Sequence record: PZ534534.1
Source: a phage
DNA length: 64,000 nt
Reading direction: 5' to 3' (one strand)
In this document: positions 1-64,000 of the stretch, piece after piece
Position numbering within the stretch: position 1 is the first letter of the stretch
Layout: each line of letters opens with the position of its first letter
Notes under the pieces: model-generated
Database searches by the model: none
What the model was told of the DNA's origin: nothing
Seen by the model: the letters and a program-made list of their open reading frames with translations, nothing else
Program-made: the position numbers and the translations under genes

Positions 1-554
1 AAAAGATTGCAAAACGTTATCAGAATGAAGAACAGATGGAGAAAACTTTCAAGTGGAAGCCAGGTTTCCAGCGTAATCATTCTAACGCTCGTGATCGTAA
101 GCATCCGGATAAGTGGTTAACACCGCCAAATGATGGCATTCAGGTTGGTGATGAGAAGGAGCTGTCACCTGGAAAAGATGGCAACTACATTCGAACTAAG
201 GAAGCAGGTCCAAAGGATGACAGCTATCTTGTAGATAAGGTTCTTGACGGTGTTGATGTAGGTGTTGACACTGCACGAAACCTTTTTCTTGGTTGGTATC
301 GCACAGGGTTTTTCGACATCAAGGCTATTCGTCGTGTTTGTGATATTAAAAAGTCTGCCTACGATGATGATTCCCTACATCGCACTCTGAGACAATACTC
401 AGAGAGATACGGTCATCCAGTTATCACTCTTGACGATATTAACGAAGTGATGTATCATGTAGAGGTTGTTGCAGGCAGGTTCGGTGATGCATATCTCGGT
501 ATTCTTTCTGCAAAGGATGAGGTAATGTTAAATAAGATTTACTATGAACGCTGA
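1..554 (+). CDS. hypothetical protein, possibly 5'-partial
   Basis: ORF track 36..554; the reading frame stays open back to window position 3, so the true start may lie upstream of the window. Confidence 0.35.
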   Translation, partial: KIAKRYQNEEQMEKTFKWKPGFQRNHSNARDRKHPDKWLTPPNDGIQVGDEKELSPGKDGNYIRTKEAGPKDDSYLVDKVLDGVDVGVDTARNLFLGWYRTGFFDIKAIRRVCDIKKSAYDDDSLHRTLRQYSERYGHPVITLDDINEVMYHVEVVAGRFGDAYLGILSAKDEVMLNKIYYER

Positions 555-753
555 GGGGCTATTAATGAATAATCCGGTAGCAAAGAACTGTAATAAATTC
601 AACAAGTCTGCGATTCACACTGACAGGAAAAAGAGTTGGTTTCCTGACATTGACGAGGAGCTTGAGAGTTACTTTGAAGATTTAGTCACCAATGCAGAGG
701 AGGTTGCGATTAAAGAATACGCAGACAGGCGAGATAAGGCCGGAATCTGTTGA
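544..753 (+). CDS. hypothetical small protein
   Basis: 69-aa ORF with GAGGGG Shine-Dalgarno about 8 nt upstream; overlaps the previous stop. Confidence 0.4.
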   Translation: MNAEGLLMNNPVAKNCNKFNKSAIHTDRKKSWFPDIDEELESYFEDLVTNAEEVAIKEYADRRDKAGIC

Positions 754-778
754 CAAAAATAATGTTACCTGATAAGAT
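750..778 (+). promoter_or_regulatory. sigma70-like promoter (TTGACA-17-TAAGAT)
   Basis: Consensus -35 with 17-nt spacer, read directly from sequence. Confidence 0.5.
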
Positions 779-829
779 CTGCAATATGATGTGATACAAT
801 TTTAACTTACGAGGTCTACAGGTAATGCT

Positions 830-1072
830 ATGTTTAAGGTTAAGCTCGTTTTTCGTTCCATGAATGAGGATTATTTAGAAGATGAAGGTGAATTTCGTGC
901 ACTGGATGATGCAATAGATTTTGCCAACGACTTAGCTTGTATGAATACGGGTTATGGGCTATGCTGTTGGGATGGTGGTGTTCAGATCGGTGATAGCAAG
1001 ATCTTCTACTTCTACCCTGAGCCTGATAACAAACAAATTAAGTATGTTTTATTTATTTGTGCTTTACAATGA
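830..1072 (+). CDS. hypothetical small protein
   Basis: 80-aa ORF downstream of promoter at 750. Confidence 0.4.
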   Translation: MFKVKLVFRSMNEDYLEDEGEFRALDDAIDFANDLACMNTGYGLCCWDGGVQIGDSKIFYFYPEPDNKQIKYVLFICALQ

Positions 1073-1359
1073 GGTTGTTTTCGTGTATCATGATGAATAT
1101 CCAATTTAAAGATGAATTTGATGGCTTTATCTCCGGATGCTTTGAAACAGGGTTCGGAGAAGACTGAGTTCCCCTTAGAGGGCTTGATAGTGCACCACAC
1201 TTAAAATGGTAGGGGCAGCCAGCACATGACGATGTGACCCCAGCCAACCTGTAATAAGGTCGAGCCAAAGTGCGGTAATGGGCTCTGGTAACCCACTTGT
1301 TGGGTCTTGCTGGTCTAGGACGCTGGACAAGTCGCAGGGAATACCACCCTGCGGCGAAC

Positions 1360-1388
1360 TTGACAATCAGTATTTGCTATGATAAAAT
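1360..1388 (+). promoter_or_regulatory. sigma70-like promoter (TTGACA-17-TAAAAT)
   Basis: Perfect -35, 17-nt spacer, TAAAAT -10, about 28 nt upstream of the ATG at 1417. Confidence 0.6.
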
Positions 1389-1416
1389 CCACCTATCACG
1401 TGATAATGGAGGAAAC

Positions 1417-1755
1417 ATGGCGGATACAACTAAAAAGCGTCGCCGTAGAGGCAGACCTCTGAAAGAGGAGTCCAACGCCATTCAGCTAGAGAAGAACATC
1501 CTTGATATGAAGGAATCTTTTATAGCGATGGTTCCAGAAGCTCACAAAGTTTTAAGAGAGCTGATGTTGGACCCGAAAACCAAACAAAATATTCGTCAAA
1601 GCATTGCAGAGTATGTTCTTGATAAGGCAGACCGAATGCAGGAAGAATATGATGAGATGTTCGGTGAAGAGGAAGAGGTGGTAGTAGAAGAGGCTGAAAA
1701 ACCAGCACCTTTTATGCCATTTACCACAGAAATACAGCCTGTTGGCAATAGTTAA
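1417..1755 (+). CDS. hypothetical protein with basic N-terminus and acidic C-terminus
   Basis: ATG at 1417 preceded by GGAGGA; N-terminus KKRRRRGRP; the ORF-track start at 1297 lacks an RBS. Confidence 0.5.
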   Translation: MADTTKKRRRRGRPLKEESNAIQLEKNILDMKESFIAMVPEAHKVLRELMLDPKTKQNIRQSIAEYVLDKADRMQEEYDEMFGEEEEVVVEEAEKPAPFMPFTTEIQPVGNS

Positions 1756-1764
1756 AATATTTTC

Positions 1765-1793
1765 TTGACAAACTTTGCTTAACAGTGTAATAT
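1765..1793 (+). promoter_or_regulatory. sigma70-like promoter upstream of tRNA cluster (TTGACA-17-TAATAT)
   Basis: Consensus hexamers with 17-nt spacer about 60 nt before the first tRNA. Confidence 0.6.
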
Positions 1794-1851
1794 TGTAAAC
1801 ATGGTCTCCCACCTTTTCTGGCGGCTAAGGTGTAAAAGAAAGCCACCCAGT

Positions 1852-1926
1852 GCCCTGTTAGCTTAGTGGATAAAGCAGCGGCCTTCTAAGCCGTTGACAC
1901 TGGTTCGAGTCCAGTACGGGGTGCCA
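1852..1926 (+). tRNA. tRNA-Arg (anticodon TCT)
   Basis: Cloverleaf folded by hand: acceptor GCCCTGT/ACGGGGT, anticodon loop CTTCTAA, T-loop TTCGAGT, CCA encoded. Confidence 0.8.
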
Positions 1927-1930
1927 AATT

Positions 1931-2017
1931 GGGGAGTTATCCCGTAGAGGTAGCGGTGTAGACTGTAAATCTATTGTCATTGCGACTCGGGTGGTTCGAC
2001 TCCACCACTCCCCACCA
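1931..2017 (+). tRNA. tRNA-Tyr (anticodon GTA), long variable arm
   Basis: Acceptor GGGGAGT/ACTCCCC, anticodon loop CTGTAAA, variable arm and T-arm GGTGG-TTCGACT-CCACC; layout matches bacterial tRNA-Tyr. Confidence 0.8.
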
Positions 2018-2131
2018 AATTTACATTTTTAAATGCATAAATCATACAGATAATGGCATTGATATTTATCGTCGTTTATACTAGTCACTAACTGCTCGAA
2101 AATCAGTGTCATTATCAGTATTGTTTATAAA

Positions 2132-2222
2132 TGAGGGTAGGGAGCAATGGTGCTCAAGCGGTCTTGAAAACCGTCCCGTTGAGGATGACTCGATGATGGT
2201 TCGATTCCATTACCCTCAGCCA
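2132..2222 (+). tRNA. tRNA-Ser (anticodon TGA), long variable arm
   Basis: Acceptor TGAGGGT/ACCCTCA, anticodon loop CTTGAAA, long variable arm, T-loop TTCGATT, discriminator G plus CCA. Confidence 0.7.
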
Positions 2223-2320
2223 TATTGTTGACCTTGTAATTAAGCGAAAGCCGGAAGCAGAACCGGATTATCAAATGTTACAGTCGTCATCGCCGACTAG
2301 CAACATGGTCAACATACTGA

Positions 2321-2417
2321 GCTAGGTAAGCCCTTTGGCAAGGGCGAGGATTTTTAATCCTGAAAATAGACGAGGTAGTCGTTGAATACATAGGTGGTTC
2401 GATTCCATCACCTAGCA
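2321..2417 (+). tRNA. atypical tRNA-like gene, anticodon loop TTTTTAA (UUU, Lys-like) with about 30-nt variable region
   Basis: Perfect 7-bp acceptor GCTAGGT/ACCTAGC, D-arm GCCC-TTTGGCAA-GGGC, T-arm GGTGG-TTCGATT-CCATC; anticodon arm imperfect; CCA not encoded. Confidence 0.45.
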
Positions 2418-2424
2418 CCTTTTT

Positions 2425-2500
2425 GCTGATGTAGCACAATTGGTAGTGCAATTGATTTGTAATCAATAGGTTGCAGGTTCGAGTCCTGCTATCAGCACCA
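2425..2500 (+). tRNA. tRNA-Thr (anticodon TGT)
   Basis: Acceptor GCTGATG/TATCAGC, anticodon stem ATTGA/TCAAT, loop TTTGTAA, T-arm GCAGG-TTCGAGT-CCTGC, CCA encoded. Confidence 0.8.
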
Positions 2501-2501
2501 T

Positions 2502-2576
2502 GGCCCTGTAGCTGGAAGGTTCAAGCAAGCGACTCATAATCGCCAGACGGTGGTTCAATTCCACCCAGGGCCACCA
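2502..2576 (+). tRNA. tRNA with CAT anticodon (Met, fMet or Ile-lysidine)
   Basis: Acceptor GGCCCTG/CAGGGCC, anticodon loop CTCATAA, T-arm GGTGG-TTCAATT-CCACC, CCA encoded. Confidence 0.8.
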
Positions 2577-2587
2577 AATAATAAATA

Positions 2588-2664
2588 CTCCGCGTAGCTC
2601 AGCTTGGTAGAGCGCCTGATTTGGGATCAGGAGGTCGAGTGTTCGAATCACTCCGTGGAGACCA
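2588..2664 (+). tRNA. tRNA-Pro (anticodon TGG)
   Basis: Acceptor CTCCGCG/CGTGGAG, D-arm TAGCTCAGCTTGGTAGAGC, anticodon stem CCTGA/TCAGG, loop TTTGGGA, T-loop TTCGAAT, CCA encoded. Confidence 0.85.
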
Positions 2665-2710
2665 CTTTCAGTTATACTTTAAACATATACAAACAAAAGG
2701 AACCTTTAAA

Positions 2711-2980
2711 ATGTATACACTTAAAATTGTAGAGCGTGTAAATCCAACCCATACTGTAGATTTTCGTGACGATTTCAATCCTCTGGCTGTAAATCTTCGA
2801 GAGTCATATCATGAACTCAGCTGCGATGCAGTGGTGGTCTTTTTTGAAGACAACTCTGAAGGGGCAGTAGCTTGTGTTGTTGATAGTGAGCAGAAGTTTT
2901 ATATTTACAGAGATGTAGATGCATACTTGATGAATGAAAATGCAGTTACTGTTAGAATCATCCACCGAGTGCCTCGATAA
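2711..2980 (+). CDS. hypothetical protein
   Basis: ORF track 2621..2980 overlaps tRNA-Pro; internal ATG at 2711 with AAAGGA RBS taken as start. Confidence 0.45.
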   Translation: MYTLKIVERVNPTHTVDFRDDFNPLAVNLRESYHELSCDAVVVFFEDNSEGAVACVVDSEQKFYIYRDVDAYLMNENAVTVRIIHRVPR

Positions 2981-3032
2981 GTATTAGTCTCCTTTTAGTT
3001 AGTTTCGATCTATTTAGGTTACTCAATTTTAA

Positions 3033-3067
3033 CCCGCCCCGTTAGCTGCATAGCTGCGGGGTTTTTT
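3033..3067 (+). terminator. rho-independent terminator
   Basis: GC-rich hairpin (CCCGCCCC...GCGGGG) followed by TTTTTT. Confidence 0.55.
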
Positions 3068-3085
3068 CGTTTCTGGAGCCTTAAA

Positions 3086-3484
3086 ATGATTTCAGTTTTA
3101 ACATGGCTGAGTAGGTATAAAGGGATCATAAAAGGTTTAGTTTTTGCAGCTGCGATAGGTACAGCTTATCTTGGGGCCGTGTATTGGTTTAACTCCAAGC
3201 TTAATGATGCCTACCAGGAGGGTGTGTCAGCAACAGAGTTAAAGTGGGAACGGATCCTTGATCAGCAACAAAAGCAGGCCGACAAGATTAAAATGGGCCA
3301 CGCAGAGGAGGTTAAAAACCTTGAAAAATCTCTTTCTGATCTGCAGGATAAATTAAATATAGCTGAGAGGGCAGGTAAAGAAAAGCAGATTATTTACCTC
3401 CAATCACCTGAGGGTAAGAAGTCAACACTCCCTGATCAGCTTATAGATATTTATAATGAGAGTATTAATCAGGAGGGTCGATGA
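3086..3484 (+). CDS. inner-membrane spanin (i-spanin, Rz-like)
   Basis: N-terminal TM helix (GLVFAAAIGTAYLGAVYWF) followed by charged coiled-coil region; overlaps the lipoprotein gene by 4 nt. Confidence 0.65.
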   Translation: MISVLTWLSRYKGIIKGLVFAAAIGTAYLGAVYWFNSKLNDAYQEGVSATELKWERILDQQQKQADKIKMGHAEEVKNLEKSLSDLQDKLNIAERAGKEKQIIYLQSPEGKKSTLPDQLIDIYNESINQEGR

Positions 3485-3768
3485 GAGTTGCTGCACTGTT
3501 TATTGTGTGCTTGTTATTATGTGGGTGTGCAACCAGCGTTGAGAGAGAATACAAGATTGACCCTCCTGATGTAGGAAGGTTGATTGTTAAACCCCCGGAA
3601 GGTGCCATGAAACCACCTGCTAAAGCTATGCCTTTGAAGAAAGGTGCGCCAGATGCAGTGAATTCTGGCATTATGAGGGATAATAATCTGTCTTGTAGCA
3701 ATGATAGAGCTAAATTGATCATTTTGCAAGACTATATTAGAACACTGTTTCCAAAGGAGAGAGGTTAA
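3481..3768 (+). CDS. outer-membrane lipoprotein spanin (o-spanin, Rz1-like)
   Basis: Signal peptide with lipobox-like LLLCGC, Pro-rich 95-aa product; classic spanin gene pair arrangement. Confidence 0.65.
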   Translation: MRVAALFIVCLLLCGCATSVEREYKIDPPDVGRLIVKPPEGAMKPPAKAMPLKKGAPDAVNSGIMRDNNLSCSNDRAKLIILQDYIRTLFPKERG

Positions 3769-4193
3769 TGTCTAAGATTTACGGACCGTGTTCTGAAAAG
3801 CAGAAGATGATCCTTGAAAACGATGCAGATATTTTGGTAATCGGCGGTGCCGCAGGGTCTGGCAAGTCGTTCCTCTTGCAATTGATGCCACTTAAAATTA
3901 TTGATGACCCCCACAGCTCTGTGGTTATGTTCCGAAGAACAACCCCACAGTTGGAAGGTGAGGGTGGACTATGGCCTAAAGCAGTAGCTATTTATAGTGA
4001 TCTGCCTGAAAACATTAAGCCAAAGTTCAGAGAGAAGGATCATAAGTTCATTTTTCCACGGTTTGATCCGAACACCGGCAAGTGGGATAGAAGCAAAAAG
4101 GGAGCTGTTGTAAAATACTGCCACATGGAGTATGTACAAGATAAGCTTAACCATCAAGGGCTTGAGTATACCATGGTTTGCTTCGATGAGGGT
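3768..4193 (+). CDS. terL: terminase large subunit, exon 1 (ATPase Walker A GGAAGSGKS, Walker B MVCFDE)
   Basis: Walker A/B motifs typical of terminase ATPase domain; ORF ends with in-frame stop immediately after the predicted 5' splice site (GAGGGT|TAATT). Confidence 0.8.
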
Positions 4194-5076
4194 TAATTTG
4201 TAGCTCTCGTAAAACCTCCCTAATTGCGGGGAAATCTTTATTATTGACACCACCAACCTGTCATGGTAACATGATAGAGGCTTCGAAGAGAGATCGAAGG
4301 TATGGTAACAGTGTGTTAATTTAGATAATCCGCAGCGAAGCATCCGAGAGGATGAACGTTCAACGACTAGTCGAAAGACGTAGAATCAAGCGATTCGAAA
4401 CGGGAGGGTGAATGTGTAATACTAAAAAATGTATGGATTGCCAAAGAGTTCTACCTATTGATGATTTCTTTTTATCATCTAAGAGCAAGGATGGATACTC
4501 AGGTACATGCAAGGAATGCTATATGTACTACAGGAAGGGTGGATCTCGTAAAAACAAAAATATGGTTAAGAGAGATGACGCAGCATTGTTTATTCAAGAC
4601 TTGCTGAAGAAAGGTGAACTTTTTGAATGCAAATCTTGTCATGAAAGTATGCTCGCTGATAGTTTTTACACAAAACGTGACTATGGTAAAGTATATCTGG
4701 TTACGAACAGGTGTAAGATGTGTGAAAAGTTTTATCAGATTGAGAAGAAATTTCACATAACAAAAGATGAATACTATCGTCTACTCTCAGATCAAGATCA
4801 TAAGTGTGCCATTTGTAGAATATCCCTTGATGAGTATAGGACGCAAGGGTATAGAGATTTCTTTTGTGTTGATCATGACCATAAAACTGGTGCTGTAAGA
4901 GGGTTGCTTTGTGATAAATGCAACAGAGCTTTAGGTTTCTTCCAAGAGGATGAGGAAACTATTCTTAGAGCGGCAGAGTATTTACACATTCATAAGATAT
5001 AGTCTGGTCTGCATGGAGACATGCAGCTGCCTGAAAATGGCGGGGCAAGACTAGCGACCTTGCCCGAACATAAACG
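4194..5076 (+). mobile_element. group I intron 1 (td-like) in terminase gene, carrying an HNH endonuclease ORF
   Basis: Begins TAATTT after exon-terminal U; 3' core CTGCATGGAGACATGCAGCTG...GGCGGGGCAAGACTAGCGACCTTGCCCGAACATAAACG closely parallels the T4 td intron core as recalled from memory; exon reading frames are restored across it. Confidence 0.7.
4412..5002 (+). CDS. intron-encoded homing endonuclease, endonuclease VII-like HNH zinc-finger type
   Basis: Motif CAIC...VDHDHKTGAVRGLLCDKCNRALG matches the recombination endonuclease VII / HNH pattern; several CxxC pairs; own RBS GGGAGGG. Confidence 0.8.
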   Translation: MCNTKKCMDCQRVLPIDDFFLSSKSKDGYSGTCKECYMYYRKGGSRKNKNMVKRDDAALFIQDLLKKGELFECKSCHESMLADSFYTKRDYGKVYLVTNRCKMCEKFYQIEKKFHITKDEYYRLLSDQDHKCAICRISLDEYRTQGYRDFFCVDHDHKTGAVRGLLCDKCNRALGFFQEDEETILRAAEYLHIHKI

Positions 5077-5393
5077 ACACAATTCGAATGGGAGCAGATA
5101 GACTATCTGATGTCTCGTCTGCGATCTCAGTCAAAGTATCCATCAAGAATGGTTATCAGCTGTAACCCCGATTCAGAACACATGCTTGCCAAACTGGTTA
5201 GATGGTGGTTGGACGATGAAGGGTATCCAGATCCGGAGAAATGCGGTAAGAAAAGATATTTTATCCGACGCGACGGTGAATTTATCTGGGGAGACTCTAA
5301 AGAAGAGTTGATAGAGAAATACACCACGGTTAACGGACTGGGTGTTGAGATCAAGCCAAGACCGTTGTCATTCTCGTTTATAGGCGCAACCAT
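5077..5393 (+). CDS. terL: terminase large subunit, exon 2
   Basis: In-frame continuation (TQFEWEQIDYLMSRL...SFSFIGATI) with no RBS at the internal ATG (5110); boundaries inferred from frame conservation and td-like intron ends. Confidence 0.65.
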
Positions 5394-6372
5394 TAAATGA
5401 TAGTGGCTTCGTGCAGAAATGCACGTCGAATAACTTCGTTAATTGCTGGGAAATCCGATTGCTAAACGGACAATCAGCAGCTATAATTACCCTTCCGAAC
5501 CTGTAGTAGGGAGATGTTTGAAATGAAAAATTTAGGCTTTTTAGGCTACAATCATTATTGTGCTACATACGATGGCAGAATTTACAGTCTGTATTCTAAT
5601 AAATTCCTCCATCCTAATGTGCAGAAAAAGACTGGCTATGCTATGGTAACTTTGTGCGAGGACGGTAAAAAGTTCCAAGTGCTCGTTCACAGAGTGATTG
5701 CTATGACTTTTGTTGATAATGACAATCCCAGCGTGAAAACTCAAGTAAACCACCTAGATGGTAATAAGTTGAATAACGCCGCATGGAACCTTGAGTGGAC
5801 AACGCCTGAGGAAAACACACATCACGCTCATGAAATGGGACTTAAAAAGGACTATGTCAATAAATACAGGTCCCTGGATGATGCCACTGCTCTTGAAATA
5901 TGTAGGCTGTTAGAACAAGGCGCAAGGGTAAAAGACATTTGTGAAATGTTCGGTGTCAATCAACCACTTGTAAGTGGTATAAAGAATGGCTCAGTATACC
6001 CAGATATTTCTAAAGAGTTTAACTTTAGAAAAGTGCCAACCTCTAATCGGATAAGTGAGCACAAGATAATAGGTATCTGCGAGGATCTTAGTGATAAGGT
6101 CTTGTGTGTCAATAAAATAGCTAAGAAGTGGGGAGTAAGTTTTAGTGTTGTTAAAGGAATAAAAGACCGTAAGACTTACACCTATATTTCAAACAATTAC
6201 GATTGGTAATGTAGTTCAACGACTATCCCGAGAGGGAGTAGGGCGCAAGCTTATGGCGCTCGAAAAGCGAAGCACCCTGAAATGGGTGGTGATATAGTCT
6301 ACTCTGCATGGTAACATGCAGCAGCACGTAAAGGTGCGGAAGGTGGTGTTGCGACCACCTTTGAATATAAGG
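5394..6372 (+). mobile_element. group I intron 2 (td-like) in terminase gene, carrying an HNH endonuclease ORF
   Basis: 3' core ACGACTATCCC...GGGAGTAGGG...GATATAGTCTACTCTGCATGGTAACATGCAGCAG plus P9-like hairpin AAGGTGGTgttgcgACCACCTT; the exon-3 frame opens only 2 nt before the predicted 3' splice site. Confidence 0.7.
5514..6209 (+). CDS. intron-encoded HNH homing endonuclease with C-terminal HTH
   Basis: Motifs VHRVIAMTFV...VNHLDGNKLNN...NLEWTTPEEN are the canonical HNH endonuclease signature seen in phage homing endonucleases. Confidence 0.85.
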   Translation: MFEMKNLGFLGYNHYCATYDGRIYSLYSNKFLHPNVQKKTGYAMVTLCEDGKKFQVLVHRVIAMTFVDNDNPSVKTQVNHLDGNKLNNAAWNLEWTTPEENTHHAHEMGLKKDYVNKYRSLDDATALEICRLLEQGARVKDICEMFGVNQPLVSGIKNGSVYPDISKEFNFRKVPTSNRISEHKIIGICEDLSDKVLCVNKIAKKWGVSFSVVKGIKDRKTYTYISNNYDW

Positions 6373-7177
6373 ATTCGATAATCCTGTCTGCCTGAGAGAT
6401 AACCCAGAATACCTTGCTTTCCTTGAAGGTCTACCAGAGCTGGAAAAAGCTCAGCTTCTCCATGGTAACTGGTTTGCAAAGCCTGAGGGTGCAAACTATT
6501 TTCAAAGATCTTTCCTTCGTGATGCCGATAGAGTACCTCTTGGGTCAGTATCTTGCAGGGCATGGGATAAGGCAGGAACCGAGAGAACTTCCGGTAATAA
6601 ATTTCCTGACTTTACTGCCAGTATTAAGGTAAGTAAAGATAGCGACGGCTTTTATTACCTGTCCGGTGATTATTGTCCTGAGAACGTGGATGACGGGAGG
6701 TATTCCACAGGTCTGGAAGGCAAGTTCTGTAAAAAGGCTGGTGAACGAGATGTGATCATCAGGAAACAGGCGCAGTTCGATGGTGATGATTGCATAATCG
6801 TCTTCTCTGTGGACCCAGGGCAGGCAGGTAAGAGTGAGTTCTTAACCTCCTCCAGATCCTTGCTTGCCGAAGGGTTCAGGGTTGAAGAAGACCCAATGCC
6901 TTCCAACAAGTCTAAACTGACAAGGTTCTCACCTTTTGCCAATCTTGCCCAACAAGGAATGGTGAGGATTGTAAAATCCAGTTTCCATCCTGATACTCTG
7001 GAAGCATTTCTGACTGAACTTGAAAAATTCAACGGGGAAAGATCAACATTTAACAGAAAAGACGACTGGGCCGACTGCGTAGCTTCTGCGATTAATTTCC
7101 TGGAGAAAGAGGAGGTAGCACTTCCTTGTGTGATTCCATCAATCTCATCACCTTCTATGTTCAAGCGTTTTATCTAA
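6373..7177 (+). CDS. terL: terminase large subunit, exon 3 (nuclease domain)
   Basis: DNPEYLAFLEG...LHGNWF... motif block typical of the terminase C-terminal nuclease domain; frame matches exons 1+2 for a total of about 515 aa. Confidence 0.75.
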
Positions 7178-7180
7178 GTG

Positions 7181-7209
7181 TTGCCAATCTTAATTAGATG
7201 TGGTACAAT
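7181..7209 (+). promoter_or_regulatory. sigma70-like promoter (TTGCCA-17-TACAAT)
   Basis: Hexamers with 17-nt spacer upstream of the portal gene. Confidence 0.5.
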
Positions 7210-7277
7210 AAAGTAATTGGAGATACTAGCCCTCTGACGAGGGCTATTTTGTTATACTGTTTTGAGGGGTAAAGCTT

Positions 7278-8834
7278 GTGTCCAAAAAGAACCGCAGGAA
7301 ACACAACGCCACAGCCAAAACTGTGAATAAATCTGGGAACGCAGGCGCACCAACTCATAATGTTCGTATGAGTGAGATCGGTTCTGGCGCACTTTCCCAA
7401 ATTATGGCAGAATCGCAATCTATGATGGTTGAGGAATTGCGTTGGCCTCAGCTGATTGCCACAGTGGAGACTATGAAATGTGATTCCACAGTTGCTACTG
7501 CCTTAGATACAAAATATGTTTTCATCACGAAAGCATTCAATGATTTTAAGATCCTTTATAATGTTAAAAGTGAAGACTCTAAGAAAGCTGCCGAGCTTAT
7601 AGAGTATTCTTTGCGTAATTTGGCAAACCAACAAACTCTTCGAGATATTGCAAGAAGCGCAGCTACCTTTAACGAGTATGGTTTTTCACTGTTTGAGAAA
7701 GTATACCGCAGAGAGAAAGAAGGTAAATATGCCGGGATGCTTCTTATTGATAAAATTGCATTCCGACCTCAGGCCAGCCTGTCCAGATCAGAGCCGTTTG
7801 TTTTTGACAAGAATAGTAGAACACTGACAGGTATTTATCAGTCACCTAATGCATTTCTAAACACTCAGAATGCACGCTGGGCTGGACCTCTTGCTGCAAT
7901 GCCTTCAAAAGGCTTTAATGAGCCTGAAATTTTCATCCCTGCTAAAAAGCTTATGCTCATGACCCTGTCAGGAACAGAATCTAACCCTGCAGGTGTGTCA
8001 CCGATGATAGGTTGCTACAGATCTTTCCGTGAGAAAGTTCTGATTGAAAACCTTGAGGTTGTTGGCTGTTCCAAAGACCTTGGTGGCGTGCTTGAGCTGA
8101 AAATTCCTTCCAATATTTTGAACAAGGCCAGCATTGACCCGAATTCAATGGAAGGGAGAATGGTTGCAGACCTTATGCTTGACGCAGCAAACGCCCATAG
8201 TGGTGAGCAAAGTTTCTTTATACTTCCGTCTGATAGAGATAAGTCTGGTAAAGAGCTTTACTCCATGACCCTGAAGGGGGTTGATGGTATGGGTAAGCAG
8301 TATTCGACTAAAGATTTGATTGATGCCCGTAAGAAGGCGATTCTTGACCGTTTCGGTGCTGGCTTTATTAACCTCGGTAACGATAACGTTGGATCCTTCT
8401 CTCTGTCTGAGTCAAAACAGTCTATCCATGGTCATTTTGTTCAGCGTGATATAGATATTATCACTGAAGCCTTCAATAAGGATCTTATTCCACAGCTTCT
8501 GGCATTGAATGGTATCATCCTTGAAGATGATGATATGCCTAAACTGAAACCTGGTCTGATTGAAGAGGTGGACATGGAGAGCTTCTCCAAATTTGTCCAG
8601 AGGATCGGTGCTGTAGGTTACTTGCCAAAAACTCCTGCAGTAATTAATAAGATTCTTGAAGTAGGCGGGTTTGATGAAAGATTTGACGAGGACATGGATC
8701 AGGAAGAGCTGATGAAGCTCTTGGGCCAGGACATCAGTAGGGCTGGTGATGGAATGGCTGCAGGATCCACTGGTAACGGCACTTCTAAGATGTCATCAAC
8801 CAGAGATAATTCCATATCCAACATGGAAAATTAA
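7278..8834 (+). CDS. portal protein (putative)
   Basis: 518-aa protein immediately downstream of the terminase, conserved portal position and size; GTG start with GAGGGG RBS. Confidence 0.65.
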   Translation: MSKKNRRKHNATAKTVNKSGNAGAPTHNVRMSEIGSGALSQIMAESQSMMVEELRWPQLIATVETMKCDSTVATALDTKYVFITKAFNDFKILYNVKSEDSKKAAELIEYSLRNLANQQTLRDIARSAATFNEYGFSLFEKVYRREKEGKYAGMLLIDKIAFRPQASLSRSEPFVFDKNSRTLTGIYQSPNAFLNTQNARWAGPLAAMPSKGFNEPEIFIPAKKLMLMTLSGTESNPAGVSPMIGCYRSFREKVLIENLEVVGCSKDLGGVLELKIPSNILNKASIDPNSMEGRMVADLMLDAANAHSGEQSFFILPSDRDKSGKELYSMTLKGVDGMGKQYSTKDLIDARKKAILDRFGAGFINLGNDNVGSFSLSESKQSIHGHFVQRDIDIITEAFNKDLIPQLLALNGIILEDDDMPKLKPGLIEEVDMESFSKFVQRIGAVGYLPKTPAVINKILEVGGFDERFDEDMDQEELMKLLGQDISRAGDGMAAGSTGNGTSKMSSTRDNSISNMEN

Positions 8835-8901
8835 AAATTATCAACACAGGGGGTTGCAAAACCTCCTTTGGCGTGATAAAATAATCCACATGGGGAATAA
8901 G

Positions 8902-9321
8902 ATGCCACAGGAAGAAATGATTTCCTACGAAATCATCTACGAGCCTGACACTAAAGATGCTCACGGTGAGTGGATGAGTAAAGACACCATCAAAAAGGCT
9001 AAAGATAACTGGGACGCAGCATACGCCGCAGGCCTAGTTTCTGAAAACCTTTTTCACTTGACCTCTACAGATGCTTTCACTATTGAAAAGACGTGGATTC
9101 AAGAAGAGTTTGATGTTGTAGTAATTGGCACTGAGCAGGTCATCAAGGCTGGCTCTTGGGTTGCTAAAGTTAAATACAATAATCCTGAACTATGGGAAGC
9201 TAAGAAGGCTGGCATTGTTGGTGGCCTAAGCATTCAGGCAACAGGTAATGTTGATGAAGAAACTGGTGAAATTACCAACGTAAACTTCGGAATCAGTGTT
9301 GTAGAAGAGGGCAATGAATAA
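8902..9321 (+). CDS. hypothetical head morphogenesis protein
   Basis: About 139-aa ORF between portal and scaffold; start codon uncertain (ORF track 8746). Confidence 0.35.
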   Translation: MPQEEMISYEIIYEPDTKDAHGEWMSKDTIKKAKDNWDAAYAAGLVSENLFHLTSTDAFTIEKTWIQEEFDVVVIGTEQVIKAGSWVAKVKYNNPELWEAKKAGIVGGLSIQATGNVDEETGEITNVNFGISVVEEGNE

Positions 9322-10298
9322 TGTCTGAAAAAACGATTACTATTAAAGAGAAGGGGATTGCCCTGTGCCATAAGGCGCAAGGCTATAGCGCTAACAACAG
9401 ACCTGTATCTCTTTTAATGAAGAGTGATCTTAAGCCTGAGCAGTTAACAGACGACATTGTTAAGGCACTTCGCCAAGTTACTGTGGAGCTTAGTTTTGAA
9501 GAATACCTGCGTCGTTTCTTCGATATGTGGTATGATGATGCTAAAGCACTTGCACACATGCTTGGTTTTGAGATTGAAGAGGAGGCTTGGGCTAAAGAGC
9601 ATCCTGATTGGGAATGGGCGCAAGCTGACGCAGAGTCTTGTATTGCATGGCTGGAAGAGCGTTGTGATAACGTGACCATTCATAAAGCTGCAAAAGAAGG
9701 CAAGCAGCTTAGTGTGGTAGATCAATACAGCCTGTTAAAAACACAACAGATTTTTGAACAAGTAACCGCTGATCTCTTCGATAAAGAAGGGAACCTGATC
9801 AAGGCGGTACAGGAACCTGCTGAGGTGGATAAAACTACCGAGGTGGATGATGTTGCAAAATCCGCAAATACCGAGGAGAATCCGGTGGACGTAACCAAAA
9901 CTAAAGAGTATCTGGATCTGCTGAAGCAAGTAGAAGAGCTGAAAGCAACCCAGAGTAAAGCTGAAGAAATCATCAAGGCCCAGGTTGAAGTTGAAAAAGC
10001 TAAAATGCTGACTAAGGCTCAAGCTTTAAGCTTTGTTGGTGAAGAAGATCACGCAACCCTGGTTAACTTCATGCTGGAAAAAGCTAACGAACCTATCGTA
10101 GCTATGCTGGAGAAAGCTCAAGCAAAAATTGAAGAGCTGGAAGCAGAGGTGCATAAAACTAAAGAAGAGTTTGCCACCACTGAACATGGTAATGATGGCG
10201 AACCTGTTGTGGATGATATTGCGAAATCCGCAGAAGAAATTCTTGCTGAAAACGTTGCAAAAGCACTTGCTCGTGCACGTGCAGAATCTAACAAATAA
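9321..10298 (+). CDS. scaffolding protein (putative)
   Basis: 325 aa, highly acidic, Ala/Glu/Lys-rich predicted coiled coil, located just upstream of decoration/capsid genes. Confidence 0.5.
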   Translation: MSEKTITIKEKGIALCHKAQGYSANNRPVSLLMKSDLKPEQLTDDIVKALRQVTVELSFEEYLRRFFDMWYDDAKALAHMLGFEIEEEAWAKEHPDWEWAQADAESCIAWLEERCDNVTIHKAAKEGKQLSVVDQYSLLKTQQIFEQVTADLFDKEGNLIKAVQEPAEVDKTTEVDDVAKSANTEENPVDVTKTKEYLDLLKQVEELKATQSKAEEIIKAQVEVEKAKMLTKAQALSFVGEEDHATLVNFMLEKANEPIVAMLEKAQAKIEELEAEVHKTKEEFATTEHGNDGEPVVDDIAKSAEEILAENVAKALARARAESNK

Positions 10299-10318
10299 GA
10301 CATTAACGGGGGAAATAA

Positions 10319-10708
10319 ATGATTACCGCTCAATATTCTGATATCGTGCTCGGCAAAGTTGATTCTAGCGATGCTGGCTACAATTTTAAAGAGATGGAAA
10401 TTACACTGACAGAGCACCACCATGCGGGTACTGTTGTAACAAAAACTGGCACTATCGCTAACGATGATGGCTCAGACGTTTATGGTGTTCTTGTAGACCG
10501 AGCTTTGGTAAAAGATGCAGGAAAAGTTCATCTTGCTGAGCCTCTGCAAACAGGTCAGAAATATAAACTGGTTGTTGCAGTTCACGGTGTTACCTTTGCA
10601 AAAGATAAGCTGCTGGGGTCTAACGGTGAAGCAGCTAAGCAGGCTGTTCTTGAAAAGCTGGAAGCTCTGGGTAACAAAGTTCACGTCCAGACTCTTGGTG
10701 AAGAGTAA
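10319..10708 (+). CDS. head decoration-like protein (putative)
   Basis: 129-aa protein directly before the major capsid gene, lambda D-like position; strong RBS. Confidence 0.35.
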   Translation: MITAQYSDIVLGKVDSSDAGYNFKEMEITLTEHHHAGTVVTKTGTIANDDGSDVYGVLVDRALVKDAGKVHLAEPLQTGQKYKLVVAVHGVTFAKDKLLGSNGEAAKQAVLEKLEALGNKVHVQTLGEE

Positions 10709-10756
10709 GTCCTAAATTGTTCGGGAAAATATTTAAGTTTTACTTTGGAGAAATAA

Positions 10757-11767
10757 ATGATTACTCGTAAAGATGAATTTGGCATTGTTGATTTAGGTGC
10801 TACTCTGGACCTTGTTCCACGTCAATTCCGCCTGATTACTGGTATGGATCTGTTCGAAACCCGTCTCGGCACCTCAACAATTGCTCAGATTGAGCGTGTT
10901 GATGAAGTTGTAACCGACATTCCGGCACGCCGTCGTGGTGGTGAGCGTAACTACGTTGGTAGTGAACGTGCTCAGGTTAAAAACCTGAACATCCCGTTCT
11001 TCCCTCTGGACAAAGGCATCACCGCAGCAGATGTTCAGAACTTCCGTCGTTACTTCACCCCTGATGCTCCGAAAACTGTTCAGGACGTAGTAACCCGCGT
11101 TGTTCGCCGTATCCGTGTTTCTCATGAAGCACTGCGTGAGAAAGCGCTGTTCCAGGCTATTCTGGGTAAATCCTATGCACCTGGTGACACAACCTGTCAG
11201 TATGACTACTACACTCTGTGGGGCGTAGATCAGAAATCTGTAGAAATCGATCCAGCAAAAGCAGATCAGGACCCGATGGAAGTTCTGGAAGACGCTCGTC
11301 TGCATATCGCCCTGCAAGCTGGTGACAACGCTGCTGGCTACCGTATCGTGGCTCTGTGCTCTCCTGAGTTCTTCAGTGCAATCACTCACCACCCTCTGGT
11401 AGAGCTGGCATACACCTACTACGGCTCTGCTCAGGAACCTCTGCGTCGTCGTCTGGGTGCTGGCGGTCAGGACAGCGTTTATCGTGTGTTCGAACATAAA
11501 GGTATCACCTTTATCGAAGATATCTCTGGCAATATTCCTAAGAAAGAAGCTCGCATTCTGCCGATGGGTATTGATCAGATGTTCCAGCTGCACTTTGCTC
11601 CGGCAGACGATGTTAACGAAGCAAATACTCCAGCACAGGAACTGTATATGTGGTATAAACACTCTGCATACCTGCGTGAAGAGAAGATTGAATCTGAAAC
11701 TTCTATGCTGGCAGTTAACACCCGTCCGGAGCTGGTTGTTAAAGTAACTCTGAAAAACGGTGGCTAA
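10757..11767 (+). CDS. major capsid protein (putative, lambda E-like position)
   Basis: 336 aa; gene order portal-scaffold-decoration-capsid; strongly biased high-expression codon usage; followed by a strong terminator. Confidence 0.7.
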   Translation: MITRKDEFGIVDLGATLDLVPRQFRLITGMDLFETRLGTSTIAQIERVDEVVTDIPARRRGGERNYVGSERAQVKNLNIPFFPLDKGITAADVQNFRRYFTPDAPKTVQDVVTRVVRRIRVSHEALREKALFQAILGKSYAPGDTTCQYDYYTLWGVDQKSVEIDPAKADQDPMEVLEDARLHIALQAGDNAAGYRIVALCSPEFFSAITHHPLVELAYTYYGSAQEPLRRRLGAGGQDSVYRVFEHKGITFIEDISGNIPKKEARILPMGIDQMFQLHFAPADDVNEANTPAQELYMWYKHSAYLREEKIESETSMLAVNTRPELVVKVTLKNGG

Positions 11768-11791
11768 TCACTAAGGTGATTCATCCCATAC

Positions 11792-11821
11792 GGGGAGGGG
11801 GTTCTCCCCTCCCCTTTTTAT
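11792..11821 (+). terminator. rho-independent terminator
   Basis: Perfect hairpin GGGGAGGGGgttcTCCCCTCCCC followed by TTTTTATTT. Confidence 0.75.
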
Positions 11822-11847
11822 TTATTAGGGTTTAACAGGAGTGTCCC

Positions 11848-12675
11848 GTGAAGAGAGCCGTATATCCAGTTGAGTATGATCCTCTATTAAGAGTTTTCAA
11901 CAATCAGTTAAGTTTTTATCAATTTTTAGCACAATACAATCCAGAAATCAATGTTGGTTTATCAGCTCTTCTGCCACCAACAGAATTCGTTATTGGCAGT
12001 GTTCACTATCCATGCAGAACGATTGTAGACTTCTTCCAGAAGATTGCAAAACACACAGGCCTGCCAATTGATACTGGTATTTCAACTATCCGTATGGGTG
12101 TTATTCTTCTGTTCTTCACAGAGAACCTTGATGAAAGCACTTTAACACTGCAAAGCGGGGATGTCAATATCACACTAACTCCTTCAGTGTTTAAAGAGGT
12201 AGATGCTGCTTTCCAAGTTTCCGTGGCAGAGGGCCATCTATGGGACCCTGTAGGGATGCCTAAAAAAGTGACCATAAACGATGAGCAATGCAACATTGTT
12301 TATGAAGAAGATACCCAAACTTTCACCATTGAGTGGCCTAAGAAACGTTCTCAGGTTGTAAATCTTGGACTGGTCTCTACGATAGCTCCACCGCCTGAAC
12401 CAGAGCCGGAGCCGCCTGTAGGTCCTACTGAACCTGGTGGTGACGGTGAAGTTACTGTAGCAGATCCGCAAGATGTGACTGTATCCTCTTCCTCATTTGT
12501 AGCCATTGAGAATAAGGATGAAATCCTTAAACAGGCCGCAGCTCTTAACAACGAAGATGACAAAAGTGGTTCAAAAGATGCACTTCAAGCCTTCGCTAAA
12601 GAGTACGGTGTTACCTTAAGTAAGGCAAAAACTTTCCAAAATATGATGAAAGATTTTGAGGCTGCACTGGCATAA
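11848..12675 (+). CDS. hypothetical head/neck structural protein with Pro-rich linker
   Basis: 275 aa, GTG start with AGGAG RBS; PPPEPEPEPP linker. Confidence 0.4.
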   Translation: MKRAVYPVEYDPLLRVFNNQLSFYQFLAQYNPEINVGLSALLPPTEFVIGSVHYPCRTIVDFFQKIAKHTGLPIDTGISTIRMGVILLFFTENLDESTLTLQSGDVNITLTPSVFKEVDAAFQVSVAEGHLWDPVGMPKKVTINDEQCNIVYEEDTQTFTIEWPKKRSQVVNLGLVSTIAPPPEPEPEPPVGPTEPGGDGEVTVADPQDVTVSSSSFVAIENKDEILKQAAALNNEDDKSGSKDALQAFAKEYGVTLSKAKTFQNMMKDFEAALA

Positions 12676-12683
12676 TTTTGTTA

Positions 12684-12718
12684 AGGCCCCTTCCAAATCA
12701 GGAATGGGGCTTTATTTT
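12684..12718 (+). terminator. putative terminator
   Basis: Imperfect hairpin GGCCCCTTCC...GGAATGGGGC followed by TTTATTTTT. Confidence 0.4.
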
Positions 12719-12734
12719 TACGAGGTATTTTCAA

Positions 12735-13355
12735 ATGGCATGGTATGAAGATGAAGAGATTATCCCGTCACCGCCTAACCATGATGGTGTAGTCGATACC
12801 CCAGAAGAACCACCAAAAGAAGATCCTGTACCTCCGGAACCTGATCCAGACCAACCTCTTATTAATATTATGAGGTTGTTACTTGGCAATGTTGATGAGG
12901 AAACCCTCCCTGATGAGGTAATTAAAACATTCCTTGACATGGAGAAGTTGAAACTAAATTATCCGGCAGATCCTGATAAGCTGCCCCTGCTTAAGTACAA
13001 TGTGCTTGTGCAGCTTGTGCGGTGGCTGATGATGCAGGAAGTGTCCAGTGGTAATGCAAGTATAACTTCCCGTCTGGAAAAAATAGGTGATGAGACCATA
13101 GAGATTCGTGGTGGATCTTCCTACGCCCAATGGAAGGATTTCCTTGATTGGCTGCTGGCACACCCAGACTATGTAGATTCTGAGCTAGATGCTTACAGCA
13201 GAATGATTATCATTGGTGGTGTTCGTGTAGACGAAGGAATTCGGGTTAAATTTAATGAAAACAGCAACGGACCGTTCGATGTCCAGGGGATTACACCTAT
13301 CAGTGGTCTAAATAACCAACCTCCTCGCCACCCAAGACGCAAACGCAGTTTTTAA
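12735..13355 (+). CDS. hypothetical structural protein (neck/head completion candidate)
   Basis: ATG at 12735 with GAGG RBS; acidic Pro-rich N-terminus. Confidence 0.4.
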   Translation: MAWYEDEEIIPSPPNHDGVVDTPEEPPKEDPVPPEPDPDQPLINIMRLLLGNVDEETLPDEVIKTFLDMEKLKLNYPADPDKLPLLKYNVLVQLVRWLMMQEVSSGNASITSRLEKIGDETIEIRGGSSYAQWKDFLDWLLAHPDYVDSELDAYSRMIIIGGVRVDEGIRVKFNENSNGPFDVQGITPISGLNNQPPRHPRRKRSF

Positions 13356-13361
13356 AAATTG

Positions 13362-13390
13362 TTGCTTTTGATGTATCTTTGTGGTAAAAT
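13362..13390 (+). promoter_or_regulatory. sigma70-like promoter (TTGCTT-17-TAAAAT, TGGTAAAATA family)
   Basis: -10 TAAAAT preceded by TGG; 17-nt spacer. Confidence 0.45.
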
Positions 13391-13408
13391 ACATTAGTGA
13401 GGGATATA

Positions 13409-13867
13409 ATGCTAAAGGTTAAATGTCAAACAAGGTTCAACCTAAAGCGTTTAGATCGCTTCTACAAAGAACTTGTGAGACTTGAAAGTAAAACAATAAC
13501 CTACGGCTTTTATGACGAACCTCACCCGTCAGGCTTAAATATGGCAACATTGGCAGCCATTCACAACTTCGGTTGGAACGGGCTGCCTGTTCGCAATTTC
13601 ATGGAGACAGCCTTTGCATTTCATAGTACTCAACTACAGACCTTGACAGAAAAATTGTTGAGAGCTATGGCTAGAGGATCAAGTGCAGAGGCTATTCTTA
13701 AGCAGATGGGGGACACAGGGGCCAAAGCTATCCAGTTTGTTATTGAGGCTGGGCAGTTTAGTAATCCTACTGTTAGTGAGCAGTGGGCACAAGAAAAGGG
13801 CTTCAACGAGGCTATGCGGCATTACGATGTGCTGCTTGAATCTGCAACCTTTAAAATCGGACAGTAA
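13409..13867 (+). CDS. hypothetical structural protein
   Basis: ATG at 13409 with GAGGG RBS. Confidence 0.4.
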   Translation: MLKVKCQTRFNLKRLDRFYKELVRLESKTITYGFYDEPHPSGLNMATLAAIHNFGWNGLPVRNFMETAFAFHSTQLQTLTEKLLRAMARGSSAEAILKQMGDTGAKAIQFVIEAGQFSNPTVSEQWAQEKGFNEAMRHYDVLLESATFKIGQ

Positions 13868-13882
13868 AAATAAGGGGGTTGA

Positions 13883-14308
13883 GTGGCAGCAGGTTATAAG
13901 CTGATAGGAAAGAACAGACTAATACCTCGTAAAACATTCAAAGGTCGCCACAGAGTGTATAACAAAACAGTTGGTGGCCCTTTTGCCAACGAGGGGTTAG
14001 AACTTGAGTATGAAGAGTTTGATGTCTTAGAGTGTGTTGTGCAGCCGTTGACAGGAAGGGCAGCTAAAGATTACTCCTCTCAAATAAACCCTGAAGGTGA
14101 CAGACAGTACGAGGCTTTTACAGTTTACTCTTCAACCAAGTTGTATAGTCCGGATGAAGGGACATATGCAATGGCTGATCAAATTCAACTTCCTGACATT
14201 CGTGGTGACTTGAAATGGTTTACCGTTTTAAAATGCGATGCATATGTTACCTCTGGTGGTGGGAGATATAGATTTTTTGTAGTAGAAGAGCCTGAAGGAG
14301 AAAACTGA
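13883..14308 (+). CDS. hypothetical neck/tail completion protein
   Basis: 141 aa; GTG start with AAGGGGG RBS. Confidence 0.4.
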   Translation: MAAGYKLIGKNRLIPRKTFKGRHRVYNKTVGGPFANEGLELEYEEFDVLECVVQPLTGRAAKDYSSQINPEGDRQYEAFTVYSSTKLYSPDEGTYAMADQIQLPDIRGDLKWFTVLKCDAYVTSGGGRYRFFVVEEPEGEN

Positions 14309-14859
14309 TGGAAGCTTTCGAAAAAGTTTTTTCTGATCTTGAAACAACCATTGCTAAGCTCGTCAAGGTTGCCACAGGAAGAACTGTAGTTCTGGCAGAA
14401 AGCTCTACCATACCGAAGCCGGAAGGTGAGTTTGTACTTTTACAAACCTTGGCGATCAATCCCACAACTTGGGAAGATAATGAGTTTCAAGATGCAGAGG
14501 GTAATGCTTACGTCACCCACAGTTACACTGTTACTTATCTGTTAACAGCTTATCGTGGCAGAGCATATGCTGCACTTAGCAGAGTATTGCAAGCAATAAA
14601 CCTTCCAATGTTTTATGACAAGTATTTCCCTCTGGGATCGTGCTTTGCCTACTCTAACAATTCAACAATCTCACCTCAAAGAGTGCCGTTGAATAAGCAG
14701 ACGTATGAAAATAGAGCCACTGTGATGCTGACATTTAACGTAAGGTTTGTTGAAACAGACATTGGGGCTTTTGAGGATCTTCAGGGAATTAAGGCTGAAA
14801 TAACCACACACTTCCCTTCACCCAATTCTGGTAAAGCGGTTACAGACAGTGGTCAGTAA
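14308..14859 (+). CDS. hypothetical tail-associated protein
   Basis: 183 aa, start overlaps the previous stop. Confidence 0.4.
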   Translation: MEAFEKVFSDLETTIAKLVKVATGRTVVLAESSTIPKPEGEFVLLQTLAINPTTWEDNEFQDAEGNAYVTHSYTVTYLLTAYRGRAYAALSRVLQAINLPMFYDKYFPLGSCFAYSNNSTISPQRVPLNKQTYENRATVMLTFNVRFVETDIGAFEDLQGIKAEITTHFPSPNSGKAVTDSGQ

Positions 14860-14931
14860 TCGTTATAATTGTGTAGTGTAATGATTACACTGCGTGTTTG
14901 ATATCCGTGCACAGATATTAAGAGGAAACAA

Positions 14932-16308
14932 ATGCCATATTTAGATAAAGTGGTAGATGTTACAGTTAACCTCGGAACCCAGCCTATTGACACTGTAGGT
15001 TTCGAAACTCCGCTGTTCATCGCTATCCACAACAACTTTACTGAGCGAGCTCGTGTATATGCTGAGCTGGATCAGATGGTGGAAGACGGTTTCGCACAAG
15101 GCTCTGCAGCTTATGAGTTTGCAGCAAAAGCTTTCGGCGGTGTATTCCCTCCGCAGTATGTTATGATCGGCAGACAGGCAAAAGAAAAAACCACTGTAGA
15201 TTTTAAAGGTATTGCTGCCGCAGCTGATACCGATGTCGTAATGACTATTGCAAAAGGTGGCTACAATACTTCTCTGATAGTGCCTATCTCTGGTGGAACA
15301 GGTGCAACTCAGATTGCAGAGTCCATGAAGACTAAAATCGAAGCAGATGATAACTTGGACGATATCACTGTAGCGGCTGAAGACGGTGTTCTCACCATCA
15401 CGGGTGACTGTACTGTTGGTTATCATACTGGTAACTATACAATCAAAAATATCGCCAATGCTGAAAAACCTTCTACAGTAGTTGATAAGATCAATGCTGA
15501 GCGTGACAATTGGTACTTCCTGTGCCATGAAGACCACACCGACATTGAAGCATGTGCGAAGTGGGCTCAGGCTAACTACAAGCTGCATGTCTACTCTACT
15601 GCAGAAGATGTGACTGGCAAAGATAATAACATCGCCACCAAACTGATGGCTGCACAATATGACAGTGTTGGCATGTACGATCCTCGTGCAGATAAGGACT
15701 TCCCGGAGGGTGGTATCATAGGTGCTATGGCATCCAACGATCCGTCTTACGGCGACAGCTTGCACTTAAAACAGATGCCAGGTGTGATTGCACCGTCTCT
15801 GACTTTAACTCAGCGTATGGCTATTTGGGAAAACCACGTTAACTTCTACAGAATGATTAACGGTGTTGGCGCTTTCTGGGAAGGTAAGTGTGCTTCAGGT
15901 CAGTATGCAGACGCTATTCGTTTTGCACACTGGATCAAGTTCAGATCTGAAGAATCTATGTTTGGGTACATGCATCGTCGCTCCAACATGGGTTTAAGCA
16001 TGAAGATGTCTGATGATGATCTTCCGGTTATCAAGTCTGTCCTGATGAACAACCCAATCAACACTGGCATTAAGAATGGTGCGATCCTGACAGGTTTCGA
16101 CGAAGACAATAATGTATTCTACGACCCGATCATCACAGTTCCTAAACGTGCAGAAATCCCAACCAATCAGTTGGCTGCTCGTGTTCTGGAAGGTGTGAAA
16201 GTAGAACTGGTGTATAACAACGCCCTGCACTTCGTCCGTATCCGGATCAACGTCCTTCTGGACAAAGTTGGTTCTAAATCCACCAATGCTGTTGCAATGA
16301 CTGAATAA
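14932..16308 (+). CDS. major tail protein, tail sheath-like (putative)
   Basis: 458 aa, strong RBS, codon-biased; positioned before the tube-like gene, chaperones and tape measure. Confidence 0.5.
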   Translation: MPYLDKVVDVTVNLGTQPIDTVGFETPLFIAIHNNFTERARVYAELDQMVEDGFAQGSAAYEFAAKAFGGVFPPQYVMIGRQAKEKTTVDFKGIAAAADTDVVMTIAKGGYNTSLIVPISGGTGATQIAESMKTKIEADDNLDDITVAAEDGVLTITGDCTVGYHTGNYTIKNIANAEKPSTVVDKINAERDNWYFLCHEDHTDIEACAKWAQANYKLHVYSTAEDVTGKDNNIATKLMAAQYDSVGMYDPRADKDFPEGGIIGAMASNDPSYGDSLHLKQMPGVIAPSLTLTQRMAIWENHVNFYRMINGVGAFWEGKCASGQYADAIRFAHWIKFRSEESMFGYMHRRSNMGLSMKMSDDDLPVIKSVLMNNPINTGIKNGAILTGFDEDNNVFYDPIITVPKRAEIPTNQLAARVLEGVKVELVYNNALHFVRIRINVLLDKVGSKSTNAVAMTE

Positions 16309-16318
16309 GGAAGCCTAG

Positions 16319-16792
16319 ATGGAAACTCAAATTTTAACTCCTTATGCGTATGACCCTAAAAAGGTCAAACTGTATCTGATGCAGCAGCGTGTCACTGGCT
16401 TCGCTGCTGACACCAAGATTGTTGTTTCAAGAAACGAAGACAACATTTATCCTCACGTCGGTGTGGATGGTGAAATGTCTGCGGCTCTGTCCCGTAACCA
16501 ATCCGGTGTTATGACTGTATCTTTGCAGAACACTTCTGTATGGAACGCTTACCTTTCTGACTGGCAGAAACAGGCATCTATTACTGGCCTGGTATTCTTC
16601 CCGGTTCTGCTGGAAGGTAGCCAGGGCCCTGGTATTTCCACAATCGGTTGGATCCAGAAACAGCCTGACCTGACTTACGGAACCGAAGTAGGTCAACTGG
16701 ACTGGGATATCGGTATTCTGGATGCATGGCTCAACCGTGATAACATCACTGGTGCTCTTACTGGCCTCGCAGGTCTTGCAGGTATTATTTAA
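16319..16792 (+). CDS. tail tube-like protein (putative)
   Basis: 157 aa directly after the sheath-like gene and before chaperones; followed by a terminator. Confidence 0.45.
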   Translation: METQILTPYAYDPKKVKLYLMQQRVTGFAADTKIVVSRNEDNIYPHVGVDGEMSAALSRNQSGVMTVSLQNTSVWNAYLSDWQKQASITGLVFFPVLLEGSQGPGISTIGWIQKQPDLTYGTEVGQLDWDIGILDAWLNRDNITGALTGLAGLAGII

Positions 16793-16810
16793 GGGCACAC
16801 TTTAGCATAA

Positions 16811-16837
16811 GCCTCACCTTCGGGTGGGGCTTTTTGC
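16811..16837 (+). terminator. rho-independent terminator
   Basis: Hairpin CCTCACCttcgGGTGGGG followed by CTTTTTGCTTTT. Confidence 0.65.
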
Positions 16838-16882
16838 TTTTATGGTTTTGACACACGTTCTTGAATTGCTTGAAAGGTTAAA

Positions 16883-16911
16883 TTGACAATGCACCATAAT
16901 CATGGTAAAAT
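16883..16911 (+). promoter_or_regulatory. sigma70-like promoter (TTGACA-17-TAAAAT, TGGTAAAATA family)
   Basis: Consensus -35 and -10 with 17-nt spacer upstream of the chaperone gene. Confidence 0.6.
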
Positions 16912-16954
16912 ACACAAATATGGTGCACAACATGACTAATAAGGATGCTATAAA

Positions 16955-17428
16955 ATGGCTATAAACTTTAGACCTACAACAGAGATTGATTTAGCAGGGC
17001 ACAACTTTGTGATCACCCACTGGGGGCCGATGAAAGCAATGAAAAACATGCCTAAAATCGGTAAGATTGTGGCTGTCCCGCTAGGTGCTATCGGTGGATC
17101 TATTCTCTCAGGTGGTCAGAATATGGCAGAGGTCCTTCCTACAGCCCTGGCTTACCTGTTCCAAGAACTTGATGATAACTCCATTGAAGAGCTATTTAAA
17201 ATCTTGTTCGAAGATATTACCGTAGATGGTGTGGATAGGCTTAACCCGGATGTTGTGTTTGCAGGGCATCTGCTGGAGATGATTAAGCTGGCAGGTAAGG
17301 TTCTGGAGGTTAACTACGGCTGTTTTTTCACACAAGACGGTTTAGGAAGCCTTCTGGAGATGTTACAGCAGATGGGTATGATTCAGCAGGTGAACAATCT
17401 GGATCAGACTCCGGAAGAGCAGGAATAA
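16955..17428 (+). CDS. tail assembly chaperone (lambda G-like)
   Basis: 157-aa acidic protein directly upstream of the tape measure gene; contains a slippery heptamer near its 3' end. Confidence 0.6.
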   Translation: MAINFRPTTEIDLAGHNFVITHWGPMKAMKNMPKIGKIVAVPLGAIGGSILSGGQNMAEVLPTALAYLFQELDDNSIEELFKILFEDITVDGVDRLNPDVVFAGHLLEMIKLAGKVLEVNYGCFFTQDGLGSLLEMLQQMGMIQQVNNLDQTPEEQE

Positions 17429-17688
17429 GCAAGGTTGTTGTGAGGGCCAGTGAGTGGGCAGCCAAGAACAGTTCACTAAACTGGTTCGACTTTCTTTGGT
17501 GCAGGGTGCTCAAGAATTTCAAAGGGGAAAATTTTGAATCGCTAAATCTTGCAGATATGGCGTATTTCCTGAAGCTATGTGAGTATCTTGATATCGAAGA
17601 ATTCCTAGATACCGTCCAAAACAGGGAAATGGAGCGGGAGCAGAAGGCTGCCGCAGCTGCTGCGAAAGCTAAGCGCAGGAGAGGATAA
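16955..17688 (+). CDS. tail assembly chaperone frameshift fusion product (lambda GT-like)
   Basis: Downstream ORF (17440..17688) has no independent ATG or RBS, lies in the -1 frame and overlaps the upstream ORF, as in the lambda G/GT paradigm. Confidence 0.5.
17323..17329 (+). promoter_or_regulatory. programmed -1 ribosomal frameshift slippery site (T TTT TTC)
   Basis: X XXY YYZ heptamer in the zero frame of the chaperone gene; the -1 frame is open from 17314 to 17688. Confidence 0.55.
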
Positions 17689-17692
17689 TCTA

Positions 17693-17728
17693 AGGGCCGG
17701 ATTCCTTTTCTGGGATCTGGCCCTTTTT
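17693..17728 (+). terminator. rho-independent terminator
   Basis: Hairpin GGGCCGGAT...ATCTGGCCC followed by TTTTTATT. Confidence 0.6.
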
Positions 17729-17742
17729 ATTATGAGGAAACC

Positions 17743-20079
17743 ATGGCTACAAACAAAATAGTTGCCACAACAGTCAACAAGATTGGCTTTGAGATAGAGA
17801 ACTCCTCCTACAAAAAAGCTGTAGAGAAAATTCGCAGTATTGGGAGGGAGTTCAGGAAACTGGGCGAGGATTTTAACTCAGCCAACCCCATGAGTAGATG
17901 GCAGGCAGTGGCGGTTAAAACTCAGCAGACAATGCAACGTGTTGCCAGACAACAATCTCAAGCAAATGCTAAACTGCACAGGGAGAGCGTTGCTCAGGCT
18001 AAGAAAGAGGCTGCAGTAAAGGCTGCAATAGAGCGTAGGGAGAATGCAAGACGTAGGCAAGCTGTAGGCAATCTTACCGCCAAAAACCCAGAGATGGCTA
18101 GGATGCGTAAGTTCTACCAGCAGCAAGCTAAAGAGGCTAAAAAAGCTGCCAAATCTGCACCAGTATCCTATGGGGGTTATAAGGCACCTAAGGCAAGAGT
18201 TCTTGCTAACGCCAAGTCTTTCAGATATATTCCAGGCAACCCGAACATGGGTGGAGTGGCTTCAGATCCTAATCTTGTGAAAGCCCAGACCGCTGCCATG
18301 AATCGTTATCATAGACAGCTAAGAAGAGACAGTAAAGCTGGTATGGATAATAGGCTTATGTCGGATCGTGAGGCAAGGAGAACCCACCTCTACAACTCCG
18401 CGATAAGACTTTCTGCCAAGTATGGGGCCGGATTCCGTGGAAGCTTGCCAGGATACTCAGAGTTAGAGTCCAGGTTTGCTCGCGGGGAGATGAAGAAGTC
18501 AACCTTTAACGCCCACCTGTCAGCGCTGCAGTCTGGGTTTAAAAGCGCCACCAGCCAAACGCTTACACTAGGCGATGCCATGAGAGACTTACGTAGATCT
18601 GTTATTAATGCAACAGCTGCGTATACAGCTTTTTCTGGATTTGCTGCAGTTAATAGATCCGGTCACATGATGGAGGGGGCAAGTGCTGCTCTTACTGCTG
18701 TTACTGGAGATCCAAACAAAGCTAACAGTGAGGTTGCGTTTGTCCAGCAAGAGGCTATGCGTCTTGGTTTTGATCTCAAATCTGGTCTTCAAGGTTACGC
18801 CCAGATGTCGGTAAACGCCAAAAACCAGATGACAAATCAGGAAGTGCATGAGCTGTTTTCTGCATACTCCCAGTATGCTGCTGCTTATGGTGCCGATGAG
18901 GTAAAATACCAGCGCGGTATTATGGCAATCCAGCAAATGCTCGGTAAAGGGCAAGTAATGTCCGAAGAACTGAAGCAACAACTTGCTGAAGCATTGCCTG
19001 GTGCATACGAACCTTTTATCAAGGCCACCAAAGAGGCTTTTGGTCTTTCTGAACTCTCCATGGATCAGTTCATGGACATGATGAAGAAAGGTGAGGTTAA
19101 AACAGCCAAGATCATGAAGTATGTGGCTAAGTACATGAACGAGGCATCTGCAGCTGGTTATGAAAGAATGCAGAAGTCTAACGTGCTGGCAGAAAACAGA
19201 CTGAAAACCTTCATCGAACTGACTCGTCAGAAACTGTTCACCCGTTGGTCTGACGAACTAACAGAGTTCTATTATACACTGATCCGCACGGGTGAGACTC
19301 TGCAATTTGTGTGGGATGCCTCTGGTGATTTTGTTAGCGGGTTTGTGAGAGGCCTTAACTGGGTAGTTGGTGAACTAAACAACACTATAGTCAAGATCCG
19401 CATGTTTTTCCTTGAATGGGGGATTAAATGGGGGTTCATAACAGCCAAGACGAAGGAATATTCTGAAGAGCTTCATGACACCTTTAGCTATGCTAAATGG
19501 GCAGGGTTTGCTGCTGCCATCATGCTGGTCGTCAACGCCCTAACAAAAGGTTTTGTCATGGCATCTATGCTTGTAAAAACCTTTAAATTCCTTAACTCTC
19601 TAAGGGGTGCAGCTGGAGCAGCGGGTGCCGCTACTACAGAAGGATCTGGTGGTGGAGCTCCGGCAGGAAAAGGTGGAGGTGGCCTCAAGACACCTGGTGG
19701 CAAAGTTGGTCTGCTCGGTAAGCTGGGCATTATCGGTACAATACTAAGCGCCGGGGAATTATTTAATGACCGTTACAACCCACTAAGTGAAAGAAATCAG
19801 CAGCTGGATACTATCAGCGATATGATTCGCAAAGATATCATATCGGGAGGTAACGGGTTTGTTAATCCTTTGGACACCTTACCGGGCGGGACTCTTCCGT
19901 TGCCGGGTGGCCCTGGTTTTGCTTCTCAATTAAGAACTATGGAAATGCTACCTTTAGAGATCAGTGATGGGAAAATCACGATTTCAATAGATGAGGGTGA
20001 GTTTAACAAAATATTTGATGCAAAACTTGAGTGGGAGAACAATAAAGATATCAACTTCATGTCTACCGACCTTTGGTAA
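17743..20079 (+). CDS. tail tape measure protein
   Basis: 778 aa, basic Ala/Gln-rich coiled coil N-terminus, conserved tape-measure core block (QQMLGKGQVMSEELKQQLAEALPGAYEPF), Gly-rich C-terminal region. Confidence 0.85.
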   Translation: MATNKIVATTVNKIGFEIENSSYKKAVEKIRSIGREFRKLGEDFNSANPMSRWQAVAVKTQQTMQRVARQQSQANAKLHRESVAQAKKEAAVKAAIERRENARRRQAVGNLTAKNPEMARMRKFYQQQAKEAKKAAKSAPVSYGGYKAPKARVLANAKSFRYIPGNPNMGGVASDPNLVKAQTAAMNRYHRQLRRDSKAGMDNRLMSDREARRTHLYNSAIRLSAKYGAGFRGSLPGYSELESRFARGEMKKSTFNAHLSALQSGFKSATSQTLTLGDAMRDLRRSVINATAAYTAFSGFAAVNRSGHMMEGASAALTAVTGDPNKANSEVAFVQQEAMRLGFDLKSGLQGYAQMSVNAKNQMTNQEVHELFSAYSQYAAAYGADEVKYQRGIMAIQQMLGKGQVMSEELKQQLAEALPGAYEPFIKATKEAFGLSELSMDQFMDMMKKGEVKTAKIMKYVAKYMNEASAAGYERMQKSNVLAENRLKTFIELTRQKLFTRWSDELTEFYYTLIRTGETLQFVWDASGDFVSGFVRGLNWVVGELNNTIVKIRMFFLEWGIKWGFITAKTKEYSEELHDTFSYAKWAGFAAAIMLVVNALTKGFVMASMLVKTFKFLNSLRGAAGAAGAATTEGSGGGAPAGKGGGGLKTPGGKVGLLGKLGIIGTILSAGELFNDRYNPLSERNQQLDTISDMIRKDIISGGNGFVNPLDTLPGGTLPLPGGPGFASQLRTMEMLPLEISDGKITISIDEGEFNKIFDAKLEWENNKDINFMSTDLW

Positions 20080-20087
20080 TAAACTGT

Positions 20088-20112
20088 GCAGGGGGGGCTC
20101 CGGCCCCCTTTA
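20088..20112 (+). terminator. rho-independent terminator
   Basis: Hairpin GGGGGgctccggCCCCC followed by TTTATTTTAT. Confidence 0.6.
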
Positions 20113-20123
20113 TTTTATCGGTG

Positions 20124-20152
20124 TTGTAAAAACGGCTATTTTATGATACAAT
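20124..20152 (+). promoter_or_regulatory. sigma70-like promoter (TTGTAA-17-TACAAT)
   Basis: Hexamers with 17-nt spacer upstream of the first post-tape-measure gene. Confidence 0.45.
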
Positions 20153-20185
20153 ATCTAGATGGTATCGGAGTGTCCTGGAGAGGTT

Positions 20186-21070
20186 ATGCCAAGCAATATA
20201 GTTGATGAAAAAGACCTGTACAAGCCTCAAGAGGTTAAATCTCCAAAGGCTGAAAAGGCAGAGCAGCAAACTGAAAGCGATGTAAAGTACACTATGTTTG
20301 TCAGCGGTCTTAACTATGGTGGTCGCAATACGGAGATGAAGGGTAAAAACTTTACTAACGATCTTGCCATTATCTTCGACCAGGTTGAGAACTATTCTTT
20401 CAAACATTCTGTTGATAAAACTAGTTTTGCAGTGGAAGATAAGTCTACCCTGTCAGACCACGCTGTAATTAAAGATGGTGTATTTTCTTTTACTGGTAGG
20501 GTAAATACATCACCACATATAATCTATGAGCAAAACTACATTGACAGGAATACTGACTCTAAAAACCCTGCAGCATCTATGCGACCGGGCGCTGCACTGG
20601 AGGCTTTGACTGAGATCATTAATAAGCGCCAATTGGTTTCTTTGGTTACCGAGGAAAGACTCCTTGAGAACTACATTATAACCAGCCTTTCTGCCAGCAA
20701 GTCTGTTGGTGAAGGTGCTGCAATGGTTTTTGATGTAGAACTTACAGAGTTCCGCACATTCTACTTGAACAAGGTTGTTAATGCAACTGTATACAGCAAT
20801 CCTAAGAAAGTAGGCAAGACCCAACAAAAAGGTGCTGTCAACGACTGTAAGAATGGTAGTAACGTAGGTAACAAGAGGGACACAGGAGCATTCGCAGACA
20901 CTGCATCCACAAATGCTGCAGAGGAGTGGCAGCCATACAAATCCATGATGTGGACAGATGAAAACGGTGTTACCCAATCGGCTGCGGATTGGTATTATCA
21001 GGAATATGGAAGACCTTCTACCATAGTCCCATCTGAGCAGGGGAACTACAACAAAGTTAACGGGAAATAA
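20186..21070 (+). CDS. hypothetical baseplate/distal tail protein
   Basis: ATG at 20186 with GGAGAGG RBS (ORF track start 20159); first gene after the tape measure. Confidence 0.4.
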   Translation: MPSNIVDEKDLYKPQEVKSPKAEKAEQQTESDVKYTMFVSGLNYGGRNTEMKGKNFTNDLAIIFDQVENYSFKHSVDKTSFAVEDKSTLSDHAVIKDGVFSFTGRVNTSPHIIYEQNYIDRNTDSKNPAASMRPGAALEALTEIINKRQLVSLVTEERLLENYIITSLSASKSVGEGAAMVFDVELTEFRTFYLNKVVNATVYSNPKKVGKTQQKGAVNDCKNGSNVGNKRDTGAFADTASTNAAEEWQPYKSMMWTDENGVTQSAADWYYQEYGRPSTIVPSEQGNYNKVNGK

Positions 21071-21082
21071 GGGGAGCGTATA

Positions 21083-21463
21083 ATGGAGCTTAAAGATTGG
21101 TGCATAATCACCTTTGTGTGGGACATTGACGGCTTTCCTGATCAAACCATGCGTGTTGTTTTAGACAACGAAACGTATGAAATGCGTATGCAATGGAATG
21201 AGAGGGATGAGTCCTGGTGGTTATCTCTTGGTCCGGTAGGTGACAGCCCTTTAGTAACCAGAAAAGTAACAGCTTGTCAAGATATTTTAGACGGACTGCA
21301 TTACCGAGATGATTTACCGAAAGGTAGACTGATGGCGCTGTCGTTTAAAGACGATCAATATTGGGGCAGGGTTGGAAGATATAACCTTGGGGCGAGATCT
21401 GAGCTACAACTTGTATACGGCACCCCGGTTGATCTTTACAAGGAACAGCAAGGGTTAGAATAA
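21083..21463 (+). CDS. hypothetical baseplate protein
   Basis: 126 aa, tightly packed with flanking baseplate genes. Confidence 0.4.
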   Translation: MELKDWCIITFVWDIDGFPDQTMRVVLDNETYEMRMQWNERDESWWLSLGPVGDSPLVTRKVTACQDILDGLHYRDDLPKGRLMALSFKDDQYWGRVGRYNLGARSELQLVYGTPVDLYKEQQGLE

Positions 21464-22467
21464 TGGCGGAGTACAGACGTAGAACATGGCGATTATTGTT
21501 TGGTCGTCCTGTAGAACATGGCGGTAAATCAAAAACCAATATCCCAAAATCTGTTGAAAAGAAAGGGGAGAGTGATTCCGGAGTTTATGAAGTTAGCTCT
21601 GACACTGGTGCTGCCAATATAGAGTTTGACATACAAAAGGATAATACCAAAGAGCCAAACAAAGGTTATGTGACAGTTTACAACCTGTCTGACGATACAG
21701 TTAACTATCTGGATATGCATCAGGCTGATGCCCTTGCAGTTATGTTTGAAGCTGGATATGATGATGAGAACCAGTTAATATTCTCCGGAACTGTAGAGTT
21801 TGTTGAAGACAGATGGGAAGGTCCGACCAGAAAAACTAAGTTCATCTTTGGAGATGGTACTGAGAACATTATTAAGTGCCAAAGCACAAGATCTTATCAG
21901 AAAGGTACACCTCTGAACTCTGTGCTTAATGACCTGCTGAAGGATATGAACTTGCCAAAAGGTAGGGTTGTGGGTTTTGGAAACCAGACTTTGCAATACT
22001 CTATGGCTTTCTCTGGAAACACTGCAGAGAACCTCCGCAGGTTTGCAAGGCTGACCAACTCCACATTTAGCGTTCAGGATGGAGCTTTGTATTGGACCAA
22101 GGTTGGAAAAAGGTTCAAAGACTCTGTGTTTGAAATAAGTGCAGAGTCTGGGATGCACGGATCGCCTACCCCTAAAAACCCAGAACCTGCTAAAAAACGA
22201 AAAGCTAAAGCTGCTGCCAAAGGCGGTTCGACATCTAAAAAGAAAAAGAAAAACCCGAGAGAGGATGTTGGCCTTACTGTAACCACATGCCTTAACGGAG
22301 CTATCCTCCCAGAGTCCACTATTTATCTTAAAAGCAAGCAATATACAGGATTCTATAAGGTGATCACGGTGCATCATAAGGGCACCATAGAAGGAGGTGA
22401 TTACACTACAGAGCTTGGCCTTGGGGAAACAGTGGGTGGAGTTGTTGACAAAACTGAGGAGGTATAA
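21463..22467 (+). CDS. baseplate hub-like protein (putative)
   Basis: 334 aa, position upstream of the spike gene; Lys-rich internal linker. Confidence 0.35.
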   Translation: MAEYRRRTWRLLFGRPVEHGGKSKTNIPKSVEKKGESDSGVYEVSSDTGAANIEFDIQKDNTKEPNKGYVTVYNLSDDTVNYLDMHQADALAVMFEAGYDDENQLIFSGTVEFVEDRWEGPTRKTKFIFGDGTENIIKCQSTRSYQKGTPLNSVLNDLLKDMNLPKGRVVGFGNQTLQYSMAFSGNTAENLRRFARLTNSTFSVQDGALYWTKVGKRFKDSVFEISAESGMHGSPTPKNPEPAKKRKAKAAAKGGSTSKKKKKNPREDVGLTVTTCLNGAILPESTIYLKSKQYTGFYKVITVHHKGTIEGGDYTTELGLGETVGGVVDKTEEV

Positions 22468-23144
22468 TGGCAATAAATAGGAAAGATGCTGCTGTAAGAT
22501 CCTTCATAGAAAAAATAATGAGGGACTACCACACCAGTATCAGGGCCAGAGTTGTCAGTGTAGACTACAGTATCCCTTCTGCATCTGTGCAGCCAATAGC
22601 TGAAACCACGTTTGATGACGGAGATGTGGAGAGATACCCCCTTATCTATGACGTTCCAATTCAGGTGATGTCTGCAAACAGCGGAAAGGCAAGGTTAACA
22701 CTTCCTATTAAGGCCGGAGATGTTGTAGGATTGCAGTTTTCAGAGAGGAATGAAAACAATAACGACGATCAACAAACTCACGGCCTGTTTCCAGGGTGGG
22801 CAATCACCTCCGTTCATTCAGACTCAAACGCTTTACAGATCGATCCTGATAACGTAGAGTTATGGAATGATAGGGTTTATTTTAAACTGACACCTTCTGG
22901 CGATTTTGAGCTTCAGACACCGGGTGGAACATTACGGTGCGACAGCAGCGGGGAGTTTTCTTTCACTAACGGTGCTGCCAATTTGCGAGCTGCTGTGGAT
23001 GGAAATATCAGAATGAATGGTGCCACAATAGACCCATCTGGTAGAATTATAACTGCTGCTGGCGTGGATTTGGATTCATTCTATGCAGAATATAAAGGTC
23101 ATACCCACTCTTGCCCTGATGGCGAGACAAGTGGACCGCACTAA
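22467..23144 (+). CDS. baseplate central spike protein (P2 gpV / Mu gp45-like, putative)
   Basis: 225 aa; beta-rich spike-like sequence ending in a His/Cys-rich apex motif (YKGHTHSCPDGETSGPH). Confidence 0.5.
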   Translation: MAINRKDAAVRSFIEKIMRDYHTSIRARVVSVDYSIPSASVQPIAETTFDDGDVERYPLIYDVPIQVMSANSGKARLTLPIKAGDVVGLQFSERNENNNDDQQTHGLFPGWAITSVHSDSNALQIDPDNVELWNDRVYFKLTPSGDFELQTPGGTLRCDSSGEFSFTNGAANLRAAVDGNIRMNGATIDPSGRIITAAGVDLDSFYAEYKGHTHSCPDGETSGPH

Positions 23145-23156
23145 TAGAGGGCTTTC

Positions 23157-23873
23157 ATGGCTACGCTTTATAGTGATATATTGATGGACCCACAGACAGG
23201 CGATTTGGCGATAGACAAAGGTCTTGAGTTGATAGATTCAAACCAGGTAAGTCTGCGCCAGCGCTTGTGGATGAGATTTAATACGTGGAAGGGGAGCTGG
23301 TACTTTGACGAGCTGTTTGGCTTCCCTTATATGGACTTTCTCAGCAAGAAGGTCATGAAGACTGTTCTTGATAACAAGATTATGGAAGTGGCAAGACAAG
23401 AGCCGGATGTGCTAAACATCATAAACTTCCAATCCACCATGGATAGAAGATCGAGAACATACCAAGCGTTCTTTGAGGTTGTTACCAAAGAGAACGAGAT
23501 TGTAAGGCTGGCTTTTGTAGGTCTTGATCAGTTCACCTACCCACAGCCTGATTCTGGGACAACCTCCCTCTGTGATGATGAGGGTTGGATTAAGTGGGCT
23601 AATAAACTGTACTATCTGATCAACTTCAGATTGCCTAGAACCGGAGATGCCACATGGTGGAACCAGTATGCTGGTCCTGAGATGGAAAACCCGATCCCTG
23701 TAGGCTCTCTGTTGACTCAGGATAAAGATCTGCTGATGACTGAGGCAGAACAAACCATTAACCGCAATACCTGGACGCTTGCTCCAGATGAGCGCGAATA
23801 CTCTGGTGTTATTGCTACCTCCAATGATGAGGCTATTGCCAACCAGTCTGGTCGTGCTATTGATGTTAACTAA
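23157..23873 (+). CDS. hypothetical baseplate protein
   Basis: 238 aa in baseplate gene run. Confidence 0.35.
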   Translation: MATLYSDILMDPQTGDLAIDKGLELIDSNQVSLRQRLWMRFNTWKGSWYFDELFGFPYMDFLSKKVMKTVLDNKIMEVARQEPDVLNIINFQSTMDRRSRTYQAFFEVVTKENEIVRLAFVGLDQFTYPQPDSGTTSLCDDEGWIKWANKLYYLINFRLPRTGDATWWNQYAGPEMENPIPVGSLLTQDKDLLMTEAEQTINRNTWTLAPDEREYSGVIATSNDEAIANQSGRAIDVN

Positions 23874-23882
23874 GGAGAAATC

Positions 23883-24551
23883 ATGGCTGTAGCTTATCCT
23901 ACAATACCAATTCCAGATCTTGAAGATGCAGAAACAGTCCTGAGTGATGACTTCTTGGTTGTCAACCAGACTGATGGGACAAGAAAGGCTAAGATTGACG
24001 ATGTTGTCAACGATCTTAGCATCACTAAGATAGTCTATTTCACAGAGGGTGGTTATCTTAAGAGCAAGAAGGACTTTGCTTATGATCCAGAAACTAAGCG
24101 CTACTACACGTGGAACGGGGATTATCCTAAAATAATCCTCCCAGACTCCACTGTAGAGGGTGCTGGGGGTGTGTCTGCAAATGCCTGGTCTGTTTTTGGT
24201 GAGCTTGCTGCAACTTCTTCTGGCAGAATAGTTGATTACGGATCTATCGGTGGTCAGCTTGATATGGATCTTGAAGTTGCGGATACCTTTAAGGTTCGAC
24301 TAACTTCAAATACCACAATCTCTTTTGAAAATCAAACAGAAGGTCTTGAAGGGGTGGCGAGGACTATAACCGTATGCATTACTCAGACCTCTGGCGGCAA
24401 CAAAGTCTATTGGCCTGGTAATGTTAAATGGTCCTACGGAAGAGATCCTATCCTAACATTTACAGCTGGTGCAACAGATATTTTCAAGTTGGAAACCTAC
24501 GACAACGGGTTAACTTGGTACGGGGCACTGATTATCGCAGGAGCTATCTAA
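23883..24551 (+). CDS. receptor-binding protein with conserved N-terminal particle-anchor domain
   Basis: N-terminal 100 aa share a recognisable pattern with the N-terminus of the 27186 fibre (F.EGG.L....DFAY.......Y.W.G..P...P). Confidence 0.5.
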   Translation: MAVAYPTIPIPDLEDAETVLSDDFLVVNQTDGTRKAKIDDVVNDLSITKIVYFTEGGYLKSKKDFAYDPETKRYYTWNGDYPKIILPDSTVEGAGGVSANAWSVFGELAATSSGRIVDYGSIGGQLDMDLEVADTFKVRLTSNTTISFENQTEGLEGVARTITVCITQTSGGNKVYWPGNVKWSYGRDPILTFTAGATDIFKLETYDNGLTWYGALIIAGAI

Positions 24552-24552
24552 G

Positions 24553-27150
24553 ATGCGTATTCAACACAACATTGATAACGTATTTCAGATGATTGAGGGG
24601 CACAGGAAGTGCCTCGATAACAACACAGGTATTACCAACACACCTACACAAAATAAGCTAGTAAACCCTGATGGTCTTATAGCTGCAGGGTGGGCAGGTA
24701 ATAAGATAAATAACGATTGGGCAATGCATGAGTCCCAAGCTGTGTTGATTCTGGGATACATTGAAGCATACAGGGCATCGAAAAGCGATTTCTATCTGGA
24801 TAGGGCAAAAGATGCTTGGGAAGCTTACAATAGTCATCTTCTGGGTGCATATGCCGTAGAAAGTAAAATGCAAAGATTGTCCCACTACCCTCTATCCACA
24901 GATGGGGTTCCATCACACGGTGGGTTTAAAGATGTGGTGGTGTCTTTTACCAACGGTAGAGGAAAAATCCCAGCTGGATCTCCGACATGGGGGGAATACC
25001 TGGACAAGGCATTCCAAGCGTATAACGGTGTGTTAGGAAGAAACACTGTAGACTCTGATGTTTACGGTGGCACAGATGCTAACCCAGATTGGACAACATC
25101 CGGATTAAGTTGGTGGGTTGAGTGGTACATAGCATGGGATGGTAACCGCTATTGGGCTAACGGTAGCATAGCCGACAGTGGTCATACGTCTGTAGAGTTC
25201 GGCACAATCCAATTACAAGATAAGGGTGTTACAGGCAGCCACAAGGTGACCTATTGTGTAAGATTACCTCAGGAGCAGGGTGGATCGGTGATACCTGCAG
25301 GATCCCCTGTAATTGTAAATCCTATAAACGTGGTTGCAGATAATCAGGCCCCAGAGTTGGACGGGGAAGAAATGTGGTGTGACGCTTGTTATCAACTCTA
25401 CACCTTGACAGGTGAGGAAAAGTATTACACCGCGTTTGAACAGTCTTACAACAAACTGCTTAATTTCAGTGATATAAACGCCTACGACAAATTGTTTAGA
25501 AAGACCACGTTGATTAAGGCACCGTTTACAGATGGTACTTGTCTTGTTGCAGGAACAGTTCCTGTCATGAGCAGGGACAGTGACGGGTATATCAATTTTA
25601 GAATGAACGCACGCCAGCCTTGCGAAATAATCCAAAAAGGGACTACATACAAAATAGGCAGAGATGCTGAAATTGTTATGAATTTCGGAGGAGAGGGGGT
25701 TCTGTTCCAGCCACATTTCATCCTTAATGATGGCAACAATAACAAAAAACAGTACAGGATAGGGGTTCCTTTTGGAAGGGCAGAGGTAACAGAAATAGTT
25801 GCCAAGGTTACCGATTTCGTAGAGGTGGTTGGTAAAGACGGTAATCCGTATCTCTTACCTAAAGAGGAAAACATTGCCGTAAGCGGTGGTGCTAGTGTTA
25901 GTATGCAGTATGATACCGACATTTACAACCACTCTGACAACTTCACCCGTTGTAATATAGCAAGAGGTAAAGTAACTTTCAATTTTGGAAGAGAGATTTC
26001 TTTAAACTCAGTAACTTATCGATCAGATGATGAGATGGTAAGGGTCAAATTTCTTGACAAAGACAGGTGGTTATGGTATGCTGATCTATATGCCACCAAT
26101 GGACAATGGATAACAGAAACTCTTACTCTAGGAGATTTCAAACTAGATCCGACACAACCTCATCACACCGAAGAAGAGATTAAACCTTTCTTTGCTAATC
26201 CTAAGGGACTAACCTCTGTAGATTTCAGTCTAAGCGACAGGCAGATAGGTAATGGCTTGTTTGATCTGTATTGCGTCAACACGCTGCCGCAATTCTATAT
26301 TGCAGATAGGGATGCTTATCTAATCTGGTTTAGCGTGTGGATGGCAAGCAAGACAGAATCAACCGCTAAGGTTGGCGATTGCTATGTCAGAAACTACAAG
26401 CAAGGTGCATACAGGCACACACCGGGTGTGTTCCCTGCCGGAAAGGTGATAGATAAGGAAAACTATCTCTTAGAGGAAAAGCCAAATTGGCCCTACCCTG
26501 GCATGCAATACCCAGCAGTCTACTGCATGGGTGCAGAAAACATAGATCGCCATAGATTGTCAAATACAATAGGCTTTCTGTATGACGCTCAAGTCTGGTA
26601 TAATAATACATTTAGGACAGAGGGTCCAGTTGCCTCACGTTATGTATGGCAGAGAGGCAATGAAGGGTTGACTGGTTGGTGGGAGATGGTAGATAACTCT
26701 AAGCTCCAGTCAAGATCTTTTGTTGCTGCGTGCCGCACAATATATGAGCTCAAGAAACATAAAGAACCTGTTGATGAAAGACTGTTCCTGTTCTGCCAGA
26801 AATGGGCATGGTTCCTCAACAGATTCCAGTCATCTCATTCAGGAAATCTGCCTACAGACTTTAACACCTCTGGGGGATACTCTTATCAAGACAGAGGGGA
26901 CAGGATGTGGGTGGTAGGTGAATGGCTTGCAGGTTGCTGCTGGCTAGGTCTGTGCGGGTATTCAGAGACAATACCTCAAATAGATATTGTTGTAGAAGCC
27001 TGTGTGAAGCTACTGCAAAAGCACCACTTCATTAATGGGGATAATATTTTAAACGGCTGCTGGGCAGTTTCTGATCCGGTTGGCTATCACTCTGGCGAAA
27101 TCCTTCGCGGTCTGGGTCTTTATGCTCAATACCGTGGATTGTACCTTTAA
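24553..27150 (+). CDS. large tail-associated protein, putative polysaccharide depolymerase (tailspike-like)
   Basis: 865 aa immediately following the anchor-domain protein; Trp/Tyr-rich sequence suggestive of a carbohydrate-active fold; function inferred, not demonstrated. Confidence 0.4.
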   Translation: MRIQHNIDNVFQMIEGHRKCLDNNTGITNTPTQNKLVNPDGLIAAGWAGNKINNDWAMHESQAVLILGYIEAYRASKSDFYLDRAKDAWEAYNSHLLGAYAVESKMQRLSHYPLSTDGVPSHGGFKDVVVSFTNGRGKIPAGSPTWGEYLDKAFQAYNGVLGRNTVDSDVYGGTDANPDWTTSGLSWWVEWYIAWDGNRYWANGSIADSGHTSVEFGTIQLQDKGVTGSHKVTYCVRLPQEQGGSVIPAGSPVIVNPINVVADNQAPELDGEEMWCDACYQLYTLTGEEKYYTAFEQSYNKLLNFSDINAYDKLFRKTTLIKAPFTDGTCLVAGTVPVMSRDSDGYINFRMNARQPCEIIQKGTTYKIGRDAEIVMNFGGEGVLFQPHFILNDGNNNKKQYRIGVPFGRAEVTEIVAKVTDFVEVVGKDGNPYLLPKEENIAVSGGASVSMQYDTDIYNHSDNFTRCNIARGKVTFNFGREISLNSVTYRSDDEMVRVKFLDKDRWLWYADLYATNGQWITETLTLGDFKLDPTQPHHTEEEIKPFFANPKGLTSVDFSLSDRQIGNGLFDLYCVNTLPQFYIADRDAYLIWFSVWMASKTESTAKVGDCYVRNYKQGAYRHTPGVFPAGKVIDKENYLLEEKPNWPYPGMQYPAVYCMGAENIDRHRLSNTIGFLYDAQVWYNNTFRTEGPVASRYVWQRGNEGLTGWWEMVDNSKLQSRSFVAACRTIYELKKHKEPVDERLFLFCQKWAWFLNRFQSSHSGNLPTDFNTSGGYSYQDRGDRMWVVGEWLAGCCWLGLCGYSETIPQIDIVVEACVKLLQKHHFINGDNILNGCWAVSDPVGYHSGEILRGLGLYAQYRGLYL

Positions 27151-27154
27151 CATA

Positions 27155-27175
27155 GGGGGCTGTTTGCCCCCTTTC
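27155..27175 (+). terminator. rho-independent terminator
   Basis: Hairpin GGGGGCtgtttGCCCCC followed by TTT. Confidence 0.55.
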
Positions 27176-27185
27176 AGGAGAAAGA

Positions 27186-30100
27186 ATGGCTGATATTAAA
27201 GTTGTCAGAATTGAATCTCTTCCTGCCACTACCGCAGTGACAGAGGATGATTACCTGGTTGTTCAACAACCAGACCTGACTCGTCGTGTAAAAATTGGCG
27301 ATGTTGTCCATGTGGATGGGACTGTTTCTCATGTAATCTCCTTTAAGGAAGGTGGTAAGTTAAACGGCCCAATGGATTTTGCCTACTTCGAAGAGGAAGA
27401 CCTCTACCTGCGTTGGAAAGGCGAATTTCCACACACTGTTCCTGCACTGTCTTCACCGTACGCTGATGGTGGGATTACTGACGCTGCATGGATGGTATAT
27501 ACTGACCCGTCCCTAAGGGAGGAGCTGGAATCTACCATTGGCGCATCTATGATCATGACAGCCGAAGGGCAGTCTGTCCAGGATGTAATGGATGTTACTG
27601 TTCAGACAGCTAACGATGCTAAAGCACTTGCACAGCGTGTAGATTTTGGTACAGTGCACACTGTAGGCGATGTTATTCACCTTGATAACTTTGTTGGCCC
27701 TGCAGTTATTGAAGAGGGAAGAACTACCAACTACCCTTCTGTAGCAGCTGGTGAAAAATTTCTGAACGGTGTGGTATCTCGTCGTGATACTACAACTGTT
27801 GATGGTATTTTCCGTGGCGCTACCACCGGAGCTATGTACACCATTGCAGTAACCAACGGTGTAGCAACAACAAAAAGAATAGCACTTCGTGATGAATTTA
27901 AACGCCTAGAGACAAATAACCCAACAAGAACAGTTATCCGTGCTGGAGATGATTTAAATACGGCAGGGTACTTGCAGCTTGATGCAACAGGCCGTTGGGG
28001 TATGTGGAACCAACAAACAGCTTCGTGGCAACCTCTTGCTATAGAGCAAGGCGGCACAGGGGCTAGAGATGCCGCTGGAGTCCGTATCAATATCGGTGCT
28101 TTCTATAAGCAGCGTGCTGCGCTTGATGCAAATTTCAATATCAATAATTTGACTGGTAATCAGGATGGTATATACTACCAGCCGATGACTGCTAATGCAA
28201 CTGAGGCAAATGGTTACCCTGCAGGTTCTGGTGCTGGTCACTTGATTGTTTGGCAGAACAATGCTAACGGCGGTACAGGGTGTCGTCAGGAATACTATCC
28301 ATTCTCTAACGTAGATGTTTGGTATTTGAGAACCTATCAGGCCAACACAAATCAGTGGACTGCATGGCAGCCGATGGTCAGACCTCGTAACGATGATACC
28401 TTCAGATCTCATATTGGCCTTGGTAAAAACAACTCGCCAGCCTTCGGGCACCTTTACTTAGCTCAATACTCGGGAGATGTTAAATCGGCCTCAGGTATTC
28501 TCCATGGAGATAAATATAATACTGACGGTGTCCTTGAGCATGGATATAGGATCTATTCTGAGGTAAGAAACGACAATAAGGCTTGGTTGACAATCCACCT
28601 GCACAAAGGTGCAAAAGGATCTGAAACTCATAGATATTTAGGTTTACGCGAAGACGGCGTGTTAGACTGCCCTAAATACATGCAGGTTGGGGATCTTACT
28701 GGTCAGCTGACAAACTGGGGACTTGGAGAGTGGATTCGTAGTTCAGGAGCAGAAAGAGGCTTCTGGGGGTCCAAGAAAGCCGCCAAGATGGTCGTCTGGG
28801 ATGGTGGGATGGATGAGTCCGGTAACGGCACTCTGGAATGGGGTGTTTATAACAACCGGAAGGCCAAGTGGGAACCTTTATCTCACGCCGCAGGTGGCAC
28901 TGGGGCTACAACCCTGGCAGATGCTCAGAATCTGTTCAAAGTTCCTATAGCTGCGGGTGTCAAAGATTTCTTAACACTGCCAAGAACTGCAGGGATGGAA
29001 GATGGGAAATACTACCCAATCATCGTTAGAACAGATCCGTACTATGCTCCAGCAACTGGTACTGATATTACCATAGTTACCAGATCGTCATCCGGCAGTG
29101 ACCCTATGAACTGCGCTACTCTGCAGTGCCATTACAGAACTGGGGGCTGGACAGACAGAGGAGACTCTTTCTACGGGGTAGTAAATTTCTACCAGAATGA
29201 AAAAGCACTTCTTGGGATGGTTGCTCCAACAAGGGGTAAACAAGAGTATGTTGCTTTCTATGTAGAGGCTCGTGCTTTCCCTGTCAGCGTATACGCAAGT
29301 AGAAATGTTGTAGAAGTGTTTACCAGAGAGCAAGATTACCAGGTCGGAGCTGTAACAGACAATCAGGACGGTGTTAAGTTTGTTGCGCCTCTCCAGTCAG
29401 CAGATTTGAATCTTGCTGTTCTTGGAGATAACAATACCAACACCAGACCTATTGTTGACTTCAAAGGTACCTCTGGGTTCTACACTGGCGGCGGCACACA
29501 GTGGCACTATATAGGCACTGCTGAACGCTATGCGGTGATGAGCAAAATGAACATGCCTAAAGTCGAACTATGGGCTGACGGTATTGACTATTTGTGCTAT
29601 GGCAGCCCTAGAAAGGCGTTATTCTCTAATGCAGGATTCCAGTGTGCATCAGATGGAACAGAGGATCTAACTAACGGTACGTTTACCTCTAAATGCGGTA
29701 ATGGTGCTGGCCTCAAAGGTCAGGCAGAGTTCAGATCTACCCCAGAAGCTGGTCAAGTTATTGTTCGCGATGTTGTGGGCACAGCTCACAGATTCTACAA
29801 TTTCAACAAAGACGGTACTTTCTCGGCCCCTGGTGGTTTTGTATGTCATACTGGTGGAGACTGGAACAACCAGTTTGGGTCTAATAACCCGTCAAAAATA
29901 ATGGCGGGTAATGTTAACGGACCAGAAGGCTCGATGGTTGTTGGTGGACTGTCTGTGGCGTTCTCTGGAAACTATGCTTTCCAAATGGCTGGACGCCTTG
30001 ATCAGTTATACACCAGATCTATCGAGGGTGGTAACCATAGAGCGTGGAACAAGGTCATACAACACAGAGGGCAAGGTCTGGGGATTAATGACCTTAACGA

Positions 30101-30986
30101 CTACAAAGGGGATAGGGAAGGTTTTTATCATCAGGAGGCCAATGCTCAAGCCACACCTGATAGAAACTACCCATGCTCCCGGGCAGGTACGCTTATCGTG
30201 TACAGGAACTACGCCAATGTTCCAGAGAGTTGCGTACAGGAGTATATATCATATCTTGGGGAAAAATTCCTGCGTTATGGAACAACAATAGGTAGTGTTT
30301 TCACATGGGGACCTTGGCAGCAGCTTGGTGGTAAGGGAATTACTCTTAAAACCGCAGGTTCCAATCTTGACCCAGAGTTCATGATACATACAGGTGGTGG
30401 GACCGATGTTACCAACACTTCCAACATGCCTTCTAATACAGGCAGAATGTACTACTGGGGTAATGGCGCAGACAGGAAGAACGTGCTTGAGTTTCAGATA
30501 AACGACAACGCTACATCTGCCAGTTGGGTATGGCATTGTGGTGCTAAGACAGATGAGGCCAAGTCAAGGTACTTTGCTGTCAACGGCGTAGTAGAGTGCA
30601 CCGCTGTCAGCCAGAGCTCTGACCGTGACCTGAAGGATAACATAGAGGTTATTCCTAACGCGTTGGAAGCTATCCGTAAGATGAAAGGCTATACCTACAC
30701 TCTAAAAGAGAATGGTATGCCTCACGCGGGGGTAATTGCTCAAGAGGTTATGGAAGCATTGCCTGAAGCGGTTGGTTCTTTCGTGAAAAGGAAAGAGGTT
30801 CCTGGTCCTACTCAAGATGGTATTCCTCTGATGACCGAGGAAAGATTCTATAATGTTGACTATGCGGCTGTAACAGGATTGCTTGTTCAGGTTTGCAGAG
30901 AACAAGATGATAAAATAACCGCCCTTGAGGAGCAGGTTAAAAAATTGACAGAGGTTGTTACTGGGTTGCAAGAGAAACTGAAGTAA
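27186..30986 (+). CDS. long tail fibre with C-terminal intramolecular chaperone (peptidase S74) domain
   Basis: C-terminal block SDRDLKDNIEV...GYTYTLK...GVIAQEV is the hallmark of the self-cleaving chaperone domain of endosialidases and T5 L-shaped fibres; N-terminal anchor domain shared with the 23883 protein. Confidence 0.8.
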   Translation: MADIKVVRIESLPATTAVTEDDYLVVQQPDLTRRVKIGDVVHVDGTVSHVISFKEGGKLNGPMDFAYFEEEDLYLRWKGEFPHTVPALSSPYADGGITDAAWMVYTDPSLREELESTIGASMIMTAEGQSVQDVMDVTVQTANDAKALAQRVDFGTVHTVGDVIHLDNFVGPAVIEEGRTTNYPSVAAGEKFLNGVVSRRDTTTVDGIFRGATTGAMYTIAVTNGVATTKRIALRDEFKRLETNNPTRTVIRAGDDLNTAGYLQLDATGRWGMWNQQTASWQPLAIEQGGTGARDAAGVRINIGAFYKQRAALDANFNINNLTGNQDGIYYQPMTANATEANGYPAGSGAGHLIVWQNNANGGTGCRQEYYPFSNVDVWYLRTYQANTNQWTAWQPMVRPRNDDTFRSHIGLGKNNSPAFGHLYLAQYSGDVKSASGILHGDKYNTDGVLEHGYRIYSEVRNDNKAWLTIHLHKGAKGSETHRYLGLREDGVLDCPKYMQVGDLTGQLTNWGLGEWIRSSGAERGFWGSKKAAKMVVWDGGMDESGNGTLEWGVYNNRKAKWEPLSHAAGGTGATTLADAQNLFKVPIAAGVKDFLTLPRTAGMEDGKYYPIIVRTDPYYAPATGTDITIVTRSSSGSDPMNCATLQCHYRTGGWTDRGDSFYGVVNFYQNEKALLGMVAPTRGKQEYVAFYVEARAFPVSVYASRNVVEVFTREQDYQVGAVTDNQDGVKFVAPLQSADLNLAVLGDNNTNTRPIVDFKGTSGFYTGGGTQWHYIGTAERYAVMSKMNMPKVELWADGIDYLCYGSPRKALFSNAGFQCASDGTEDLTNGTFTSKCGNGAGLKGQAEFRSTPEAGQVIVRDVVGTAHRFYNFNKDGTFSAPGGFVCHTGGDWNNQFGSNNPSKIMAGNVNGPEGSMVVGGLSVAFSGNYAFQMAGRLDQLYTRSIEGGNHRAWNKVIQHRGQGLGINDLNDYKGDREGFYHQEANAQATPDRNYPCSRAGTLIVYRNYANVPESCVQEYISYLGEKFLRYGTTIGSVFTWGPWQQLGGKGITLKTAGSNLDPEFMIHTGGGTDVTNTSNMPSNTGRMYYWGNGADRKNVLEFQINDNATSASWVWHCGAKTDEAKSRYFAVNGVVECTAVSQSSDRDLKDNIEVIPNALEAIRKMKGYTYTLKENGMPHAGVIAQEVMEALPEAVGSFVKRKEVPGPTQDGIPLMTEERFYNVDYAAVTGLLVQVCREQDDKITALEEQVKKLTEVVTGLQEKLK

Positions 30987-30993
30987 CTGTTTT

Positions 30994-31019
30994 GCCCTCG
31001 CTTCGGCGGGGGCTTTTTG
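30994..31019 (+). terminator. rho-independent terminator (CGCTTCGGCG family)
   Basis: Hairpin CCCTCGCttcgGCGGGGG with UUCG-type loop followed by CTTTTTGTTTG. Confidence 0.65.
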
Positions 31020-31025
31020 TTTGTA

Positions 31026-31054
31026 TTGCGTATTAACTTAAAATCTGGTAAAAT
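31026..31054 (+). promoter_or_regulatory. sigma70-like promoter (TTGCGT-17-TAAAAT, TGGTAAAATA family)
   Basis: -10 TAAAAT preceded by TGG; -35 weaker. Confidence 0.4.
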
Positions 31055-31085
31055 AGCTATCATGATTGTTTAACCCGGAGGCACA

Positions 31086-31676
31086 ATGTTTTTATGGGAA
31101 AGGCCTAGATATCTTCCAGATATTAGATTGGAGCTGCTGGCAGATATTGTTACGTTTAAAAGTCCATTTACAGGTAAAACGCAAAAAGTAACCTATGCCA
31201 CACCTAACTGGAAAGGCACTTTGACGGTCTCCAATATCAGCGAGTCACAGTTGCTAGAGCTTAAGAGCTTTGTTGATCAGGTGTATAAAGATGGAAACAT
31301 CTTTCTTATTAAAACTTACGGTCACTCAGTAACAACTAATGAGCCAATCGCCCTTGGGCCTACTGGTAACGACGATTTTTTGAAGACGGTCGGATGGGAG
31401 CCAAACAGAGACATAGCTAGAGCTGGGGATAAAATATCTGTCAATGATGAATTGAAAGTGGTAACAGCTCCAGTGCGTAGTGATGGTGTTGGGTCTGCTG
31501 TTATAGGCATATCTCCAAGACTTAGAAAGCCTATTGCCGCAGGGGACACCATGAAGATAATAACTCAATCTCCGAAGGGTAGGTTTCATATCAGAGATAT
31601 TTATAAAATTAAGCAAAAAGTCGATGCTATGCAAAAAGGTGATAATATAGTTATCAACTTCTTTGAGGATTTCTAA
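31086..31676 (+). CDS. minor tail protein (tail-tip complex, first gene of J-type module)
   Basis: 196 aa, first of three small genes preceding the J-like gene. Confidence 0.45.
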   Translation: MFLWERPRYLPDIRLELLADIVTFKSPFTGKTQKVTYATPNWKGTLTVSNISESQLLELKSFVDQVYKDGNIFLIKTYGHSVTTNEPIALGPTGNDDFLKTVGWEPNRDIARAGDKISVNDELKVVTAPVRSDGVGSAVIGISPRLRKPIAAGDTMKIITQSPKGRFHIRDIYKIKQKVDAMQKGDNIVINFFEDF

Positions 31677-31677
31677 G

Positions 31678-32229
31678 ATGATCAGAGCGCCATTAGATAA
31701 TTTATTTCTTGAAAAGCTGGAGCTTGATGGTGTTGAGATCTTAATTGCTGCAAAGCTGGAGCTACCGACAGGAACTGTCAGGGTGTGCTCAGGCACTGGT
31801 GTTGTAGTAATTGAGGGGCAACATTTTATAGGGATAGGTGGATCAGCAACGTTAACTGCTGTGTCTGAGAAAGATGCCACCAACTTCGGATCTGTGGTAG
31901 CGACATTGAACGGGTTTGATCCTAAGTATGTGGGTGATCTGCTGAAGACGGAGTATTCTGGTTGTCGTGCCACGTTGTACATTACCGCTATGGAGAATGG
32001 TCTGCCTGTTACAACTAATGGCTTGTTTGACGGCCTTATAACAGATATGGCTATTCAGACAGGCGAGAATAGTGCTTTGTCCATATCCATCTCCTCCATC
32101 TTCAACAGCTGGTTAAGAGGTTTTCCTTATCGGTACACGGAGGAAAGCCACAGCTCAAGAAACGATAACGACAGATTTTTTAAATATGTGGATCAGGTGG
32201 CGAGCCGCCCGATCATTTGGGAGGTTTAA
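31678..32229 (+). CDS. minor tail protein (lambda L-like position)
   Basis: ATG at 31678 with GAGGAT RBS (ORF-track TTG start at 31663). Confidence 0.45.
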   Translation: MIRAPLDNLFLEKLELDGVEILIAAKLELPTGTVRVCSGTGVVVIEGQHFIGIGGSATLTAVSEKDATNFGSVVATLNGFDPKYVGDLLKTEYSGCRATLYITAMENGLPVTTNGLFDGLITDMAIQTGENSALSISISSIFNSWLRGFPYRYTEESHSSRNDNDRFFKYVDQVASRPIIWEV

Positions 32230-32654
32230 TGAGCACACATCCTCGTTTAGTGGATTGGCAAGAAAGATTGTGGAAAGTGTTTGACGAAGAGGCCACCATA
32301 CCTTTTGAATGGGGATTCCACGATTGTTGCACCTTTGCGGCTAAGTGTGTTGATGCCCAATACGGAACAGATTTTCTTTCTAACTTTGAAGGAACGTATA
32401 AAACAGAGTTGGAAAGCAAAAGATGGTGCATGCTTCGTTTCAAAACCACACACCTGCCTACTATTTTTGATCTCTTTATGACTCGGCTGGATACTCCTAA
32501 ACAGGCTCAGCGTGGAGATATTGTCATTTTCGAAGGTCTGAACGGGCTCACCGCTGGTGTGTTCTGGAACAACCAGATTTGGGCTAAAGGTGATAAAGGG
32601 GTCTTTATGTTCGACATGAAAGATTCTATCGTTGTTGATGTCTGGAGGTATTAA
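32229..32654 (+). CDS. minor tail protein, putative NlpC/P60-like (lambda K-like position)
   Basis: ATG at 32229 with GGGAGG RBS; conserved Cys/His (FHDCCTFAAKC) consistent with a papain-like peptidase domain. Confidence 0.45.
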   Translation: MSTHPRLVDWQERLWKVFDEEATIPFEWGFHDCCTFAAKCVDAQYGTDFLSNFEGTYKTELESKRWCMLRFKTTHLPTIFDLFMTRLDTPKQAQRGDIVIFEGLNGLTAGVFWNNQIWAKGDKGVFMFDMKDSIVVDVWRY

Positions 32655-35600
32655 TGCCAATTGCAATGATTGATAACATCGTTGCTTCTGCAAGATCTTC
32701 AAGTTATGACTGGAACGCATCCAAGGCAGCTCTGGCTGACAGCCTGAACACTGTTACCACCAGAACTCTGGATAAGATTTTCGAGGGAAACAAATCTTAC
32801 AGAAGTCAGCAAGATAGACAAAAGCTTCTCAGATCTTCTGCTGCACCTTGCTCTGTAGTGTATGGGAAGACACGTACATCTGGATTGCTTGCGTTTTTGG
32901 AGCAGGACAGGGACAGAACCCTTCATTGTGCTATTGTTCTTGCCAATCACCCTCTGGAAGGTATAGAAGATATACTTATCGACGGTAATCCTATTTCTTC
33001 GTATGGGGATTTGGTATCGTGGGAGCTACATAACGATAGAAAAACCTCTGATCCTTTCATGGGCACACACTGCCCATCGTGGTCACCGGACATGATAGGT
33101 AGAGGGATCAGTTGGCTACGGGTCAGCTTTAGGTTTGACCCTAACAAGTTTCCTTTTGGGTTGCCAAACGTCACACTCGTCAAGGTTGGTAAAAAATGCT
33201 ATGATCCTCGCACTAGTAAAGAGGTGTATACCAATAACGCTGCCTTGGTGATTCTGGACTATTTAAGAACGTACCTTAAATGTCCTGACGAAACCATCAA
33301 CTGGGAGTCCTTCAAGGAGGCTGCCAACATATGCGACGAGGCTGTAAGAAACGCAGACGGAACCAGCGAGCGTCGTTACACAATTAATGGCGAGTTCGAT
33401 ATGGATGAGGCCCCAGCAAGTATTATGGCAGAAATGCTGAAAGCTTGTGGCGCAGATCTCAGCTATGTAGCTGGTAAGTATGGTTTGCTGGTTGGTGCAT
33501 ACTATGGCCCGGCAACAATGACACTGAGTGAGGATTGTGTCTGTGGTGAGGTCAAGATCTACCCGGAAGCCTCATTTGACAAAAGATCCAACACAATAAC
33601 CGGCAGATTCACTAGTCCGACCAAAGGGTATTCTGAAACAGATTTTCCATCAGTGTTTGTCCCAGAGTGGATAGAGAAGGATGGAGAAAGAAAGATAATC
33701 GATATAGACTATCGCTTTGTTACCAGCCCTTATCAAGCTCAGCGTGTTTCTGCAATCTTCTTAAGACGCGCGAGAGCTGGCAGGATTATTGAAGTCACCT
33801 GCAATATGCGAGGTTTTAAATTTAAACCTGGTCGTTACGTTACAATGAACCTTCCAAGTATAGGTATAGTGGGCCAAGAAATGAGGGTTCTTGAATGGGA
33901 GTTTACCAAAAAGGGTGGTGTCAAGGTAAAACTTCGTCAAGATGCTAAAGAGTGGAATGATGCCACAGGGCAACTTCCGGATTCTGGCAATGTAGATATT
34001 CCGATATCTCCATCTGGTGTAGCTCAACCGCAAAACTTCAGATACTCCGTTCTCCAAGCTGGGGAAGTAACTCACGGTGTTTTGGCTTGGGACAACGTTG
34101 GGACTTACGCTCAAAATATTGTGCAGGTAAGAAAGAACGGAGAGATTGTTTGGACAGCACAGACAGTTGAGCAGTTTGTCAGAGTAGAAGGTTTGACCAA
34201 AGGGTCATACACAGCAACCGTGGTTGCAACATCTTATAAAGGTGGTGTATCTCCAGAAGCGTATTGTGAGTTTAACATTCAGGCACCTGAAGCTCCGGTT
34301 TCTGTAGAGGTTAAGCAAGGATACTTTGCTATCACCTTGATTCCGCATAGTAGGGATTTAGCAAGTGTTAGCACCCAGTATGACTTTTGGACATCCGGTA
34401 TGACAAGGTTGCCAGACACCAGTGATGCAACCGTTACTTCAAACGCCACCCGTATGGGTGTTGGTTCAACTTGGACATCTGAAGGTCTGCAGAACGATAA
34501 GGTTTATTATTGGTATATTCGAACCACAAACGCTTTTGGTAGTTCTCAGTTTGTAGAATGCGCTGCACGCTGCTACACCTCTATTGAGGATTTGATGCCT
34601 CAGATAGATGCTGAATTCAAAAAGACAGAAACTTATAAAGAGTTGATGAGCACTTTGGATTCCTCTATTGAAGAGGTTGAAAATCGTGTCACAGAACTTA
34701 ACAGGTACATGGATGGTAGGGTAGATGAAGCGTTCCAGCAACTTGGGGACAGAATAGGTGCGGTAGTTACAGAAACAACTCAGAAGTTTGAAGATGTCAA
34801 TGGTAACATTACAGCGCTGGATAGGAAACTTGTTGCTGCACAGAACAAATTCACCAACGATCTGAACACTGAAAGTGGCAGACTGGCATCTCTAATCGAG
34901 ACAACCAATAAAGCAACTACTGATCTTCTGAACAAAAAGACAGAGGCTTTAGATGAGAAATTGGTTGCCGCCAAAGGTGAGCTGGTAGAGCAGATAGGGG
35001 GAGTTGAGAGCGGGTATTTAGCCGGAGATAAAACTCTGGATGGTAAGATCAATACTCAGAGAACAGAACTTGACGCAAGCATCTTGAGCACTAACCAAGC
35101 CACTGTAGATCTTTTGAACAGGACATCTGAAACTCTGGATCAAAAGATTAGTCAGACAAACGCGACGGTATCTAAAAACTATACCACCCTTGACGGCAAG
35201 ATAACTACCGCAAAAACTGACCTCAACACCTTGATTGCCAATACCAACAAGGCCACCACTGACTTGTTGAATCAGAAAACATCTGCACTGTCAGAGCAAA
35301 TAACTTCTGCACGTGGGGAGATCTCTACCAACAAGCAAGCGATTGATGCTTTGGATGGAAAACTGACCTCCACAAAAACAGCGCTGGATGCTACAATTTC
35401 CGATACCAACAAAGCCACTGTGGACCTTATCAACGGCACAGCGTCAGCTATTCGTCAAGAACTTGCTGTCGCTAAGCAGGAGATCATCAATGATGTTGGG
35501 GATGTATCTGAGCTTAGGGCTGCAGTAGCTACAACATCTAAGGCTGTAACCGACTTAGAGGGTAAAGTAAATGCTCAATGGGGCACAAAAATACAGGTAG

Positions 35601-36493
35601 ACTCCGCAGGGAATAAATATGTTGCAGGTATCCAGTTGGGGATGGAAGGGTCTGGGGGCCAAGTTCAATCCTACTTCATGGTTAGTGCAAACAACTTTGC
35701 GGTATACAACCCCGGAAATGGAACAGCAACCCTTGCTTTCGCAATCAAGAACAACCAAGCGTTCTTGAAAGACGCTTTTATAGAGAATGGCACGATCTCT
35801 TCTGCCAAGATCGCACAAGAAATTTCGTCAAACAACTACGATGGCAACGGGTACCATAAATACGGTTGGTATATTAACAAGAACGGGCACGCCCAATTTA
35901 TGGATGTATGGGTGAAAGGCAACATCAACGCCAGTTCTGGTAACTTCACAGGGGCAGTTAACGCCACCAGTGGTACCTTCCGTGGGGATGTTTATGCCAA
36001 TAACGGTAGCTTTAGGGGCACCATAGATGCAACCGGAGGTACCTTCCGTGGGCGTGTAGAGGCTTCTGTTATTCGTGCTAACCAGTTCGAAGGTGCAATA
36101 GTTGCACACAAGACCTACGGTGACTGTCCTCCAGTATACAACTCTCAGCAGCAGGTTTGCCGTTGGAGATGGAGATACGTGGATAACGTTCAAGGACAAG
36201 GTAAGAACGTAACATTCTTCTTTAAGCTTAACGGAACTCTAGGAGGCTCCCAGTTGAATGTGTGGATAGCGGGGCACCAGTTGCTCGCTGGCAAGAAGTA
36301 TGGTAACGACAACGATGGTATGTGTGCAGTCGGGATAACAGGGCTGGGTGAACAGACCATAGACATTATTGTTGAAATTTACACACGCTGGTCCACCTCA
36401 GCTATAACAGGTGTTACAATATCCTGTCCTACTGTGATAGTAAGTCGTTCAAACTCTAGCTTCCAGGGACCTTGGAACGAGTCTCACGACTAA
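32654..36493 (+). CDS. host specificity / central tail fibre protein (lambda J-like)
   Basis: 1279 aa; blocks GYFAITLIPH, YYWYIRTTNAFGSSQFVE and WGTKIQVDSAGNKYVAGIQLGMEG...SANNFAVYNP match lambda J blocks recalled from memory; long heptad-like repeat region. Confidence 0.8.
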   Translation: MPIAMIDNIVASARSSSYDWNASKAALADSLNTVTTRTLDKIFEGNKSYRSQQDRQKLLRSSAAPCSVVYGKTRTSGLLAFLEQDRDRTLHCAIVLANHPLEGIEDILIDGNPISSYGDLVSWELHNDRKTSDPFMGTHCPSWSPDMIGRGISWLRVSFRFDPNKFPFGLPNVTLVKVGKKCYDPRTSKEVYTNNAALVILDYLRTYLKCPDETINWESFKEAANICDEAVRNADGTSERRYTINGEFDMDEAPASIMAEMLKACGADLSYVAGKYGLLVGAYYGPATMTLSEDCVCGEVKIYPEASFDKRSNTITGRFTSPTKGYSETDFPSVFVPEWIEKDGERKIIDIDYRFVTSPYQAQRVSAIFLRRARAGRIIEVTCNMRGFKFKPGRYVTMNLPSIGIVGQEMRVLEWEFTKKGGVKVKLRQDAKEWNDATGQLPDSGNVDIPISPSGVAQPQNFRYSVLQAGEVTHGVLAWDNVGTYAQNIVQVRKNGEIVWTAQTVEQFVRVEGLTKGSYTATVVATSYKGGVSPEAYCEFNIQAPEAPVSVEVKQGYFAITLIPHSRDLASVSTQYDFWTSGMTRLPDTSDATVTSNATRMGVGSTWTSEGLQNDKVYYWYIRTTNAFGSSQFVECAARCYTSIEDLMPQIDAEFKKTETYKELMSTLDSSIEEVENRVTELNRYMDGRVDEAFQQLGDRIGAVVTETTQKFEDVNGNITALDRKLVAAQNKFTNDLNTESGRLASLIETTNKATTDLLNKKTEALDEKLVAAKGELVEQIGGVESGYLAGDKTLDGKINTQRTELDASILSTNQATVDLLNRTSETLDQKISQTNATVSKNYTTLDGKITTAKTDLNTLIANTNKATTDLLNQKTSALSEQITSARGEISTNKQAIDALDGKLTSTKTALDATISDTNKATVDLINGTASAIRQELAVAKQEIINDVGDVSELRAAVATTSKAVTDLEGKVNAQWGTKIQVDSAGNKYVAGIQLGMEGSGGQVQSYFMVSANNFAVYNPGNGTATLAFAIKNNQAFLKDAFIENGTISSAKIAQEISSNNYDGNGYHKYGWYINKNGHAQFMDVWVKGNINASSGNFTGAVNATSGTFRGDVYANNGSFRGTIDATGGTFRGRVEASVIRANQFEGAIVAHKTYGDCPPVYNSQQQVCRWRWRYVDNVQGQGKNVTFFFKLNGTLGGSQLNVWIAGHQLLAGKKYGNDNDGMCAVGITGLGEQTIDIIVEIYTRWSTSAITGVTISCPTVIVSRSNSSFQGPWNESHD

Positions 36494-36502
36494 CCTTTAA
36501 AG

Positions 36503-36528
36503 CCCCGCTTCGGCGGGGTTTATTTTTA
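36503..36528 (+). terminator. rho-independent terminator (CGCTTCGGCG family)
   Basis: Perfect hairpin CCCCGCttcgGCGGGG followed by TTTATTTTTAT. Confidence 0.75.
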
Positions 36529-36536
36529 TGCTCAGA

Positions 36537-36565
36537 TTGACTATTGTTACAAAATTTGGTAAAAT
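36537..36565 (+). promoter_or_regulatory. sigma70-like promoter (TTGACT-17-TAAAAT, TGGTAAAATA family)
   Basis: Near-consensus hexamers, 17-nt spacer. Confidence 0.55.
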
Positions 36566-36598
36566 ACCTTGTAGAGATTTTCATACCGGAGGAGTGAC

Positions 36599-38089
36599 GT
36601 GGCTAAGTATGGATTGACAGAGGCTGGTTTCGTTATACCAACCCTAAATGACCTAATCGTTGAAACTAAGCAAAGCCTGATCCGTGCTTTTGGCGAAAAC
36701 TTCAACGTACAGAGTAACTCCGTTGCAGATAAGCTGACCACTATCTTCAACGAGCGAGAGTATCAACTTATTCTTATGGCAGCATCTGTATACGCATCAC
36801 AGACGCTGTATGGGGCAGAAGGTATTTACCTAGATGAGCTTCTTGGAAGACAAGGTATTTACCGAAGAGGCCGTTCTAAATCATCAGGTACCTGCCAGTT
36901 GACAATCAACACAACTGTGCCGTACAATATGATTTATGATTCCAAAACTTATACGCTGGACAGTGGCAACTTTGTTCTTAGCAACGATGTGCAAGTAGCA
37001 GGGAATCTTATTGCTCACAGAATAAATGCCCCAGACCTAAGGATTGGTAAATACAACTTTCAAATTACCAACCAGACAGATGGAAGTATCAAAACAAAAA
37101 GTCTGGTTTTAACAGATAAGTCTCTGGACTCTTCTGATCTGCCAAGCTTTTACGGAGAGATTAAGCAGTTCATTGTCGATAATACAACCCTGTTGAACGA
37201 CGATTTGATTCAGATAGATATGTTGACAGGAACGTTGTGGATAGGGTACAATTCGAATCTTGATCAAGTTGGACTTAATAGTAGAGTAGATTTCAGAGTA
37301 TCCCCGATTGTAGGGGAAAGAACTATCACACTGGATGTTATCGCTAACGAGGCGGGTGAGTTGTCAAGAGAGGCAGAAACCGTGACAACAATGTCACCTA
37401 CTCCCAGTGGATTTATCAAGCTTACCAACCGAGAAAGATTCAATGAGGGCAGGGATGTTGAGAAAGACTCAGAGTATCGCTTAAGAGCTTCCAGCACAAA
37501 ACAGTTAACATCTAAGGCTACCCGTCCTGCAATCCTTAGCGCTGTAAGCGAGGTGAAAGGTGTTGAGAAAGTGAGAGTGTTCTCCAATAACACCGATAAA
37601 ACTGATGCTAAAGGTATACCCCCTTACAAGTTCCAAGTGGTTGTGTTTGGTGGTGCAACGGAAGACATTTGCCAAGCACTTTACCAAACTATAGCCTGTA
37701 CGAACAGGACTTATGGTAATATTTTCTACGATGTCACTACATCTGACGGTCAAACTGAAAGAATTTATTACTCCAAGGCAAACACCTACCGCCTAGATGT
37801 AAGAATTACCTACTCCGGTGCTGCGCTTTCTACAACCGAAAAAGATGCCATTATAGAGGCTCTTTTGCAGGTTGTTAACGGACTGGATGTTGCAGATACG
37901 TTGTATAATATCCAATTGGTAGGTGCTGCATCTGCTGCTGTGTCAATAGGCAGATTTAATAGGCTGGTAATTCAAGTTAAATCCGTAGGAGCTTCTGATG
38001 AAGCTTACACTACAAACGATATTGTTGCGAACATGACCGAGGTGTTTGACCTCGACGAAAGTAATATAACTTTCCAACAAACTATTTAA
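36599..38089 (+). CDS. baseplate J-like protein (Mu gp47 / P2 gpJ family, putative)
   Basis: 496 aa; N-terminal block ...LYGAEGIYLDELLGRQGIYRRGRSKSSG... resembles the conserved baseplate-J signature; GTG start with GGAGGAG RBS. Confidence 0.6.
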   Translation: MAKYGLTEAGFVIPTLNDLIVETKQSLIRAFGENFNVQSNSVADKLTTIFNEREYQLILMAASVYASQTLYGAEGIYLDELLGRQGIYRRGRSKSSGTCQLTINTTVPYNMIYDSKTYTLDSGNFVLSNDVQVAGNLIAHRINAPDLRIGKYNFQITNQTDGSIKTKSLVLTDKSLDSSDLPSFYGEIKQFIVDNTTLLNDDLIQIDMLTGTLWIGYNSNLDQVGLNSRVDFRVSPIVGERTITLDVIANEAGELSREAETVTTMSPTPSGFIKLTNRERFNEGRDVEKDSEYRLRASSTKQLTSKATRPAILSAVSEVKGVEKVRVFSNNTDKTDAKGIPPYKFQVVVFGGATEDICQALYQTIACTNRTYGNIFYDVTTSDGQTERIYYSKANTYRLDVRITYSGAALSTTEKDAIIEALLQVVNGLDVADTLYNIQLVGAASAAVSIGRFNRLVIQVKSVGASDEAYTTNDIVANMTEVFDLDESNITFQQTI

Positions 38090-38100
38090 GGCGGCGAGAT

Positions 38101-38787
38101 ATGGCAGAGATTAAGTCGGATGTTAACCACATCCACACTCTGCCAGATTTTGTTCAGGGAGGTCTTGACTACCTGCCTGGAGATTTTCTGGCTGAGAAGG
38201 TTAATTTAGTCACATTCTTAACCGTATACCTTAAAAGGTTGGAGGATGTTGATAAGATGCTGGTAGGTTTGGCTGAAGGAAGATTGCTTAACAATGCCAG
38301 CGGAAGATACCTTGACGAAGTTGGTAATCAACTTGGTATTCTTAGGAATGGACTTTCAGATGCTGATTTTCGTGCCACACTAATTATTCAGCAGGCCGCA
38401 GCATCAAGGGGCGGGACTCGCGAAGATGTCATCTCCACCTTGCGACAATTGTTCGGAAGAGACAATTTCGATACGTGGAAAGGAGACAACTTCAGGTTTG
38501 ACATAAATATTAGAAAAACTTGCTTTGACATATTGCAGTCTATCGATCAGATCTTAGATATGCTACCATTACCTTGTCATTTGCGTCTTACAGAATCGCA
38601 AGGGCAAGCTTTTGGTTTTGAAGGGGACTCTACAGCTCTTGGCTTCGGATCAGTGTGGGAAGAAAACCAATTCGGAGTTGGTGGGCTGGCTACTTTGCTG
38701 TATGTTCCTGACGTAAGACCTGATTGGGACACCACAACCATTTATTGTGAAAGTATTACAGTAAACGCAACTAGACAGGAGGGTTAA
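38101..38787 (+). CDS. baseplate wedge protein (P2 gpI / Mu gp48-like, putative)
   Basis: 228 aa immediately after baseplate J-like gene, conserved gene order. Confidence 0.45.
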   Translation: MAEIKSDVNHIHTLPDFVQGGLDYLPGDFLAEKVNLVTFLTVYLKRLEDVDKMLVGLAEGRLLNNASGRYLDEVGNQLGILRNGLSDADFRATLIIQQAAASRGGTREDVISTLRQLFGRDNFDTWKGDNFRFDINIRKTCFDILQSIDQILDMLPLPCHLRLTESQGQAFGFEGDSTALGFGSVWEENQFGVGGLATLLYVPDVRPDWDTTTIYCESITVNATRQEG

Positions 38788-40859
38788 TGGCAACAGCTAT
38801 TTTTAAACCTTACCGTGATTACTCTACAATGGCTGCACGGTTTCATTACCGCACAGTTCAGGATACTGCCGTTCCTGGTAGGGATTATAATCATGTTGAG
38901 GGTGATGTAACTATCCCAATTGGGGCAACCAGTATTGAGATCCCAGTGGAAATTGTTGACAAATTACCCAACAGGTTGCCAAGAAGCTTCTTTATGGAGT
39001 TTTCATCAAAATCTCAAGGGGTGATGATTGGAACACAAAGGGCGAAATGTACAATAGTTTCAGATGAGAATCTTGACAGGATATCTTGGGATACTGTTGA
39101 GGAGAGAATGTTTCACCCAAGGTATTGGGTTACAACTACTCAGCAGACTGAAAGTACCTGTATTGTTGCAGATAACAACTGTTGTATTAACCGTTTAGTG
39201 TCAAGAACATATGGAGGTATGGCTGGGTGCATTTGGGAAACAGTTGACAAGTATGACCATTTCGGTATTGGGTTTGATGATCACTATGAGATGAGAAACA
39301 CCAAGCTTTGGTTCAGAATGTCAATAACCAATGCCAGCAACTTCTCCACCCCTGAAAAGATGATTATGACTGTAGACCTTGTTGATGGCACAATCATCTA
39401 TGTTCCTTTAGCTCAATATGCTGTCAGCATCTCAGAGGATAAGAATGTTGCAGAGATTCATATTGATTTCGAGGACTGCGTCGGGATGGATCAGAACAAC
39501 AACATGATGGGTGTTGATCCTCGACAGGTGAGAAGGATTTTAATACCGCTTATGCCTAAAGACTGGGTAAGTAATAGCACAGACCCGAGAACGGAAAATG
39601 TAGAGTGTGAGTTGCGCCTAGATCTGCTCCAGCCAGACACAGGCTGGAAAATGATGCAACTTAACAATATTCAGGTTAAAGAGCACGACGTTGGGATCTG
39701 CACCGCATATGACGATATGTGGAACGTATCTCCTTTAAGGGTGTTGAACAATATCAAGCGTCTGGGCTATACCGGAACCATAAACCATTATGTTGGTATG
39801 AGTCATTATTATGACTACACATGGTCAGGAACCCAATGGTCTATAAACAGAACAGGGGCGCTAAACGCTGCAGCTTATAAATGGCATGATGATTTTATGT
39901 ACAATGCCAAACGACATAACTTCGACGTTATGCAATCTGTAAGTTTTGAGCTTTTCAGCGATGCCTGCCCGTTGGAATGGACCCAAAGAGACTGGAACGA
40001 TAACTACGCTAAAACAGGGTATACACCCTGTAGCTACCTCCTGTCTCCAACCATTGAAGAGGGTATGAATTTCCTTACTGCAGTATTTAAGAATTTTGCA
40101 TCAGCCGCTATGAGAAACAACCTGCCAGTGATTATGCAGGTTGGTGAACCGTGGTGGTGGTACAATACCGATACTCGTAGACCTTGTATTTATGATTACC
40201 CTACAAAGCAGGCGTTTTATGATGAGACAGGTGAGTATGCATTAGATATTGGGACTATTGACGATCCTAAAACTGGCGGTGTTTACGACAAGTATGTAGC
40301 ATTTTGTCGTGGTAAGCTTGGCGCTCGTATTGCGGCCATTTCAAAGGCAATAAAGGCACACGCTGCATCAGCTCAGATGACAGCTCTGCTGTTTTTCCCA
40401 ACCATTATGGAAACAGAGCTTACGCAAAAGCTGAACCTTGCTGACCAATATAAAAAAGAAGCAGGTGCTCTTGATTTCTTCTGCACCGAGTGCTACGATT
40501 GGGTGATGCAGGGAGGTATTGAAAAGGCAAAAGAGTCTGTAAACATACCTATCGTTAAGTTAGGTTGGCAACCGTCTGAAATACAATACCTTGCAGGGTT
40601 CGTTCCTAGTAAAGAGCTTGCTCCGGTATATGGCTACGACCCAACCAGGAATTACCAAGAATTTTTATGGAGATGTATCTGCGGAAACATGGCAACCATA
40701 GAGTATAGATACCCTGAGGTAAAACAGTATGTGTGGGCATACCCGCAAGTAATGTCTGACAGCATCACTGTTACAGCCAGAGATTCTACCGTGCTTCATA
40801 TGGGGCAGGTTGCTCTGAAAGGGTATGTAGAAGATGTTGTCCCTCCAGACTTCTCATAA
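38787..40859 (+). CDS. tail fibre/spike protein with N-terminal Calx-beta-like domain and putative glycosidase-like C-terminal domain
   Basis: N-terminal pattern DYNHVEGDVTIPIGATSIEIPVEIVDKLPN resembles Calx-beta; Trp-rich C-terminal region (QVGEPWWWYNTD). Confidence 0.4.
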   Translation: MATAIFKPYRDYSTMAARFHYRTVQDTAVPGRDYNHVEGDVTIPIGATSIEIPVEIVDKLPNRLPRSFFMEFSSKSQGVMIGTQRAKCTIVSDENLDRISWDTVEERMFHPRYWVTTTQQTESTCIVADNNCCINRLVSRTYGGMAGCIWETVDKYDHFGIGFDDHYEMRNTKLWFRMSITNASNFSTPEKMIMTVDLVDGTIIYVPLAQYAVSISEDKNVAEIHIDFEDCVGMDQNNNMMGVDPRQVRRILIPLMPKDWVSNSTDPRTENVECELRLDLLQPDTGWKMMQLNNIQVKEHDVGICTAYDDMWNVSPLRVLNNIKRLGYTGTINHYVGMSHYYDYTWSGTQWSINRTGALNAAAYKWHDDFMYNAKRHNFDVMQSVSFELFSDACPLEWTQRDWNDNYAKTGYTPCSYLLSPTIEEGMNFLTAVFKNFASAAMRNNLPVIMQVGEPWWWYNTDTRRPCIYDYPTKQAFYDETGEYALDIGTIDDPKTGGVYDKYVAFCRGKLGARIAAISKAIKAHAASAQMTALLFFPTIMETELTQKLNLADQYKKEAGALDFFCTECYDWVMQGGIEKAKESVNIPIVKLGWQPSEIQYLAGFVPSKELAPVYGYDPTRNYQEFLWRCICGNMATIEYRYPEVKQYVWAYPQVMSDSITVTARDSTVLHMGQVALKGYVEDVVPPDFS

Positions 40860-40871
40860 TCAGGAGATAAA

Positions 40872-41912
40872 ATGTCAAAACCTAGTTTTCCATTAGAGAT
40901 TTGGGCAGAGGAGGATCAGGTTCTGCCTAACACCCACAGACAGAACAGGCTACGCCCGATTGATGATTTGTGGAGAAAAGGTTGGGATCTTGGTCAAAAG
41001 CCATCCTGTGAAGAACTTAACTATATTTTCAATATGCTCGGAACTTGGGCAAAATACATTGCTGACGAGCAGATCCCCGCTCAAGAAGGCCGTTATCTGG
41101 TACGTGATAATAACTTGAGCGATCTTTTGAACATCCCTGTTGCCCGTAGAAACCTTGGGATTATCACTAAGGAAGAGGCAGACGCCAGGTATGTAAAAGT
41201 TACAGGTGATACAATGACAGGCCCCTTGGGGTTGCAACGTATCAACTTTAAAGCTGCCGAGACAGATAAGGCTTGGATAGAGACAACTATTGGCCCAGAT
41301 AAGACAACTCTCGACTTTGGGTTAAGTGATAATACCGGGTCGTTTGATGATGGTGGTACATCTACAGTAGATGCGTTTCGTTGGAGATTCCAGCCAACTC
41401 AGCCGGATATTAATCCAGAGTTCACTTTGATGTACCTTAACGCGATCACGGCTAATCGTGCGCTGTTGAAAGTGGTAGGCAATGTTGAAGTTGTCGATAA
41501 CATGAGGTGCAATAACCTTACTATCAGCAATACAGCAACATTCACCAACTGTAATGTGGCTAGTCAGTTGACGGCTGGGTCAGTATATGTTAATGGTGGT
41601 GCAAGTTGTGACAGTATGGTTGTAAGAAGCCAGCACTGTGTTGTCGGTAACAGAAATGTGGTGCGCTCCGTGAATGGAGTGACGGCTAACGGTAACGGTG
41701 ATGTAACGATCACTATCCCGCAGACAGGTGTGCAAGACATCAGAATCGGTGCAAGACTTGTGGACGGCGTTTCTGAATCTCCAATCCGCAACGGCTACGT
41801 TGTCACAGGCTGGCATTTCGGTGACAAAAAAGAGATGCGTGGTTCAACCTACTGGGCAGGACCTTTACAAAAACTTGTAAATGGTCAATGGATCACTGTT
41901 AATTATGCATAG
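40872..41912 (+). CDS. tail fibre protein (paralogue A)
   Basis: 346 aa; paralogous to 42927..43970 (same N-terminal PLEIWA.EDQVL and C-terminal QKLVNGQWIT..YA ends); followed by a Tfa chaperone gene. Confidence 0.6.
   Translation: MSKPSFPLEIWAEEDQVLPNTHRQNRLRPIDDLWRKGWDLGQKPSCEELNYIFNMLGTWAKYIADEQIPAQEGRYLVRDNNLSDLLNIPVARRNLGIITKEEADARYVKVTGDTMTGPLGLQRINFKAAETDKAWIETTIGPDKTTLDFGLSDNTGSFDDGGTSTVDAFRWRFQPTQPDINPEFTLMYLNAITANRALLKVVGNVEVVDNMRCNNLTISNTATFTNCNVASQLTAGSVYVNGGASCDSMVVRSQHCVVGNRNVVRSVNGVTANGNGDVTITIPQTGVQDIRIGARLVDGVSESPIRNGYVVTGWHFGDKKEMRGSTYWAGPLQKLVNGQWITVNYA
41868..41897 (+). repeat. 30-bp direct repeat copy 1 (3' end of fibre paralogue A)
   Basis: CAAAAACTTGTAAATGGTCAATGGATCACT identical to 43926..43955. 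Confidence 0.9.
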
Positions 41913-41926
41913 ATCGGAGGACTAGC

Positions 41927-42511
41927 ATGAAAATACTTCAAGAGTTTAAACTTTACCAACCGGGATCTGGCGAATACTACTCCAACAAGGAAACCAAGGA
42001 GCTGACCCCTCAAGAGGTCGAGGATTACACCGCATACACTGGGTATTTTTTACGTAATGATGATGGTGATTGGTATGTGCAGTCACGAACATTACGACAA
42101 GAAAATCCAGGGTGTATCTTCCTACTTGTTGACGAGAAGGGAATTCTTAAGACATCTACAGAAGAACCTGATGCCTTATGGCCTGCTCCAGGTCTTCGTG
42201 TGGTTATCGCCAAAAAAGAAGAGGTACCAGAAAACATTATGCTTCACCACGACGCTTTGCGTTTAGTTGGTGATGAATTTGTCACAGACAATGAATTCTT
42301 TGTTCAACAGGCAGAGGGTGTCATAGAGACAGAACTTGCTTGGGCTACTGCTAGAATTGGTGCCTATCAAGACATGATTGACCTTGAATATGATCTTACT
42401 GATGACCAGAAACGTAACATCAGAGATTTGAAAATGTACAGGGTAAAACTTCTTGAAATAGATACATCTAAAGCCCCTGACATTTTCTTCCCGGAGCGAC
42501 CTACCCTCTAA
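41927..42511 (+). CDS. tail fibre assembly protein (Tfa chaperone)
   Basis: C-terminal block DQKRNIRDLKMYRVKLLEIDTSKAPDIFFPERP matches the conserved Tfa C-terminal signature (W..YR..L..vD.s.AP.I.WP..P). Confidence 0.7.
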   Translation: MKILQEFKLYQPGSGEYYSNKETKELTPQEVEDYTAYTGYFLRNDDGDWYVQSRTLRQENPGCIFLLVDEKGILKTSTEEPDALWPAPGLRVVIAKKEEVPENIMLHHDALRLVGDEFVTDNEFFVQQAEGVIETELAWATARIGAYQDMIDLEYDLTDDQKRNIRDLKMYRVKLLEIDTSKAPDIFFPERPTL

Positions 42512-42522
42512 GAGGAGGTGTT

Positions 42523-42837
42523 GTGGAGTTGGATTTGGCGGCATTGTACGGTATCTGCATGGGTACCGTTGTCCCGATCTGTGTATGGGCTTTCAACCAG
42601 TGGCACACCAAATGGAAAGGCATTTCCAAGAGGTTGGATGAGCTGGAGAAAGACCTCATCTTAGTGAAAAACAGTATGGTTACAAAAGATAGACTTGATT
42701 CCGTTATCGAGACTCGGTTAAGCAAGCTAGAGGCCGATATTAACGACCTTAAGCAGGATGTCAGGACAGATGTCTCCGGCATCCGAGCTGATGTACAAAA
42801 GATTTTGCACATGCTCGTAGAGCATAGTAAAAGGTAA
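42523..42837 (+). CDS. small membrane protein (single TM helix plus coiled coil) embedded in the fibre locus
   Basis: GTG start with AAGAGGAGG RBS; TM segment LAALYGICMGTVVPICVWAF; own terminator downstream. Confidence 0.5.
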   Translation: MELDLAALYGICMGTVVPICVWAFNQWHTKWKGISKRLDELEKDLILVKNSMVTKDRLDSVIETRLSKLEADINDLKQDVRTDVSGIRADVQKILHMLVEHSKR

Positions 42838-42846
42838 ACAAAGGTC

Positions 42847-42880
42847 AGAACGGAAAGGACTCCGTTCTTGCATTTTGTTC
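42847..42880 (+). terminator. rho-independent terminator
   Basis: Hairpin AGAACGGAaaggacTCCGTTCT followed by TGCATTTTGTTC. Confidence 0.55.
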
Positions 42881-42896
42881 TCTAAAGTGTTAAAAT
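42868..42896 (+). promoter_or_regulatory. sigma70-like promoter (TTGCAT-17-TAAAAT) for the second fibre cassette
   Basis: Hexamers with 17-nt spacer; overlaps the terminator tail. Confidence 0.45.
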
Positions 42897-42926
42897 AGTC
42901 CTAAGGAATTTTCTCAGGAGAACGTG

Positions 42927-43970
42927 ATGACTAAACCAGTTATCCCTCTTGATATTTGGGCCAATCAGGATGTTGTGCTTGAAAATACGGGAGAGTTGAA
43001 TAAATCTCAACCAAAAAAAGAAGAGAGATTGAAAGGTTGGGATATGACACAAAGAATGGCATGTGAAGTTGTTAACTTTGAACTTCACATGCTTTCTGCG
43101 TGGTTGAAGCATTTAACAGAAGATGTTGTCCCAGGATGGGATAATAGATTCTTAAGGGTCACTAATAATCTAGCAGACGTTCCAGACAAAGCTGCTGCAC
43201 GTCAAGTTCTCAATGTATACTCACCTGAAGAAATGGACGATCTATATGTTGACAAGTCTGGAGACATAATGACTCAGACTCAAACTTTAGGTCTTCAAAG
43301 AATCGAGTTTGCATCTGCGTCAACAGACAGTGCGGCAATATATACCACCATAACTCCAGACAAGACGACGATGGATTTCTGGATTATGGACAACATCGGT
43401 GGTGCTGACGGCACAGACCTTGATGATCCTTCTCACCAAATAGATGGGTTCCGTTGGAGATTTCAACCTTCTGGTGGGCAGCCTGTGTTTTCAGCTATGA
43501 AGCTCAATGCTATAACTGCCAACCGTGCAAGACTGGCTATCCAAGGAAATCTTGAATGCAACGATGCAAAAAGTTCCTCTGCAAATGCCAATGCGGTCAC
43601 GATACCAAGAGCCACTGTTAATGGACAACAATCCTGCGGAAGCGCTCAAATAGGTGGAAGAGTTGATTGTAACGATGAAACCGTCAGGGGCCAATATGCA
43701 ACAGTTGGTGGAAGAAACGTGGTCCGCAGGGTAAATGGTAACGGCGCAGACAGTAGCGGTAACCTTACTATCCCTATGCCTAGCAGAGGGGTTGATGATG
43801 TAAGGATAGCAAACCGTTTTAAAACCACCTACAGAGAGTCAAGAGTCTACCCTGGACATGTGATGTGCTCTGGTAACTACGCTTATAAACACCCTTATCA
43901 AGGTGATTACTGGACAGGTGCTATCCAAAAACTTGTAAATGGTCAATGGATCACTATATCTTATGCTTAA
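42927..43970 (+). CDS. tail fibre protein (paralogue B)
   Basis: 348 aa; ATG at 42927 with AGGAGAA RBS; paralogous to 40872..41912. Confidence 0.6.
   Translation: MTKPVIPLDIWANQDVVLENTGELNKSQPKKEERLKGWDMTQRMACEVVNFELHMLSAWLKHLTEDVVPGWDNRFLRVTNNLADVPDKAAARQVLNVYSPEEMDDLYVDKSGDIMTQTQTLGLQRIEFASASTDSAAIYTTITPDKTTMDFWIMDNIGGADGTDLDDPSHQIDGFRWRFQPSGGQPVFSAMKLNAITANRARLAIQGNLECNDAKSSSANANAVTIPRATVNGQQSCGSAQIGGRVDCNDETVRGQYATVGGRNVVRRVNGNGADSSGNLTIPMPSRGVDDVRIANRFKTTYRESRVYPGHVMCSGNYAYKHPYQGDYWTGAIQKLVNGQWITISYA
43926..43955 (+). repeat. 30-bp direct repeat copy 2 (3' end of fibre paralogue B)
   Basis: Identical to 41868..41897. Confidence 0.9.
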
Positions 43971-43981
43971 AAAGAGGGTAA

Positions 43982-44248
43982 ATGAAACTAACTCAGTTTT
44001 TATGGGGACTGGTTGCGGCATCTGATGACCCTACGAAAGTGTCCCAATCTAAGCTATGGTCGAACATAGGCATGGCGGTGATGACTGGGGGGTTTATTCA
44101 TATGGGGGATAATGATACGCTTCCTGAATGGTATGCGTGGATATACGCGCCTTCAGTAGCTTGCCCCCAGCTTATTAGCAAATTCATCTCGCTCCGGTGG
44201 GGTTGCCAGCACCCTGACCACGTTAAAAACGAAGAGCAAAAAGCTTAA
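43982..44248 (+). CDS. hypothetical small protein downstream of fibre paralogue B
   Basis: 88 aa with hydrophobic N-terminal segment; occupies the position where a fibre chaperone would be expected but lacks the Tfa signature. Confidence 0.35.
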   Translation: MKLTQFLWGLVAASDDPTKVSQSKLWSNIGMAVMTGGFIHMGDNDTLPEWYAWIYAPSVACPQLISKFISLRWGCQHPDHVKNEEQKA

Positions 44249-44257
44249 GGAGAAATC

Positions 44258-46003
44258 ATGGCGCAAGACATGACAAGCTTTGAGCAGGCGGTAGATCAAG
44301 TAATTGTTGATTCTGAACGTTTGCACCTGATTGTCAACGGTAACGCTGTGGATGAAGTTGTCGTAGAGGATGGGACCACCATCCCTACGGTACGAAAAGC
44401 CATGCTTGACACCCTTTATTTTAAAACGCCACCGATCCCTTGGGCGTATGGTGCATCCACAACAGTTTTTAACCAGCTGTACGAGTTTAAAGGGGACACA
44501 GGCCCTCAGTGGTGGTACGCTCCCGCAGCATCAAAATCTAACCCGGTTAGAATGCCAGCAGATCCTTCACAATCTCCAAACTGGAGATTATATACCGATT
44601 CTGCAGTAATGGCAAAATACTACGCAAAACTTAACAGTCCGAGGTTCGAAGGTGACCCGCGAGTACCTACGCCTCCAATGGACGACAAATCCGAGTCTAT
44701 AGCAAACACAGAGTTTGTTGTTGACTATGTGGATAGCATATTTGAAGCCATGGAGGGAATGAAAGTTACTGTAGGATCTTTGGTGGTAAAAGGTCTTACA
44801 GAACTTGCTAACACTATAGTTGGTGGCACACTCACCTTACATGGGCCTGTTAATGGAGCAGATTCTACTGCACGCTTCAGGAACCTAATCCTCACGGCAA
44901 ATACTTCTACACTTACTTTTGCGTGGAGTGATCCTAAGCATGCAGACTGGAGAAGCACAGAGCTGCAACCTCATGAAGTGTCCACCCACAGGGTTATAGC
45001 TGACACTATAACTTCTGGGAAACCAGTGGCTAATAATAACGATGTGCATTTTGATGGTCTAGGTAATAACTTTTTTGACTACGTGTACATTCGTGGTAAT
45101 GCCATGAAGGCAGCAACCGAACCGACATTGCAGGTAGATGGAACCACCAGGGTTAAGAACCTTGAGGTGACAGGCACTGTTACAGGGATAACCTACTCTG
45201 TCGATGGCACCATGATTTACCCTAGCTATATTGAAAGCACGGGGGACGCATTAATAAATGGTGATTTAGAAGTTGGCGGATCTGTAGTTATTCGAGGTAC
45301 AGCCTCTATCCAAAACATAGCTCTGAATACCCTAAGAGTCAATGAGCGTGCAACTTTTGAAGGGGAAGGGCTTACAGCCAACAAAGGTGTAATTACCGAG
45401 CTGACAACCACTACTTTAACTGCAACAACTGCAAACTCTGAAAACTGCAACGTTACCAGAAACTTGCAGGTAAATGGAGATGTTAGTTTAAACGCAGCAG
45501 GGACGGGCACCACCTACCTTCACAACCTTGAAATATCCGGCACAGTGACTGGGTGGCTGCCAGACTTCTCTAATGTCAACTTTGTTTGTAATGGCATTAA
45601 CTCCAGTGGCAAGATAACCACCTCTCAAGAAATTGAGGCGGGTAAAACCATTACTGCCCCTACTTTCCACGCAGGAAAGGTAGATTTTGATTTAGAGGAG
45701 GTTGACGCGTCCAGTGGGACATGGACACCTAACGGGCAGGCCAGTATGTATGTTGTCCACGCGAAAGGGGATTTTACAATAGGACAATGGCCTGGTACAT
45801 CAGCGGAAGATAAACCTTATCCATTCACTGCGGTTATCTATGTCATTCAGGATGCTGTAGGTCACAACGTGACTTTGCACGATAAGTATGCTATCCTGTC
45901 GGCAACGCCTGTTATTAATAACAAGGCTAATAGTGTTACCTTGCTGCAATTAACATATTGTGGTGTTGGTGATATCGTAGACGTAGTAATTGCACAACGT
46001 TAA
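44258..46003 (+). CDS. tail fibre/tailspike protein
   Basis: 581 aa, Thr/Gly/Asn-rich beta-rich sequence with repeated ...TG.V.G... segments typical of fibre shafts. Confidence 0.5.
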   Translation: MAQDMTSFEQAVDQVIVDSERLHLIVNGNAVDEVVVEDGTTIPTVRKAMLDTLYFKTPPIPWAYGASTTVFNQLYEFKGDTGPQWWYAPAASKSNPVRMPADPSQSPNWRLYTDSAVMAKYYAKLNSPRFEGDPRVPTPPMDDKSESIANTEFVVDYVDSIFEAMEGMKVTVGSLVVKGLTELANTIVGGTLTLHGPVNGADSTARFRNLILTANTSTLTFAWSDPKHADWRSTELQPHEVSTHRVIADTITSGKPVANNNDVHFDGLGNNFFDYVYIRGNAMKAATEPTLQVDGTTRVKNLEVTGTVTGITYSVDGTMIYPSYIESTGDALINGDLEVGGSVVIRGTASIQNIALNTLRVNERATFEGEGLTANKGVITELTTTTLTATTANSENCNVTRNLQVNGDVSLNAAGTGTTYLHNLEISGTVTGWLPDFSNVNFVCNGINSSGKITTSQEIEAGKTITAPTFHAGKVDFDLEEVDASSGTWTPNGQASMYVVHAKGDFTIGQWPGTSAEDKPYPFTAVIYVIQDAVGHNVTLHDKYAILSATPVINNKANSVTLLQLTYCGVGDIVDVVIAQR

Positions 46004-46012
46004 TATATATCT

Positions 46013-46040
46013 AACCGCTCCTGACGGGGCGGTTTTCTTA
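46013..46040 (+). terminator. putative terminator
   Basis: Hairpin AACCGCtcctgacgggGCGGTT followed by TTCTTATCT. Confidence 0.4.
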
Positions 46041-46053
46041 TCTGGAGAACACA

Positions 46054-49000
46054 ATGCTTCCAATCCCTTTGCTAAAACTTGGTCGTCATTTCCTCGATAA
46101 GAGGGGTGGAATTAAGGAACTTGCTGTTCTGTCATACCCAATAGACAACAGTGATGGTACAAGCAACACAGTATCCTATGTAAATAGCTTAGCTATACTT
46201 TTTGATGATGGTCAGCTTAATATTACTGGCTATAATAGGTTCGGAGAGTGTCGGACTGGAGATCTTGATACAATAAACTATCCTAATGAGGCAGCTTGGA
46301 ACGTAGACCATGTTTGGAGAGCTGACCGTGCATTTGTAATCCGCACATTCGATAATAAATTTTTCTATATTGGTTGCACAGCTGGTCTTATCGGATCGGA
46401 GGCAGCAGGTGGAAACGATGTTTGTGTCAGAGAGTGGACACCTTTGCCGGAACAGATCGTAACAGGGTTGCATTTGGACACCCATCCTGAGAGACTTGTT
46501 GAAGTAATGGGTGGCGTAAACAATACCGTGTGGGTAATTGCTGCACCAGAGGCTGATGGTATGCTTCACCTGTACGGCTCTGGCAATAATACTTACGGCT
46601 CTCTTCATGTTGACAAAAGTCAACACGCTACTCCAGTTAAGATCGGTGAAACATCTGAAAGTCCAGAGACAGGTCCTTGGAAAAATCCAAGAATTAATTG
46701 TGAAGTTCATGACAACTCGGTTATTTTTGGTGGTCCTAACGGATTCTGGATTGCAGGTTACGACTTTCTGAGAAATAACAGTAGAAACGACCTTGTTTGG
46801 CCTCCTGTGCAGATTACTCGTAACGATTTGAGGGGCATTCCTGCAGATGAGGAGTGGAAAGGGTTTATGTGTGGTCCTAACGGGGCAGTAATTGCTACAC
46901 AGAGGATGCATAGACCCGATGACCAGCAGCTTGTTAACGTATTTTATGGTCAAAACATTTGGGGAGATGATACATGGCGGGAACTGAATATCACCTACAC
47001 CCATGAGGTAATGATGGCTCGTGGGTACGGCACAAGTGGCATTTTCTTCAATAATGGCACTAAGCAGTATCGTGGGTTCTCTCGCAACTTATGTAATGAT
47101 ATTGGTGCACAATCTGCAAACAATAGTCCTAGGGCCGATTTTATCCACTATCAAGCTCTTGCTACAGCTAAATATGTTGAGCAACGCCTGCCAGTCAGCT
47201 GGACAGAGAGTGTTTATTTCCAAGGCATCCACAGAGAAGGTTTCTTAGGTACCTTTACTGTTGTTAATGGTAAACTTTGGTGGTCAGGTATCCCAAGGGG
47301 AAGTTTTACAGGATCTAATAACCTCTTTGGCGGCAGACTTAACAGCCAAGGGTTCACAGAGATTCCGGAGAATTGGTATAAAAATGTCCCGGTAGACAGT
47401 TGGGGTGTTGAGGATATTTTCGACGTTAACGGTGTTAGCAGCGTTAGCAATATTTACATTGGTGACACGGTCAAGATGAAATTGAAGCCTCAGCCAGAGG
47501 GGGCTACGTTCATTATTGACAAGATTGAACTGGTAAATGCTGCAGGCACGGTTGTTACAGATGCAAATTACCAATTCTCCACCAACTGGAACCACGGAGG
47601 GGCCAATGAAGTTGTTGTCACCCAGTATAACAGAAATGTTAACAGACGTGGCCTGTACTCTGTAAAAATAACCTATCATGACAAGCATGGCACAGGCAGA
47701 ACCCATACGACAAGGACTTTGAACTGGAACACCATAGTTCCTGCGTACCCGTCTGATGGTAAATGGCATACTGTCGGTAGAAACAAACAGTTCCATGTTA
47801 ATGATACTGTATACTTTGGGCTGAATGGGACCCAGCCTGCAGTAGAAGGGGATACATCGTATATGGTCAGACTCCACAGAATGGATGCTGGATCAGTCAC
47901 TTATGATGTGACCCAAGAGATCTACGATCAAAGACGCGCCACGTATGACAATATTGTGAAAACACAAGCCTTGTGGGAGTTCAATCCTAATGGCAAGGGT
48001 GGTAAAATGTTGCAGGTTAATGAGCAGAACGGAACGTCGTTGACTGTTCACGAACACCCAGACCCTTGGCCTGATCCTGGAAAACCTCACCCAGGAGCTC
48101 GTACACTGAAAATTGTCAGCCATGATGCAGGGTATTTCGGAATACGCTGGGAAGCTACAGTAAGATATGTCGACGGGACAACAAACAACATAGGGATTAC
48201 ACTTGGCGGCACTAGTGAAGATAACTCGCTGAAAATTGCCTACACGCCCAGAGGTATCTCTATTGATAATATGGATGTTGTTCGCAATGGTTACGGCGAT
48301 GTGAATGTCAAAGTTACTCTTGGCGAACATCTTGGTGGGGAAAGGATCATCATGTATGCCTTTGATCATGATCCACGCACCAATGGAACTTATGCAAATC
48401 AGGCATGGAGTTACCTGATAAATGCACCTGAGCCGAATACTAAAGAGTTCTACTATGGTATGAAGCGAGATGTGTGCAAGAAAACAGGAACACATGACTG
48501 GATTGCTATCTGCGTTAAAGATGAGCGCACAGCTTGGGATGAGCCTGTTAACAGATGGTTCATAGGTATTCCTACCAGAAGTGATAAGTATGTCGCAGAA
48601 TATATTGTATGCATGGGCGGTACCAACCTAAACATGTGTTGGAACGAAGATGTAAACAAATACTCTGATTATGACTATATGAGGGATTACTCTTGTAATT
48701 TGTGGTTTAACCAAACTACAGGTTACCCTCCAAGACAGGCGAGAGTAAACCCTGCAATCTTCACAGACACGCAGGTTTTCTTGACAAAACAGGCCAACGA
48801 GGTCCAGACCTTCAAGAACAAATACGACCCTAATAAGTGGTTCTATAACTGCTATGGGGCATTTTTCTGGGGACCTGGAGAATTACCTGGTGGTGGCTCT
48901 TGTTTTGAGGCTGCAACTTACGCCAGTGACAGATTTATGGGCCAGGTCAAGAAATACAAGATAATTCCAGGGCCTGAAACTTTAGGCAACGCTGTCGACC

Positions 49001-51681
49001 CCTATATCATCATGAGTGATCTAAGATCGAACATGGATGGAACATCCATATCTATGCAAGTTCCGGTAACAAACGGATACAAGCGTGTTGTGATGATCAT
49101 TAAGTGCGATCTGATAGGTAAGCAAGTTCTTGCAGAGAACGGAACTTCCACCCACCTATTTGAGACTGCTCTGCACTATCAGTTTGCTGATTCACCTTTT
49201 GCAGGGGATAAGAGAATATCTGACACAGACGCTGTGCGATGCAAGAAATTTATGCTAGGTGGTGGGTGGTGGTGGTATGAATTTGACTTAACAGACAAAT
49301 TCACCGACACGTCTAAAGTAGTGACGGGGCTTCGTCTAGACCTTGGCGAAAACATGCACAAAAGTGTTTGTGATGGCACCTACGGTGACCCAACAATCTA
49401 CTTAAAGTATGTCTCTTTTGAGCACCCAGAGGATGTTGTTTATGGTCCAAAACTGAGACTGTTTGGCAATTGGATTGCTAAAGACAGGGTAGGTATGGGC
49501 AAGAAGGTAAGAGGCTTCTTAATAGATGCCGGTACAGAGGACATGCTAGTCAATGCAGTGTGGCCTGAATTACCTGGGACTCAGTGGAACAACTCAGCCA
49601 AATCTATAAACTGGTTCAATATCCACAGGGCTATGTGGACAACCAACTGTTACCTGTGGAAAGAGCTGAATGACGGCGCTTTCGGGTTCACAGGCGGCAG
49701 AAGAATGGCAATCATTTGCTGGACAACGTTGCAAAGATGTTATGACCATGACTACGAGATTGGAGGTAGGGCATGGAAAAATATTAGGGATAGAATCATA
49801 ACCAACTTTGCAGATCCTAACGGTGGTGGAGCGTATGGCTTCGACTGCAGCAGGCTCATCCATTTGAACGGATCCTCTGCCTACAAGAAAGAAGGTTACT
49901 CTGGGTCTATGATAGAATGGGGCCTGGTGAAAGATGCTCGCGTGCTGATGGGTCAACAACTTGCTGCTGCAATAGGTCCTAATGCAGTGCAATCTGTTAA
50001 ACCTGCGTGGTTTGATATCCCATTGTGGTCATCCGGTACACCAGGAACTGCTGCAATCAACCCTACCACGGGGGATCTGGAAATCTCTTGGGAGGACTTG
50101 AAGCAGGTTGGAGGCTGGGATAAAACAGGGTATCAGGTCCAGTGGTGGAGGGCTGATGGATCTTTAGCCGCTGATGAGTTTGTTAAGGACAATTTCTACA
50201 CCATGTCCTCTGCAAAAGCACAGGAATTGTTCGGTCAGGCAACTCCGTCAACGATCACCATGTCTATGTGCTGTAAAGACAACAGGACTGGAGCTTTGGG
50301 GCCAAGGGTTGCTAAAGTTTTCTCAGGTATTAAATGGAATCTACCTGTCCAAAGTATTTCATGGAAGCAAATAGGTGATAACAAGCTGCTGGTTACCCCT
50401 GCCTGTCAGTTCAACGCAACTCTTAACGTTGATCCTGCTGTTGCGGCAAACTCAGCTAAAGCTTCTGACTTCTCTGTGTCTAACACTGCTATGGCAGATG
50501 TGAGGAAGATTGACACGCTGAACGCCAGAATTACCTGTAAAAACACTTATGGCACATTCCAAATCATCAACAACTTCACAGATGCTGATTCTAAGGTAGT
50601 GAGGACAGCAAGCCAGACTCTGAGTTTAGGAACTCTGGCCTATGCGGCACTGATCACCGAACAGTCGGCAACACTCCAAGGAGGCGGTGTAGGCAAGTCC
50701 ATTGCAACACCTGTGTGGAAGCCAAATGAGTGGGTTGTGTTTGATTTGACTGTGGACTTCTCCAGCGATAATAACTGGACATGGGTAAGGAATTGTTTGT
50801 CACAGTTGATGGGCGGTCCAAGCTCCGTTAGTGATAGTCACGACTCTACTGACCCGAGTGTGTTCCAGGTAGGTAAAACTCACCCAGAGACTGGAGAAAC
50901 GTTGCCTGACAGGAAGTATGCGTTGGTTTGCATCTCTTACGGGAAGGCAGATGTCACATTCTCAGGGACACACACTTATAACGGAACTTACAACTTCTCA
51001 AGGAAGTATAGTCTCAAAGCAGGGAACATTATAGACGAGGTCGGTGTGCTGTATAATCCGGGCAACGGCATAGGGATTGTGGGCGGTAAACTGCAGATGC
51101 AGGAACCTTCTATCACCCCTTCCAACGTATCCGGGATTAGAAAGACTTGGGAAAGTAGTAATACCAACATTGCAACAGTGGATGCCACCACAGGGCTGGT
51201 AACATTTAAAGCTACTGGGAATGTCACCATAAAGTTTGTAGTTAGAGATGATGCAGGCCGCAAAACGTCTTCAACATCGTTTACTGTCAGACAGATGGCA
51301 CCTCAGTGGTTTATTTGGGAAGGAAATCCTCTTGACGGGGCTTACCCTAGACCTGCAGGAACGTCCAATATGAGGGTCTTTACCGGTCCGGTCATGAACA
51401 ATCCGACCACAACCACCAACCCTACATTTTTTGGTGCTTACATACCTGAAATTATTGGCCTACCAAGGAACCAGATACAACTGCTTTTCGGAGCAGGTGT
51501 TGATGGTCTAGCCACTTTTGGGTACAGTGACAACATTGATGCAGCCAGAAGCTCGGGTTGGATTGGATTTAAGTTTCAGTGGAACCCTGGTGGTAGAACA
51601 TTAGGTGTTGCAAGCATAGGTGTTATGCTACCTGGTAACCAGCAATACCATCTCGAAGCTTATACAAACTTCCCTAGTTAA
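46054..51681 (+). CDS. giant tail-associated protein (1875 aa) with RCC1-like repeats and Ig-like (Big_2-like) domain
   Basis: N-terminal repeats of GxNxxGxxG type (GYNRFGECRTGD, GSGNNTYGSLH); C-terminal segment NIATVDATTGLVTFKATGNVTIKFVV resembles bacterial Ig-like domain group 2. Confidence 0.55.
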   Translation: MLPIPLLKLGRHFLDKRGGIKELAVLSYPIDNSDGTSNTVSYVNSLAILFDDGQLNITGYNRFGECRTGDLDTINYPNEAAWNVDHVWRADRAFVIRTFDNKFFYIGCTAGLIGSEAAGGNDVCVREWTPLPEQIVTGLHLDTHPERLVEVMGGVNNTVWVIAAPEADGMLHLYGSGNNTYGSLHVDKSQHATPVKIGETSESPETGPWKNPRINCEVHDNSVIFGGPNGFWIAGYDFLRNNSRNDLVWPPVQITRNDLRGIPADEEWKGFMCGPNGAVIATQRMHRPDDQQLVNVFYGQNIWGDDTWRELNITYTHEVMMARGYGTSGIFFNNGTKQYRGFSRNLCNDIGAQSANNSPRADFIHYQALATAKYVEQRLPVSWTESVYFQGIHREGFLGTFTVVNGKLWWSGIPRGSFTGSNNLFGGRLNSQGFTEIPENWYKNVPVDSWGVEDIFDVNGVSSVSNIYIGDTVKMKLKPQPEGATFIIDKIELVNAAGTVVTDANYQFSTNWNHGGANEVVVTQYNRNVNRRGLYSVKITYHDKHGTGRTHTTRTLNWNTIVPAYPSDGKWHTVGRNKQFHVNDTVYFGLNGTQPAVEGDTSYMVRLHRMDAGSVTYDVTQEIYDQRRATYDNIVKTQALWEFNPNGKGGKMLQVNEQNGTSLTVHEHPDPWPDPGKPHPGARTLKIVSHDAGYFGIRWEATVRYVDGTTNNIGITLGGTSEDNSLKIAYTPRGISIDNMDVVRNGYGDVNVKVTLGEHLGGERIIMYAFDHDPRTNGTYANQAWSYLINAPEPNTKEFYYGMKRDVCKKTGTHDWIAICVKDERTAWDEPVNRWFIGIPTRSDKYVAEYIVCMGGTNLNMCWNEDVNKYSDYDYMRDYSCNLWFNQTTGYPPRQARVNPAIFTDTQVFLTKQANEVQTFKNKYDPNKWFYNCYGAFFWGPGELPGGGSCFEAATYASDRFMGQVKKYKIIPGPETLGNAVDPYIIMSDLRSNMDGTSISMQVPVTNGYKRVVMIIKCDLIGKQVLAENGTSTHLFETALHYQFADSPFAGDKRISDTDAVRCKKFMLGGGWWWYEFDLTDKFTDTSKVVTGLRLDLGENMHKSVCDGTYGDPTIYLKYVSFEHPEDVVYGPKLRLFGNWIAKDRVGMGKKVRGFLIDAGTEDMLVNAVWPELPGTQWNNSAKSINWFNIHRAMWTTNCYLWKELNDGAFGFTGGRRMAIICWTTLQRCYDHDYEIGGRAWKNIRDRIITNFADPNGGGAYGFDCSRLIHLNGSSAYKKEGYSGSMIEWGLVKDARVLMGQQLAAAIGPNAVQSVKPAWFDIPLWSSGTPGTAAINPTTGDLEISWEDLKQVGGWDKTGYQVQWWRADGSLAADEFVKDNFYTMSSAKAQELFGQATPSTITMSMCCKDNRTGALGPRVAKVFSGIKWNLPVQSISWKQIGDNKLLVTPACQFNATLNVDPAVAANSAKASDFSVSNTAMADVRKIDTLNARITCKNTYGTFQIINNFTDADSKVVRTASQTLSLGTLAYAALITEQSATLQGGGVGKSIATPVWKPNEWVVFDLTVDFSSDNNWTWVRNCLSQLMGGPSSVSDSHDSTDPSVFQVGKTHPETGETLPDRKYALVCISYGKADVTFSGTHTYNGTYNFSRKYSLKAGNIIDEVGVLYNPGNGIGIVGGKLQMQEPSITPSNVSGIRKTWESSNTNIATVDATTGLVTFKATGNVTIKFVVRDDAGRKTSSTSFTVRQMAPQWFIWEGNPLDGAYPRPAGTSNMRVFTGPVMNNPTTTTNPTFFGAYIPEIIGLPRNQIQLLFGAGVDGLATFGYSDNIDAARSSGWIGFKFQWNPGGRTLGVASIGVMLPGNQQYHLEAYTNFPS

Positions 51682-51691
51682 CAGGAGGCAA

Positions 51692-51726
51692 ATAAAAAGG
51701 GGCCAGACGGCCCCTTTCTTTTTATA
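51692..51726. terminator. bidirectional rho-independent terminator between convergent transcription units
   Basis: Perfect hairpin GGGGCCagacGGCCCC flanked by an A-run upstream and a T-run downstream. Confidence 0.75.
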
Positions 51727-51727
51727 A

Positions 51728-51928
51728 TTAGTAATATTCCCAACACGACCCATCTTCAGACGGCTGGACACGCTTACCTTCATGATCGACATAGGTGTAA
51801 CCACAGCCTTCACAGATAACAGGGGCCGCATAACCTTCCTTCCACTGGTCCTCTGTGATCAGTCCTTTCAGATCTCCGCAGTCACGACCAAACAACTCTT
51901 CAGAACAATCTTTGCAAAAATCAGCCAT
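51728..51928 (-). CDS. small Cys-rich zinc-ribbon protein
   Basis: 66 aa with two CxxC pairs (CKDC...CEGC). Confidence 0.45.
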   Translation of the reverse strand: MADFCKDCSEELFGRDCGDLKGLITEDQWKEGYAAPVICEGCGYTYVDHEGKRVQPSEDGSCWEYY

Positions 51929-51931
51929 TTC

Positions 51932-52378
51932 TCAGTCCTCGCATTTAACAAATTTTTCTACAGATCCACCAAGCACAGCTTGTTGTTTAATGGCACTTTC
52001 TTCATCATAGTGGATAGATTTATGTTCCGTACCTCCAAACTTACCTGTGTGGAAGGTGTGCACCCAAATCTCTTTAGGAAGGGATTTATTCTCTTCCTCC
52101 ACCAACTCCCACATACCCCACAAGTGATCTGCGATATCTCTGATGAAATATCCCTCACCGAGGTTTGTATTCACACTATAAGCTGATTCGTGATCTCCGC
52201 AAATATAACGGAAGGCAGTGTACTCTTTACCTGGTGTGAAGTGAGTGTCCATTAGTATAGCTGTTAAAGAATAAGGGTCTCGAAAGCCTAAGAACTTTAG
52301 TTTAACAATTTCGACATTTACATCCGCAAGATTATCCATGACGATCTCCTCTGTTCGGTTGGTGAGATAATCATACAT
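51932..52378 (-). CDS. hypothetical protein
   Basis: 148-aa ORF contiguous with neighbouring minus-strand genes. Confidence 0.45.
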   Translation of the reverse strand: MYDYLTNRTEEIVMDNLADVNVEIVKLKFLGFRDPYSLTAILMDTHFTPGKEYTAFRYICGDHESAYSVNTNLGEGYFIRDIADHLWGMWELVEEENKSLPKEIWVHTFHTGKFGGTEHKSIHYDEESAIKQQAVLGGSVEKFVKCED

Positions 52379-52503
52379 AGATCTGGTGTTGGTGTCAAGT
52401 TTAATTTTAAGCGATTCTGGGGGGGTATTTTGTTCAGGAGGGTAATCACACAGGGTAGGGCAATTTATGAAGGCACAGGCCTCGTTTGAGGCCTTAAAAT
52501 AGG

Positions 52504-52884
52504 TTATGACGCTTTGACGTAGCGCTCTGACAAAGCTGGGAAGCCAAAAGCAGTACCTATACTACCGTATGCTACCCACCATTGAAGTTCATCGTGACAC
52601 CATTTTCCGATCAGGAAGGTGCTGGGGTAGCGGGTCAGTATTTTGGCATAAGCTTTAGGGTCTGCATCCTCTGGGATAATGATACTTGGAACATCTTTGT
52701 TATGACCACAGCAGCAGTTTAGAGTTTTCAATCCTGCCGCCCATAGACTCATGATAGGCTTAGCCATGCACTTATCAAGGCACACACGTTTTTTGCCGTC
52801 ACGGAGCTTTTTAGGCACATCAACGATAACATTTTGATGCTTGGCACCTTTCACTTTCCAATTATAGGATTTACACTTGCACAT
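52504..52884 (-). CDS. hypothetical Cys-rich protein
   Basis: 126 aa, multiple Cys clusters (CKCK, CCCGHN). Confidence 0.45.
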   Translation of the reverse strand: MCKCKSYNWKVKGAKHQNVIVDVPKKLRDGKKRVCLDKCMAKPIMSLWAAGLKTLNCCCGHNKDVPSIIIPEDADPKAYAKILTRYPSTFLIGKWCHDELQWWVAYGSIGTAFGFPALSERYVKAS

Positions 52885-52914
52885 TTAATCAGTCTCCATC
52901 TAGAAAGCAATACT

Positions 52915-53061
52915 TTACTTAAAATCTTTGTCACCTATTACGATTGCACGAATCCACTCATTGTGATGTTCAATGGCGGTAAGGTGTAACATAATGCAGT
53001 GATTGTCATTACCAAACACGGTGCGGTAAGCTTTAGCAGCACCATGATATAACTTCCACAT
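52915..53061 (-). CDS. small hypothetical ORF (48 aa), not in supplied ORF track
   Basis: Hand-translated from the minus strand in a 197-nt gap between same-strand genes. Confidence 0.25.
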   Translation of the reverse strand: MWKLYHGAAKAYRTVFGNDNHCIMLHLTAIEHHNEWIRAIVIGDKDFK

Positions 53062-53081
53062 CAGGTAATGATATCTTCGCC

Positions 53082-53561
53082 TCATGGCTCTTTCTCCGGT
53101 TCAGGATCTGGGTAATCTTCAATAATAAAGGGCCATCCGTTCCGCTTAGCCTCAGACTTGTACTCAATCTCCTTCATTGCAAACTCTAACTGATTCTTAG
53201 CCGGAATACATGCCGGAGAATCATCAATCCAGATATCTGGGTAGATATCAAACTGCGCCAAGTAGGCTGCCTTCTGCACACCGCCTGTGTAGAACACACC
53301 AACATCGAGCTCCTTGCGCCAATACTCAATGTCTACATTGTCTTGAGTAATGAATCGGAAAGTCACAAGGTAGACTGTCCACCCCTCCTTCTTCAGATCC
53401 CTGATCAGGCGGGAGAAGATGAAAGGGCTCGCATTAAACGTTCCATCAAAGTCGATGGCAATGATGTGTGTGCCGTGGCGAGTCTCGTATGGATTGCTTG
53501 TGGTAAGATTACTGTAGTTAAAAGGAACTTCTTCCCCGCAGTAGCTGTAGTCCATATTCAC
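53082..53561 (-). CDS. HAD-superfamily phosphatase-like protein (putative nucleotidase)
   Basis: Motif IAIDFDGTF matches HAD motif I (DxDGT). Confidence 0.5.
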   Translation of the reverse strand: MNMDYSYCGEEVPFNYSNLTTSNPYETRHGTHIIAIDFDGTFNASPFIFSRLIRDLKKEGWTVYLVTFRFITQDNVDIEYWRKELDVGVFYTGGVQKAAYLAQFDIYPDIWIDDSPACIPAKNQLEFAMKEIEYKSEAKRNGWPFIIEDYPDPEPEKEP

Positions 53562-53833
53562 ACCTTCTCGTTGATAAATTTACGGGCGGTTTGGTGGGTT
53601 GTTTCTGCTGTCTTCAGAATGATATTAATTTTATTGTCAAGATCATTCATCTCTGCAGTTAGTTCAGGAATCTCTCCGGCATGCATAGTGAAATCATACA
53701 TAGACATGCCCAGAATCTCATTGATGCGACGGTTGCATTCTGCAGCACGCTGGTTCATTTTCCAAGCTAACACCAAAGCCTCCTGCGTAGCCTCTAGTGC
53801 AAAATCTAATACGTCGGCCTCTTCTTTCGTCAT
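53558..53833 (-). CDS. hypothetical protein
   Basis: 91-aa ORF, 4-nt overlap with downstream gene. Confidence 0.4.
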   Translation of the reverse strand: MTKEEADVLDFALEATQEALVLAWKMNQRAAECNRRINEILGMSMYDFTMHAGEIPELTAEMNDLDNKINIILKTAETTHQTARKFINEKV

Positions 53834-53892
53834 CTCAGTCTCTCCTGTTGTATTGTTGTTGGTAGGTGCATGAATACCTTATAACTCACCTT

Positions 53893-54423
53893 TTATTCAA
53901 ACTGTAATAGCAAGTCCACTACCGCGCTAGGTCTGTCAACAAATTCCCCAGGTCCACATGCCCACAGAGGGTATCCGTCTACATACCGCCAAATCCAACC
54001 TGCGGTGTGGAGTTCGAGCAGGGCAGTGCCGTCCTTACTGTCAACCACTCTTTCCCACAGTGTCGGGCAGCGAAGCTTGAGGACCGGATCACCTCCCTTA
54101 TACCCGTCCATGTAGATACCCATTGCAAAGTTCAGCATCATCTTTTTGTGCACTGATCTCTTACTGAGGGTGCTCATCACTTCCTCTTTGTGAATGTTTG
54201 TAAGCTTCTCTTTGGCTACCCGCAGATCGTTGCAACCATTGTTCAGCAGATCTTCCAGACACTTGATCCGAAGGTCGTGAATGTCTTTGTCGTGTACCGT
54301 TGGCACAGGGTCGTAGCGGTATAGCACTGTTGATACAAGGTTGCTCGGGTGTGGGTCTGACAGCAACCCATACCCAATGTCTCTGTCAAGCTTTCCTGTG
54401 TTGTAAGCCACATTGACCGCCAT
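53893..54423 (-). CDS. hypothetical protein
   Basis: 176-aa ORF in minus-strand operon. Confidence 0.4.
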   Translation of the reverse strand: MAVNVAYNTGKLDRDIGYGLLSDPHPSNLVSTVLYRYDPVPTVHDKDIHDLRIKCLEDLLNNGCNDLRVAKEKLTNIHKEEVMSTLSKRSVHKKMMLNFAMGIYMDGYKGGDPVLKLRCPTLWERVVDSKDGTALLELHTAGWIWRYVDGYPLWACGPGEFVDRPSAVVDLLLQFE

Positions 54424-54425
54424 GA

Positions 54426-54671
54426 CTATAGCTCCACTAGCAAAGTGCTTTCAAAGTGCCGTTCATGCAGACCGTTGTAAGGGACCACTTCCACAACACC
54501 ATCACGGACATACGGGGCCATCATAGTGGTATAATCTCCAAACGGGTTGGTATTGTCACTAACCACAACCACCTTCTGCCCTTCCTTGGCAGAGTGCCAA
54601 ATAGATCTGCACTTCATCAGGTGTTCTAGAGCTCCAGGTAAAATTTTGTTACGTTCTTTACGGGTCTTCAT
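54426..54671 (-). CDS. hypothetical protein
   Basis: 81-aa ORF. Confidence 0.4.
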   Translation of the reverse strand: MKTRKERNKILPGALEHLMKCRSIWHSAKEGQKVVVVSDNTNPFGDYTTMMAPYVRDGVVEVVPYNGLHERHFESTLLVEL

Positions 54672-55117
54672 AACAGGTATAGCTCCTTATGAAAGTGGTC
54701 TTTTAATTTCTCACTGAGAAACTTCTTGATACCTTCCTCTAAAGTGTTTTCGATGTAGTCCAGCTTAACTGCTTCGATGGACATATCATAGATTGCCAGC
54801 TCTAAGCTGTCAAGTCCCATCATAGCATGAACCATAAGATTTTCATCTTCAGATACATTCAGGGGACTTCCTATAACATCTGTAGGTAGGATAGTTTCCC
54901 AATTATTCTGAGCGGTAGTTCTCCCGCCATCTACTTTACGGCGCAGTTCGAATGTGTTCTTAGTGTAGAACACTTCATAAGAAACGATACGACTGTCACT
55001 CTCATAATAGACGAAGTTCAGGTAGGATCCTAGCCGCAGTCGGCAAACTTCCACCCCAAACCATTGTTTCTTATAAGAATTCAGGCTAATGCTGTCGCAT
55101 TCACGTTTGCTCAACAC
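54668..55117 (-). CDS. hypothetical protein
   Basis: 149-aa ORF. Confidence 0.4.
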   Translation of the reverse strand: MLSKRECDSISLNSYKKQWFGVEVCRLRLGSYLNFVYYESDSRIVSYEVFYTKNTFELRRKVDGGRTTAQNNWETILPTDVIGSPLNVSEDENLMVHAMMGLDSLELAIYDMSIEAVKLDYIENTLEEGIKKFLSEKLKDHFHKELYLL

Positions 55118-55133
55118 GGTTATCTCCTTTTTG

Positions 55134-55367
55134 TTAATCTTCGTAAATCAGGATTTCTGCTTTAGGTTTTCGTGCTTTCAGGTCCAGCTCTATCCAGTGC
55201 ACCATAGCTGTTTCAAGAAAAACAGCCTGTATGCATCCGTCTTCAGCGTGCCCTACCAGCATAACAAGATCTTCACCTTCATCATCTGCATCACGAACAT
55301 ACAAAATCTCTCCAGATTCAAAGTCTTTCACAACCTGATTGCTGGATAATTTACGAATTTTTGCCAT
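55134..55367 (-). CDS. hypothetical acidic small protein
   Basis: 77-aa ORF. Confidence 0.4.
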   Translation of the reverse strand: MAKIRKLSSNQVVKDFESGEILYVRDADDEGEDLVMLVGHAEDGCIQAVFLETAMVHWIELDLKARKPKAEILIYED

Positions 55368-55368
55368 A

Positions 55369-55632
55369 TCAGAAACCCTCTAAAAAGCTCTTGTAGAAAA
55401 TAATCTCAGTATCCACACCAGTCACAATCTTGTCGTTCCTGATTTCATCTGTAAGATAGGTGTCAAAACGCAGCACCTGTGTGGTATTGTCACACATCCA
55501 CTCGGCTGTGACCATGGCAAAAATCTTAGCATCTTCATTATCCGGTGTGAATGTTACCACCTCACCGCATTTAAACTTTTCGATAGGTTGCGTGTTAGCT
55601 TTTGGTTCTGCAATAGTGATTTTTGTAGTCAT
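55369..55632 (-). CDS. hypothetical protein
   Basis: 87-aa ORF. Confidence 0.4.
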   Translation of the reverse strand: MTTKITIAEPKANTQPIEKFKCGEVVTFTPDNEDAKIFAMVTAEWMCDNTTQVLRFDTYLTDEIRNDKIVTGVDTEIIFYKSFLEGF

Positions 55633-55898
55633 TACTCTTCCTTCATAGTTTCACCAAATACTTCGATACGAGCGTCAAGCTCTGTTGCTTTCAGCTCCCC
55701 AACAAAATCTTTCAGTTCTTTCTCGTCAAGATCGTATGCCCACACACAAGATGAGCATGCAGATTTCACGATTAGCAGTGTAGATACACGGCCTGACTCT
55801 GTAATCATGCTCACAATGGTTCCTACAGGGAACGTGTTGATAGCTTTTTTAACTGGGCGTTCAGCTTTAATTACTACCTCTGTTGCCATAAATACCAT
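55632..55898 (-). CDS. hypothetical protein
   Basis: 88-aa ORF; the antisense + strand ORF 55588..55956 is Ser-rich and judged spurious. Confidence 0.4.
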   Translation of the reverse strand: MVFMATEVVIKAERPVKKAINTFPVGTIVSMITESGRVSTLLIVKSACSSCVWAYDLDEKELKDFVGELKATELDARIEVFGETMKEE

Positions 55899-55904
55899 CC
55901 TCTC

Positions 55905-57386
55905 TTACTTAGCGTACTCGATTAATTCCACAGTTTTCCCAAAGCTCGGGATATAATTTTTATTATACCCTTCGGTGAGAACCCATAAAGTATCGTACTT
56001 TTTCCACTTGTTGTCAACAGCCTTTTGTTCAAAGTTATGCTCAAAGTAGAGGTCGGTAAGGACGATGACATCTTTTGCATTCGGTATGTTAGCATCCAGA
56101 TACTCGAACACGCAGGCGGCTGTTGTGCCCCATGTTGAGTGGACCTCATAGTTAATCATCTCATCGATGTTACCGCGAGTGTATACTTTAACCTCTCCAA
56201 CCTCCGTTGACCAACAGAACATAGTAACCTTAAACTCTTTATACAAATTGCACAACCCGGTGATCTCATTGAACATTTTCTTTAAAGTTCTTTGTGAGAT
56301 CGACCCAGAAACGTCTAAAGCCACTACAATATCTATAGTGTTTTCCGGATTACGACCAGGAACAATAACGTGTTGATTCTTGTTTATAGCTCCAACTTTT
56401 CGCATTGTGGTGGTCAAAGACCCAGATCGGCGACCAGGTTTTCTGTAGGTTAACTCAGCCTTTCTTTTAGATAACATACGTTGCTTAATAATATCTATAT
56501 AATTGATTACAGGCTTGCCTCTGTTTTTGACAAACTCGCGCACCGCCTCGGGGCAACGACCTCCTGAAGCTTGCATTGCTGCTTCCAACATGTCACCAGA
56601 GTCCTGCATGGCCTGATCTTTGTCAGATTGACTGATTACTGGTTGCGGCTGATCATACCCCATAGCCTTTCCAAGATCATCACTAGTGCCACCGTTCCCG
56701 CTCATGTGATCATCGGTTTGTCGTTTATCTCCTTGGGAGTTCTCACCTTTACCGTTCTTACTTTTACCGCCATTCTGATCTCTTTGTTTATCAAGAACTG
56801 CATAGACGTTCTCAGCAATCCATCCATGAAACCTCATGTCGCAGTAGCAATTAGCTAAGAAGCCAAAAGGCTTACCTTTTACGAACTCAGTGCTTTTCCC
56901 CTTCGGGAAGAAAACACAAGGAGGCTTGCTAAAGTCAACCACAAGACCTGTGTTGATAACGTGATCACAAGCAATATTGAACAGTTCCGGCTCAAAGCTT
57001 TTACCACGGACCAGATGATCACAGATAATATGCCCCACCTCATGTGACAGAAGAAAGGCCACCTCTTTCACAGATTTTGGGGAATAGAAAACCTCAGCCA
57101 TCTCAAACTGCTTGTCAGTCAGAGATGCTTTAAGAATGGTTTTACGCTCATCCGCCAACCCCATAATGAACTCAGGGCTGTAGTAGATGCGTTTATGGTC
57201 GGTTGCCATGGTGGAGCACCATGTGTGGTTTTCTACGAACTGCAACCCTGACAGTAGTGTGCCATAAAACGGCAGCTTTTCAAGGAGATACATACGTGCA
57301 GCCTGCAACATTCTCAGGGCATCATCTTTCTGCGAGGCAATGATTTCTGAACTTCTGCTATCCATTAAAACTCCAGAAGGGGCCAT
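55905..57386 (-). CDS. vWA-domain protein with N-terminal HExxH metallopeptidase-like domain
   Basis: HEVGH zinc-binding motif followed later by a vWA MIDAS motif (VVALDVSGS); family normally partnered with MoxR-type AAA+ ATPases. Confidence 0.7.
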   Translation of the reverse strand: MAPSGVLMDSRSSEIIASQKDDALRMLQAARMYLLEKLPFYGTLLSGLQFVENHTWCSTMATDHKRIYYSPEFIMGLADERKTILKASLTDKQFEMAEVFYSPKSVKEVAFLLSHEVGHIICDHLVRGKSFEPELFNIACDHVINTGLVVDFSKPPCVFFPKGKSTEFVKGKPFGFLANCYCDMRFHGWIAENVYAVLDKQRDQNGGKSKNGKGENSQGDKRQTDDHMSGNGGTSDDLGKAMGYDQPQPVISQSDKDQAMQDSGDMLEAAMQASGGRCPEAVREFVKNRGKPVINYIDIIKQRMLSKRKAELTYRKPGRRSGSLTTTMRKVGAINKNQHVIVPGRNPENTIDIVVALDVSGSISQRTLKKMFNEITGLCNLYKEFKVTMFCWSTEVGEVKVYTRGNIDEMINYEVHSTWGTTAACVFEYLDANIPNAKDVIVLTDLYFEHNFEQKAVDNKWKKYDTLWVLTEGYNKNYIPSFGKTVELIEYAK

Positions 57387-57398
57387 TGGCCCCTGTCA

Positions 57399-58439
57399 TT
57401 ATTTAACGTGTTTGAAAATACCTGCCAACTCGGTCATTGTCATGCGGGTGGTCTTCATAAGATCTGTCATAGCTTTCTCCATAATTGGAGATACTACCAT
57501 AAAGTTTCCTTTAGTGAAACCTTTATTCCAGTCGGTCACCAACAGGGGTTTAAGTCCAGCTCCAAGACGTTCACCAGTTAAAGCACAGCATTTGCGAATA
57601 TACGAACTCTTAAATTGGCTGAATGACAGATCAACTTTCATACCTACATCGTAGAACGTTTGACAATAGAAAGTGTAAGCTTTGGCAATCTCAACATCAT
57701 CAGGTAGTGCAGGAACCTCTTCTGTAAGCTCCTCTTCGACCTCCTGAGTCTCTTTTTCCTCTTCATGCACCTGTTGCGTCATTTCTTCAATCTCTTCTGT
57801 GATAGGCTCGTTTACAATGTCGGAAATGTGCTTCTTGGGTGCACGATAAGTAACTTTAGACATCGGTAGCATATCTTCCTCCTCTTCTTCGTCAAAGAGT
57901 GCTAGTTTATCCTCTTCCGTTCCATATTGCAAGATGAAATCTTCAAAAGTATAATCACCTTTCAATTTCTCCATACGCTCTTCGCTCAGGTGGAGCATCA
58001 TCTGCTGGACAATTTTTCGATCAGTTTCGTCTTTAATCAAGACTGCAGTCTTTTTATCTACCAGACAGTCCTTTAGAGAGTTGCATCTCAATCCCACCAC
58101 ACAACAGTTATCAGCCGCATAAGGACCTTCATCATCTATCCGCTCCAGAGATGGGTAGAAAGGATTCCCCAGCCCGTTTTCATCTGTGTGCATGTCAAAA
58201 GGTATAAGGGTATAGTCGCATACTCCATCTCCTAAAAGTTTTTTACCAAATAGGAGGTATTCTTCCCATGACAGGTCGAACTCTATATCTCGTTTCCGTG
58301 CGTTATTCTGTTTGCGTCTATATTTTTTGAGCAAGCGCTCTAACTCTTCTGGTGTATAATATTTTTCAAGATTCATGAGTCGTCTCTCGTGCTCTGTAAG
58401 TGAAGAAATCGTATCAATTGTCTCAACAGATGTCAACAT
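57399..58439 (-). CDS. hypothetical protein with N-terminal His-Me finger (HNH-like) nuclease-like motif and acidic linker
   Basis: Pattern CDYT...SLERIDDEGPY..NC.....CN..K resembles an HNH nuclease core; poly-Glu linker; ATG at 58439 (ORF-track TTG at 58442). Confidence 0.45.
   Translation of the reverse strand: MLTSVETIDTISSLTEHERRLMNLEKYYTPEELERLLKKYRRKQNNARKRDIEFDLSWEEYLLFGKKLLGDGVCDYTLIPFDMHTDENGLGNPFYPSLERIDDEGPYAADNCCVVGLRCNSLKDCLVDKKTAVLIKDETDRKIVQQMMLHLSEERMEKLKGDYTFEDFILQYGTEEDKLALFDEEEEEDMLPMSKVTYRAPKKHISDIVNEPITEEIEEMTQQVHEEEKETQEVEEELTEEVPALPDDVEIAKAYTFYCQTFYDVGMKVDLSFSQFKSSYIRKCCALTGERLGAGLKPLLVTDWNKGFTKGNFMVVSPIMEKAMTDLMKTTRMTMTELAGIFKHVK
57840..57868. repeat. 29-bp inverted repeat, left arm (inside minus-strand gene)
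   Basis: Exact reverse complement of 59702..59730. Confidence 0.9.
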
Positions 58440-58450
58440 CAAAAACGTGT

Positions 58451-58479
58451 TGACTTTACTCTAACTCCACAATATAGTG
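58451..58479 (+). promoter_or_regulatory. sigma70-like promoter (TTGACT-17-TATAGT) in divergent intergenic region
   Basis: Hexamers with 17-nt spacer about 40 nt upstream of the ATG at 58519. Confidence 0.55.
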
Positions 58480-58518
58480 CACCCATTCGAAAGAAAACTA
58501 ACATAGGAGCACTTACTT

Positions 58519-59418
58519 ATGGCAAATCTTAACAGTTTTAGTACGCGGTGGAAACAGGACATAACAACCAATCTTTCAGCTGGGGACATCCTTTCTGCAA
58601 TTTACGAGGCTTTAGATGATAAAGCTACTTCAAAAGCGGTTTGTACCAACCCATTAATTCCTATAGTGATGAAGGTTATTGAGCGTAGATTGGTATCTGG
58701 GTCTGATAAGTGGACATATTTAGATAATGAAGGACACACCTATTCCAATGGGTATGTCGATATAAAAGTAGAATACGCGGTATCATACCGCCGGAGCGGT
58801 TCTGTAACTTTCAACTTCTCTGGAGGTTTTCGATCTCTGGCTACCTCACCTTTTGTTTCCTCAGAGGAGAAGTATGAGCTGCCATTTCTTTGGATGATGG
58901 CTAACGCGACAGGAAAAACCCCCGTTAGCATCCGAGTAAAATACAACTACAACGGATCTAGTAAGATCTATGCCGAAAGTGTCTCAGCAAGTTTTTATTT
59001 TGTGATGGGGGATGGAATCCTCAAACATATAAAGATGTGCGATATGCATGATGTTATAAATGAAGTGACTGATAAGAATGTTCTAGTGAAAGACCTCAAC
59101 AATTTTTATACACCTGGAGACTATTACGTCAGCCGTCCGCTGTGCATCTTTAATGCCGCACACCCTCTAGGTGAGTATTTGATCGCCAATAGCGATATTG
59201 CCAATAACCGCTTCGAGGTAGCAAGAGTTCAGAATGAGGTATTGACATCTTGCAAGAGCGGTGATAAGTTTACCGAAGAAGAGATGGGTGTTTTAGAAAT
59301 GATGGGATATAAGTGTAGCCTTTGGGTAGATGAGGTGTTTAATGATTGCATCTATGGACAGGATATTTACCCATTAAAGAAGTATACTGATACAAGTTTA
59401 ATTTATGCGAGGGTTTGA
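58519..59418 (+). CDS. hypothetical protein
   Basis: 299-aa ORF, first gene of + strand block. Confidence 0.45.
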   Translation: MANLNSFSTRWKQDITTNLSAGDILSAIYEALDDKATSKAVCTNPLIPIVMKVIERRLVSGSDKWTYLDNEGHTYSNGYVDIKVEYAVSYRRSGSVTFNFSGGFRSLATSPFVSSEEKYELPFLWMMANATGKTPVSIRVKYNYNGSSKIYAESVSASFYFVMGDGILKHIKMCDMHDVINEVTDKNVLVKDLNNFYTPGDYYVSRPLCIFNAAHPLGEYLIANSDIANNRFEVARVQNEVLTSCKSGDKFTEEEMGVLEMMGYKCSLWVDEVFNDCIYGQDIYPLKKYTDTSLIYARV

Positions 59419-59693
59419 CTATGATGAAGGCATGTGGTAATGTATATTACGTCGGTGAACATGTTCAGGCAGACAGTGTGTGGAAATCTATTAAGTCCAC
59501 CACTGACGATGCCTTTCTGAGTGGACTATGTTTCCCCAATCCGGGAGACATCCTCCCTCATCCTGGAGATTTTGTTGTCAACAAGATGGACGGTTATACC
59601 GTGTGCCTGATGGTTGAAAAAATCTTTTTAGACACTAGACACAATCACCGTCTTGTGTTAAAATTTCAAGAATGTAAAATGACAATTGCCTAA
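59415..59693 (+). CDS. hypothetical protein
   Basis: 92-aa ORF overlapping upstream stop by 4 nt. Confidence 0.4.
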   Translation: MTMMKACGNVYYVGEHVQADSVWKSIKSTTDDAFLSGLCFPNPGDILPHPGDFVVNKMDGYTVCLMVEKIFLDTRHNHRLVLKFQECKMTIA

Positions 59694-59701
59694 GGAGACC
59701 T

Positions 59702-59730
59702 TACCGATGTCTAAAGTTACTTATCGTGCA
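59702..59730. repeat. 29-bp inverted repeat, right arm (spans start codon of 59707 gene)
   Basis: TACCGATGTCTAAAGTTACTTATCGTGCA; exact reverse complement of 57840..57868. Confidence 0.9.
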
Positions 59731-60063
59731 GCTATTTACTGCAATGAACACCCAATCAATAATGATGGTCACTGCCTTTTTAAAGAAAATCAATTGGGCT
59801 GTATTGTCCTCCCTGATGAAGGGGAAGGTTATCTGATTGCATTGACAGGGTTTGAACCTAAGGCTCTGGAAGCCAATCTGGACTACCTGGTAGAAGAGGG
59901 TGCTGCAGACCTGGTTGCCAATGGCCTCTCCATAAGCCTTGACGAAGTAGAGCGCTTCATGGGCAATTACCGTGTAGTGCGTGAGTTTACTATCGAGGTG
60001 GAAACTCCCGAGTGGGGTAGCCATGAAACTAATGCCGAAGAAAAAGAAGAGGAGGTAGAATAA
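59707..60063 (+). CDS. hypothetical protein (N-terminus MSKVTYRA)
   Basis: ATG at 59707 preceded by AAGGAG RBS (ORF-track start 59686). Confidence 0.45.
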   Translation: MSKVTYRAAIYCNEHPINNDGHCLFKENQLGCIVLPDEGEGYLIALTGFEPKALEANLDYLVEEGAADLVANGLSISLDEVERFMGNYRVVREFTIEVETPEWGSHETNAEEKEEEVE

Positions 60064-60320
60064 TGAAAGTGCAGATCTTGACTAATGCCGAGAAGATGTT
60101 TATTGAAGATACACCTTTTGAAGCTGGTGAGCTACAGTTCGTTTATTTTGTTGACTTAGATAAGGTGTTTCCTGCACTGAATCTAGGTTTGGATGAAGTT
60201 CCTCATAAGGTTTTGTGCCAAGTTGTTCGTGCCTTAGCGGCAGAGGGGGAGTTCCACACCCTTCAAGATGTCCAGACCTACGGGTATCTTGAACTACAAC
60301 GAGAAGAAGAGGTGGACTGA
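60063..60320 (+). CDS. hypothetical protein
   Basis: 85-aa ORF. Confidence 0.4.
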   Translation: MKVQILTNAEKMFIEDTPFEAGELQFVYFVDLDKVFPALNLGLDEVPHKVLCQVVRALAAEGEFHTLQDVQTYGYLELQREEEVD

Positions 60321-60322
60321 TA

Positions 60323-60703
60323 ATGGCTCAGTGGAAGACAACAGTTGACCTTCATGATCAGTGGTTAGGACGCATCACTGAAGACGGGAAGCTAGTGGAG
60401 TGGGACAATAAGCATGTTAGCGAGTTGGCAAGTATTGTGGCTGGCAAGTTACGCTCCAAGTTCCCTGAACAACTGGATCCTGATAGTTCAAAGTTCGATC
60501 CTGAGTTAGAGGATGTTGTATACTACTTCGACACCGTTGATGACTACGACGCGTGGTTTGCAGCACGGGAGCTTTACCCACAAGGCTCTGCTATGCGCCA
60601 GATGGAAGAAGATTATCCTCCGTGTGAGCAATTCAATAGTGCAATGACTTGCCTCTATGATTGGGCAGATAAGAACCTTGTCTGGATTCGGACTGCATTT
60701 TAG
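60323..60703 (+). CDS. hypothetical protein
   Basis: 126-aa ORF. Confidence 0.4.
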   Translation: MAQWKTTVDLHDQWLGRITEDGKLVEWDNKHVSELASIVAGKLRSKFPEQLDPDSSKFDPELEDVVYYFDTVDDYDAWFAARELYPQGSAMRQMEEDYPPCEQFNSAMTCLYDWADKNLVWIRTAF

Positions 60704-60747
60704 TGGGCAGGAATGGCGGCAAGGATGCTGCTTAAGGAGTAGTAGAG

Positions 60748-61017
60748 ATGTTATACCAGCAATATGAACTTCGTGCAGAAAAAGAGTTAAATTTTGACAA
60801 AGATATTCACAGATATTATTATGGGAAAGTTAGAGGGCAAGCAAGAAAGTGTACTCCAACACTCTTTTATGCCAGCAGACGACTAGCGCCAGAAGAGGCA
60901 ACAGCAGAAAGGGTTGCGTACAACTGGAGAGTCACGTATGATATTGACAGATTCGATGTGATATCTGTTTTGGAAAACTTTGAAAACACTTACACACAAG
61001 TAGAGGACTTTTACTAA
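60748..61017 (+). CDS. hypothetical protein
   Basis: 89-aa ORF. Confidence 0.4.
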   Translation: MLYQQYELRAEKELNFDKDIHRYYYGKVRGQARKCTPTLFYASRRLAPEEATAERVAYNWRVTYDIDRFDVISVLENFENTYTQVEDFY

Positions 61018-62201
61018 TGTCAAGAAACGTATTCGAAAGTGGTCAAATCACTGTCCGTGAGTTGCCAGCTATTATTCAGTTTGCCCAACGTCATAGCCGA
61101 TCTGTCCTAATTTTGGGACCAATGGGTGTGGGTAAAAGCCAGGTGATGAAGCAGATCGCTGATAATATGTTCGGTGAGCGAGATGACAACCTTGTTGACG
61201 TGCGACTGTCAGATAAAGATCCTGCCGACTTATCTGGGCTACCTATCCCTGTAGAAGCGGATGGAACTACACGTACAGTGTTTGCAATTCCAGAATTTTG
61301 GCCTGCGGATCCTGACTGGAGCGGAATTATCTTTCTGGATGAGCTCACTCATGCAGATAACTACCTGCAAAAGGTTGCAATGCAAATTATGCTTGACCAC
61401 AAGTGCGGCACCTATGCATTCCCTAAAGGTTCTGTTTTTGTGGCTGCGGGTAACCGTTCTACAGATGGTGCGGTTCTTTCGGCGCTCGAAGCCCCTCTGG
61501 CTAACCGTTTTATCATTGTAGAGGTTACAAGCAATGCAGAGGTGTTTATTGAGGACTACGCATTCCTCAACGGGGTTCACTCCTCTGTAATTGGGTATCT
61601 GAAAAGAGTTCCATCAGCTATTGATAATTATGAGGCTATGGCTGAGATTAATTGTCCATCTTTTGCCACACCACGATCTTGGGTTGCTGCATCTGACATC
61701 TTGCACGATTTTGACAGCGGTATTATTTCTGACGCTATGGCCCGTGTTCTTCTACAAGGTGCTATTGGTCACACTGCAGCGGTAGAGATCTGGACTTACC
61801 ACACCAAGAAACGTAATTTACCGGAAATCGGTCGGATTATGGCAGGTGGCTGCAAAGAATACGTAGGTCCTAAGCAGCCAGACATTTTGTGGATTCTTGG
61901 ATCTGAAGGTTGTATCGCTATTCGCAATATGATGGAAAATGCAAGTATCTCAGACGAAGATCTTGTCAGCTGCGTGGCAAACTTCCTCGATTTCCTTTGG
62001 GAAAACTTCAAGGACGAGAACCGAGATTTTGTATTCTCAGTCTTTATGGCGATGATGAAACCTAATGCCTTAGGAAATGCCTTGCTTATCGGTAAAGGGC
62101 GTGACAAGATTGTTGCTCAGCTGATCAAAGCATACCCAAACCTGATGAAGATTGTAAAAGAGTTTGGTGAAGAGTTTAGCGCCATTTTGGCTAAAGCTTA
62201 A
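61017..62201 (+). CDS. AAA+ ATPase, MoxR-like
   Basis: Walker A GPMGVGKS and Walker B IIFLDEL with overall MoxR-type layout. Confidence 0.8.
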   Translation: MSRNVFESGQITVRELPAIIQFAQRHSRSVLILGPMGVGKSQVMKQIADNMFGERDDNLVDVRLSDKDPADLSGLPIPVEADGTTRTVFAIPEFWPADPDWSGIIFLDELTHADNYLQKVAMQIMLDHKCGTYAFPKGSVFVAAGNRSTDGAVLSALEAPLANRFIIVEVTSNAEVFIEDYAFLNGVHSSVIGYLKRVPSAIDNYEAMAEINCPSFATPRSWVAASDILHDFDSGIISDAMARVLLQGAIGHTAAVEIWTYHTKKRNLPEIGRIMAGGCKEYVGPKQPDILWILGSEGCIAIRNMMENASISDEDLVSCVANFLDFLWENFKDENRDFVFSVFMAMMKPNALGNALLIGKGRDKIVAQLIKAYPNLMKIVKEFGEEFSAILAKA

Positions 62202-62211
62202 GGGGGGTTGT

Positions 62212-62592
62212 ATGGCTAAAGTAGGTAAGCGGGGAAACTACCTGGTGGTATTGACCGAGGAGCCGGAGAAGGAGTACGAATGCAGCTCCACTTGCGTGAT
62301 CGATATCCGAGAAAAAGATGTAGATGAAGTCTGGTTTAAAATATTGGACGCTTGCGATAGCAGTGATTATTTCTTCATTTATGTCAACGATAAGGCTGGA
62401 TTCTTCCATGACGACGGAGAGTTGCCGTATGAAATCTATGAACTTGTAGAGGCTTGCCATCGTGGAGATGCGGAGTTGTTTGGCCTACGGCTGAAAAGCG
62501 GTAAATTCTTCTATCAAGATGAGTGCATGAATCTTCATAACTTTGTAGAGGGAACTTGCAACGATGGAGAGATTTTGGCACACTACGATTAA
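62212..62592 (+). CDS. hypothetical protein
   Basis: ATG at 62212 with GGGGGG RBS (ORF track 62164). Confidence 0.4.
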   Translation: MAKVGKRGNYLVVLTEEPEKEYECSSTCVIDIREKDVDEVWFKILDACDSSDYFFIYVNDKAGFFHDDGELPYEIYELVEACHRGDAELFGLRLKSGKFFYQDECMNLHNFVEGTCNDGEILAHYD

Positions 62593-62604
62593 TTTCTAAG
62601 ACCT

Positions 62605-62628
62605 CCCCCGCTTCGGCGGGGATTTTCT
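62605..62628 (+). terminator. rho-independent terminator (CGCTTCGGCG family)
   Basis: Hairpin CCCCCGCttcgGCGGGG followed by ATTTTCTATTT. Confidence 0.65.
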
Positions 62629-62641
62629 ATTTGGAGTCATT

Positions 62642-63142
62642 GTGAAAATTAAGATCTTTGCTATTATTTTGAGCGCACTTTTATCGCTGCCTGTTGTTGC
62701 AGCACCAAAACAAAAAGTATATCATACTTGCAAGCCATCAGATACTAAGGAAAACATTCTGGCATGCAATATCTACAGGGAAGCTAGAGGAGATGGCACG
62801 ATGGGTATGCTGGCATCTGGGTTTGCCACACTAAACAGGAAATCCCACCCTAAATACCCAGACACTATAAGAAAGATTGTCTACCAACCTAACCAGTTTT
62901 CGTGGACAAACCACGGCAAAACTTTTAAGGTGACAGAAAAAGATTCATGGGATCACGCTAAAAGTCTTGCAAAGATGCTTCTAAAGGTCTATAATAACAA
63001 CCATGTTGCATACATGGCTATGGACATAACAGGTGGAGCAACACACTACCATACAACCAAAGTACGACCGAAATGGGCAAAAAAGATGCAGAGGACAGCT
63101 CAATTCGGGAGCCATATCTACTACAAGGAGCGCAATAAATGA
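62642..63142 (+). CDS. secreted cell-wall hydrolase, SleB-like (putative endolysin)
   Basis: N-terminal signal peptide (MKIKIFAIILSALLSLPVVAAP); block CNIYREARGDG...ATLNRKSHPKYPDTIRKIVYQPNQFSW matches the SleB-type cell-wall hydrolase signature. Confidence 0.65.
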   Translation: MKIKIFAIILSALLSLPVVAAPKQKVYHTCKPSDTKENILACNIYREARGDGTMGMLASGFATLNRKSHPKYPDTIRKIVYQPNQFSWTNHGKTFKVTEKDSWDHAKSLAKMLLKVYNNNHVAYMAMDITGGATHYHTTKVRPKWAKKMQRTAQFGSHIYYKERNK

Positions 63143-64000
63143 TTGTAAACAGTAATGAAACTAAAGCGGTACTAACCGGGAATATGGAGGTCACCAGGGG
63201 CTCAATTTCTCTGAACAAAGAGACTTTTGGGCTAATCATTAAAGGGATTTACGAAGATAAGGTGCTGGCAAGCTGCCGTGAACCAATCTTCAATGCCGTG
63301 GACTCCCATGTTGAGTCTGGACGGGGTGATGTACCGATCATTATTCACTCTCCTACAGACCTTGAACCATACTTCTTTGTGCAGGACGTTGGATTGGGCA
63401 TGTCAGAAGAGATGGTCCGCAACACTTTCATGAATCTCGGGGAGTCAACCAAGCGCAACAGCAACGCTCTGGTAGGTAATAAAGGTGTTGGTTCAAAGGC
63501 TCCGTTCAGTATGGTGGACACTTTCGATGTTATCAGTGTGCACAATGGTGTTGAAAGCACATATCTATTGTTCTTGGATCAGGGTATCCCAAACGTTACC
63601 AAGATCCGTGAGCGGAAGACTGAAGAGCACAACGGGGTAAAAGTTCAGTTCCATGTTAAGAAAGAGCATGTCCTGAAATATCGCACTGCTATTGCGTCAT
63701 GCCTACGCTATGCAAAGTTTCCGTTTACCGTTACCGACCCTATGACCAGTAAGATGCTGGAAGGTGATAAGGTTGAGGCGCAGTATCACTACGAGAAGGA
63801 TGGTTGGAAAATGACCATCCTGAAAGGTTATACCAGCTCTGATGAGAGCCGTGTGGTGATGGGACACCAACCTTACCGCTCTAAGTTTCTGGAAACATTG
63901 ACAGACTACCCTGCAATCTGTGTAGAGATCCCTATCGGGGATTGCAATATTAACCCTGGGCGCGAATGGACCATAGAGGGGCACGACGATGGTGGATTCC
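63139..64000 (+). CDS. rIIA-like protein with GHKL-type ATPase motifs, 3'-partial (runs off window)
   Basis: Hand-translated ORF absent from ORF track (no stop in window); motifs EPIFNAVDS (N-box), DVGLGM (G1), GNKGVGSKAPF (G2). Confidence 0.5.
   Translation, partial: MIVNSNETKAVLTGNMEVTRGSISLNKETFGLIIKGIYEDKVLASCREPIFNAVDSHVESGRGDVPIIIHSPTDLEPYFFVQDVGLGMSEEMVRNTFMNLGESTKRNSNALVGNKGVGSKAPFSMVDTFDVISVHNGVESTYLLFLDQGIPNVTKIRERKTEEHNGVKVQFHVKKEHVLKYRTAIASCLRYAKFPFTVTDPMTSKMLEGDKVEAQYHYEKDGWKMTILKGYTSSDESRVVMGHQPYRSKFLETLTDYPAICVEIPIGDCNINPGREWTIEGHDDGGF

Follow-up and report, generated by a model that had tools for sequence, protein, structure and literature searches.

Predicted glycosidase-like folds in the conserved, probable adsorption locus of an rV5-like phage

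Identity of the locus

How many tail proteins of a phage contact the host surface, and do any of them act on its polysaccharides as enzymes? The question was raised by the genes between nucleotides 24553 and 40859 of a 64,000-nucleotide stretch of phage DNA (sequence record PZ534534.1; the whole stretch is called the window below). An earlier note had taken two of the encoded proteins, of 865 and 690 residues, for enzymatic spikes and had counted them among at least eight receptor-binding candidates. This analysis determined which genes are present, the predicted folds and the homologies of their products, how they are co-distributed and which residues are conserved.

The window belongs to a Vequintavirus (rV5-like) myophage with approximately 96% identity to more than 100 sequenced isolates. 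The 16.3-kb stretch itself is collinear with more than 100 Vequintavirus genomes at 94-97% nucleotide identity; 110 records cover at least 80% of it, and identity is 95-99% in 96 matching records. Protein identity to WalterGehring and rV5_ev147 is 92-100% gene by gene. The region is thus the standard, previously described cluster of tail-fibre genes found in E. coli phages of the rV5-like type. All ORFs named in the earlier note are real, on the plus strand and correctly placed, and its count of eight equals that of the BASEL annotation (six lateral and two short tail fibres). Schwarzer 2012 and Maffei 2021 have published this repertoire as a "nanosized Swiss army knife", which means that the finding was known beforehand; the description "unusually broad" is fair relative to phages generally, but within the genus such a repertoire is the invariant published norm. 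Sugar-enzyme folds for the two flagged proteins were likewise proposed by annotators years earlier, and the basic finding adds nothing to published annotation.

Taken as a whole, the region is reasonably likely to be a conserved multivalent adsorption locus of Vequintavirus, in which hub, spike and wedge genes would form a standard contractile-tail baseplate bearing several different appendages. Few broad-host-range coliphages are isolated as often as the rV5-like phages, which are in use against O157:H7; the roles of the individual appendages therefore matter for host-range engineering.

Fibre and baseplate genes

All genes described in this section lie on the plus strand. The S74-chaperone fibre of the earlier note was recognized as a 1266-residue lateral fibre (27186..30986) with a Tail_spike_N anchor and a C-terminal Peptidase_S74 intramolecular chaperone. 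It is 95% identical to its relatives, versus at least 99% for its neighbors, and strong allelic variation has been reported at this fibre (Maffei 2021). Three small genes (196, 188 and 145 residues; 31086..32654) encode a distal-tail-protein-like protein, a tail protein and a DUF6950 protein (phrog_1302 'distal tail protein' and phrog_2048 in PHROGs; DUF6950 in Pfam), and are absent from the phi92-like relative. They precede the gene for the J-like fibre, a 1279-residue lambda-J-like protein (rV5 gp37; 32654..36493) that carries the Pfam domains Ig_J, Ig_J_second and Phage_Tail_Tip, falls in phrog_31 'central tail fiber J' and has been detected in virions (PMC3606486).

The baseplate wedge pair (36599..38787), a 496-residue Baseplate_J-like protein and a 228-residue protein (Pfam Baseplate_J; phrog_6 and phrog_4056), is orthologous to phi92 gp145/gp146, with synteny to PaulScherrer. 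Cryo-EM of phi92 assigned gp145-gp146 as the wedge (PMC13450770), and the pair encoded here would serve as the platform for fibre attachment.

Downstream lie the two paralogous fibres, short tail fibres of 346 and 348 residues (40872-41912 and 42924-43970; both phrog_4465) that share 43% identity from end to end. Between their genes are a 104-residue ORF and the gene for a fibre-assembly chaperone (41927-42511; Pfam Caudo_TAP). The phi92 short-fibre ortholog, gp147, is fibre III. Published genetics identify GlcI, in the outer core of LPS, as the terminal receptor, and binding of this outer-core glucose by the two short fibres would trigger contraction. The 581-residue fibre (44258..46003) is homologous over its N-terminal 325 residues to the phiTE long tail fibre (phmmer E 9e-77 to 9cuy_g), which docks on the wedge and the sheath initiator (PMC11972413). 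The giant protein of 1875 residues (46054..51681; phrog_15684 and phrog_11922 'tail protein'), with an Ig-like Pfam domain, Big_2, near its C-terminus, is a moderately variable candidate fibre (92-96% identity to relatives) that has no counterpart in the phi92-like relative. Strain-specific glycan recognition would be provided by the variable 1266-residue, J-like and 1875-residue fibres.

The 690-residue protein

The 690-residue protein (38787..40859, plus strand; rV5 gp34/phi92 gp142 family) was modelled with a pLDDT of 94 as a Calx-beta-like sandwich (residues 1-107, nt 38787-39107), an NCTSP_N sandwich (residues 108-298, nt 39108-39680) and a glycoside-hydrolase-like TIM barrel (residues 299-662, nt 39681-40772). 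It matches TIM-barrel_NCTSP (PF23845) at 269.8 bits and NCTSP_N (PF23844) at 48.6 bits, each against a Pfam cut-off of 27, and is a member of the Pfam NCTSP family typified by N4 gp65/gp64; in structure it also resembles the N4 gp64 chain that has been solved. The Calx-beta-like N-terminus claimed in the earlier note was modelled as a beta-sandwich and matched the profile with E 7e-6, but at 26.5 bits it falls just below the cut-off of 27. The rV5 paper assigns Calx-beta to gp34 (PMC3606486), and Calx-beta chains in the PDB matched this N-terminus only weakly, with E values of 0.19-0.58. The C-terminal domain, described as Trp-rich, is so only mildly (3.3% Trp and 7.4% Tyr over residues 299-690, versus 2.1% Trp in other tail proteins).

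Four motifs of the barrel, YDD, HYxGMSHY, GEPWWW and ExYDW, are invariant in 48 of 48 aligned, diverse relatives; GMSHY is encoded at nt 39795-39809. E454 and E568, both invariant, are placed where strands 449-453 and 565-568 end, although DSSP gives nine candidate strands and their numbering is ambiguous. The best structural neighbors of the barrel are all active carbohydrate enzymes; by sequence, it matched none of the glycosidase families in Pfam and NCBIfam.

In the literature, NGR exopolysaccharide is the genetically defined primary receptor of the genus; wecB and nfrB, that is NGR, are required by Vequintavirus, Justusliebigvirus and N4 (PMC8669472). The gp142 family has been named as the NGR-binding protein on the basis of comparative genomics and of host genetics at the level of the genus (wecB, nfrA, nfrB). 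In N4, the gp66 appendages are currently credited with binding NGR, and gp34 is not among the proteins named as found in virions in the text of the rV5 paper (PMC3606486). GMSHY and GEPWWW also occur in alphaproteobacterial relatives that are fused to a distal-tail-protein domain, and mark the fold and its pocket generally rather than NGR specificity. The 'predictive' GMSHY is thus a family-wide fold signature, and the labels "NGR-specific GMSHY motif" and "deacetylase" are both questionable. The barrel of the NGR-binding candidate resembles hydrolases and not deacetylases, and the protein is related to the N4 sheath by homology, not by convergence. We infer its attachment geometry and any catalysis: the two beta-sandwich domains probably anchor the protein to the baseplate periphery, and the pocket of the TIM barrel would bind, and possibly cleave, NGR exopolysaccharide.

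The 865-residue protein and its adaptor

For the 865-residue protein (24553..27150, plus strand; rV5 gp42/phi92 gp141 family), a six-hairpin glycosidase superfamily fold, an (alpha/alpha)6 toroid, is predicted from a model of moderate confidence (pLDDT 64, six-sequence alignment). Helix pairs occupy approximately residues 59-95, 269-306 and 654-860, and beta-rich inserts approximately residues 96-268 and 307-653. As with the barrel, the best structural neighbors are all active carbohydrate enzymes. Both flagged proteins were therefore modelled with a carbohydrate-active fold, the absence of which the earlier note had named among what would refute it. The protein itself had no match in Pfam and matched no curated glycosidase family in Pfam or NCBIfam; the family profile matched six-hairpin enzymes weakly (E 0.003-0.04), and the Kaonashi homolog scored 19.6 bits against Glyco_hydro_76, below the cut-off of 25.9. 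E60, D270 and E849 are conserved across the family, and in the rV5 version several family-conserved aromatic residues are replaced (W274M, W643K, Y651M and W715N). No characterised viral relative of the family was found.

Immediately upstream is the gene for a 222-residue adaptor (23883..24551, plus strand; rV5 gp43/phi92 gp140 family), which has a Tail_spike_N N-terminus (Pfam, E 2e-10) and a conserved C-terminal docking domain of approximately 100 residues that corresponds to no Pfam family. This domain shares 34-43% identity with proteins whose genes lie directly upstream of the 865-family gene in phi92-like, T7-like and Rosemountvirus phages. It was found in 526 phage records, compared to 525 for the 865 family, and the two genes are adjacent wherever the coordinates of both are given. 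In the T7-like podophage Kaonashi the adaptor carries the tail-anchoring N-domain of T7 gp17, which places the 865-family protein distally. Published work supplies the presence of both gp42 and gp43 in rV5 virions (PMC3606486). The family belongs to an obligate adaptor-cargo pair, which is a concrete candidate for fibre density left unassigned in phi92. The adaptor would plug into the baseplate or fibre network through Tail_spike_N, and its C-terminal domain would hold the 865-residue protein as the distal part of the two-gene module. The protein would then offer a surface glycan its glycosidase-like (alpha/alpha)6 cleft, which has CBM-like sandwiches on its flanks.

These observations can be joined in a single reading, which we advance tentatively and, with all its parts taken together, at somewhat less than even chances. 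The 222- and 865-residue genes would constitute a mobile module of adaptor and six-hairpin glycosidase receptor protein, which would pass between the platforms of myophages, jumbo phages and podophages with a change in nothing but the N-terminal anchor of the adaptor. If true, the module would represent a class of glycan-processing appendage that is carried on virions, is widespread and has no structural kinship with beta-helix tailspikes. In phi92-type virions, the fibre densities that the 2026 cryo-EM left unassigned, its screen having been confined to models of fibre shape, would be explained by this module and the TIM-barrel protein of the gp142 type. As a companion point, a TIM barrel completed in trans would join the two halves of the N4 sheath heterodimer, with gp65 contributing beta1-alpha1-beta2 and gp64 the remainder.

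Catalysis and alternative explanations

In the literature consulted we found no report of enzymatic activity for either the 690- or the 865-residue family, and both proteins might be non-catalytic, their folds providing only pockets that bind glycans in the manner of lectins, or scaffolding within the fibre network. N4 gp64, the closest solved relative of the 690-residue protein, is described purely as a structural minor sheath subunit (PMC13434306), and both proteins are at least 99% conserved within the genus, like structural parts; the lack of curated GH matches and the aromatic residues missing from the rV5 865-residue protein agree with this. However, two Glu, two Asp and two His are absolutely invariant at strand ends of the barrel among relatives that are approximately 28% identical, a pattern that fits catalysis better than mere binding, and the conserved acidic residues of the 865 family and the enzymatic nature of all the best structural neighbors also argue against it. 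We consider a purely non-catalytic role rather unlikely.

Two more specific proposals fare much worse. The 690-residue protein might be a glycan deacetylase that moves along NGR by acetyl removal, like the G7C tailspike gp63.1. This agrees with the BASEL annotation ('glycosidase and deacetylase domains'), a label also used in Sellner 2021, and with a Phyre2 match to poly-GlcNAc deacetylase (Maffei 2021). The fold match, however, was to the hydrolase domain (GH153) of PgaB/BpsB (6au1_B) and not to NodB/CE4, a stand-alone CE4 structure was absent among the top 60 structural matches, and we regard this activity as very improbable. No more credible is the view of both proteins as classical trimeric tailspike depolymerases that act on capsule or O-antigen and set host range, although many records carry tail-fibre and tailspike annotations and some Vequintavirus isolates use group 4 capsule in place of NGR. 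The "enzymatic spikes" of the earlier note are enzyme-like in fold, but neither model contains a beta-helix or beta-propeller and the beta-rich parts are sandwich-type domains, so that the folds themselves, one a TIM barrel and the other an (alpha/alpha)6 toroid, disfavor a classical depolymerase. Moreover, the near-invariance of both proteins extends across isolates that differ in host range, with variation falling instead in the 1266-residue, J-like and 1875-residue fibres, and Tail_spike_N is found on the 222- and 1266-residue proteins and on neither of these two.

Comparison with known systems

The phi92-like phage PaulScherrer shares orthologs of the adaptor, the 865- and 690-residue proteins, the wedge pair, and the short fibre with its chaperone; a 2017 review gives phi92 Gp141 and Gp142 as 'Glycosidase'. 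The 865-like and 690-like genes of phi92-like phages adjoin and are followed by the endosialidase slot, whereas in the window 11.6 kb lies between them, with the S74 fibre, the J-like cassette and the wedge genes. This J-like cassette has no counterpart in the phi92-like genome.

The non-contractile sheath heterodimer gp65-gp64 of N4 (PDB 9lc0, 9yf4 and 9yf5) has NCTSP_N and TIM-barrel modules, the motifs GMSHY, GEPWWW and E-x-YDW, and a host requirement for NGR in common with the 690-residue protein. The barrel is a single chain in the latter but is divided between two polypeptides in N4, and the 690-residue protein is homologous, as one chain, to gp64 together with the N-terminal part of gp65. 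On the barrel profile, gp65 residues 374-416 align with positions 4-46 and gp64 residues 109-407 with positions 60-347. N4 gp65 has approximately 950 additional residues, lacking in the 690-residue protein, that bind NfrA and the tail plug, and the platforms differ, being a podophage tail tube in N4 and a contractile baseplate in the window phage.

Among known enzymes, the barrels of PgaB/BpsB (C-terminal GH153 domain), GH29, GH42, GH5, GH114/191, GH20, GH18 and Cwp19 are approximately 7-12% identical to that of the 690-residue protein, with no family match at the sequence level. Six-hairpin enzymes (GH48, GH105, GH88, GH76, GH8 and the AGE family) are 9-13% identical to the 865-residue protein; unlike theirs, its toroid is split by two large beta-rich inserts, and its family is phage-borne and invariably accompanied by an adaptor gene.

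Branched tailspike systems with adaptors include the K1-5/K1E/SP6 adaptors, G7C gp66 and the CBA120 TSPs. As in systems of the K1-5/G7C type, a small protein whose N-terminal anchor is specific to the platform would hold a second protein that faces the receptor. In contrast to those systems, the cargo here is a six-hairpin protein instead of a beta-helix tailspike, and docking is assigned to a distinct domain of approximately 100 residues.

Gene content of the fibre locus

In a megablast search, window 24553-40859 (16.3 kb) matched 126 phage records; for 110 of these the coverage was at least 80%, mostly at 95-99% identity. All the matching records are rV5-like Vequintavirus genomes, for example WalterGehring, slur16, FV3 and rV5. 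Upstream of the fibre genes are those for the sheath, tube, tape measure, tube initiator, hub, central spike and sheath initiator, which places the locus in the module for baseplate and fibres of a coliphage with a contractile tail. Some 20 GenBank records of the MG0656xx series (e.g. MG065662, MG065647 and MG065690) are entered as 'Campylobacter phage' with Campylobacter jejuni as the stated host, and are roughly 99% identical at the protein level to rV5-like or phi92-like phages of E. coli; they look like mislabelled or co-isolated coliphages. Elsewhere in the window, seven tRNA genes (Arg, Tyr, Ser, Thr, Met and Pro) are clustered at 1852-2664; among them, a 99-nt tRNA-like call at 2321-2419 has an odd four-base anticodon.

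An earlier note had counted at least eight receptor-binding candidates in this locus, and all eight ORFs were recovered at the stated positions and lengths. The fibre said to carry an S74 chaperone is a 1266-aa protein with Tail_spike_N and Peptidase_S74 chaperone domains, and lambda-J domains are present in the 1279-aa protein that had been called J-like. The two ~347-aa fibres described as paralogs are 43% identical to each other, a relationship published earlier for rV5 gp30 and gp33 (PMC3606486). Over its N-terminal 325 residues the 581-aa protein matches the long tail fibre of phiTE (E 9e-77), which is modelled on the wedge, and the giant 1875-aa protein contains an Ig-like Big_2 domain. 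Two features ascribed to the 690-aa protein were less distinct: its Calx-beta-like N-terminus is borderline (26.5 bits, against a cut-off of 27), and the tryptophan enrichment of its C-terminal domain is only mild (3.3% vs 2.1%). Within this myophage module there is also a siphophage-style block (window 31086-36493) encoding a distal-tail-protein-like protein of 196 aa, a tail protein of 188 aa, a DUF6950 protein of 145 aa and the lambda-J-like protein of 1279 aa; a counterpart is absent from the phi92-like relative compared.

Predicted structures of the 690-aa and 865-aa proteins

The 690-aa protein (window 38787-40859, + strand), of the rV5 gp34/phi92 gp142 family, has Pfam matches to NCTSP_N (E 7e-13) and TIM-barrel_NCTSP (E 4e-80), and no curated glycoside hydrolase family in Pfam or NCBIfam was matched by its sequence. 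Its AlphaFold2 model, built on a 48-sequence alignment with a mean identity of 28%, is highly confident (pLDDT 94, pTM 0.91). Invariant in all 48 members are Y308-D-D, H334-Y-x-G-M-S-H (the H-Y following GMS being only nearly so), S386-x-E388, Q451-x-G-E454-P-W-W-W and E568-x-Y-D-W. These motifs are located at or just past the C-terminal ends of the predicted barrel strands, the usual active-site face of TIM barrels. In the model, this pattern argues for a functional pocket that would be compatible with catalysis.

In the annotation of Maffei et al., this family is a lateral tail fibre that has 'glycosidase and deacetylase domains', with a link to N4 gp64. A reading of the 690-aa protein as a CE4 deacetylase was rejected: the structure it matches is the GH153 hydrolase domain of PgaB/BpsB on its own (6au1_B), and there was no stand-alone CE4 deacetylase among the top 60 structural matches. 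The deacetylase label is thus not supported by the predicted fold. The widely copied 'glycan deacetylase' label (MZ501111, MZ501100) appears to have been taken from the full-length PgaB name; it is the C-terminal GH153 domain of PgaB that matches, not its CE4 domain.

The 865-aa protein (window 24553-27150, + strand), of the rV5 gp42/phi92 gp141 family, had no sequence match in Pfam, NCBIfam or, by phmmer, the PDB. A word-index homolog search yielded six proteins, and a profile re-search returned the same six; because this alignment is shallow, the six-hairpin toroid model is only moderately confident (pLDDT 64, pTM 0.49). The family profile weakly matches cellobiose 2-epimerases, GH76 and a CBM11 module (E 0.003-0.04), and a podophage homolog has a Glyco_hydro_76 match under threshold. 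A BFVD search found only uncharacterised viral tail-fibre relatives. By exhaustive HMMER search the family comprises 366 representative clusters; of 56 diverse members, at least 50 share each of nine residues (E60, Q62, D270, R341, D502, Q652, Q680, R721 and E849), all of which are kept in the window protein. The conserved acidic and polar residues are thus retained, but near-invariant aromatics of the family are lost in the rV5 lineage (W274M, W643K, Y651M and W715N), so that its cleft departs from the family norm. Such replacements suggest that the sugar-binding cleft of the Vequintavirus six-hairpin protein is remodelled or in part degenerate. The rV5 ortholog, gp42, was detected in virions (PMC3606486). 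Predicted tryptic peptides of gp34 were absent from the text of the rV5 mass spectrometry supplement, as were the gp42 control peptides, though gp42 is reported as detected.

A conserved candidate adaptor upstream of the six-hairpin protein

Directly upstream of the 865-aa gene, a 222-aa protein (window 23883-24551, + strand) has a Tail_spike_N anchoring domain followed by a C-terminal domain of ~100 residues. Small proteins with 34-43% identity to the latter are encoded immediately before the 865-family gene in three other lineages (phi92-like phages, a T7-like podophage and a Rosemountvirus). Adaptor and 865-family gene together occupy 10643-13992, 1051-4645 and 6336-9916 of phage loci L003, L005 and L006, respectively. 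The N-terminal anchor varies among Tail_spike_N, the T7 gp17 tail-attachment domain (as in the podophage) and a coiled coil; the conserved C-terminal domain has no Pfam family. Across all phage genomes, 526 records have this docking domain and 525 have a member of the 865 family, with near-identical genus counts, and the two are adjacent in all records listing both coordinates. This is strong comparative evidence for a predicted adaptor-cargo pair, with the six-hairpin protein facing the receptor. In the phi92 cryo-EM study (PMC13450770), fibre II was left unassigned and only fibre-shaped models were screened; gp141 and gp142 are not mentioned anywhere in it. It should be noted that the wedge stoichiometry in that study is inconsistent, with one gp145 and two gp146 conformers in the text and gp145-i, gp145-o and gp146 in the legend.

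Binding or catalysis

Both proteins had been proposed to be enzymatic spikes. Carbohydrate-active folds were indeed predicted for each, and there is good support for a role facing the receptor, but the spike architecture was wrong: a beta-helix tailspike is rejected by the models, a TIM barrel and a six-hairpin toroid. The observation is confirmed and its interpretation partly supported. A 2017 review (PMC5380687), which cites Schwarzer 2012, already lists phi92 Gp141 and Gp142 as 'Glycosidase'. Catalysis, as suggested by the folds, is putative and unproven; a serious alternative is that the proteins serve only in binding or as structural parts. Sellner et al. (PMC8669472) found that Vequintavirinae, phi92-like phages and N4 require wecB and nfrB, and proposed that a shared protein binds the NGR glycan; a 2026 preprint assigns NGR binding to the phi92 gp142 family. 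An RB-TnSeq study confirmed that the primary receptor of the genus is NGR and the terminal receptor LPS outer-core GlcI, with group 4 capsule replacing NGR for some isolates.

In a comparison with two Vequintavirus genomes, the 865-aa and 690-aa proteins were at least 99% identical to their orthologs; they also have phi92-like orthologs, at 35% and 42% identity, respectively. They thus resemble proteins that recognise conserved glycans more than they do strain-specific depolymerases. Variation in the locus falls on the 1266-aa, J-like and 1875-aa proteins. The phi92-like genome lacks both the J-like cassette and the giant protein, in agreement with the alignment of Maffei et al. The general idea, including the repertoire of eight proteins, is already in the literature and is ordinary for the genus. 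Only the putative adaptor-cargo cassette and the apparent division of the N4 barrel might be new.

Apparent division of the barrel in N4-like phages

The 2026 preprint stresses a conserved GMSHY motif (residues 337-341 of the 690-aa protein, window 39795-39809), whose k-mer was reported there as predictive of NGR specificity and taken as a sign of convergent evolution. G-M-S is kept in all 48 diverse relatives and H-Y nearly always; among these relatives are alphaproteobacterial proteins that carry the module as a fusion with a DUF2460 distal-tail-protein domain. What the motif marks is therefore the barrel and not NGR specificity. Convergence between N4 and the myophages was rejected, as NCTSP_N and the entire barrel are homologous.

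The sole solved sequence relative of the 690-aa protein is N4 gp64 (E 2e-24), the minor subunit of the non-contractile sheath, which forms a heterodimer with the receptor-binding protein gp65 (cryo-EM, PMC13434306). The term 'TIM barrel' is absent from the text of the N4 paper searched for it. In N4-like gp65, residues 58-130 match NCTSP_N, and residues 374-416, with GMSHY, correspond to TIM-barrel_NCTSP profile positions 4-46 (43 barrel positions). Residues 109 to ~407-409 of gp64, with GEPWWW and EDYDW, correspond to positions 60-347. The two matches are complementary in profile coordinates, without overlap. In Escherichia phage vB_Eco_Jura (L004, N4-like), the first portion of the profile is found in gp65 (2532-6680) and the rest in gp64 (6713-7966). 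The two sheath subunits thus appear to share the barrel between them, which suggests that the N4 heterodimer completes one barrel in trans; such a division would explain why the heterodimer is obligate. In the rV5-type 690-aa protein the barrel is contained in one chain (window 39681-40772), whereas in N4-like phages the same profile extends over two polypeptides.

Follow-up and report, generated by a model that had tools for sequence, protein, structure and literature searches.

The fibre locus and its flanking elements

The window analysed here, a stretch of 64,000 nucleotides of phage DNA (PZ534534.1), comes from a Vequintavirus (rV5-like myovirus). The sole long open reading frame (ORF) at the locus, 27186..30986 on the plus strand, starts with ATG and encodes a protein of 1266 aa, as the ORF listing and the initial annotation had it; the mass of the precursor is 138.6 kDa. 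The gene and its surroundings contain the following features.

27155..27171, plus strand: G+C-rich hairpin GGGGGC-TGTTT-GCCCCC then TTT, read directly, between the upstream fibre gene and the 27186 gene
27176-27181, plus strand: RBS AGGAGA, preceding the 27186 fibre gene
27186..30986, plus strand: lateral (long) tail fibre gene, orthologue of rV5 gp41, Bas58_0027 and Bas54_0027
27321..27494, plus strand: Tail_spike_N domain, aa 46-103 (Pfam PF18668, E 7.5e-10)
28137..28376, plus strand: knob-like repeat domain, first copy, aa 318-397 (self-comparison)
30090..30326, plus strand: knob-like repeat domain, second copy, aa 969-1047 (self-comparison)
30246..30425, plus strand: hypervariable distal tip, aa 1021-1080 (allele comparison)
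30438..30617, plus strand: pre-cleavage beta-structure segment, approximately aa 1085-1144, ending in Ser1144, the predicted new C-terminus
30618..30983, plus strand: peptidase S74 intramolecular chaperone domain (aa 1145-1266; putative nucleophile Ser1145, putative base Lys1150)
30994..31013, plus strand: intrinsic-terminator-like hairpin and T run, 8 nt past the stop codon (consensus scan)
31086: Dit-like gene, 196 aa (phrog_1302, no Pfam match)
32217: DUF6950 gene of the J module
32654-36493: gene with Phage_Tail_Tip and two Ig_J domains, J module

Judged by sequence, the gene is an orthologue of gp41 of Escherichia phage rV5 (ABI79112, 1272 aa). The protein is 82-97% identical to nine orthologues and matches phrog_6578 ‘tail fiber protein’ with E = 0. 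At least 80% of the gene is covered in 79 phage records, more than 20 genomes cover 100% of it at 91-96% nucleotide identity, and phage FV3 is 95.6% identical to it at the nucleotide level. Full-length similarity is accompanied by the gene order of the rV5-type tail fibre locus: rV5 gp41, FV3_00041, bas58_0027, bas54_0027 and Murica gp40 share a common position, with an 865-aa glycosidase-type fibre gene on one side and the Dit/J module on the other, the gene neighbours are the same in Bas58 and Bas54, and the 24-kb region around the fibre gene is about 97% identical. rV5 gp41 and its Vequintavirus orthologues are 84-97% identical at the amino-acid level and have the Tail_spike_N N-terminus, the S74 C-terminus and the flanking hairpins in common with the window gene, from which they differ only allelically, mainly in aa 960-1140. 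According to earlier work, an orthologue of the gene is dispensable on E. coli K-12.

The upstream hairpin is essentially invariant in nine phages (Bas58 has one extra G), and a terminator is annotated at the equivalent site in Murica; the consensus terminator scan made no call there because the T run is short. The downstream hairpin comprises eight pairs, seven of them G-C, followed by TTTTTGTTTG. It is identical in nine related phages; in one of them, LL12, the gene end in front of it is a different one. In Murica it is also annotated as a terminator. These observations uphold the proposal that the fibre gene is terminated separately, at 30994, from the J module, which is itself real, consisting of the Dit-like, DUF6950 and Phage_Tail_Tip/Ig_J genes listed above. 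The idea that the 196-aa gene encodes a gp38-like adhesin was rejected, its product being a Dit-like distal tail protein.

Architecture upstream of the chaperone

The Tail_spike_N region probably serves for attachment or as an adaptor. Across orthologues, residues 1-300 hardly vary, and the PDB sequences matched at the N-terminus (9OCC, 9LNA, 9D84, 4QNL and 5W6H) are the N-terminal parts of other tail spikes and fibres. Internal repeats were resolved by tiled self-comparison, plain self-BLAST having given the identity match only. The two knob-like copies are 34% identical (E 2e-10), and a second internal repeat pairs residues 268-331 with 549-610. Residues 978-1048 weakly match the R2 pyocin fibre (6CT8) by sequence, and homologues carry the NCBI name ‘pyocin knob domain-containing S74 family peptidase’. 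Beta strands are predicted in the segment preceding the chaperone (pLDDT 75-86), which resembles a motif at the C-terminus of T4 gp34 and S16 gp37. A profile built from 69 homologues matches both proteins (T4 gp34, 5NXH and 4UXE, E ~1e-8; S16 gp37, 6F45).

A homologue in the V18 record is labelled ‘endo-N-acetylneuraminidase’, and the positional analogue phi92 gp143 is an endosialidase, which raises the idea that the fibre is an endosialidase or another capsule-degrading tailspike. This reading is scarcely credible, however. The only Pfam domains in the 1266 aa are Tail_spike_N and Peptidase_S74, with no sialidase or beta-helix lyase domain, and an NCBIfam search returned no match, so that neither search found a sialidase or other glycosidase. 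Knob and collar modules of the kind usual in fibres recur along the body, T5-like and other phages resemble the gene at the DNA level only over the chaperone segment, and the ‘endosialidase’ label does no more than repeat the Pfam name ‘chaperone of endosialidase’. The chaperone alone is shared with endosialidase tailspikes such as K1F endoNF and phi92 gp143, which are defined by a sialidase beta-propeller.

The S74 chaperone domain

The initial annotation had assigned the last 122 residues to the peptidase S74 intramolecular chaperones, an assignment that is sustained by a Pfam match above cutoff, the catalytic residues and the predicted fold. Residue 1145 (nt 30618) is the first of the motif SDRDLKDNIE, as had been indicated, and the accompanying motifs GYTYTLK and GVIAQEV are found in the translation at 1168-1174 and 1182-1188. 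PF13884 (Peptidase_S74) matches residues 1145-1196 at 60.8 bits (gathering cutoff 22) with an E value of 1.5e-16; the match covers positions 1-57 of the 58 in the profile, and the family is present in all 120 of the 120 homologues listed. The domain opens with Ser1145 and, five residues on, Lys1150 (SDRDLK); both are invariant in nine Vequintavirus alleles as well as in sets of 68 and 109 more distant homologues. Arg1128, upstream of the domain, is nearly invariant among orthologues. In a six-frame scan, the pattern S-[DN]-x-x-[LIVMF]-K-x-[DN]-[IVL] occurs at a single site in the whole window, the S74 start of the fibre, and no other S74 domain was found in the fibre locus. The domain occupies the last 122 of 1266 aa, directly after predicted fibre beta-structure.

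Besides two short helices and a small hairpin, the fold predicted for residues 1145-1266 has a long beta-hairpin at 1196-1224 and a helix at the C-terminus (1226-1265), in keeping with an S74 fold made up of a small alpha/beta part, a long beta-hairpin ‘tentacle’ and a C-terminal coiled-coil helix. For a 310-residue AF2 model (pLDDT 66.6), the top Foldseek match, 3GW6, was weak and not significant (E 0.016, TM 0.21-0.24) because the multi-domain monomer model was poor; the chaperone domain was re-modelled alone for the fold comparison, which overcame the weak match. All AF2 models are of monomers, in which a trimer-dependent active site cannot appear.

The K1F endoNF chaperone (3GW6), founding member of peptidase family S74, is about 14% identical in sequence to the fibre chaperone in the structural alignment. 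K1F endoNF, a tailspike, contains a sialidase beta-propeller, whereas no such enzymatic domain was found in the window fibre. The catalytic pair of K1F is Ser911/Lys916. With phmmer against PDB sequences, whether the full protein or the last 166 aa was used, only S16 gp37 (E 1e-4) and MyRF (E 0.004) were retrieved for the C-terminus; K1F and T5 were not, and the 69-sequence homologue profile did not reach them either. It is the Pfam match together with the fold comparison that points to a link between the fibre chaperone and those of K1F and T5.

The L-shaped tail fibre pb1 of T5 (4UW8) likewise ends in an S74 domain, with Ser and Lys five residues apart and a cut just before the Ser. Its chaperone has the same fold order as that modelled here (mixed alpha/beta part, long beta-hairpin, C-terminal helix), and its receptor-binding tip lies directly upstream of the chaperone, as we propose for the window fibre. 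Homology to the shaft and bullet-shaped receptor-binding domain of T5-type pb1 was not found. In T5 the catalytic pair is Ser1264/Lys1269 (PMC4690869), and Arg1250/Asp1239, which lie upstream and come from the neighbouring chain, form an oxyanion hole or ‘folding sensor’. The closest solved relative by sequence is gp37, the distal long tail fibre of Salmonella phage S16 (6F45), whose motif SSDR-x-IK-x-DI and preceding T4 gp34-like beta segment align with the window fibre. MyRF, a membrane-bound transcription factor of eukaryotes, has an intramolecular chaperone autoprocessing (ICA) domain (7DC3) that belongs to the same fold and family, and its relevance ends there.

The presence of an S74 domain on the orthologous fibre is already known, gp41 having been listed with PF13884 in the rV5 paper (2013); gp41 had also previously been matched to K1F 3GW6 by HHpred.

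Probable processing, the distal tip and allelic variation

It is very probable that this lateral fibre is self-processed by its C-terminal S74 chaperone and that its distal tip is then exposed. The fibre would be synthesised as the full-length precursor. By analogy with K1F and T5, the C-terminal 122 residues would come together as a trimer via the terminal helix and act as a template on which the intertwined beta-structure of the distal part, immediately upstream, folds; after the correct trimer has formed, Lys1150-activated Ser1145 would cut the Ser1144-Ser1145 bond in each chain. The computed products of a cut before Ser1145 are a 122-aa fragment of 13.63 kDa and an 1144-aa fibre of 125.0 kDa, and the same analogy suggests that the 13.6-kDa fragment is released and the 125-kDa mature chain kept in the virion. 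Release of the chaperone would expose the distal tip, the putative receptor-binding site, which probably binds a strain-variable surface glycan, while the invariant N-terminal 300 residues, including Tail_spike_N, would fasten the fibre to the network of baseplate fibres.

A 2025 cryo-EM study (RBPseg) looked at the Bas54 fibre that bears S74 and saw no density there for its peptidase domain. We infer that this fibre, ‘RBP_11’, is bas54_0027, the orthologue of the window fibre, because the fibre locus has only one S74 signature. Since an uncleaved T5 mutant folds nonetheless (PMC4690869), the S74 domain might instead be kept in the virion, uncleaved or cleaved but bound, where it would form a lasting cap at the distal end or a foot for trimerisation. 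The missing density speaks against this, as do the intact and invariant catalytic Ser and Lys and the finding that the T5 chaperone, if retained, blocks receptor competition (PMC4690869). None of the eight virion peptides of the rV5 gp41 orthologue falls in the chaperone domain, a count too small to be significant (P ~0.37 by chance). Retention of the domain is highly improbable.

Between allele classes, aa 1021-1080 are just 20-56% identical while the adjoining chaperone domain is 90-100% identical, and this most variable stretch is probably the receptor-contacting region, to go by the allele alignment. The rV5 virion peptide nearest the C-terminus, aa 1058-1073, lies inside the hypervariable tip, and the tip region is therefore present in virions. 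It could be argued that the chaperone is cleaved but that receptor binding falls not to the mature tip but to a small separate adhesin on top of it, as with gp37 and gp38 of T2 or S16: S16 gp37, the nearest solved C-terminus, bears gp38 after processing, and the RBPseg authors speculated on such an adhesin for the Bas54 fibre. We regard this as improbable, as the Bas54 map contains no adhesin density and the next gene past the conserved terminator belongs to the J module and is not gp38-like. Moreover, the strongest variation is within the fibre itself, as expected if the fibre tip touches the receptor.

Allele classes part from about aa 960-996, and the swappable distal cassette starts at the second knob copy. 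Over aa 961-1110, FV3 and 241Ecol014PP are 100% identical to the window allele and form a group with it; for rV5 and Bas54 the identity there is 23-66%. In about one third of phage records the match is confined to nt 1-2988 of the fibre gene, and the S74 domain was reported missing from the LL12 allele (LL12 paper, 2020).

Because this domain assignment is textbook material and has been published before for an orthologue, its discovery value is small. For expression or engineering, such as host-range swaps and receptor-binding assays, constructs must retain the C-terminal 122 residues for folding; the mature chain is predicted to be 125 kDa and to end at Ser1144, and the search for specificity determinants should be directed at aa 960-1140, above all 1021-1080, just upstream of the predicted cleavage site. 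A more speculative suggestion, which we consider rather unlikely, is that the distal end is a two-state exchangeable cassette running from the second knob domain (about aa 996) to the invariant terminator, the states being a tip with a cis-acting S74 domain and an LL12-type lectin-like head with an additional 110-aa ORF, maybe a trans-acting chaperone. If so, one fibre scaffold would alternate between intramolecular and intermolecular folding help as receptor specificity changes.

The Fibre Gene and Its Boundaries

The initial annotation proposed a separately terminated gene for a 1266-aa fibre, and both the reading frame and a terminator-like hairpin were recovered as claimed. No other long open reading frame lies within the interval.

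The fibre gene and its flanking signals
27155–27171: second hairpin, preceding the fibre gene; essentially invariant and annotated as a terminator in phage Murica
27186–30986, plus strand: fibre gene, with an ATG start and 1266 codons plus stop
30994–31013: hairpin of 8 pairs (7 G-C) followed by TTTTTGTTTG, starting 8 nt past the stop codon; identical in nine phages, LL12 included, and matched by a terminator annotated at the equivalent position in Murica
31026–31054: invariant promoter-like TTGCGT-17 nt-TAAAAT, lying past the terminator and ahead of the Dit-like gene, with a TG placed two bases upstream of the -10 element; seen on inspection of the sequence but absent from the consensus-scan calls

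Nucleotide searches matched the gene in 123 phage records (at least 80% of the gene covered in 79), nearly all of them Vequintavirus, the rV5-like E. coli myoviruses. The best match, phage FV3, is 95.6% identical over 100% of the gene, and the surrounding 24 kb are about 97% identical to several Vequintavirus genomes. The gene corresponds to gp41 of rV5 (1272 aa), and the BASEL orthologues, bas58_0027 and bas54_0027, are annotated as "lateral tail fiber protein". In Bas58 and Bas54 an 865-aa glycosidase-type fibre gene lies on one side of the orthologue and a Dit-like gene, a baseplate protein, DUF6950 and a 1279-aa J-like gene on the other, a gene order that is the same in the window.

Eighteen unannotated GenBank records (MG0656xx) titled "Campylobacter phage", with C. 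jejuni as host, also contain the gene, with a nucleotide identity of about 90%. In genome size they resemble rV5, and the phages concerned are probably coliphages that were mislabelled or entered as contaminants. When the product of 30054–30983 was searched against 5.8 billion proteins, the best matches were 66–67% identical. Missing from this output were the FV3 and Bas58 orthologues, which are 97% identical and present in the phage DNA collection; such near-identical phage proteins apparently lie outside the index or were lost at the word filter.

The S74 Domain and Its Predicted Cleavage

The fibre was originally read as ending in a self-cleaving intramolecular chaperone, an interpretation supported by every in silico test available. 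The SDRDLKDNIE signature starts at residue 1145 (nt 30618), in exact agreement with the claim, and is followed by GYTYTLK (1168–1174) and GVIAQEV (1182–1188). Residues 1145–1196 match Peptidase_S74 (PF13884, described as "chaperone of endosialidase") over profile positions 1–57 of 58 (E = 1.5e-16; 60.8 bits, gathering cutoff 22). A six-frame pattern scan of the 64-kb window found a single copy of the signature. All nine Vequintavirus alleles examined that bear an S74 domain keep the Ser, Asp and Lys, and no variation at these positions was seen when 68 and 109 remoter homologues were aligned; most of these are tail fibres of E. coli prophages, with identity as low as about 38% across the 310-aa query. 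Modelling residues 1125–1266 with AlphaFold2 (110-row alignment, mean pLDDT 80) gave a pair of short helices, a small hairpin, a long beta-hairpin (1196–1224) and a 40-residue terminal helix (1226–1265).

Lys1150 lies five residues after Ser1145, a spacing like that of the Ser1264/Lys1269 pair in T5 pb1. The T5 protein is cut at the Thr1263-Ser1264 bond, so that the Ser departs with the chaperone; the T5 authors report the same fate in K1F, and in the phi29 appendage the Ser is modelled as retained (PMC4690869). Cleavage before Ser1145 would release a fragment of 122 aa (13.63 kDa) from the 138.6-kDa precursor and leave a mature chain of 1144 aa (125.0 kDa). The rV5 virion proteome contains eight gp41 peptides, spanning residues 434–1073 and none within 1151–1272; the domain accounts for 6 of 51 detectable tryptic peptides, which puts the chance of seeing none of them at about 0.37. 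The missing peptides are consistent with cleavage but uninformative. Family membership and indirect orthologue data suggest that the fibre would undergo autoproteolysis.

Probable Anchor, Variable Tip and a Possible Alternating Distal Cassette

Upstream of the chaperone the fibre is modular, and no enzymatic domain was detected in the 1266 aa with Pfam and NCBIfam.

Features of the fibre upstream of the chaperone
Residues 46–103 (window 27321–27494), plus strand: Tail_spike_N (PF18668; E = 7.5e-10)
Residues 268–331, plus strand: collar motif, recurring at 549–610
Residues 318–397, plus strand: first copy of a knob-like module, a repeat of 969–1047 (34% identity; E = 2e-10)
Residues 969–1047, plus strand: second copy of the knob-like module

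Residues 46–103 match N-terminal parts of solved tail spikes and fibres (9OCC, 9LNA, 9D84, 4QNL and CBA120 TSP4, 5W6H). The first 300 or so residues are essentially invariant among ten orthologues, which fits an anchoring role. Tail_spike_N is also N-terminal in a 222-aa protein two genes upstream (23883–24551), and the shared domain suggests that the two proteins may dock in a common manner within a branched assembly of fibres. A weak match links the second knob to the R2 pyocin fibre (6CT8), and some homologues bear the NCBI name "pyocin knob domain-containing S74 family peptidase". In profile searches, residues ~1085–1144, directly before the chaperone, match the C-terminal beta-structure of T4 gp34 (5NXH, 4UXE; E ~1e-8) and also S16 gp37 (6F45).

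Identity to the window allele is 90–100% along most of the fibre and again in the chaperone (1141–1266). Between allele classes it is lowered over residues ~960–1140, reaching only 20–56% at 1021–1080. A receptor-binding fibre whose specificity lies at a distal end that the departing chaperone uncovers would be expected to show this arrangement, in which anchor and chaperone are conserved and the tip immediately before the chaperone is hypervariable. Retaining the chaperone in T5 abolishes receptor competition (PMC4690869).

DNA searches revealed layered mosaic boundaries in the last 813 nt of the gene. The chaperone-coding part alone is common to T5-like, Dhillonvirus-like and lambdoid side-fibre genes (67–74% DNA identity), and about one-third of Vequintavirus records match only nt 1–2988 of the gene. 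LL12 exemplifies another form of the locus.

The LL12 form of the fibre locus
LL12 locus 2501–6940: 1479-aa fibre, replaced after about aa 996 by a 483-aa C-terminus (phrog_1419)
LL12 locus 6940–7272: extra 110-aa open reading frame between the 1479-aa gene and the same invariant terminator (phrog_1361, unknown function)

The S74 domain is absent from the 1479-aa form, and its C-terminus has only a sub-threshold Pfam match to Laminin_G_3, a ConA-like lectin domain (E = 0.0085; 16.7 bits, cutoff 27.6). The 110-aa product might act as a chaperone in trans. The one mildly novel angle is that the distal cassette may exist in two exchangeable forms, one with a cis chaperone and the other with a lectin-like head and a small extra open reading frame.

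Neighbouring Tail Genes and Earlier Descriptions

The "J module" placed downstream of the fibre is a fair description, since a Phage_Tail_Tip domain and a pair of J Ig-like domains were recognised in the 1279-aa protein. It belongs to a lambda-like distal-tail module within a myovirus (31086–36493), with a Dit-like protein (phrog_1302), a tail protein (phrog_2048) and DUF6950. On K-12, transposon insertions are tolerated in the Bas54 counterparts of the Dit-like and J-like genes, so these behave as accessory fibres and not as a central tip. Further downstream (38787–40859), a 690-aa protein carries non-contractile tail sheath protein domains (NCTSP_N and a TIM barrel; E = 4e-80) and Calx-beta; BASEL labels it a lateral tail fibre with glycosidase and deacetylase domains.

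The C-terminal domain of rV5 gp41 was matched by HHpred to the K1F endosialidase structure 3GW6 in 2013 (PMC3606486), and in 2020 LL12 gp41 was reported to lack the pfam13884 domain found at rV5 gp41 residues 1151–1200 (PMC7229145). Vequintavirinae fibres with a C-terminal S74 domain were described in 2025 by the cryo-EM study RBPseg (PMC12143355); we infer that its fibre is bas54_0027, because the fibre gene holds the sole S74 signature in the fibre locus. In a transposon study, bas54_0027 proved dispensable on E. coli K-12, and on clinical isolates the genes for lateral fibres were conditionally essential (bioRxiv 10.1101/2025.11.20.689424). The S74 feature has been described before, in a gene family that was already annotated, and is not surprising; knowledge of it is of use in construct design and host-range engineering.

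Follow-up and report, generated by a model that had tools for sequence, protein, structure and literature searches.

A conserved Vequintavirus short tail-fibre module with a duplicated fibre gene and probable short-tract gene conversion at the 3' ends of the two copies

We analysed 64,000 nucleotides of phage DNA (sequence record PZ534534.1; hereafter the window) and concentrated on positions 40872 to 44248, which hold two related short tail-fibre genes, here called A and B, together with three further genes and the following features.

40872..41912, + strand: short tail fibre paralogue A, rV5 gp33 orthologue, 346 aa (ORF; 98–100% identical to Vequintavirus proteins annotated 'short tail fiber' or 'tail fiber')
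41368..41395, + strand: mid-gene patch VDAFRWRFQP, copy in A (raised nucleotide similarity to 43441–43468)
41868..41897, + strand: 30-bp tract, copy 1 (codes for QKLVNGQWIT, the motif at the end of the fibre tip; exact identity to copy 2)
41927..42511, + strand: tail fibre assembly chaperone, rV5 gp32 orthologue, 194 aa (Pfam Caudo_TAP; PHROG 136)
42523..42837, + strand: rV5 gp31 orthologue, 104 aa, with a single hydrophobic segment at the N terminus (ORF; PHROG 5345, function unknown)
42847..42868, + strand: terminator-like hairpin, closing the upstream transcription unit (terminator scan)
42868..42897, + strand: predicted late promoter of B, rV5 'P030' (TTGCAT at 42868–42873, 17-nt spacer, TGTTAAAATA at 42888–42897)
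42927..43970, + strand: short tail fibre paralogue B, rV5 gp30 orthologue, 347 aa (ORF; 43% identical to A; 95–100% conserved within the genus)
43441..43468, + strand: mid-gene patch, copy in B (86% identical to the copy in A over 28 nt)
43926..43955, + strand: 30-bp tract, copy 2 (exact identity to copy 1)
43982..44248, + strand: 88-aa small protein, rV5 gp29 orthologue (PHROG 1322 'membrane protein')

The phage is a Vequintavirus, an rV5-like myophage, and its locus shares 99.9% DNA identity with that of the BASEL phage DrSchubert. Alignment with rV5 gave a single collinear piece of 4.1 kb at 98.1% DNA identity with the same five genes (gp33-gp32-gp31-gp30-gp29). The locus was matched by 117 phage records, and each full-length record among the matches listed formed a single collinear alignment. 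GenBank annotations of Vequintavirus relatives agreed with this layout, with 98–100% protein identity to the rV5-type module. The locus is thus the known rV5-type pair of short tail-fibre genes with one folding chaperone, and the pair, the chaperone and the promoter were already described in 2013 with the rV5 genome and in 2021 in the BASEL paper. Kropinski 2013 (PMC3606486) found gp30, gp32 and gp33 of rV5 in virions by mass spectrometry, reported 42.3% identity between gp30 and gp33, and suggested two LPS chemotypes. Maffei 2021 (PMC8594841) described two short tail fibre paralogs and a chaperone, homologous to Mu GpS and GpU, in Vequintavirinae sensu stricto, and noted that allelic variation is absent in these fibre genes.

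A and B are true paralogues, as the original prediction had held: they are homologous across their full length (43% identity, E=2e-94), well beyond the 30-bp repeat. Of the predicted lengths of 346 and 348 aa, the first stood, and the second is most likely 347 aa. The B reading frame opens at either 42924 (GTG) or 42927 (ATG); rV5 and Gotham have GCG in place of the GTG, and the ATG is the start in every GenBank record, which points to 42927 as the most likely start. The picture of two conserved ends around a variable, receptor-binding centre did not hold. A and B diverge as a mosaic, and homology to Mu GpS places the receptor-binding part in roughly the C-terminal 60 residues. Both genes appear to be under purifying selection, with 106 nucleotide changes between the window and Aya set against 11 amino acid changes in A and 19 in B.

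Profile and pairwise searches with the fibres matched the structures 9cuy, 9zd7, 5yvq and 8ju3. At the N terminus, residues 1–108 of A matched the phiTE short tail fibre (STF) 9cuy (E=1.4e-19), as did the N terminus of B (E=1.1e-9), and a combined profile matched STF residues of about 1–110, the N-terminal baseplate-docking domain, at E=6.5e-26. Residues 3–92 of the phiTE STF dock on the baseplate wedge, and the single homologous fibre III (gp147) of phi92 is attached to the wedge protein gp145. At the other end, residues 286–343 of A aligned with 5yvq, the tip of Mu GpS, at E=1.7e-6 when the query was the whole protein and at E=2e-4 when it was only the tip. For a profile combining A, B and outgroups, the E values were 8e-10 against 5yvq and 9e-5 against the S' structure 8ju3. 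Conservation of the terminal motif QKLVNGQWIT extends to Mu S, Mu S' and the phiTE STF, and the A tip occurs as a module at about 60% amino acid identity in unrelated phage groups. A profile built from B-type sequences alone gave no GpS match at E<=1, and an AlphaFold2 monomer model of B had a pLDDT of 30.9, too low for use, so the fold of the B tip rests on homology to A and on a weak pairwise BLASTP match to the GpS 440–501 fragment (E=0.002). On these matches, each fibre has an N-terminal wedge-docking domain of the phiTE STF type and a shaft, with A ending in a demonstrable GpS-type tip and the tip of B tied to the GpS family only through its homology to A.

A Tfa-type chaperone was correctly expected directly after the first fibre gene. 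The gp32 orthologue starts 14 nt past the A stop and matches Caudo_TAP (PF02413) at 45.6 bits against a gathering cutoff of 22.1 (E=1e-11), as well as PHROG 136, 'tail fiber assembly protein' (E=1e-36). Between it and B lies the 104-aa gene, which was overlooked in the first reading of the locus. A hydropathy scan placed a hydrophobic segment at residues 3–25 of its product, and the remainder gave weak, sub-threshold matches to coiled-coil-type Pfam families; orthologues are present in single-fibre genera.

The predicted 88-aa frame is present after B, beginning 11 nt past its stop, a spacing that suggests co-translation and would suit a dedicated non-Tfa chaperone required for B folding. The idea that this protein stands in for a chaperone of B is nonetheless contradicted by its distribution. 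In four genera that have a single fibre and lack B (Avunavirus, Seunavirus, Mydovirus and Certrevirus), its orthologues (45–57% identity) are found after a 157-aa gene and before the next fibre gene, so the adjacency of B and the 88-aa gene reflects where B was inserted. Moreover, the protein is annotated as a membrane protein (PHROG 1322; RefSeq 'membrane protein'), shows no similarity to any chaperone family, and does not figure (as gp29) among the virion proteins that Kropinski 2013 (PMC3606486) names in its main text. We therefore consider a chaperone role for the 88-aa protein extremely unlikely. Judged by gene order, the 104-aa and 88-aa genes appear instead as ancestral neighbours, members, with the 157-aa gene, of a trio of small membrane genes, and not as partners of B; probably the single predicted Tfa (gp32) folds the tips of both A and B.

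The original prediction also gave B its own promoter at 42868. A generic sigma-70 scan called no promoter at that position. By sequence, however, the site reads TTGCAT-17 nt-TAAAAT with an extended -10 (TGT), and positions 42875–42911 are identical to the 37-mer P030 in Table S4C of Kropinski 2013. The motif TGGTAAAATA, which defines the rV5 late promoter class, has 20 occurrences in the window, where 5.8 would be expected; 18 of these are on the + strand, and exact copies also lie upstream of other late genes. A motif of this class would be expected about 40–50 nt upstream of a late gene start and to be conserved in relatives. At the present site, TGTTAAAATA ends 30 nt before the B ATG, TTGCATTTT and TG(T/C)TAAAATA do not vary even between lineages with diverged flanks, and phage Gotham carries a PhagePromoter annotation at the equivalent place. 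The site is a predicted promoter of the rV5 late class that equals a published prediction and is conserved across divergent lineages, and a separate promoter for B is credible. Immediately upstream, the hairpin at 42847..42868 (dG -12.8, z -2.6) has a stem that covaries across lineages, with four of six pairs changed on both sides, and a conserved AAGGA loop.

We found that, outside the genus, every record among the matches listed contained one fibre copy, and that Avunavirus, Seunavirus, Mydovirus and Certrevirus share the gene order STF-Tfa-104-157-87-fibre. In an unrooted tree, A and B grouped together with 97.5% bootstrap against two outgroup lineages. These observations suggest that this lineage duplicated a fibre gene which was ancestrally single, and that copy B, with the hairpin and its own late promoter, came to occupy the site of the gene for a 157-aa polytopic membrane protein found in other Vequintavirinae. 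The duplication would then be the derived state, the second fibre gene having replaced the 157-aa gene. Alternatively, B could have been acquired horizontally from another phage, or be an ancient paralogue lost elsewhere, with part of its similarity to A due to later conversion; the unrooted tree on its own leaves room for such an older B with later losses. The B branch is longer, the N-terminal domain of A is visibly nearer to the single fibres of other genera than that of B, and the conversion patches described below do raise the A–B similarity. Against this stand the bootstrap grouping, the shared 104-157-87 order without B in four other genera, including the distant Certrevirus, and the finding that none of the phage records comes nearer to B than A does (best non-Vequintavirus match 39.5%, compared with 43% to A). 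We regard a non-duplication origin as unlikely.

The predicted 30-bp identity between the 3' ends (41868–41897 and 43926–43955) is exact and extends no further than 30 bp. Over the 62 nt that surround and include it, A and B are 84% identical. When codons were resampled with the amino acid sequences and local codon usage kept fixed, an exact run of at least 30 nt had a probability of P=1.5e-4. Among residues identical in A and B, the codon is also the same for 11 of 13 in the last 21 codons and for 41 of 130 elsewhere (Fisher P=2.8e-4). Relatives, divergent metagenomic lineages among them, show the two copies changing together. In L019 and L021, A and B alike carry three synonymous changes relative to the window (CTT>CTG, GTA>GTC and CAA>CAG), and each gene closes with GCATAA; in Aya, both tract copies carry AAT>AAC. 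The mid-gene patch behaves similarly: in L019–L021 an arginine codon is changed from CGT to AGA in both paralogues, giving a 20-nt exact run. In the L022–L024 clade, the last 57 codons of A and B are 79–87% identical in nucleotides within a genome, the gene bodies being 42–47% identical in amino acids. The B tips of this clade are 56–57% identical in nucleotides to the A tip of the window and 36–42% to its B tip, and L024-specific substitutions are common to its A and B.

Synonymous changes common to both paralogues in the tract and the mid-gene patch, together with a tip homogenised in one clade, argue for sporadic gene conversion. Conversion would be sporadic because the identity of the tract is not kept everywhere: its copies differ at 1–4 nt in FV3-like phages and at 7–9 synonymous sites in the L022 clade, with the peptide unchanged. 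Sporadic short-tract conversion between A and B is the most likely source of the 30-bp nucleotide identity, the covariation evidence coming from a few lineages. Conversion would also have affected the FRWRFQP patch, and in one sister clade it appears to have homogenised the entire tip domain.

Two other readings of the conserved ends bear on this conclusion. In one, the 30-bp identity is held by selection on the nucleotides themselves, for instance because they form an RNA structure, bind a protein or an RNA, or couple translation to the downstream gene. The identity does exceed what the protein requires, and most codons of the motif are also common to Av-05. However, the two copies have no RNA fold in common (z -2.7 for the A 3' end and -0.2 for B) and unlike downstream contexts, Tfa after A and the 88-aa gene after B. 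The tract also changes within the genus at about the rate of its flanks (2–3 of 30 nt in FV3, compared with 8–12% nearby), and the L022 clade keeps the peptide despite its synonymous differences, all of which makes nucleotide-level selection improbable. In the other reading, the original prediction, the conserved ends anchor the swapping or reshuffling of variable receptor-binding parts and so alter host range. One part of this survives, since the 3' end does take part in conversion; recombination between the paralogues occurs at conserved patches, a whole tip has been copied between types in the L022–L024 clade, and the A tip is a module in unrelated phage groups. The switching part does not survive, as the observed events make the copies more alike and not more diverse. 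There is one long identical stretch, at the 3' end, the next best being 28 nt at 86%, and with direct repeats of this kind a crossover would remove Tfa and gp31 together with most of B. A search for recombinants returned only collinear arrangements in all examined records of the 117 matches and in 7 metagenomic contigs; the records contained no deletion or chimera, short matches were collinear contig ends, and no chimera was found among 8 protein clusters drawn from 5.8 billion sequences. Both genes are 95–100% identical at the protein level in the genus, with no allelic variation according to Maffei 2021 (PMC8594841). Inverted repeats in 40000–45000 were at most 18 nt and not placed as flanks, the genes and tracts being in direct orientation. 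A Pfam scan found no Gin/Cin-type recombinase among the ORFs of 36599–46003, which encode baseplate, fibre, Tfa or small membrane proteins. The locus is not an on/off or swappable cassette. Collinear records and almost no allelic variation leave a host-range switching cassette unsupported; it is largely refuted for the sequenced population, and we hold it to be very improbable.

Taken as a whole, the locus is best explained, with good though not full confidence, as a conserved Vequintavirus short-tail-fibre module with a duplicated fibre and sporadic short-tract gene conversion at the 3' ends. Both fibres would be incorporated into the virion, where two fixed short fibres differing in distal shaft and tip would most likely provide two LPS-core or glycan specificities or occupy two baseplate positions. 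One tentative extension is that, with two co-expressed fibres depending on one Tfa, recurrent conversion keeps the chaperone-facing terminus matched, which would amount to chaperone-driven concerted evolution of receptor-binding proteins. If so, copying of tips between paralogues may be a natural route to re-set the terminal-receptor repertoire. As a discovery the locus carries little weight, having been published in 2013 and 2021 and being present in more than 100 sequenced phages. Our additions are modest: the ancestral small genes, the probable replacement of the 157-aa gene, and the likely short-tract conversion, with a whole tip common to both fibres in one uncultured clade. Concerted evolution of the 3' ends, the 30-bp tract and the position of B in place of the 157-aa gene are absent from Kropinski 2013 (PMC3606486) and Maffei 2021 (PMC8594841). 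Work that engineers or predicts the receptor specificity of rV5-like therapeutic phages may benefit from the conversion result, which points to natural boundaries of the tip module, the motifs GVxD[IV]R and QKLVNGQWIT, and suggests that one chaperone is able to serve both fibres.

Compared with gp33, gp32 and gp30 of rV5 (Kropinski 2013, PMC3606486; Maffei 2021, PMC8594841), the locus is the same, with the same gene order and the same P030, and shows no structural difference. T4 gp12 with gp57A is analogous in function: gp12 is a short fibre fixed to the baseplate and believed to bind the LPS core, and its chaperone is of the gp57A family as opposed to Caudo_TAP here; Kropinski 2013 (PMC3606486) reported HHpred similarity to T4 gp12, which was not recovered by our sequence searches with the fibres. 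The phiTE STF (PDB 9cuy/9mjn) and phi92 fibre III gp147 share the homologous N-terminal wedge-docking domain and are downward-pointing, Mu/Milano-like fibres on the baseplate wedge. Unlike here, each of these phages has a single such fibre, and that of phiTE is 554 aa long with a coiled coil and Ig-like distal domains.

Mu GpS and GpU resemble the present system in having a C-terminal tip, demonstrably homologous to that of A, with P-x-Q-K-x-[VI]-N-G-x-W and a Caudo_TAP chaperone gene directly downstream, and Mu S/S', like A and B, provides two alternative tips in one phage. In Mu, however, S/S' and U/U' lie on the invertible G segment, where Gin inverts the DNA between inverted repeats, so that one tip is expressed at a time, each with its own chaperone. 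By contrast, the locus described here has two complete genes in direct orientation, both of whose products are in the rV5 virion, with one chaperone gene and no flanking inverted repeats. In T-even phages, the distal tail-fibre genes gp37/gp38 reportedly recombine at conserved motifs, the His boxes of Tetart et al. 1998. As here, short coding motifs act as exchange sites that move adhesin or tip segments. The T-even exchange takes place between co-infecting phages and yields new specificities, whereas here it would take place between paralogues in one genome and make them more alike.

The 4.1 kb round the fibre pair matches 117 phage records at 92–99.9% identity, nearly all of them Vequintavirus (rV5-like myophages), with Escherichia phage DrSchubert at 99.9%. 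Annotated relatives carry, in order, a baseplate wedge, a baseplate protein, a 690-aa fibre protein, a short tail fibre, a tail fibre chaperone, a hypothetical protein of 104 aa, a short tail fibre, an 88-aa membrane protein, a 581-aa fibre and a very large Ig-like fibre. The open reading frames of the original prediction were present as described, and the gene 3' of the first fibre gene is indeed of the Tfa type (Caudo_TAP, score over the Pfam threshold), with no meaningful match in a PDB sequence search. The predicted layout had left out the 104-aa gene between Tfa and the second fibre gene, B. The open reading frame of B stood and its start was revised: ATG at 42927 is most likely, as relatives do not keep the GTG that precedes it by three bases. 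In rV5 numbering the locus reads as follows.

40872–41912 (+), A, short tail fibre gene, 346 aa, gp33
41927–42511, Tfa, Caudo_TAP chaperone gene, gp32
42523–42837, small membrane gene, 104 aa, gp31
42927–43970 (+), B, short tail fibre gene, 347 aa, gp30
43982–44248, small membrane gene, 88 aa, gp29

Across this locus, 16–21 GenBank records that bear the name 'Campylobacter phage' and give C. jejuni as host (within MG065635–MG065690) share 98% identity or more with rV5-like phages of E. coli, probably because the genomes are mislabelled or contaminants.

Homology between A and B extends over their full length (43% identity, E = 2e-94), and the 30-bp identity at 41868–41897 and 43926–43955 is exact and of maximal extent, as originally proposed. 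The accompanying description of conserved ends around a divergent centre did not hold. Similarity is instead a mosaic, with alignment blocks at 55–70% identity (columns 111–150, 191–210, 261–290 and 331–346) and others at 20–35% (columns 51–100, 211–260 and 291–330). The 30-bp tract sits within a 62-nt stretch of 84% identity, and besides it the sole direct repeat of note is a patch of 28 nt at 86% (41368–41395 and 43441–43468). When codons were resampled with both amino-acid sequences fixed, at the codon usage of structural genes in the window, A and B came to share an exact run of at least 30 nt in 3 of 20,000 trials. Identical residues share the same codon at 11 of 13 sites in the last 21 codons versus 41 of 130 elsewhere (Fisher P = 2.8e-4), and the 10-site run of shared codons has a permutation P of 0.002. 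The 30-bp identity exceeds protein conservation. An N-terminal same-codon patch (codons 36–50), considered as a second anchor, was rejected as it is not maintained in the divergent lineage L019. The tract-bearing 3' end, considered as a widespread prophage linker, had no match in 5,426 E. coli genomes. Only three IMG/VR contigs contained the exact 30-mer; a protein-based IMG/VR scan recovered two of these and two others, at 95–99% identity to B.

With B as the query, a large protein collection yielded eight clusters, among them divergent Vequintavirus-like lineages assembled from public read sets (L019–L024), in which gene order is unchanged. In L019 and L021, whose B is 78% identical to that of the window, A and B both carry the tract as CAAAAACTGGTCAATGGTCAGTGGATCAC; its three synonymous differences from the window are common to both paralogues, and both genes end in GCATAA. 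The isolate Aya likewise has AAT>AAC in both tract copies, and an Arg codon in the mid-gene patch is CGT in both paralogues of the window's clade and AGA in both in L019–L021. Homogenization is more extensive in L022–L024, where, in any one genome, A and B show 79–87% nucleotide identity over their last 57 codons (with 53 of the 57 residues the same in L022), versus only 42–47% protein identity for the gene bodies. The B tips (C-terminal domains) of this clade are 56–57% identical in nucleotides to the window's A tip and 36–42% to its B tip, and substitutions private to L024 are common to its A and B. The homogenized segment is bounded by a GVxD[IV]R motif, at which the alignment to Mu GpS starts as well, as do the ~60%-identical tips found in Phapecoctavirus and in small Salmonella myoviruses. 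Between A and B, the tract differs by 1–4 nt in FV3-like phages and at 7–9 synonymous sites in the L022 clade, and RNA folding of the two 3' ends revealed no common structure; these observations argue for sporadic gene conversion as the source of the tract identity, and against a nucleotide-level function. This concerted evolution of A and B is the new detail of our analysis.

The shared ends had been proposed as recombination anchors for host-range switching. Recombination there survives only as homogenizing gene conversion; collinear matches, purifying selection and the direct orientation of the repeats speak against a switching cassette. Each full-length match is a single collinear piece. 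Three deletion or chimera candidates, PDX, ECO121 2-1-1 and EC22.5-2 (low-coverage), were rejected as collinear contig or record ends, their second 'piece' being only a 48-nt repeat cross-match. A is conserved at 98% or more, and B at 95% or more, in 116 records at the protein level. Comparison with Aya, the most divergent isolate, gave 106 nucleotide changes per gene versus 11 (A) and 19 (B) amino-acid changes, which is purifying selection and not diversification. Because the repeats are direct, a crossover at the 30-mer would delete Tfa.

A promoter for B had been placed at 42868. A generic sigma-70 scan flagged a hairpin in the 89-nt gap before B and no promoter at 42868; the site was recognized by reading the sequence and by comparison with published rV5 late promoters. 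The features of the gap, with related motif copies elsewhere, are as follows.

42847–42868 (+), hairpin, then a T-rich run
42868–42873 (+), TTGCAT
42888–42897 (+), TGTTAAAATA, which reads as an extended −10 element, seventeen bases past TTGCAT
13382, 16903, 31046 and 36557 (+), exact copies of TGGTAAAATA, 5–42 nt upstream of other late gene starts

Positions 42875–42911 match exactly the published P030, a putative late promoter given as TTGTTCTCTAAAGTGTTAAAATAGTCCTAAGGAATTT (Table S4C of Kropinski et al. 2013, PMC3606486). The window has 20 occurrences of the late-promoter motif TGGTAAAATA at up to one mismatch, versus 5.8 expected, and 18 of the 20 are on the plus strand. Within the genus, the gap is better conserved than the coding DNA on either side. 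Lineages whose gap has otherwise diverged keep TTGCATTTT, TG(T/C)TAAAATA and the hairpin loop AAGGA without change, and the stem covaries across these lineages, both sides having changed in four of six pairs. The match to P030, the motif enrichment and the invariant core make B's own promoter a credible prediction. A separate late transcription unit, which would run from B through gp29 and gp28 to a terminator at 46013–46034, is well supported as a prediction, because the conservation of the gap and the covarying stem add to the enrichment and the invariant elements.

A further hairpin lies inside B, at 43058–43093 (codons ~45–56): a stem of 13 perfectly paired bp closes a 10-nt loop, with UUUCU after it (dG −21.4 kcal/mol, z −6.3). 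Members of the genus retain this hairpin, FV3 with a single mismatch, and the equivalent part of A lacks it. The hairpin is annotated as a terminator in phage Murica and may be an intragenic attenuator or RNA processing site.

Avunavirus (Av-05), Seunavirus (NINP13076 and EspYZU14), Mydovirus (KpS8) and Certrevirus (PcCB7V) each have a single short fibre gene, followed by Tfa, genes for ~104-aa, polytopic membrane ~157-aa and ~87-aa proteins, and the next fibre. The window's 104-aa protein is 23–33% identical to the first small-gene orthologues of these genera and its 88-aa protein 45–57% identical to the third. The window has no counterpart of the 157-aa gene, whose place is taken by the hairpin, promoter and B; Vequintavirus has lost this gene. 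The suggestion that the 88-aa protein serves B as a chaperone is unsupported, its orthologues being present in four single-fibre genera. Because these hold the same relative place, the 88-aa gene is older than B, and its adjacency to B is a by-product of the insertion site.

The trio, whose ~104-aa member has a TM segment and a region annotated as coiled-coil-like, is conserved in the tail-fibre module of five Vequintavirinae genera (contigs L011, 5638–6701, and L028, 7207–8284, also carry small membrane genes). None of Pfam, NCBIfam and PHROGs assigned a function to any of the 88-, 104- and 157-aa proteins, the 88-aa protein being named only 'membrane protein'. Across 40500–44600, the window differs from DrSchubert at only four nucleotides, two of which (T>G at 44091 and 44108, codons 37 and 43 of the 88-aa gene) give V37G and Y43D in the first hydrophobic segment. 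Both are unique among the relatives and outgroups examined and could be an adaptive change, a loss-of-function change or sequencing errors. In L022–L024, the 88-aa homologue reaches 118–126 aa through an acidic, YSD-rich repetitive tail (L022 7076–7432; L023 5076–5456; L024 5067–5447), and Tfa, at 205–208 aa, has an N-terminal insertion.

Among the matches listed, every record outside the genus has a single fibre copy, and the best non-genus match to B is 39.5%, against 43% to A. A and B cluster together (97.5% bootstrap) against two outgroup lineages, with the longer branch leading to B. The most economical reading of these comparisons is a lineage-specific duplication after which B diverged faster; it is conceivable, if less economical, that B is older or of foreign origin.

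The N-terminal ~110 residues of both proteins match the short tail fibre of phiTE (Certrevirus; PDB 9cuy; A, E = 1.4e-19; B, E = 1.1e-9), residues 3–92 of which are the joint to the baseplate wedge. In A, residues 286–343 match the Mu GpS receptor-binding tip (5yvq, a complex of the Mu fibre with TfaMu). When A, B and outgroup fibres were combined in one profile, it reached 5yvq (E = 8e-10) and Mu S' (E = 9e-5); a profile of B-type sequences only found no match to Mu GpS in the PDB. An AlphaFold2 monomer of B from a 10-sequence alignment had a pLDDT of 30.9, too low for use. The tract peptide, QKLVNGQWIT, aligns with VQKNINGTWYNV of Mu S, IQYCINGTWYN of Mu S' and IQKKVNGVWVTI of phiTE, and is thus, at the protein level, an ancient hallmark of the tip domain. 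We also observed that the tip of A (41730–41909, residues 287–345) has ~60% protein identity to fibre tips of Phapecoctavirus and ~52-kb Salmonella/E. coli myoviruses, and so appears to be a receptor-binding module with a wide distribution; the B tip has no such relatives.

The original observation is real and its genes were rightly recognized, in a locus already described. The core of the fibre-pair finding is known, because the paralogous fibres, the chaperone and P030 have been published. Mass spectrometry detected gp30, gp32 and gp33 in rV5 virions, and gp30 and gp33, 42.3% identical, were suggested to recognize two LPS chemotypes (Kropinski et al. 2013, PMC3606486). Vequintavirinae sensu stricto are described as encoding a pair of short tail fibre paralogues together with a chaperone, with homology to Mu GpS/GpU and without considerable allelic variation (Maffei et al. 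2021, PMC8594841). Recent receptor-mapping papers contain nothing on which fibre binds which receptor. Our results and the published work together establish that two homologous fibres are present in the virion, that the locus has one Caudo_TAP gene and a promoter-like element that is conserved, that its small membrane genes are ancestral, and that conversion has left footprints. To this we would add that a single Tfa may fold both tips, which fits the terminus common to A and B and, in one clade, their common tip, and that A and B may provide two fixed specificities or positions. Because the fibre bodies (docking domain and shaft) stay distinct in the clade with alike tips, there are hints that these too are functionally non-redundant. 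Phage phi92 has only one homologous fibre, fibre III (gp147), which hangs from the wedge protein gp145.
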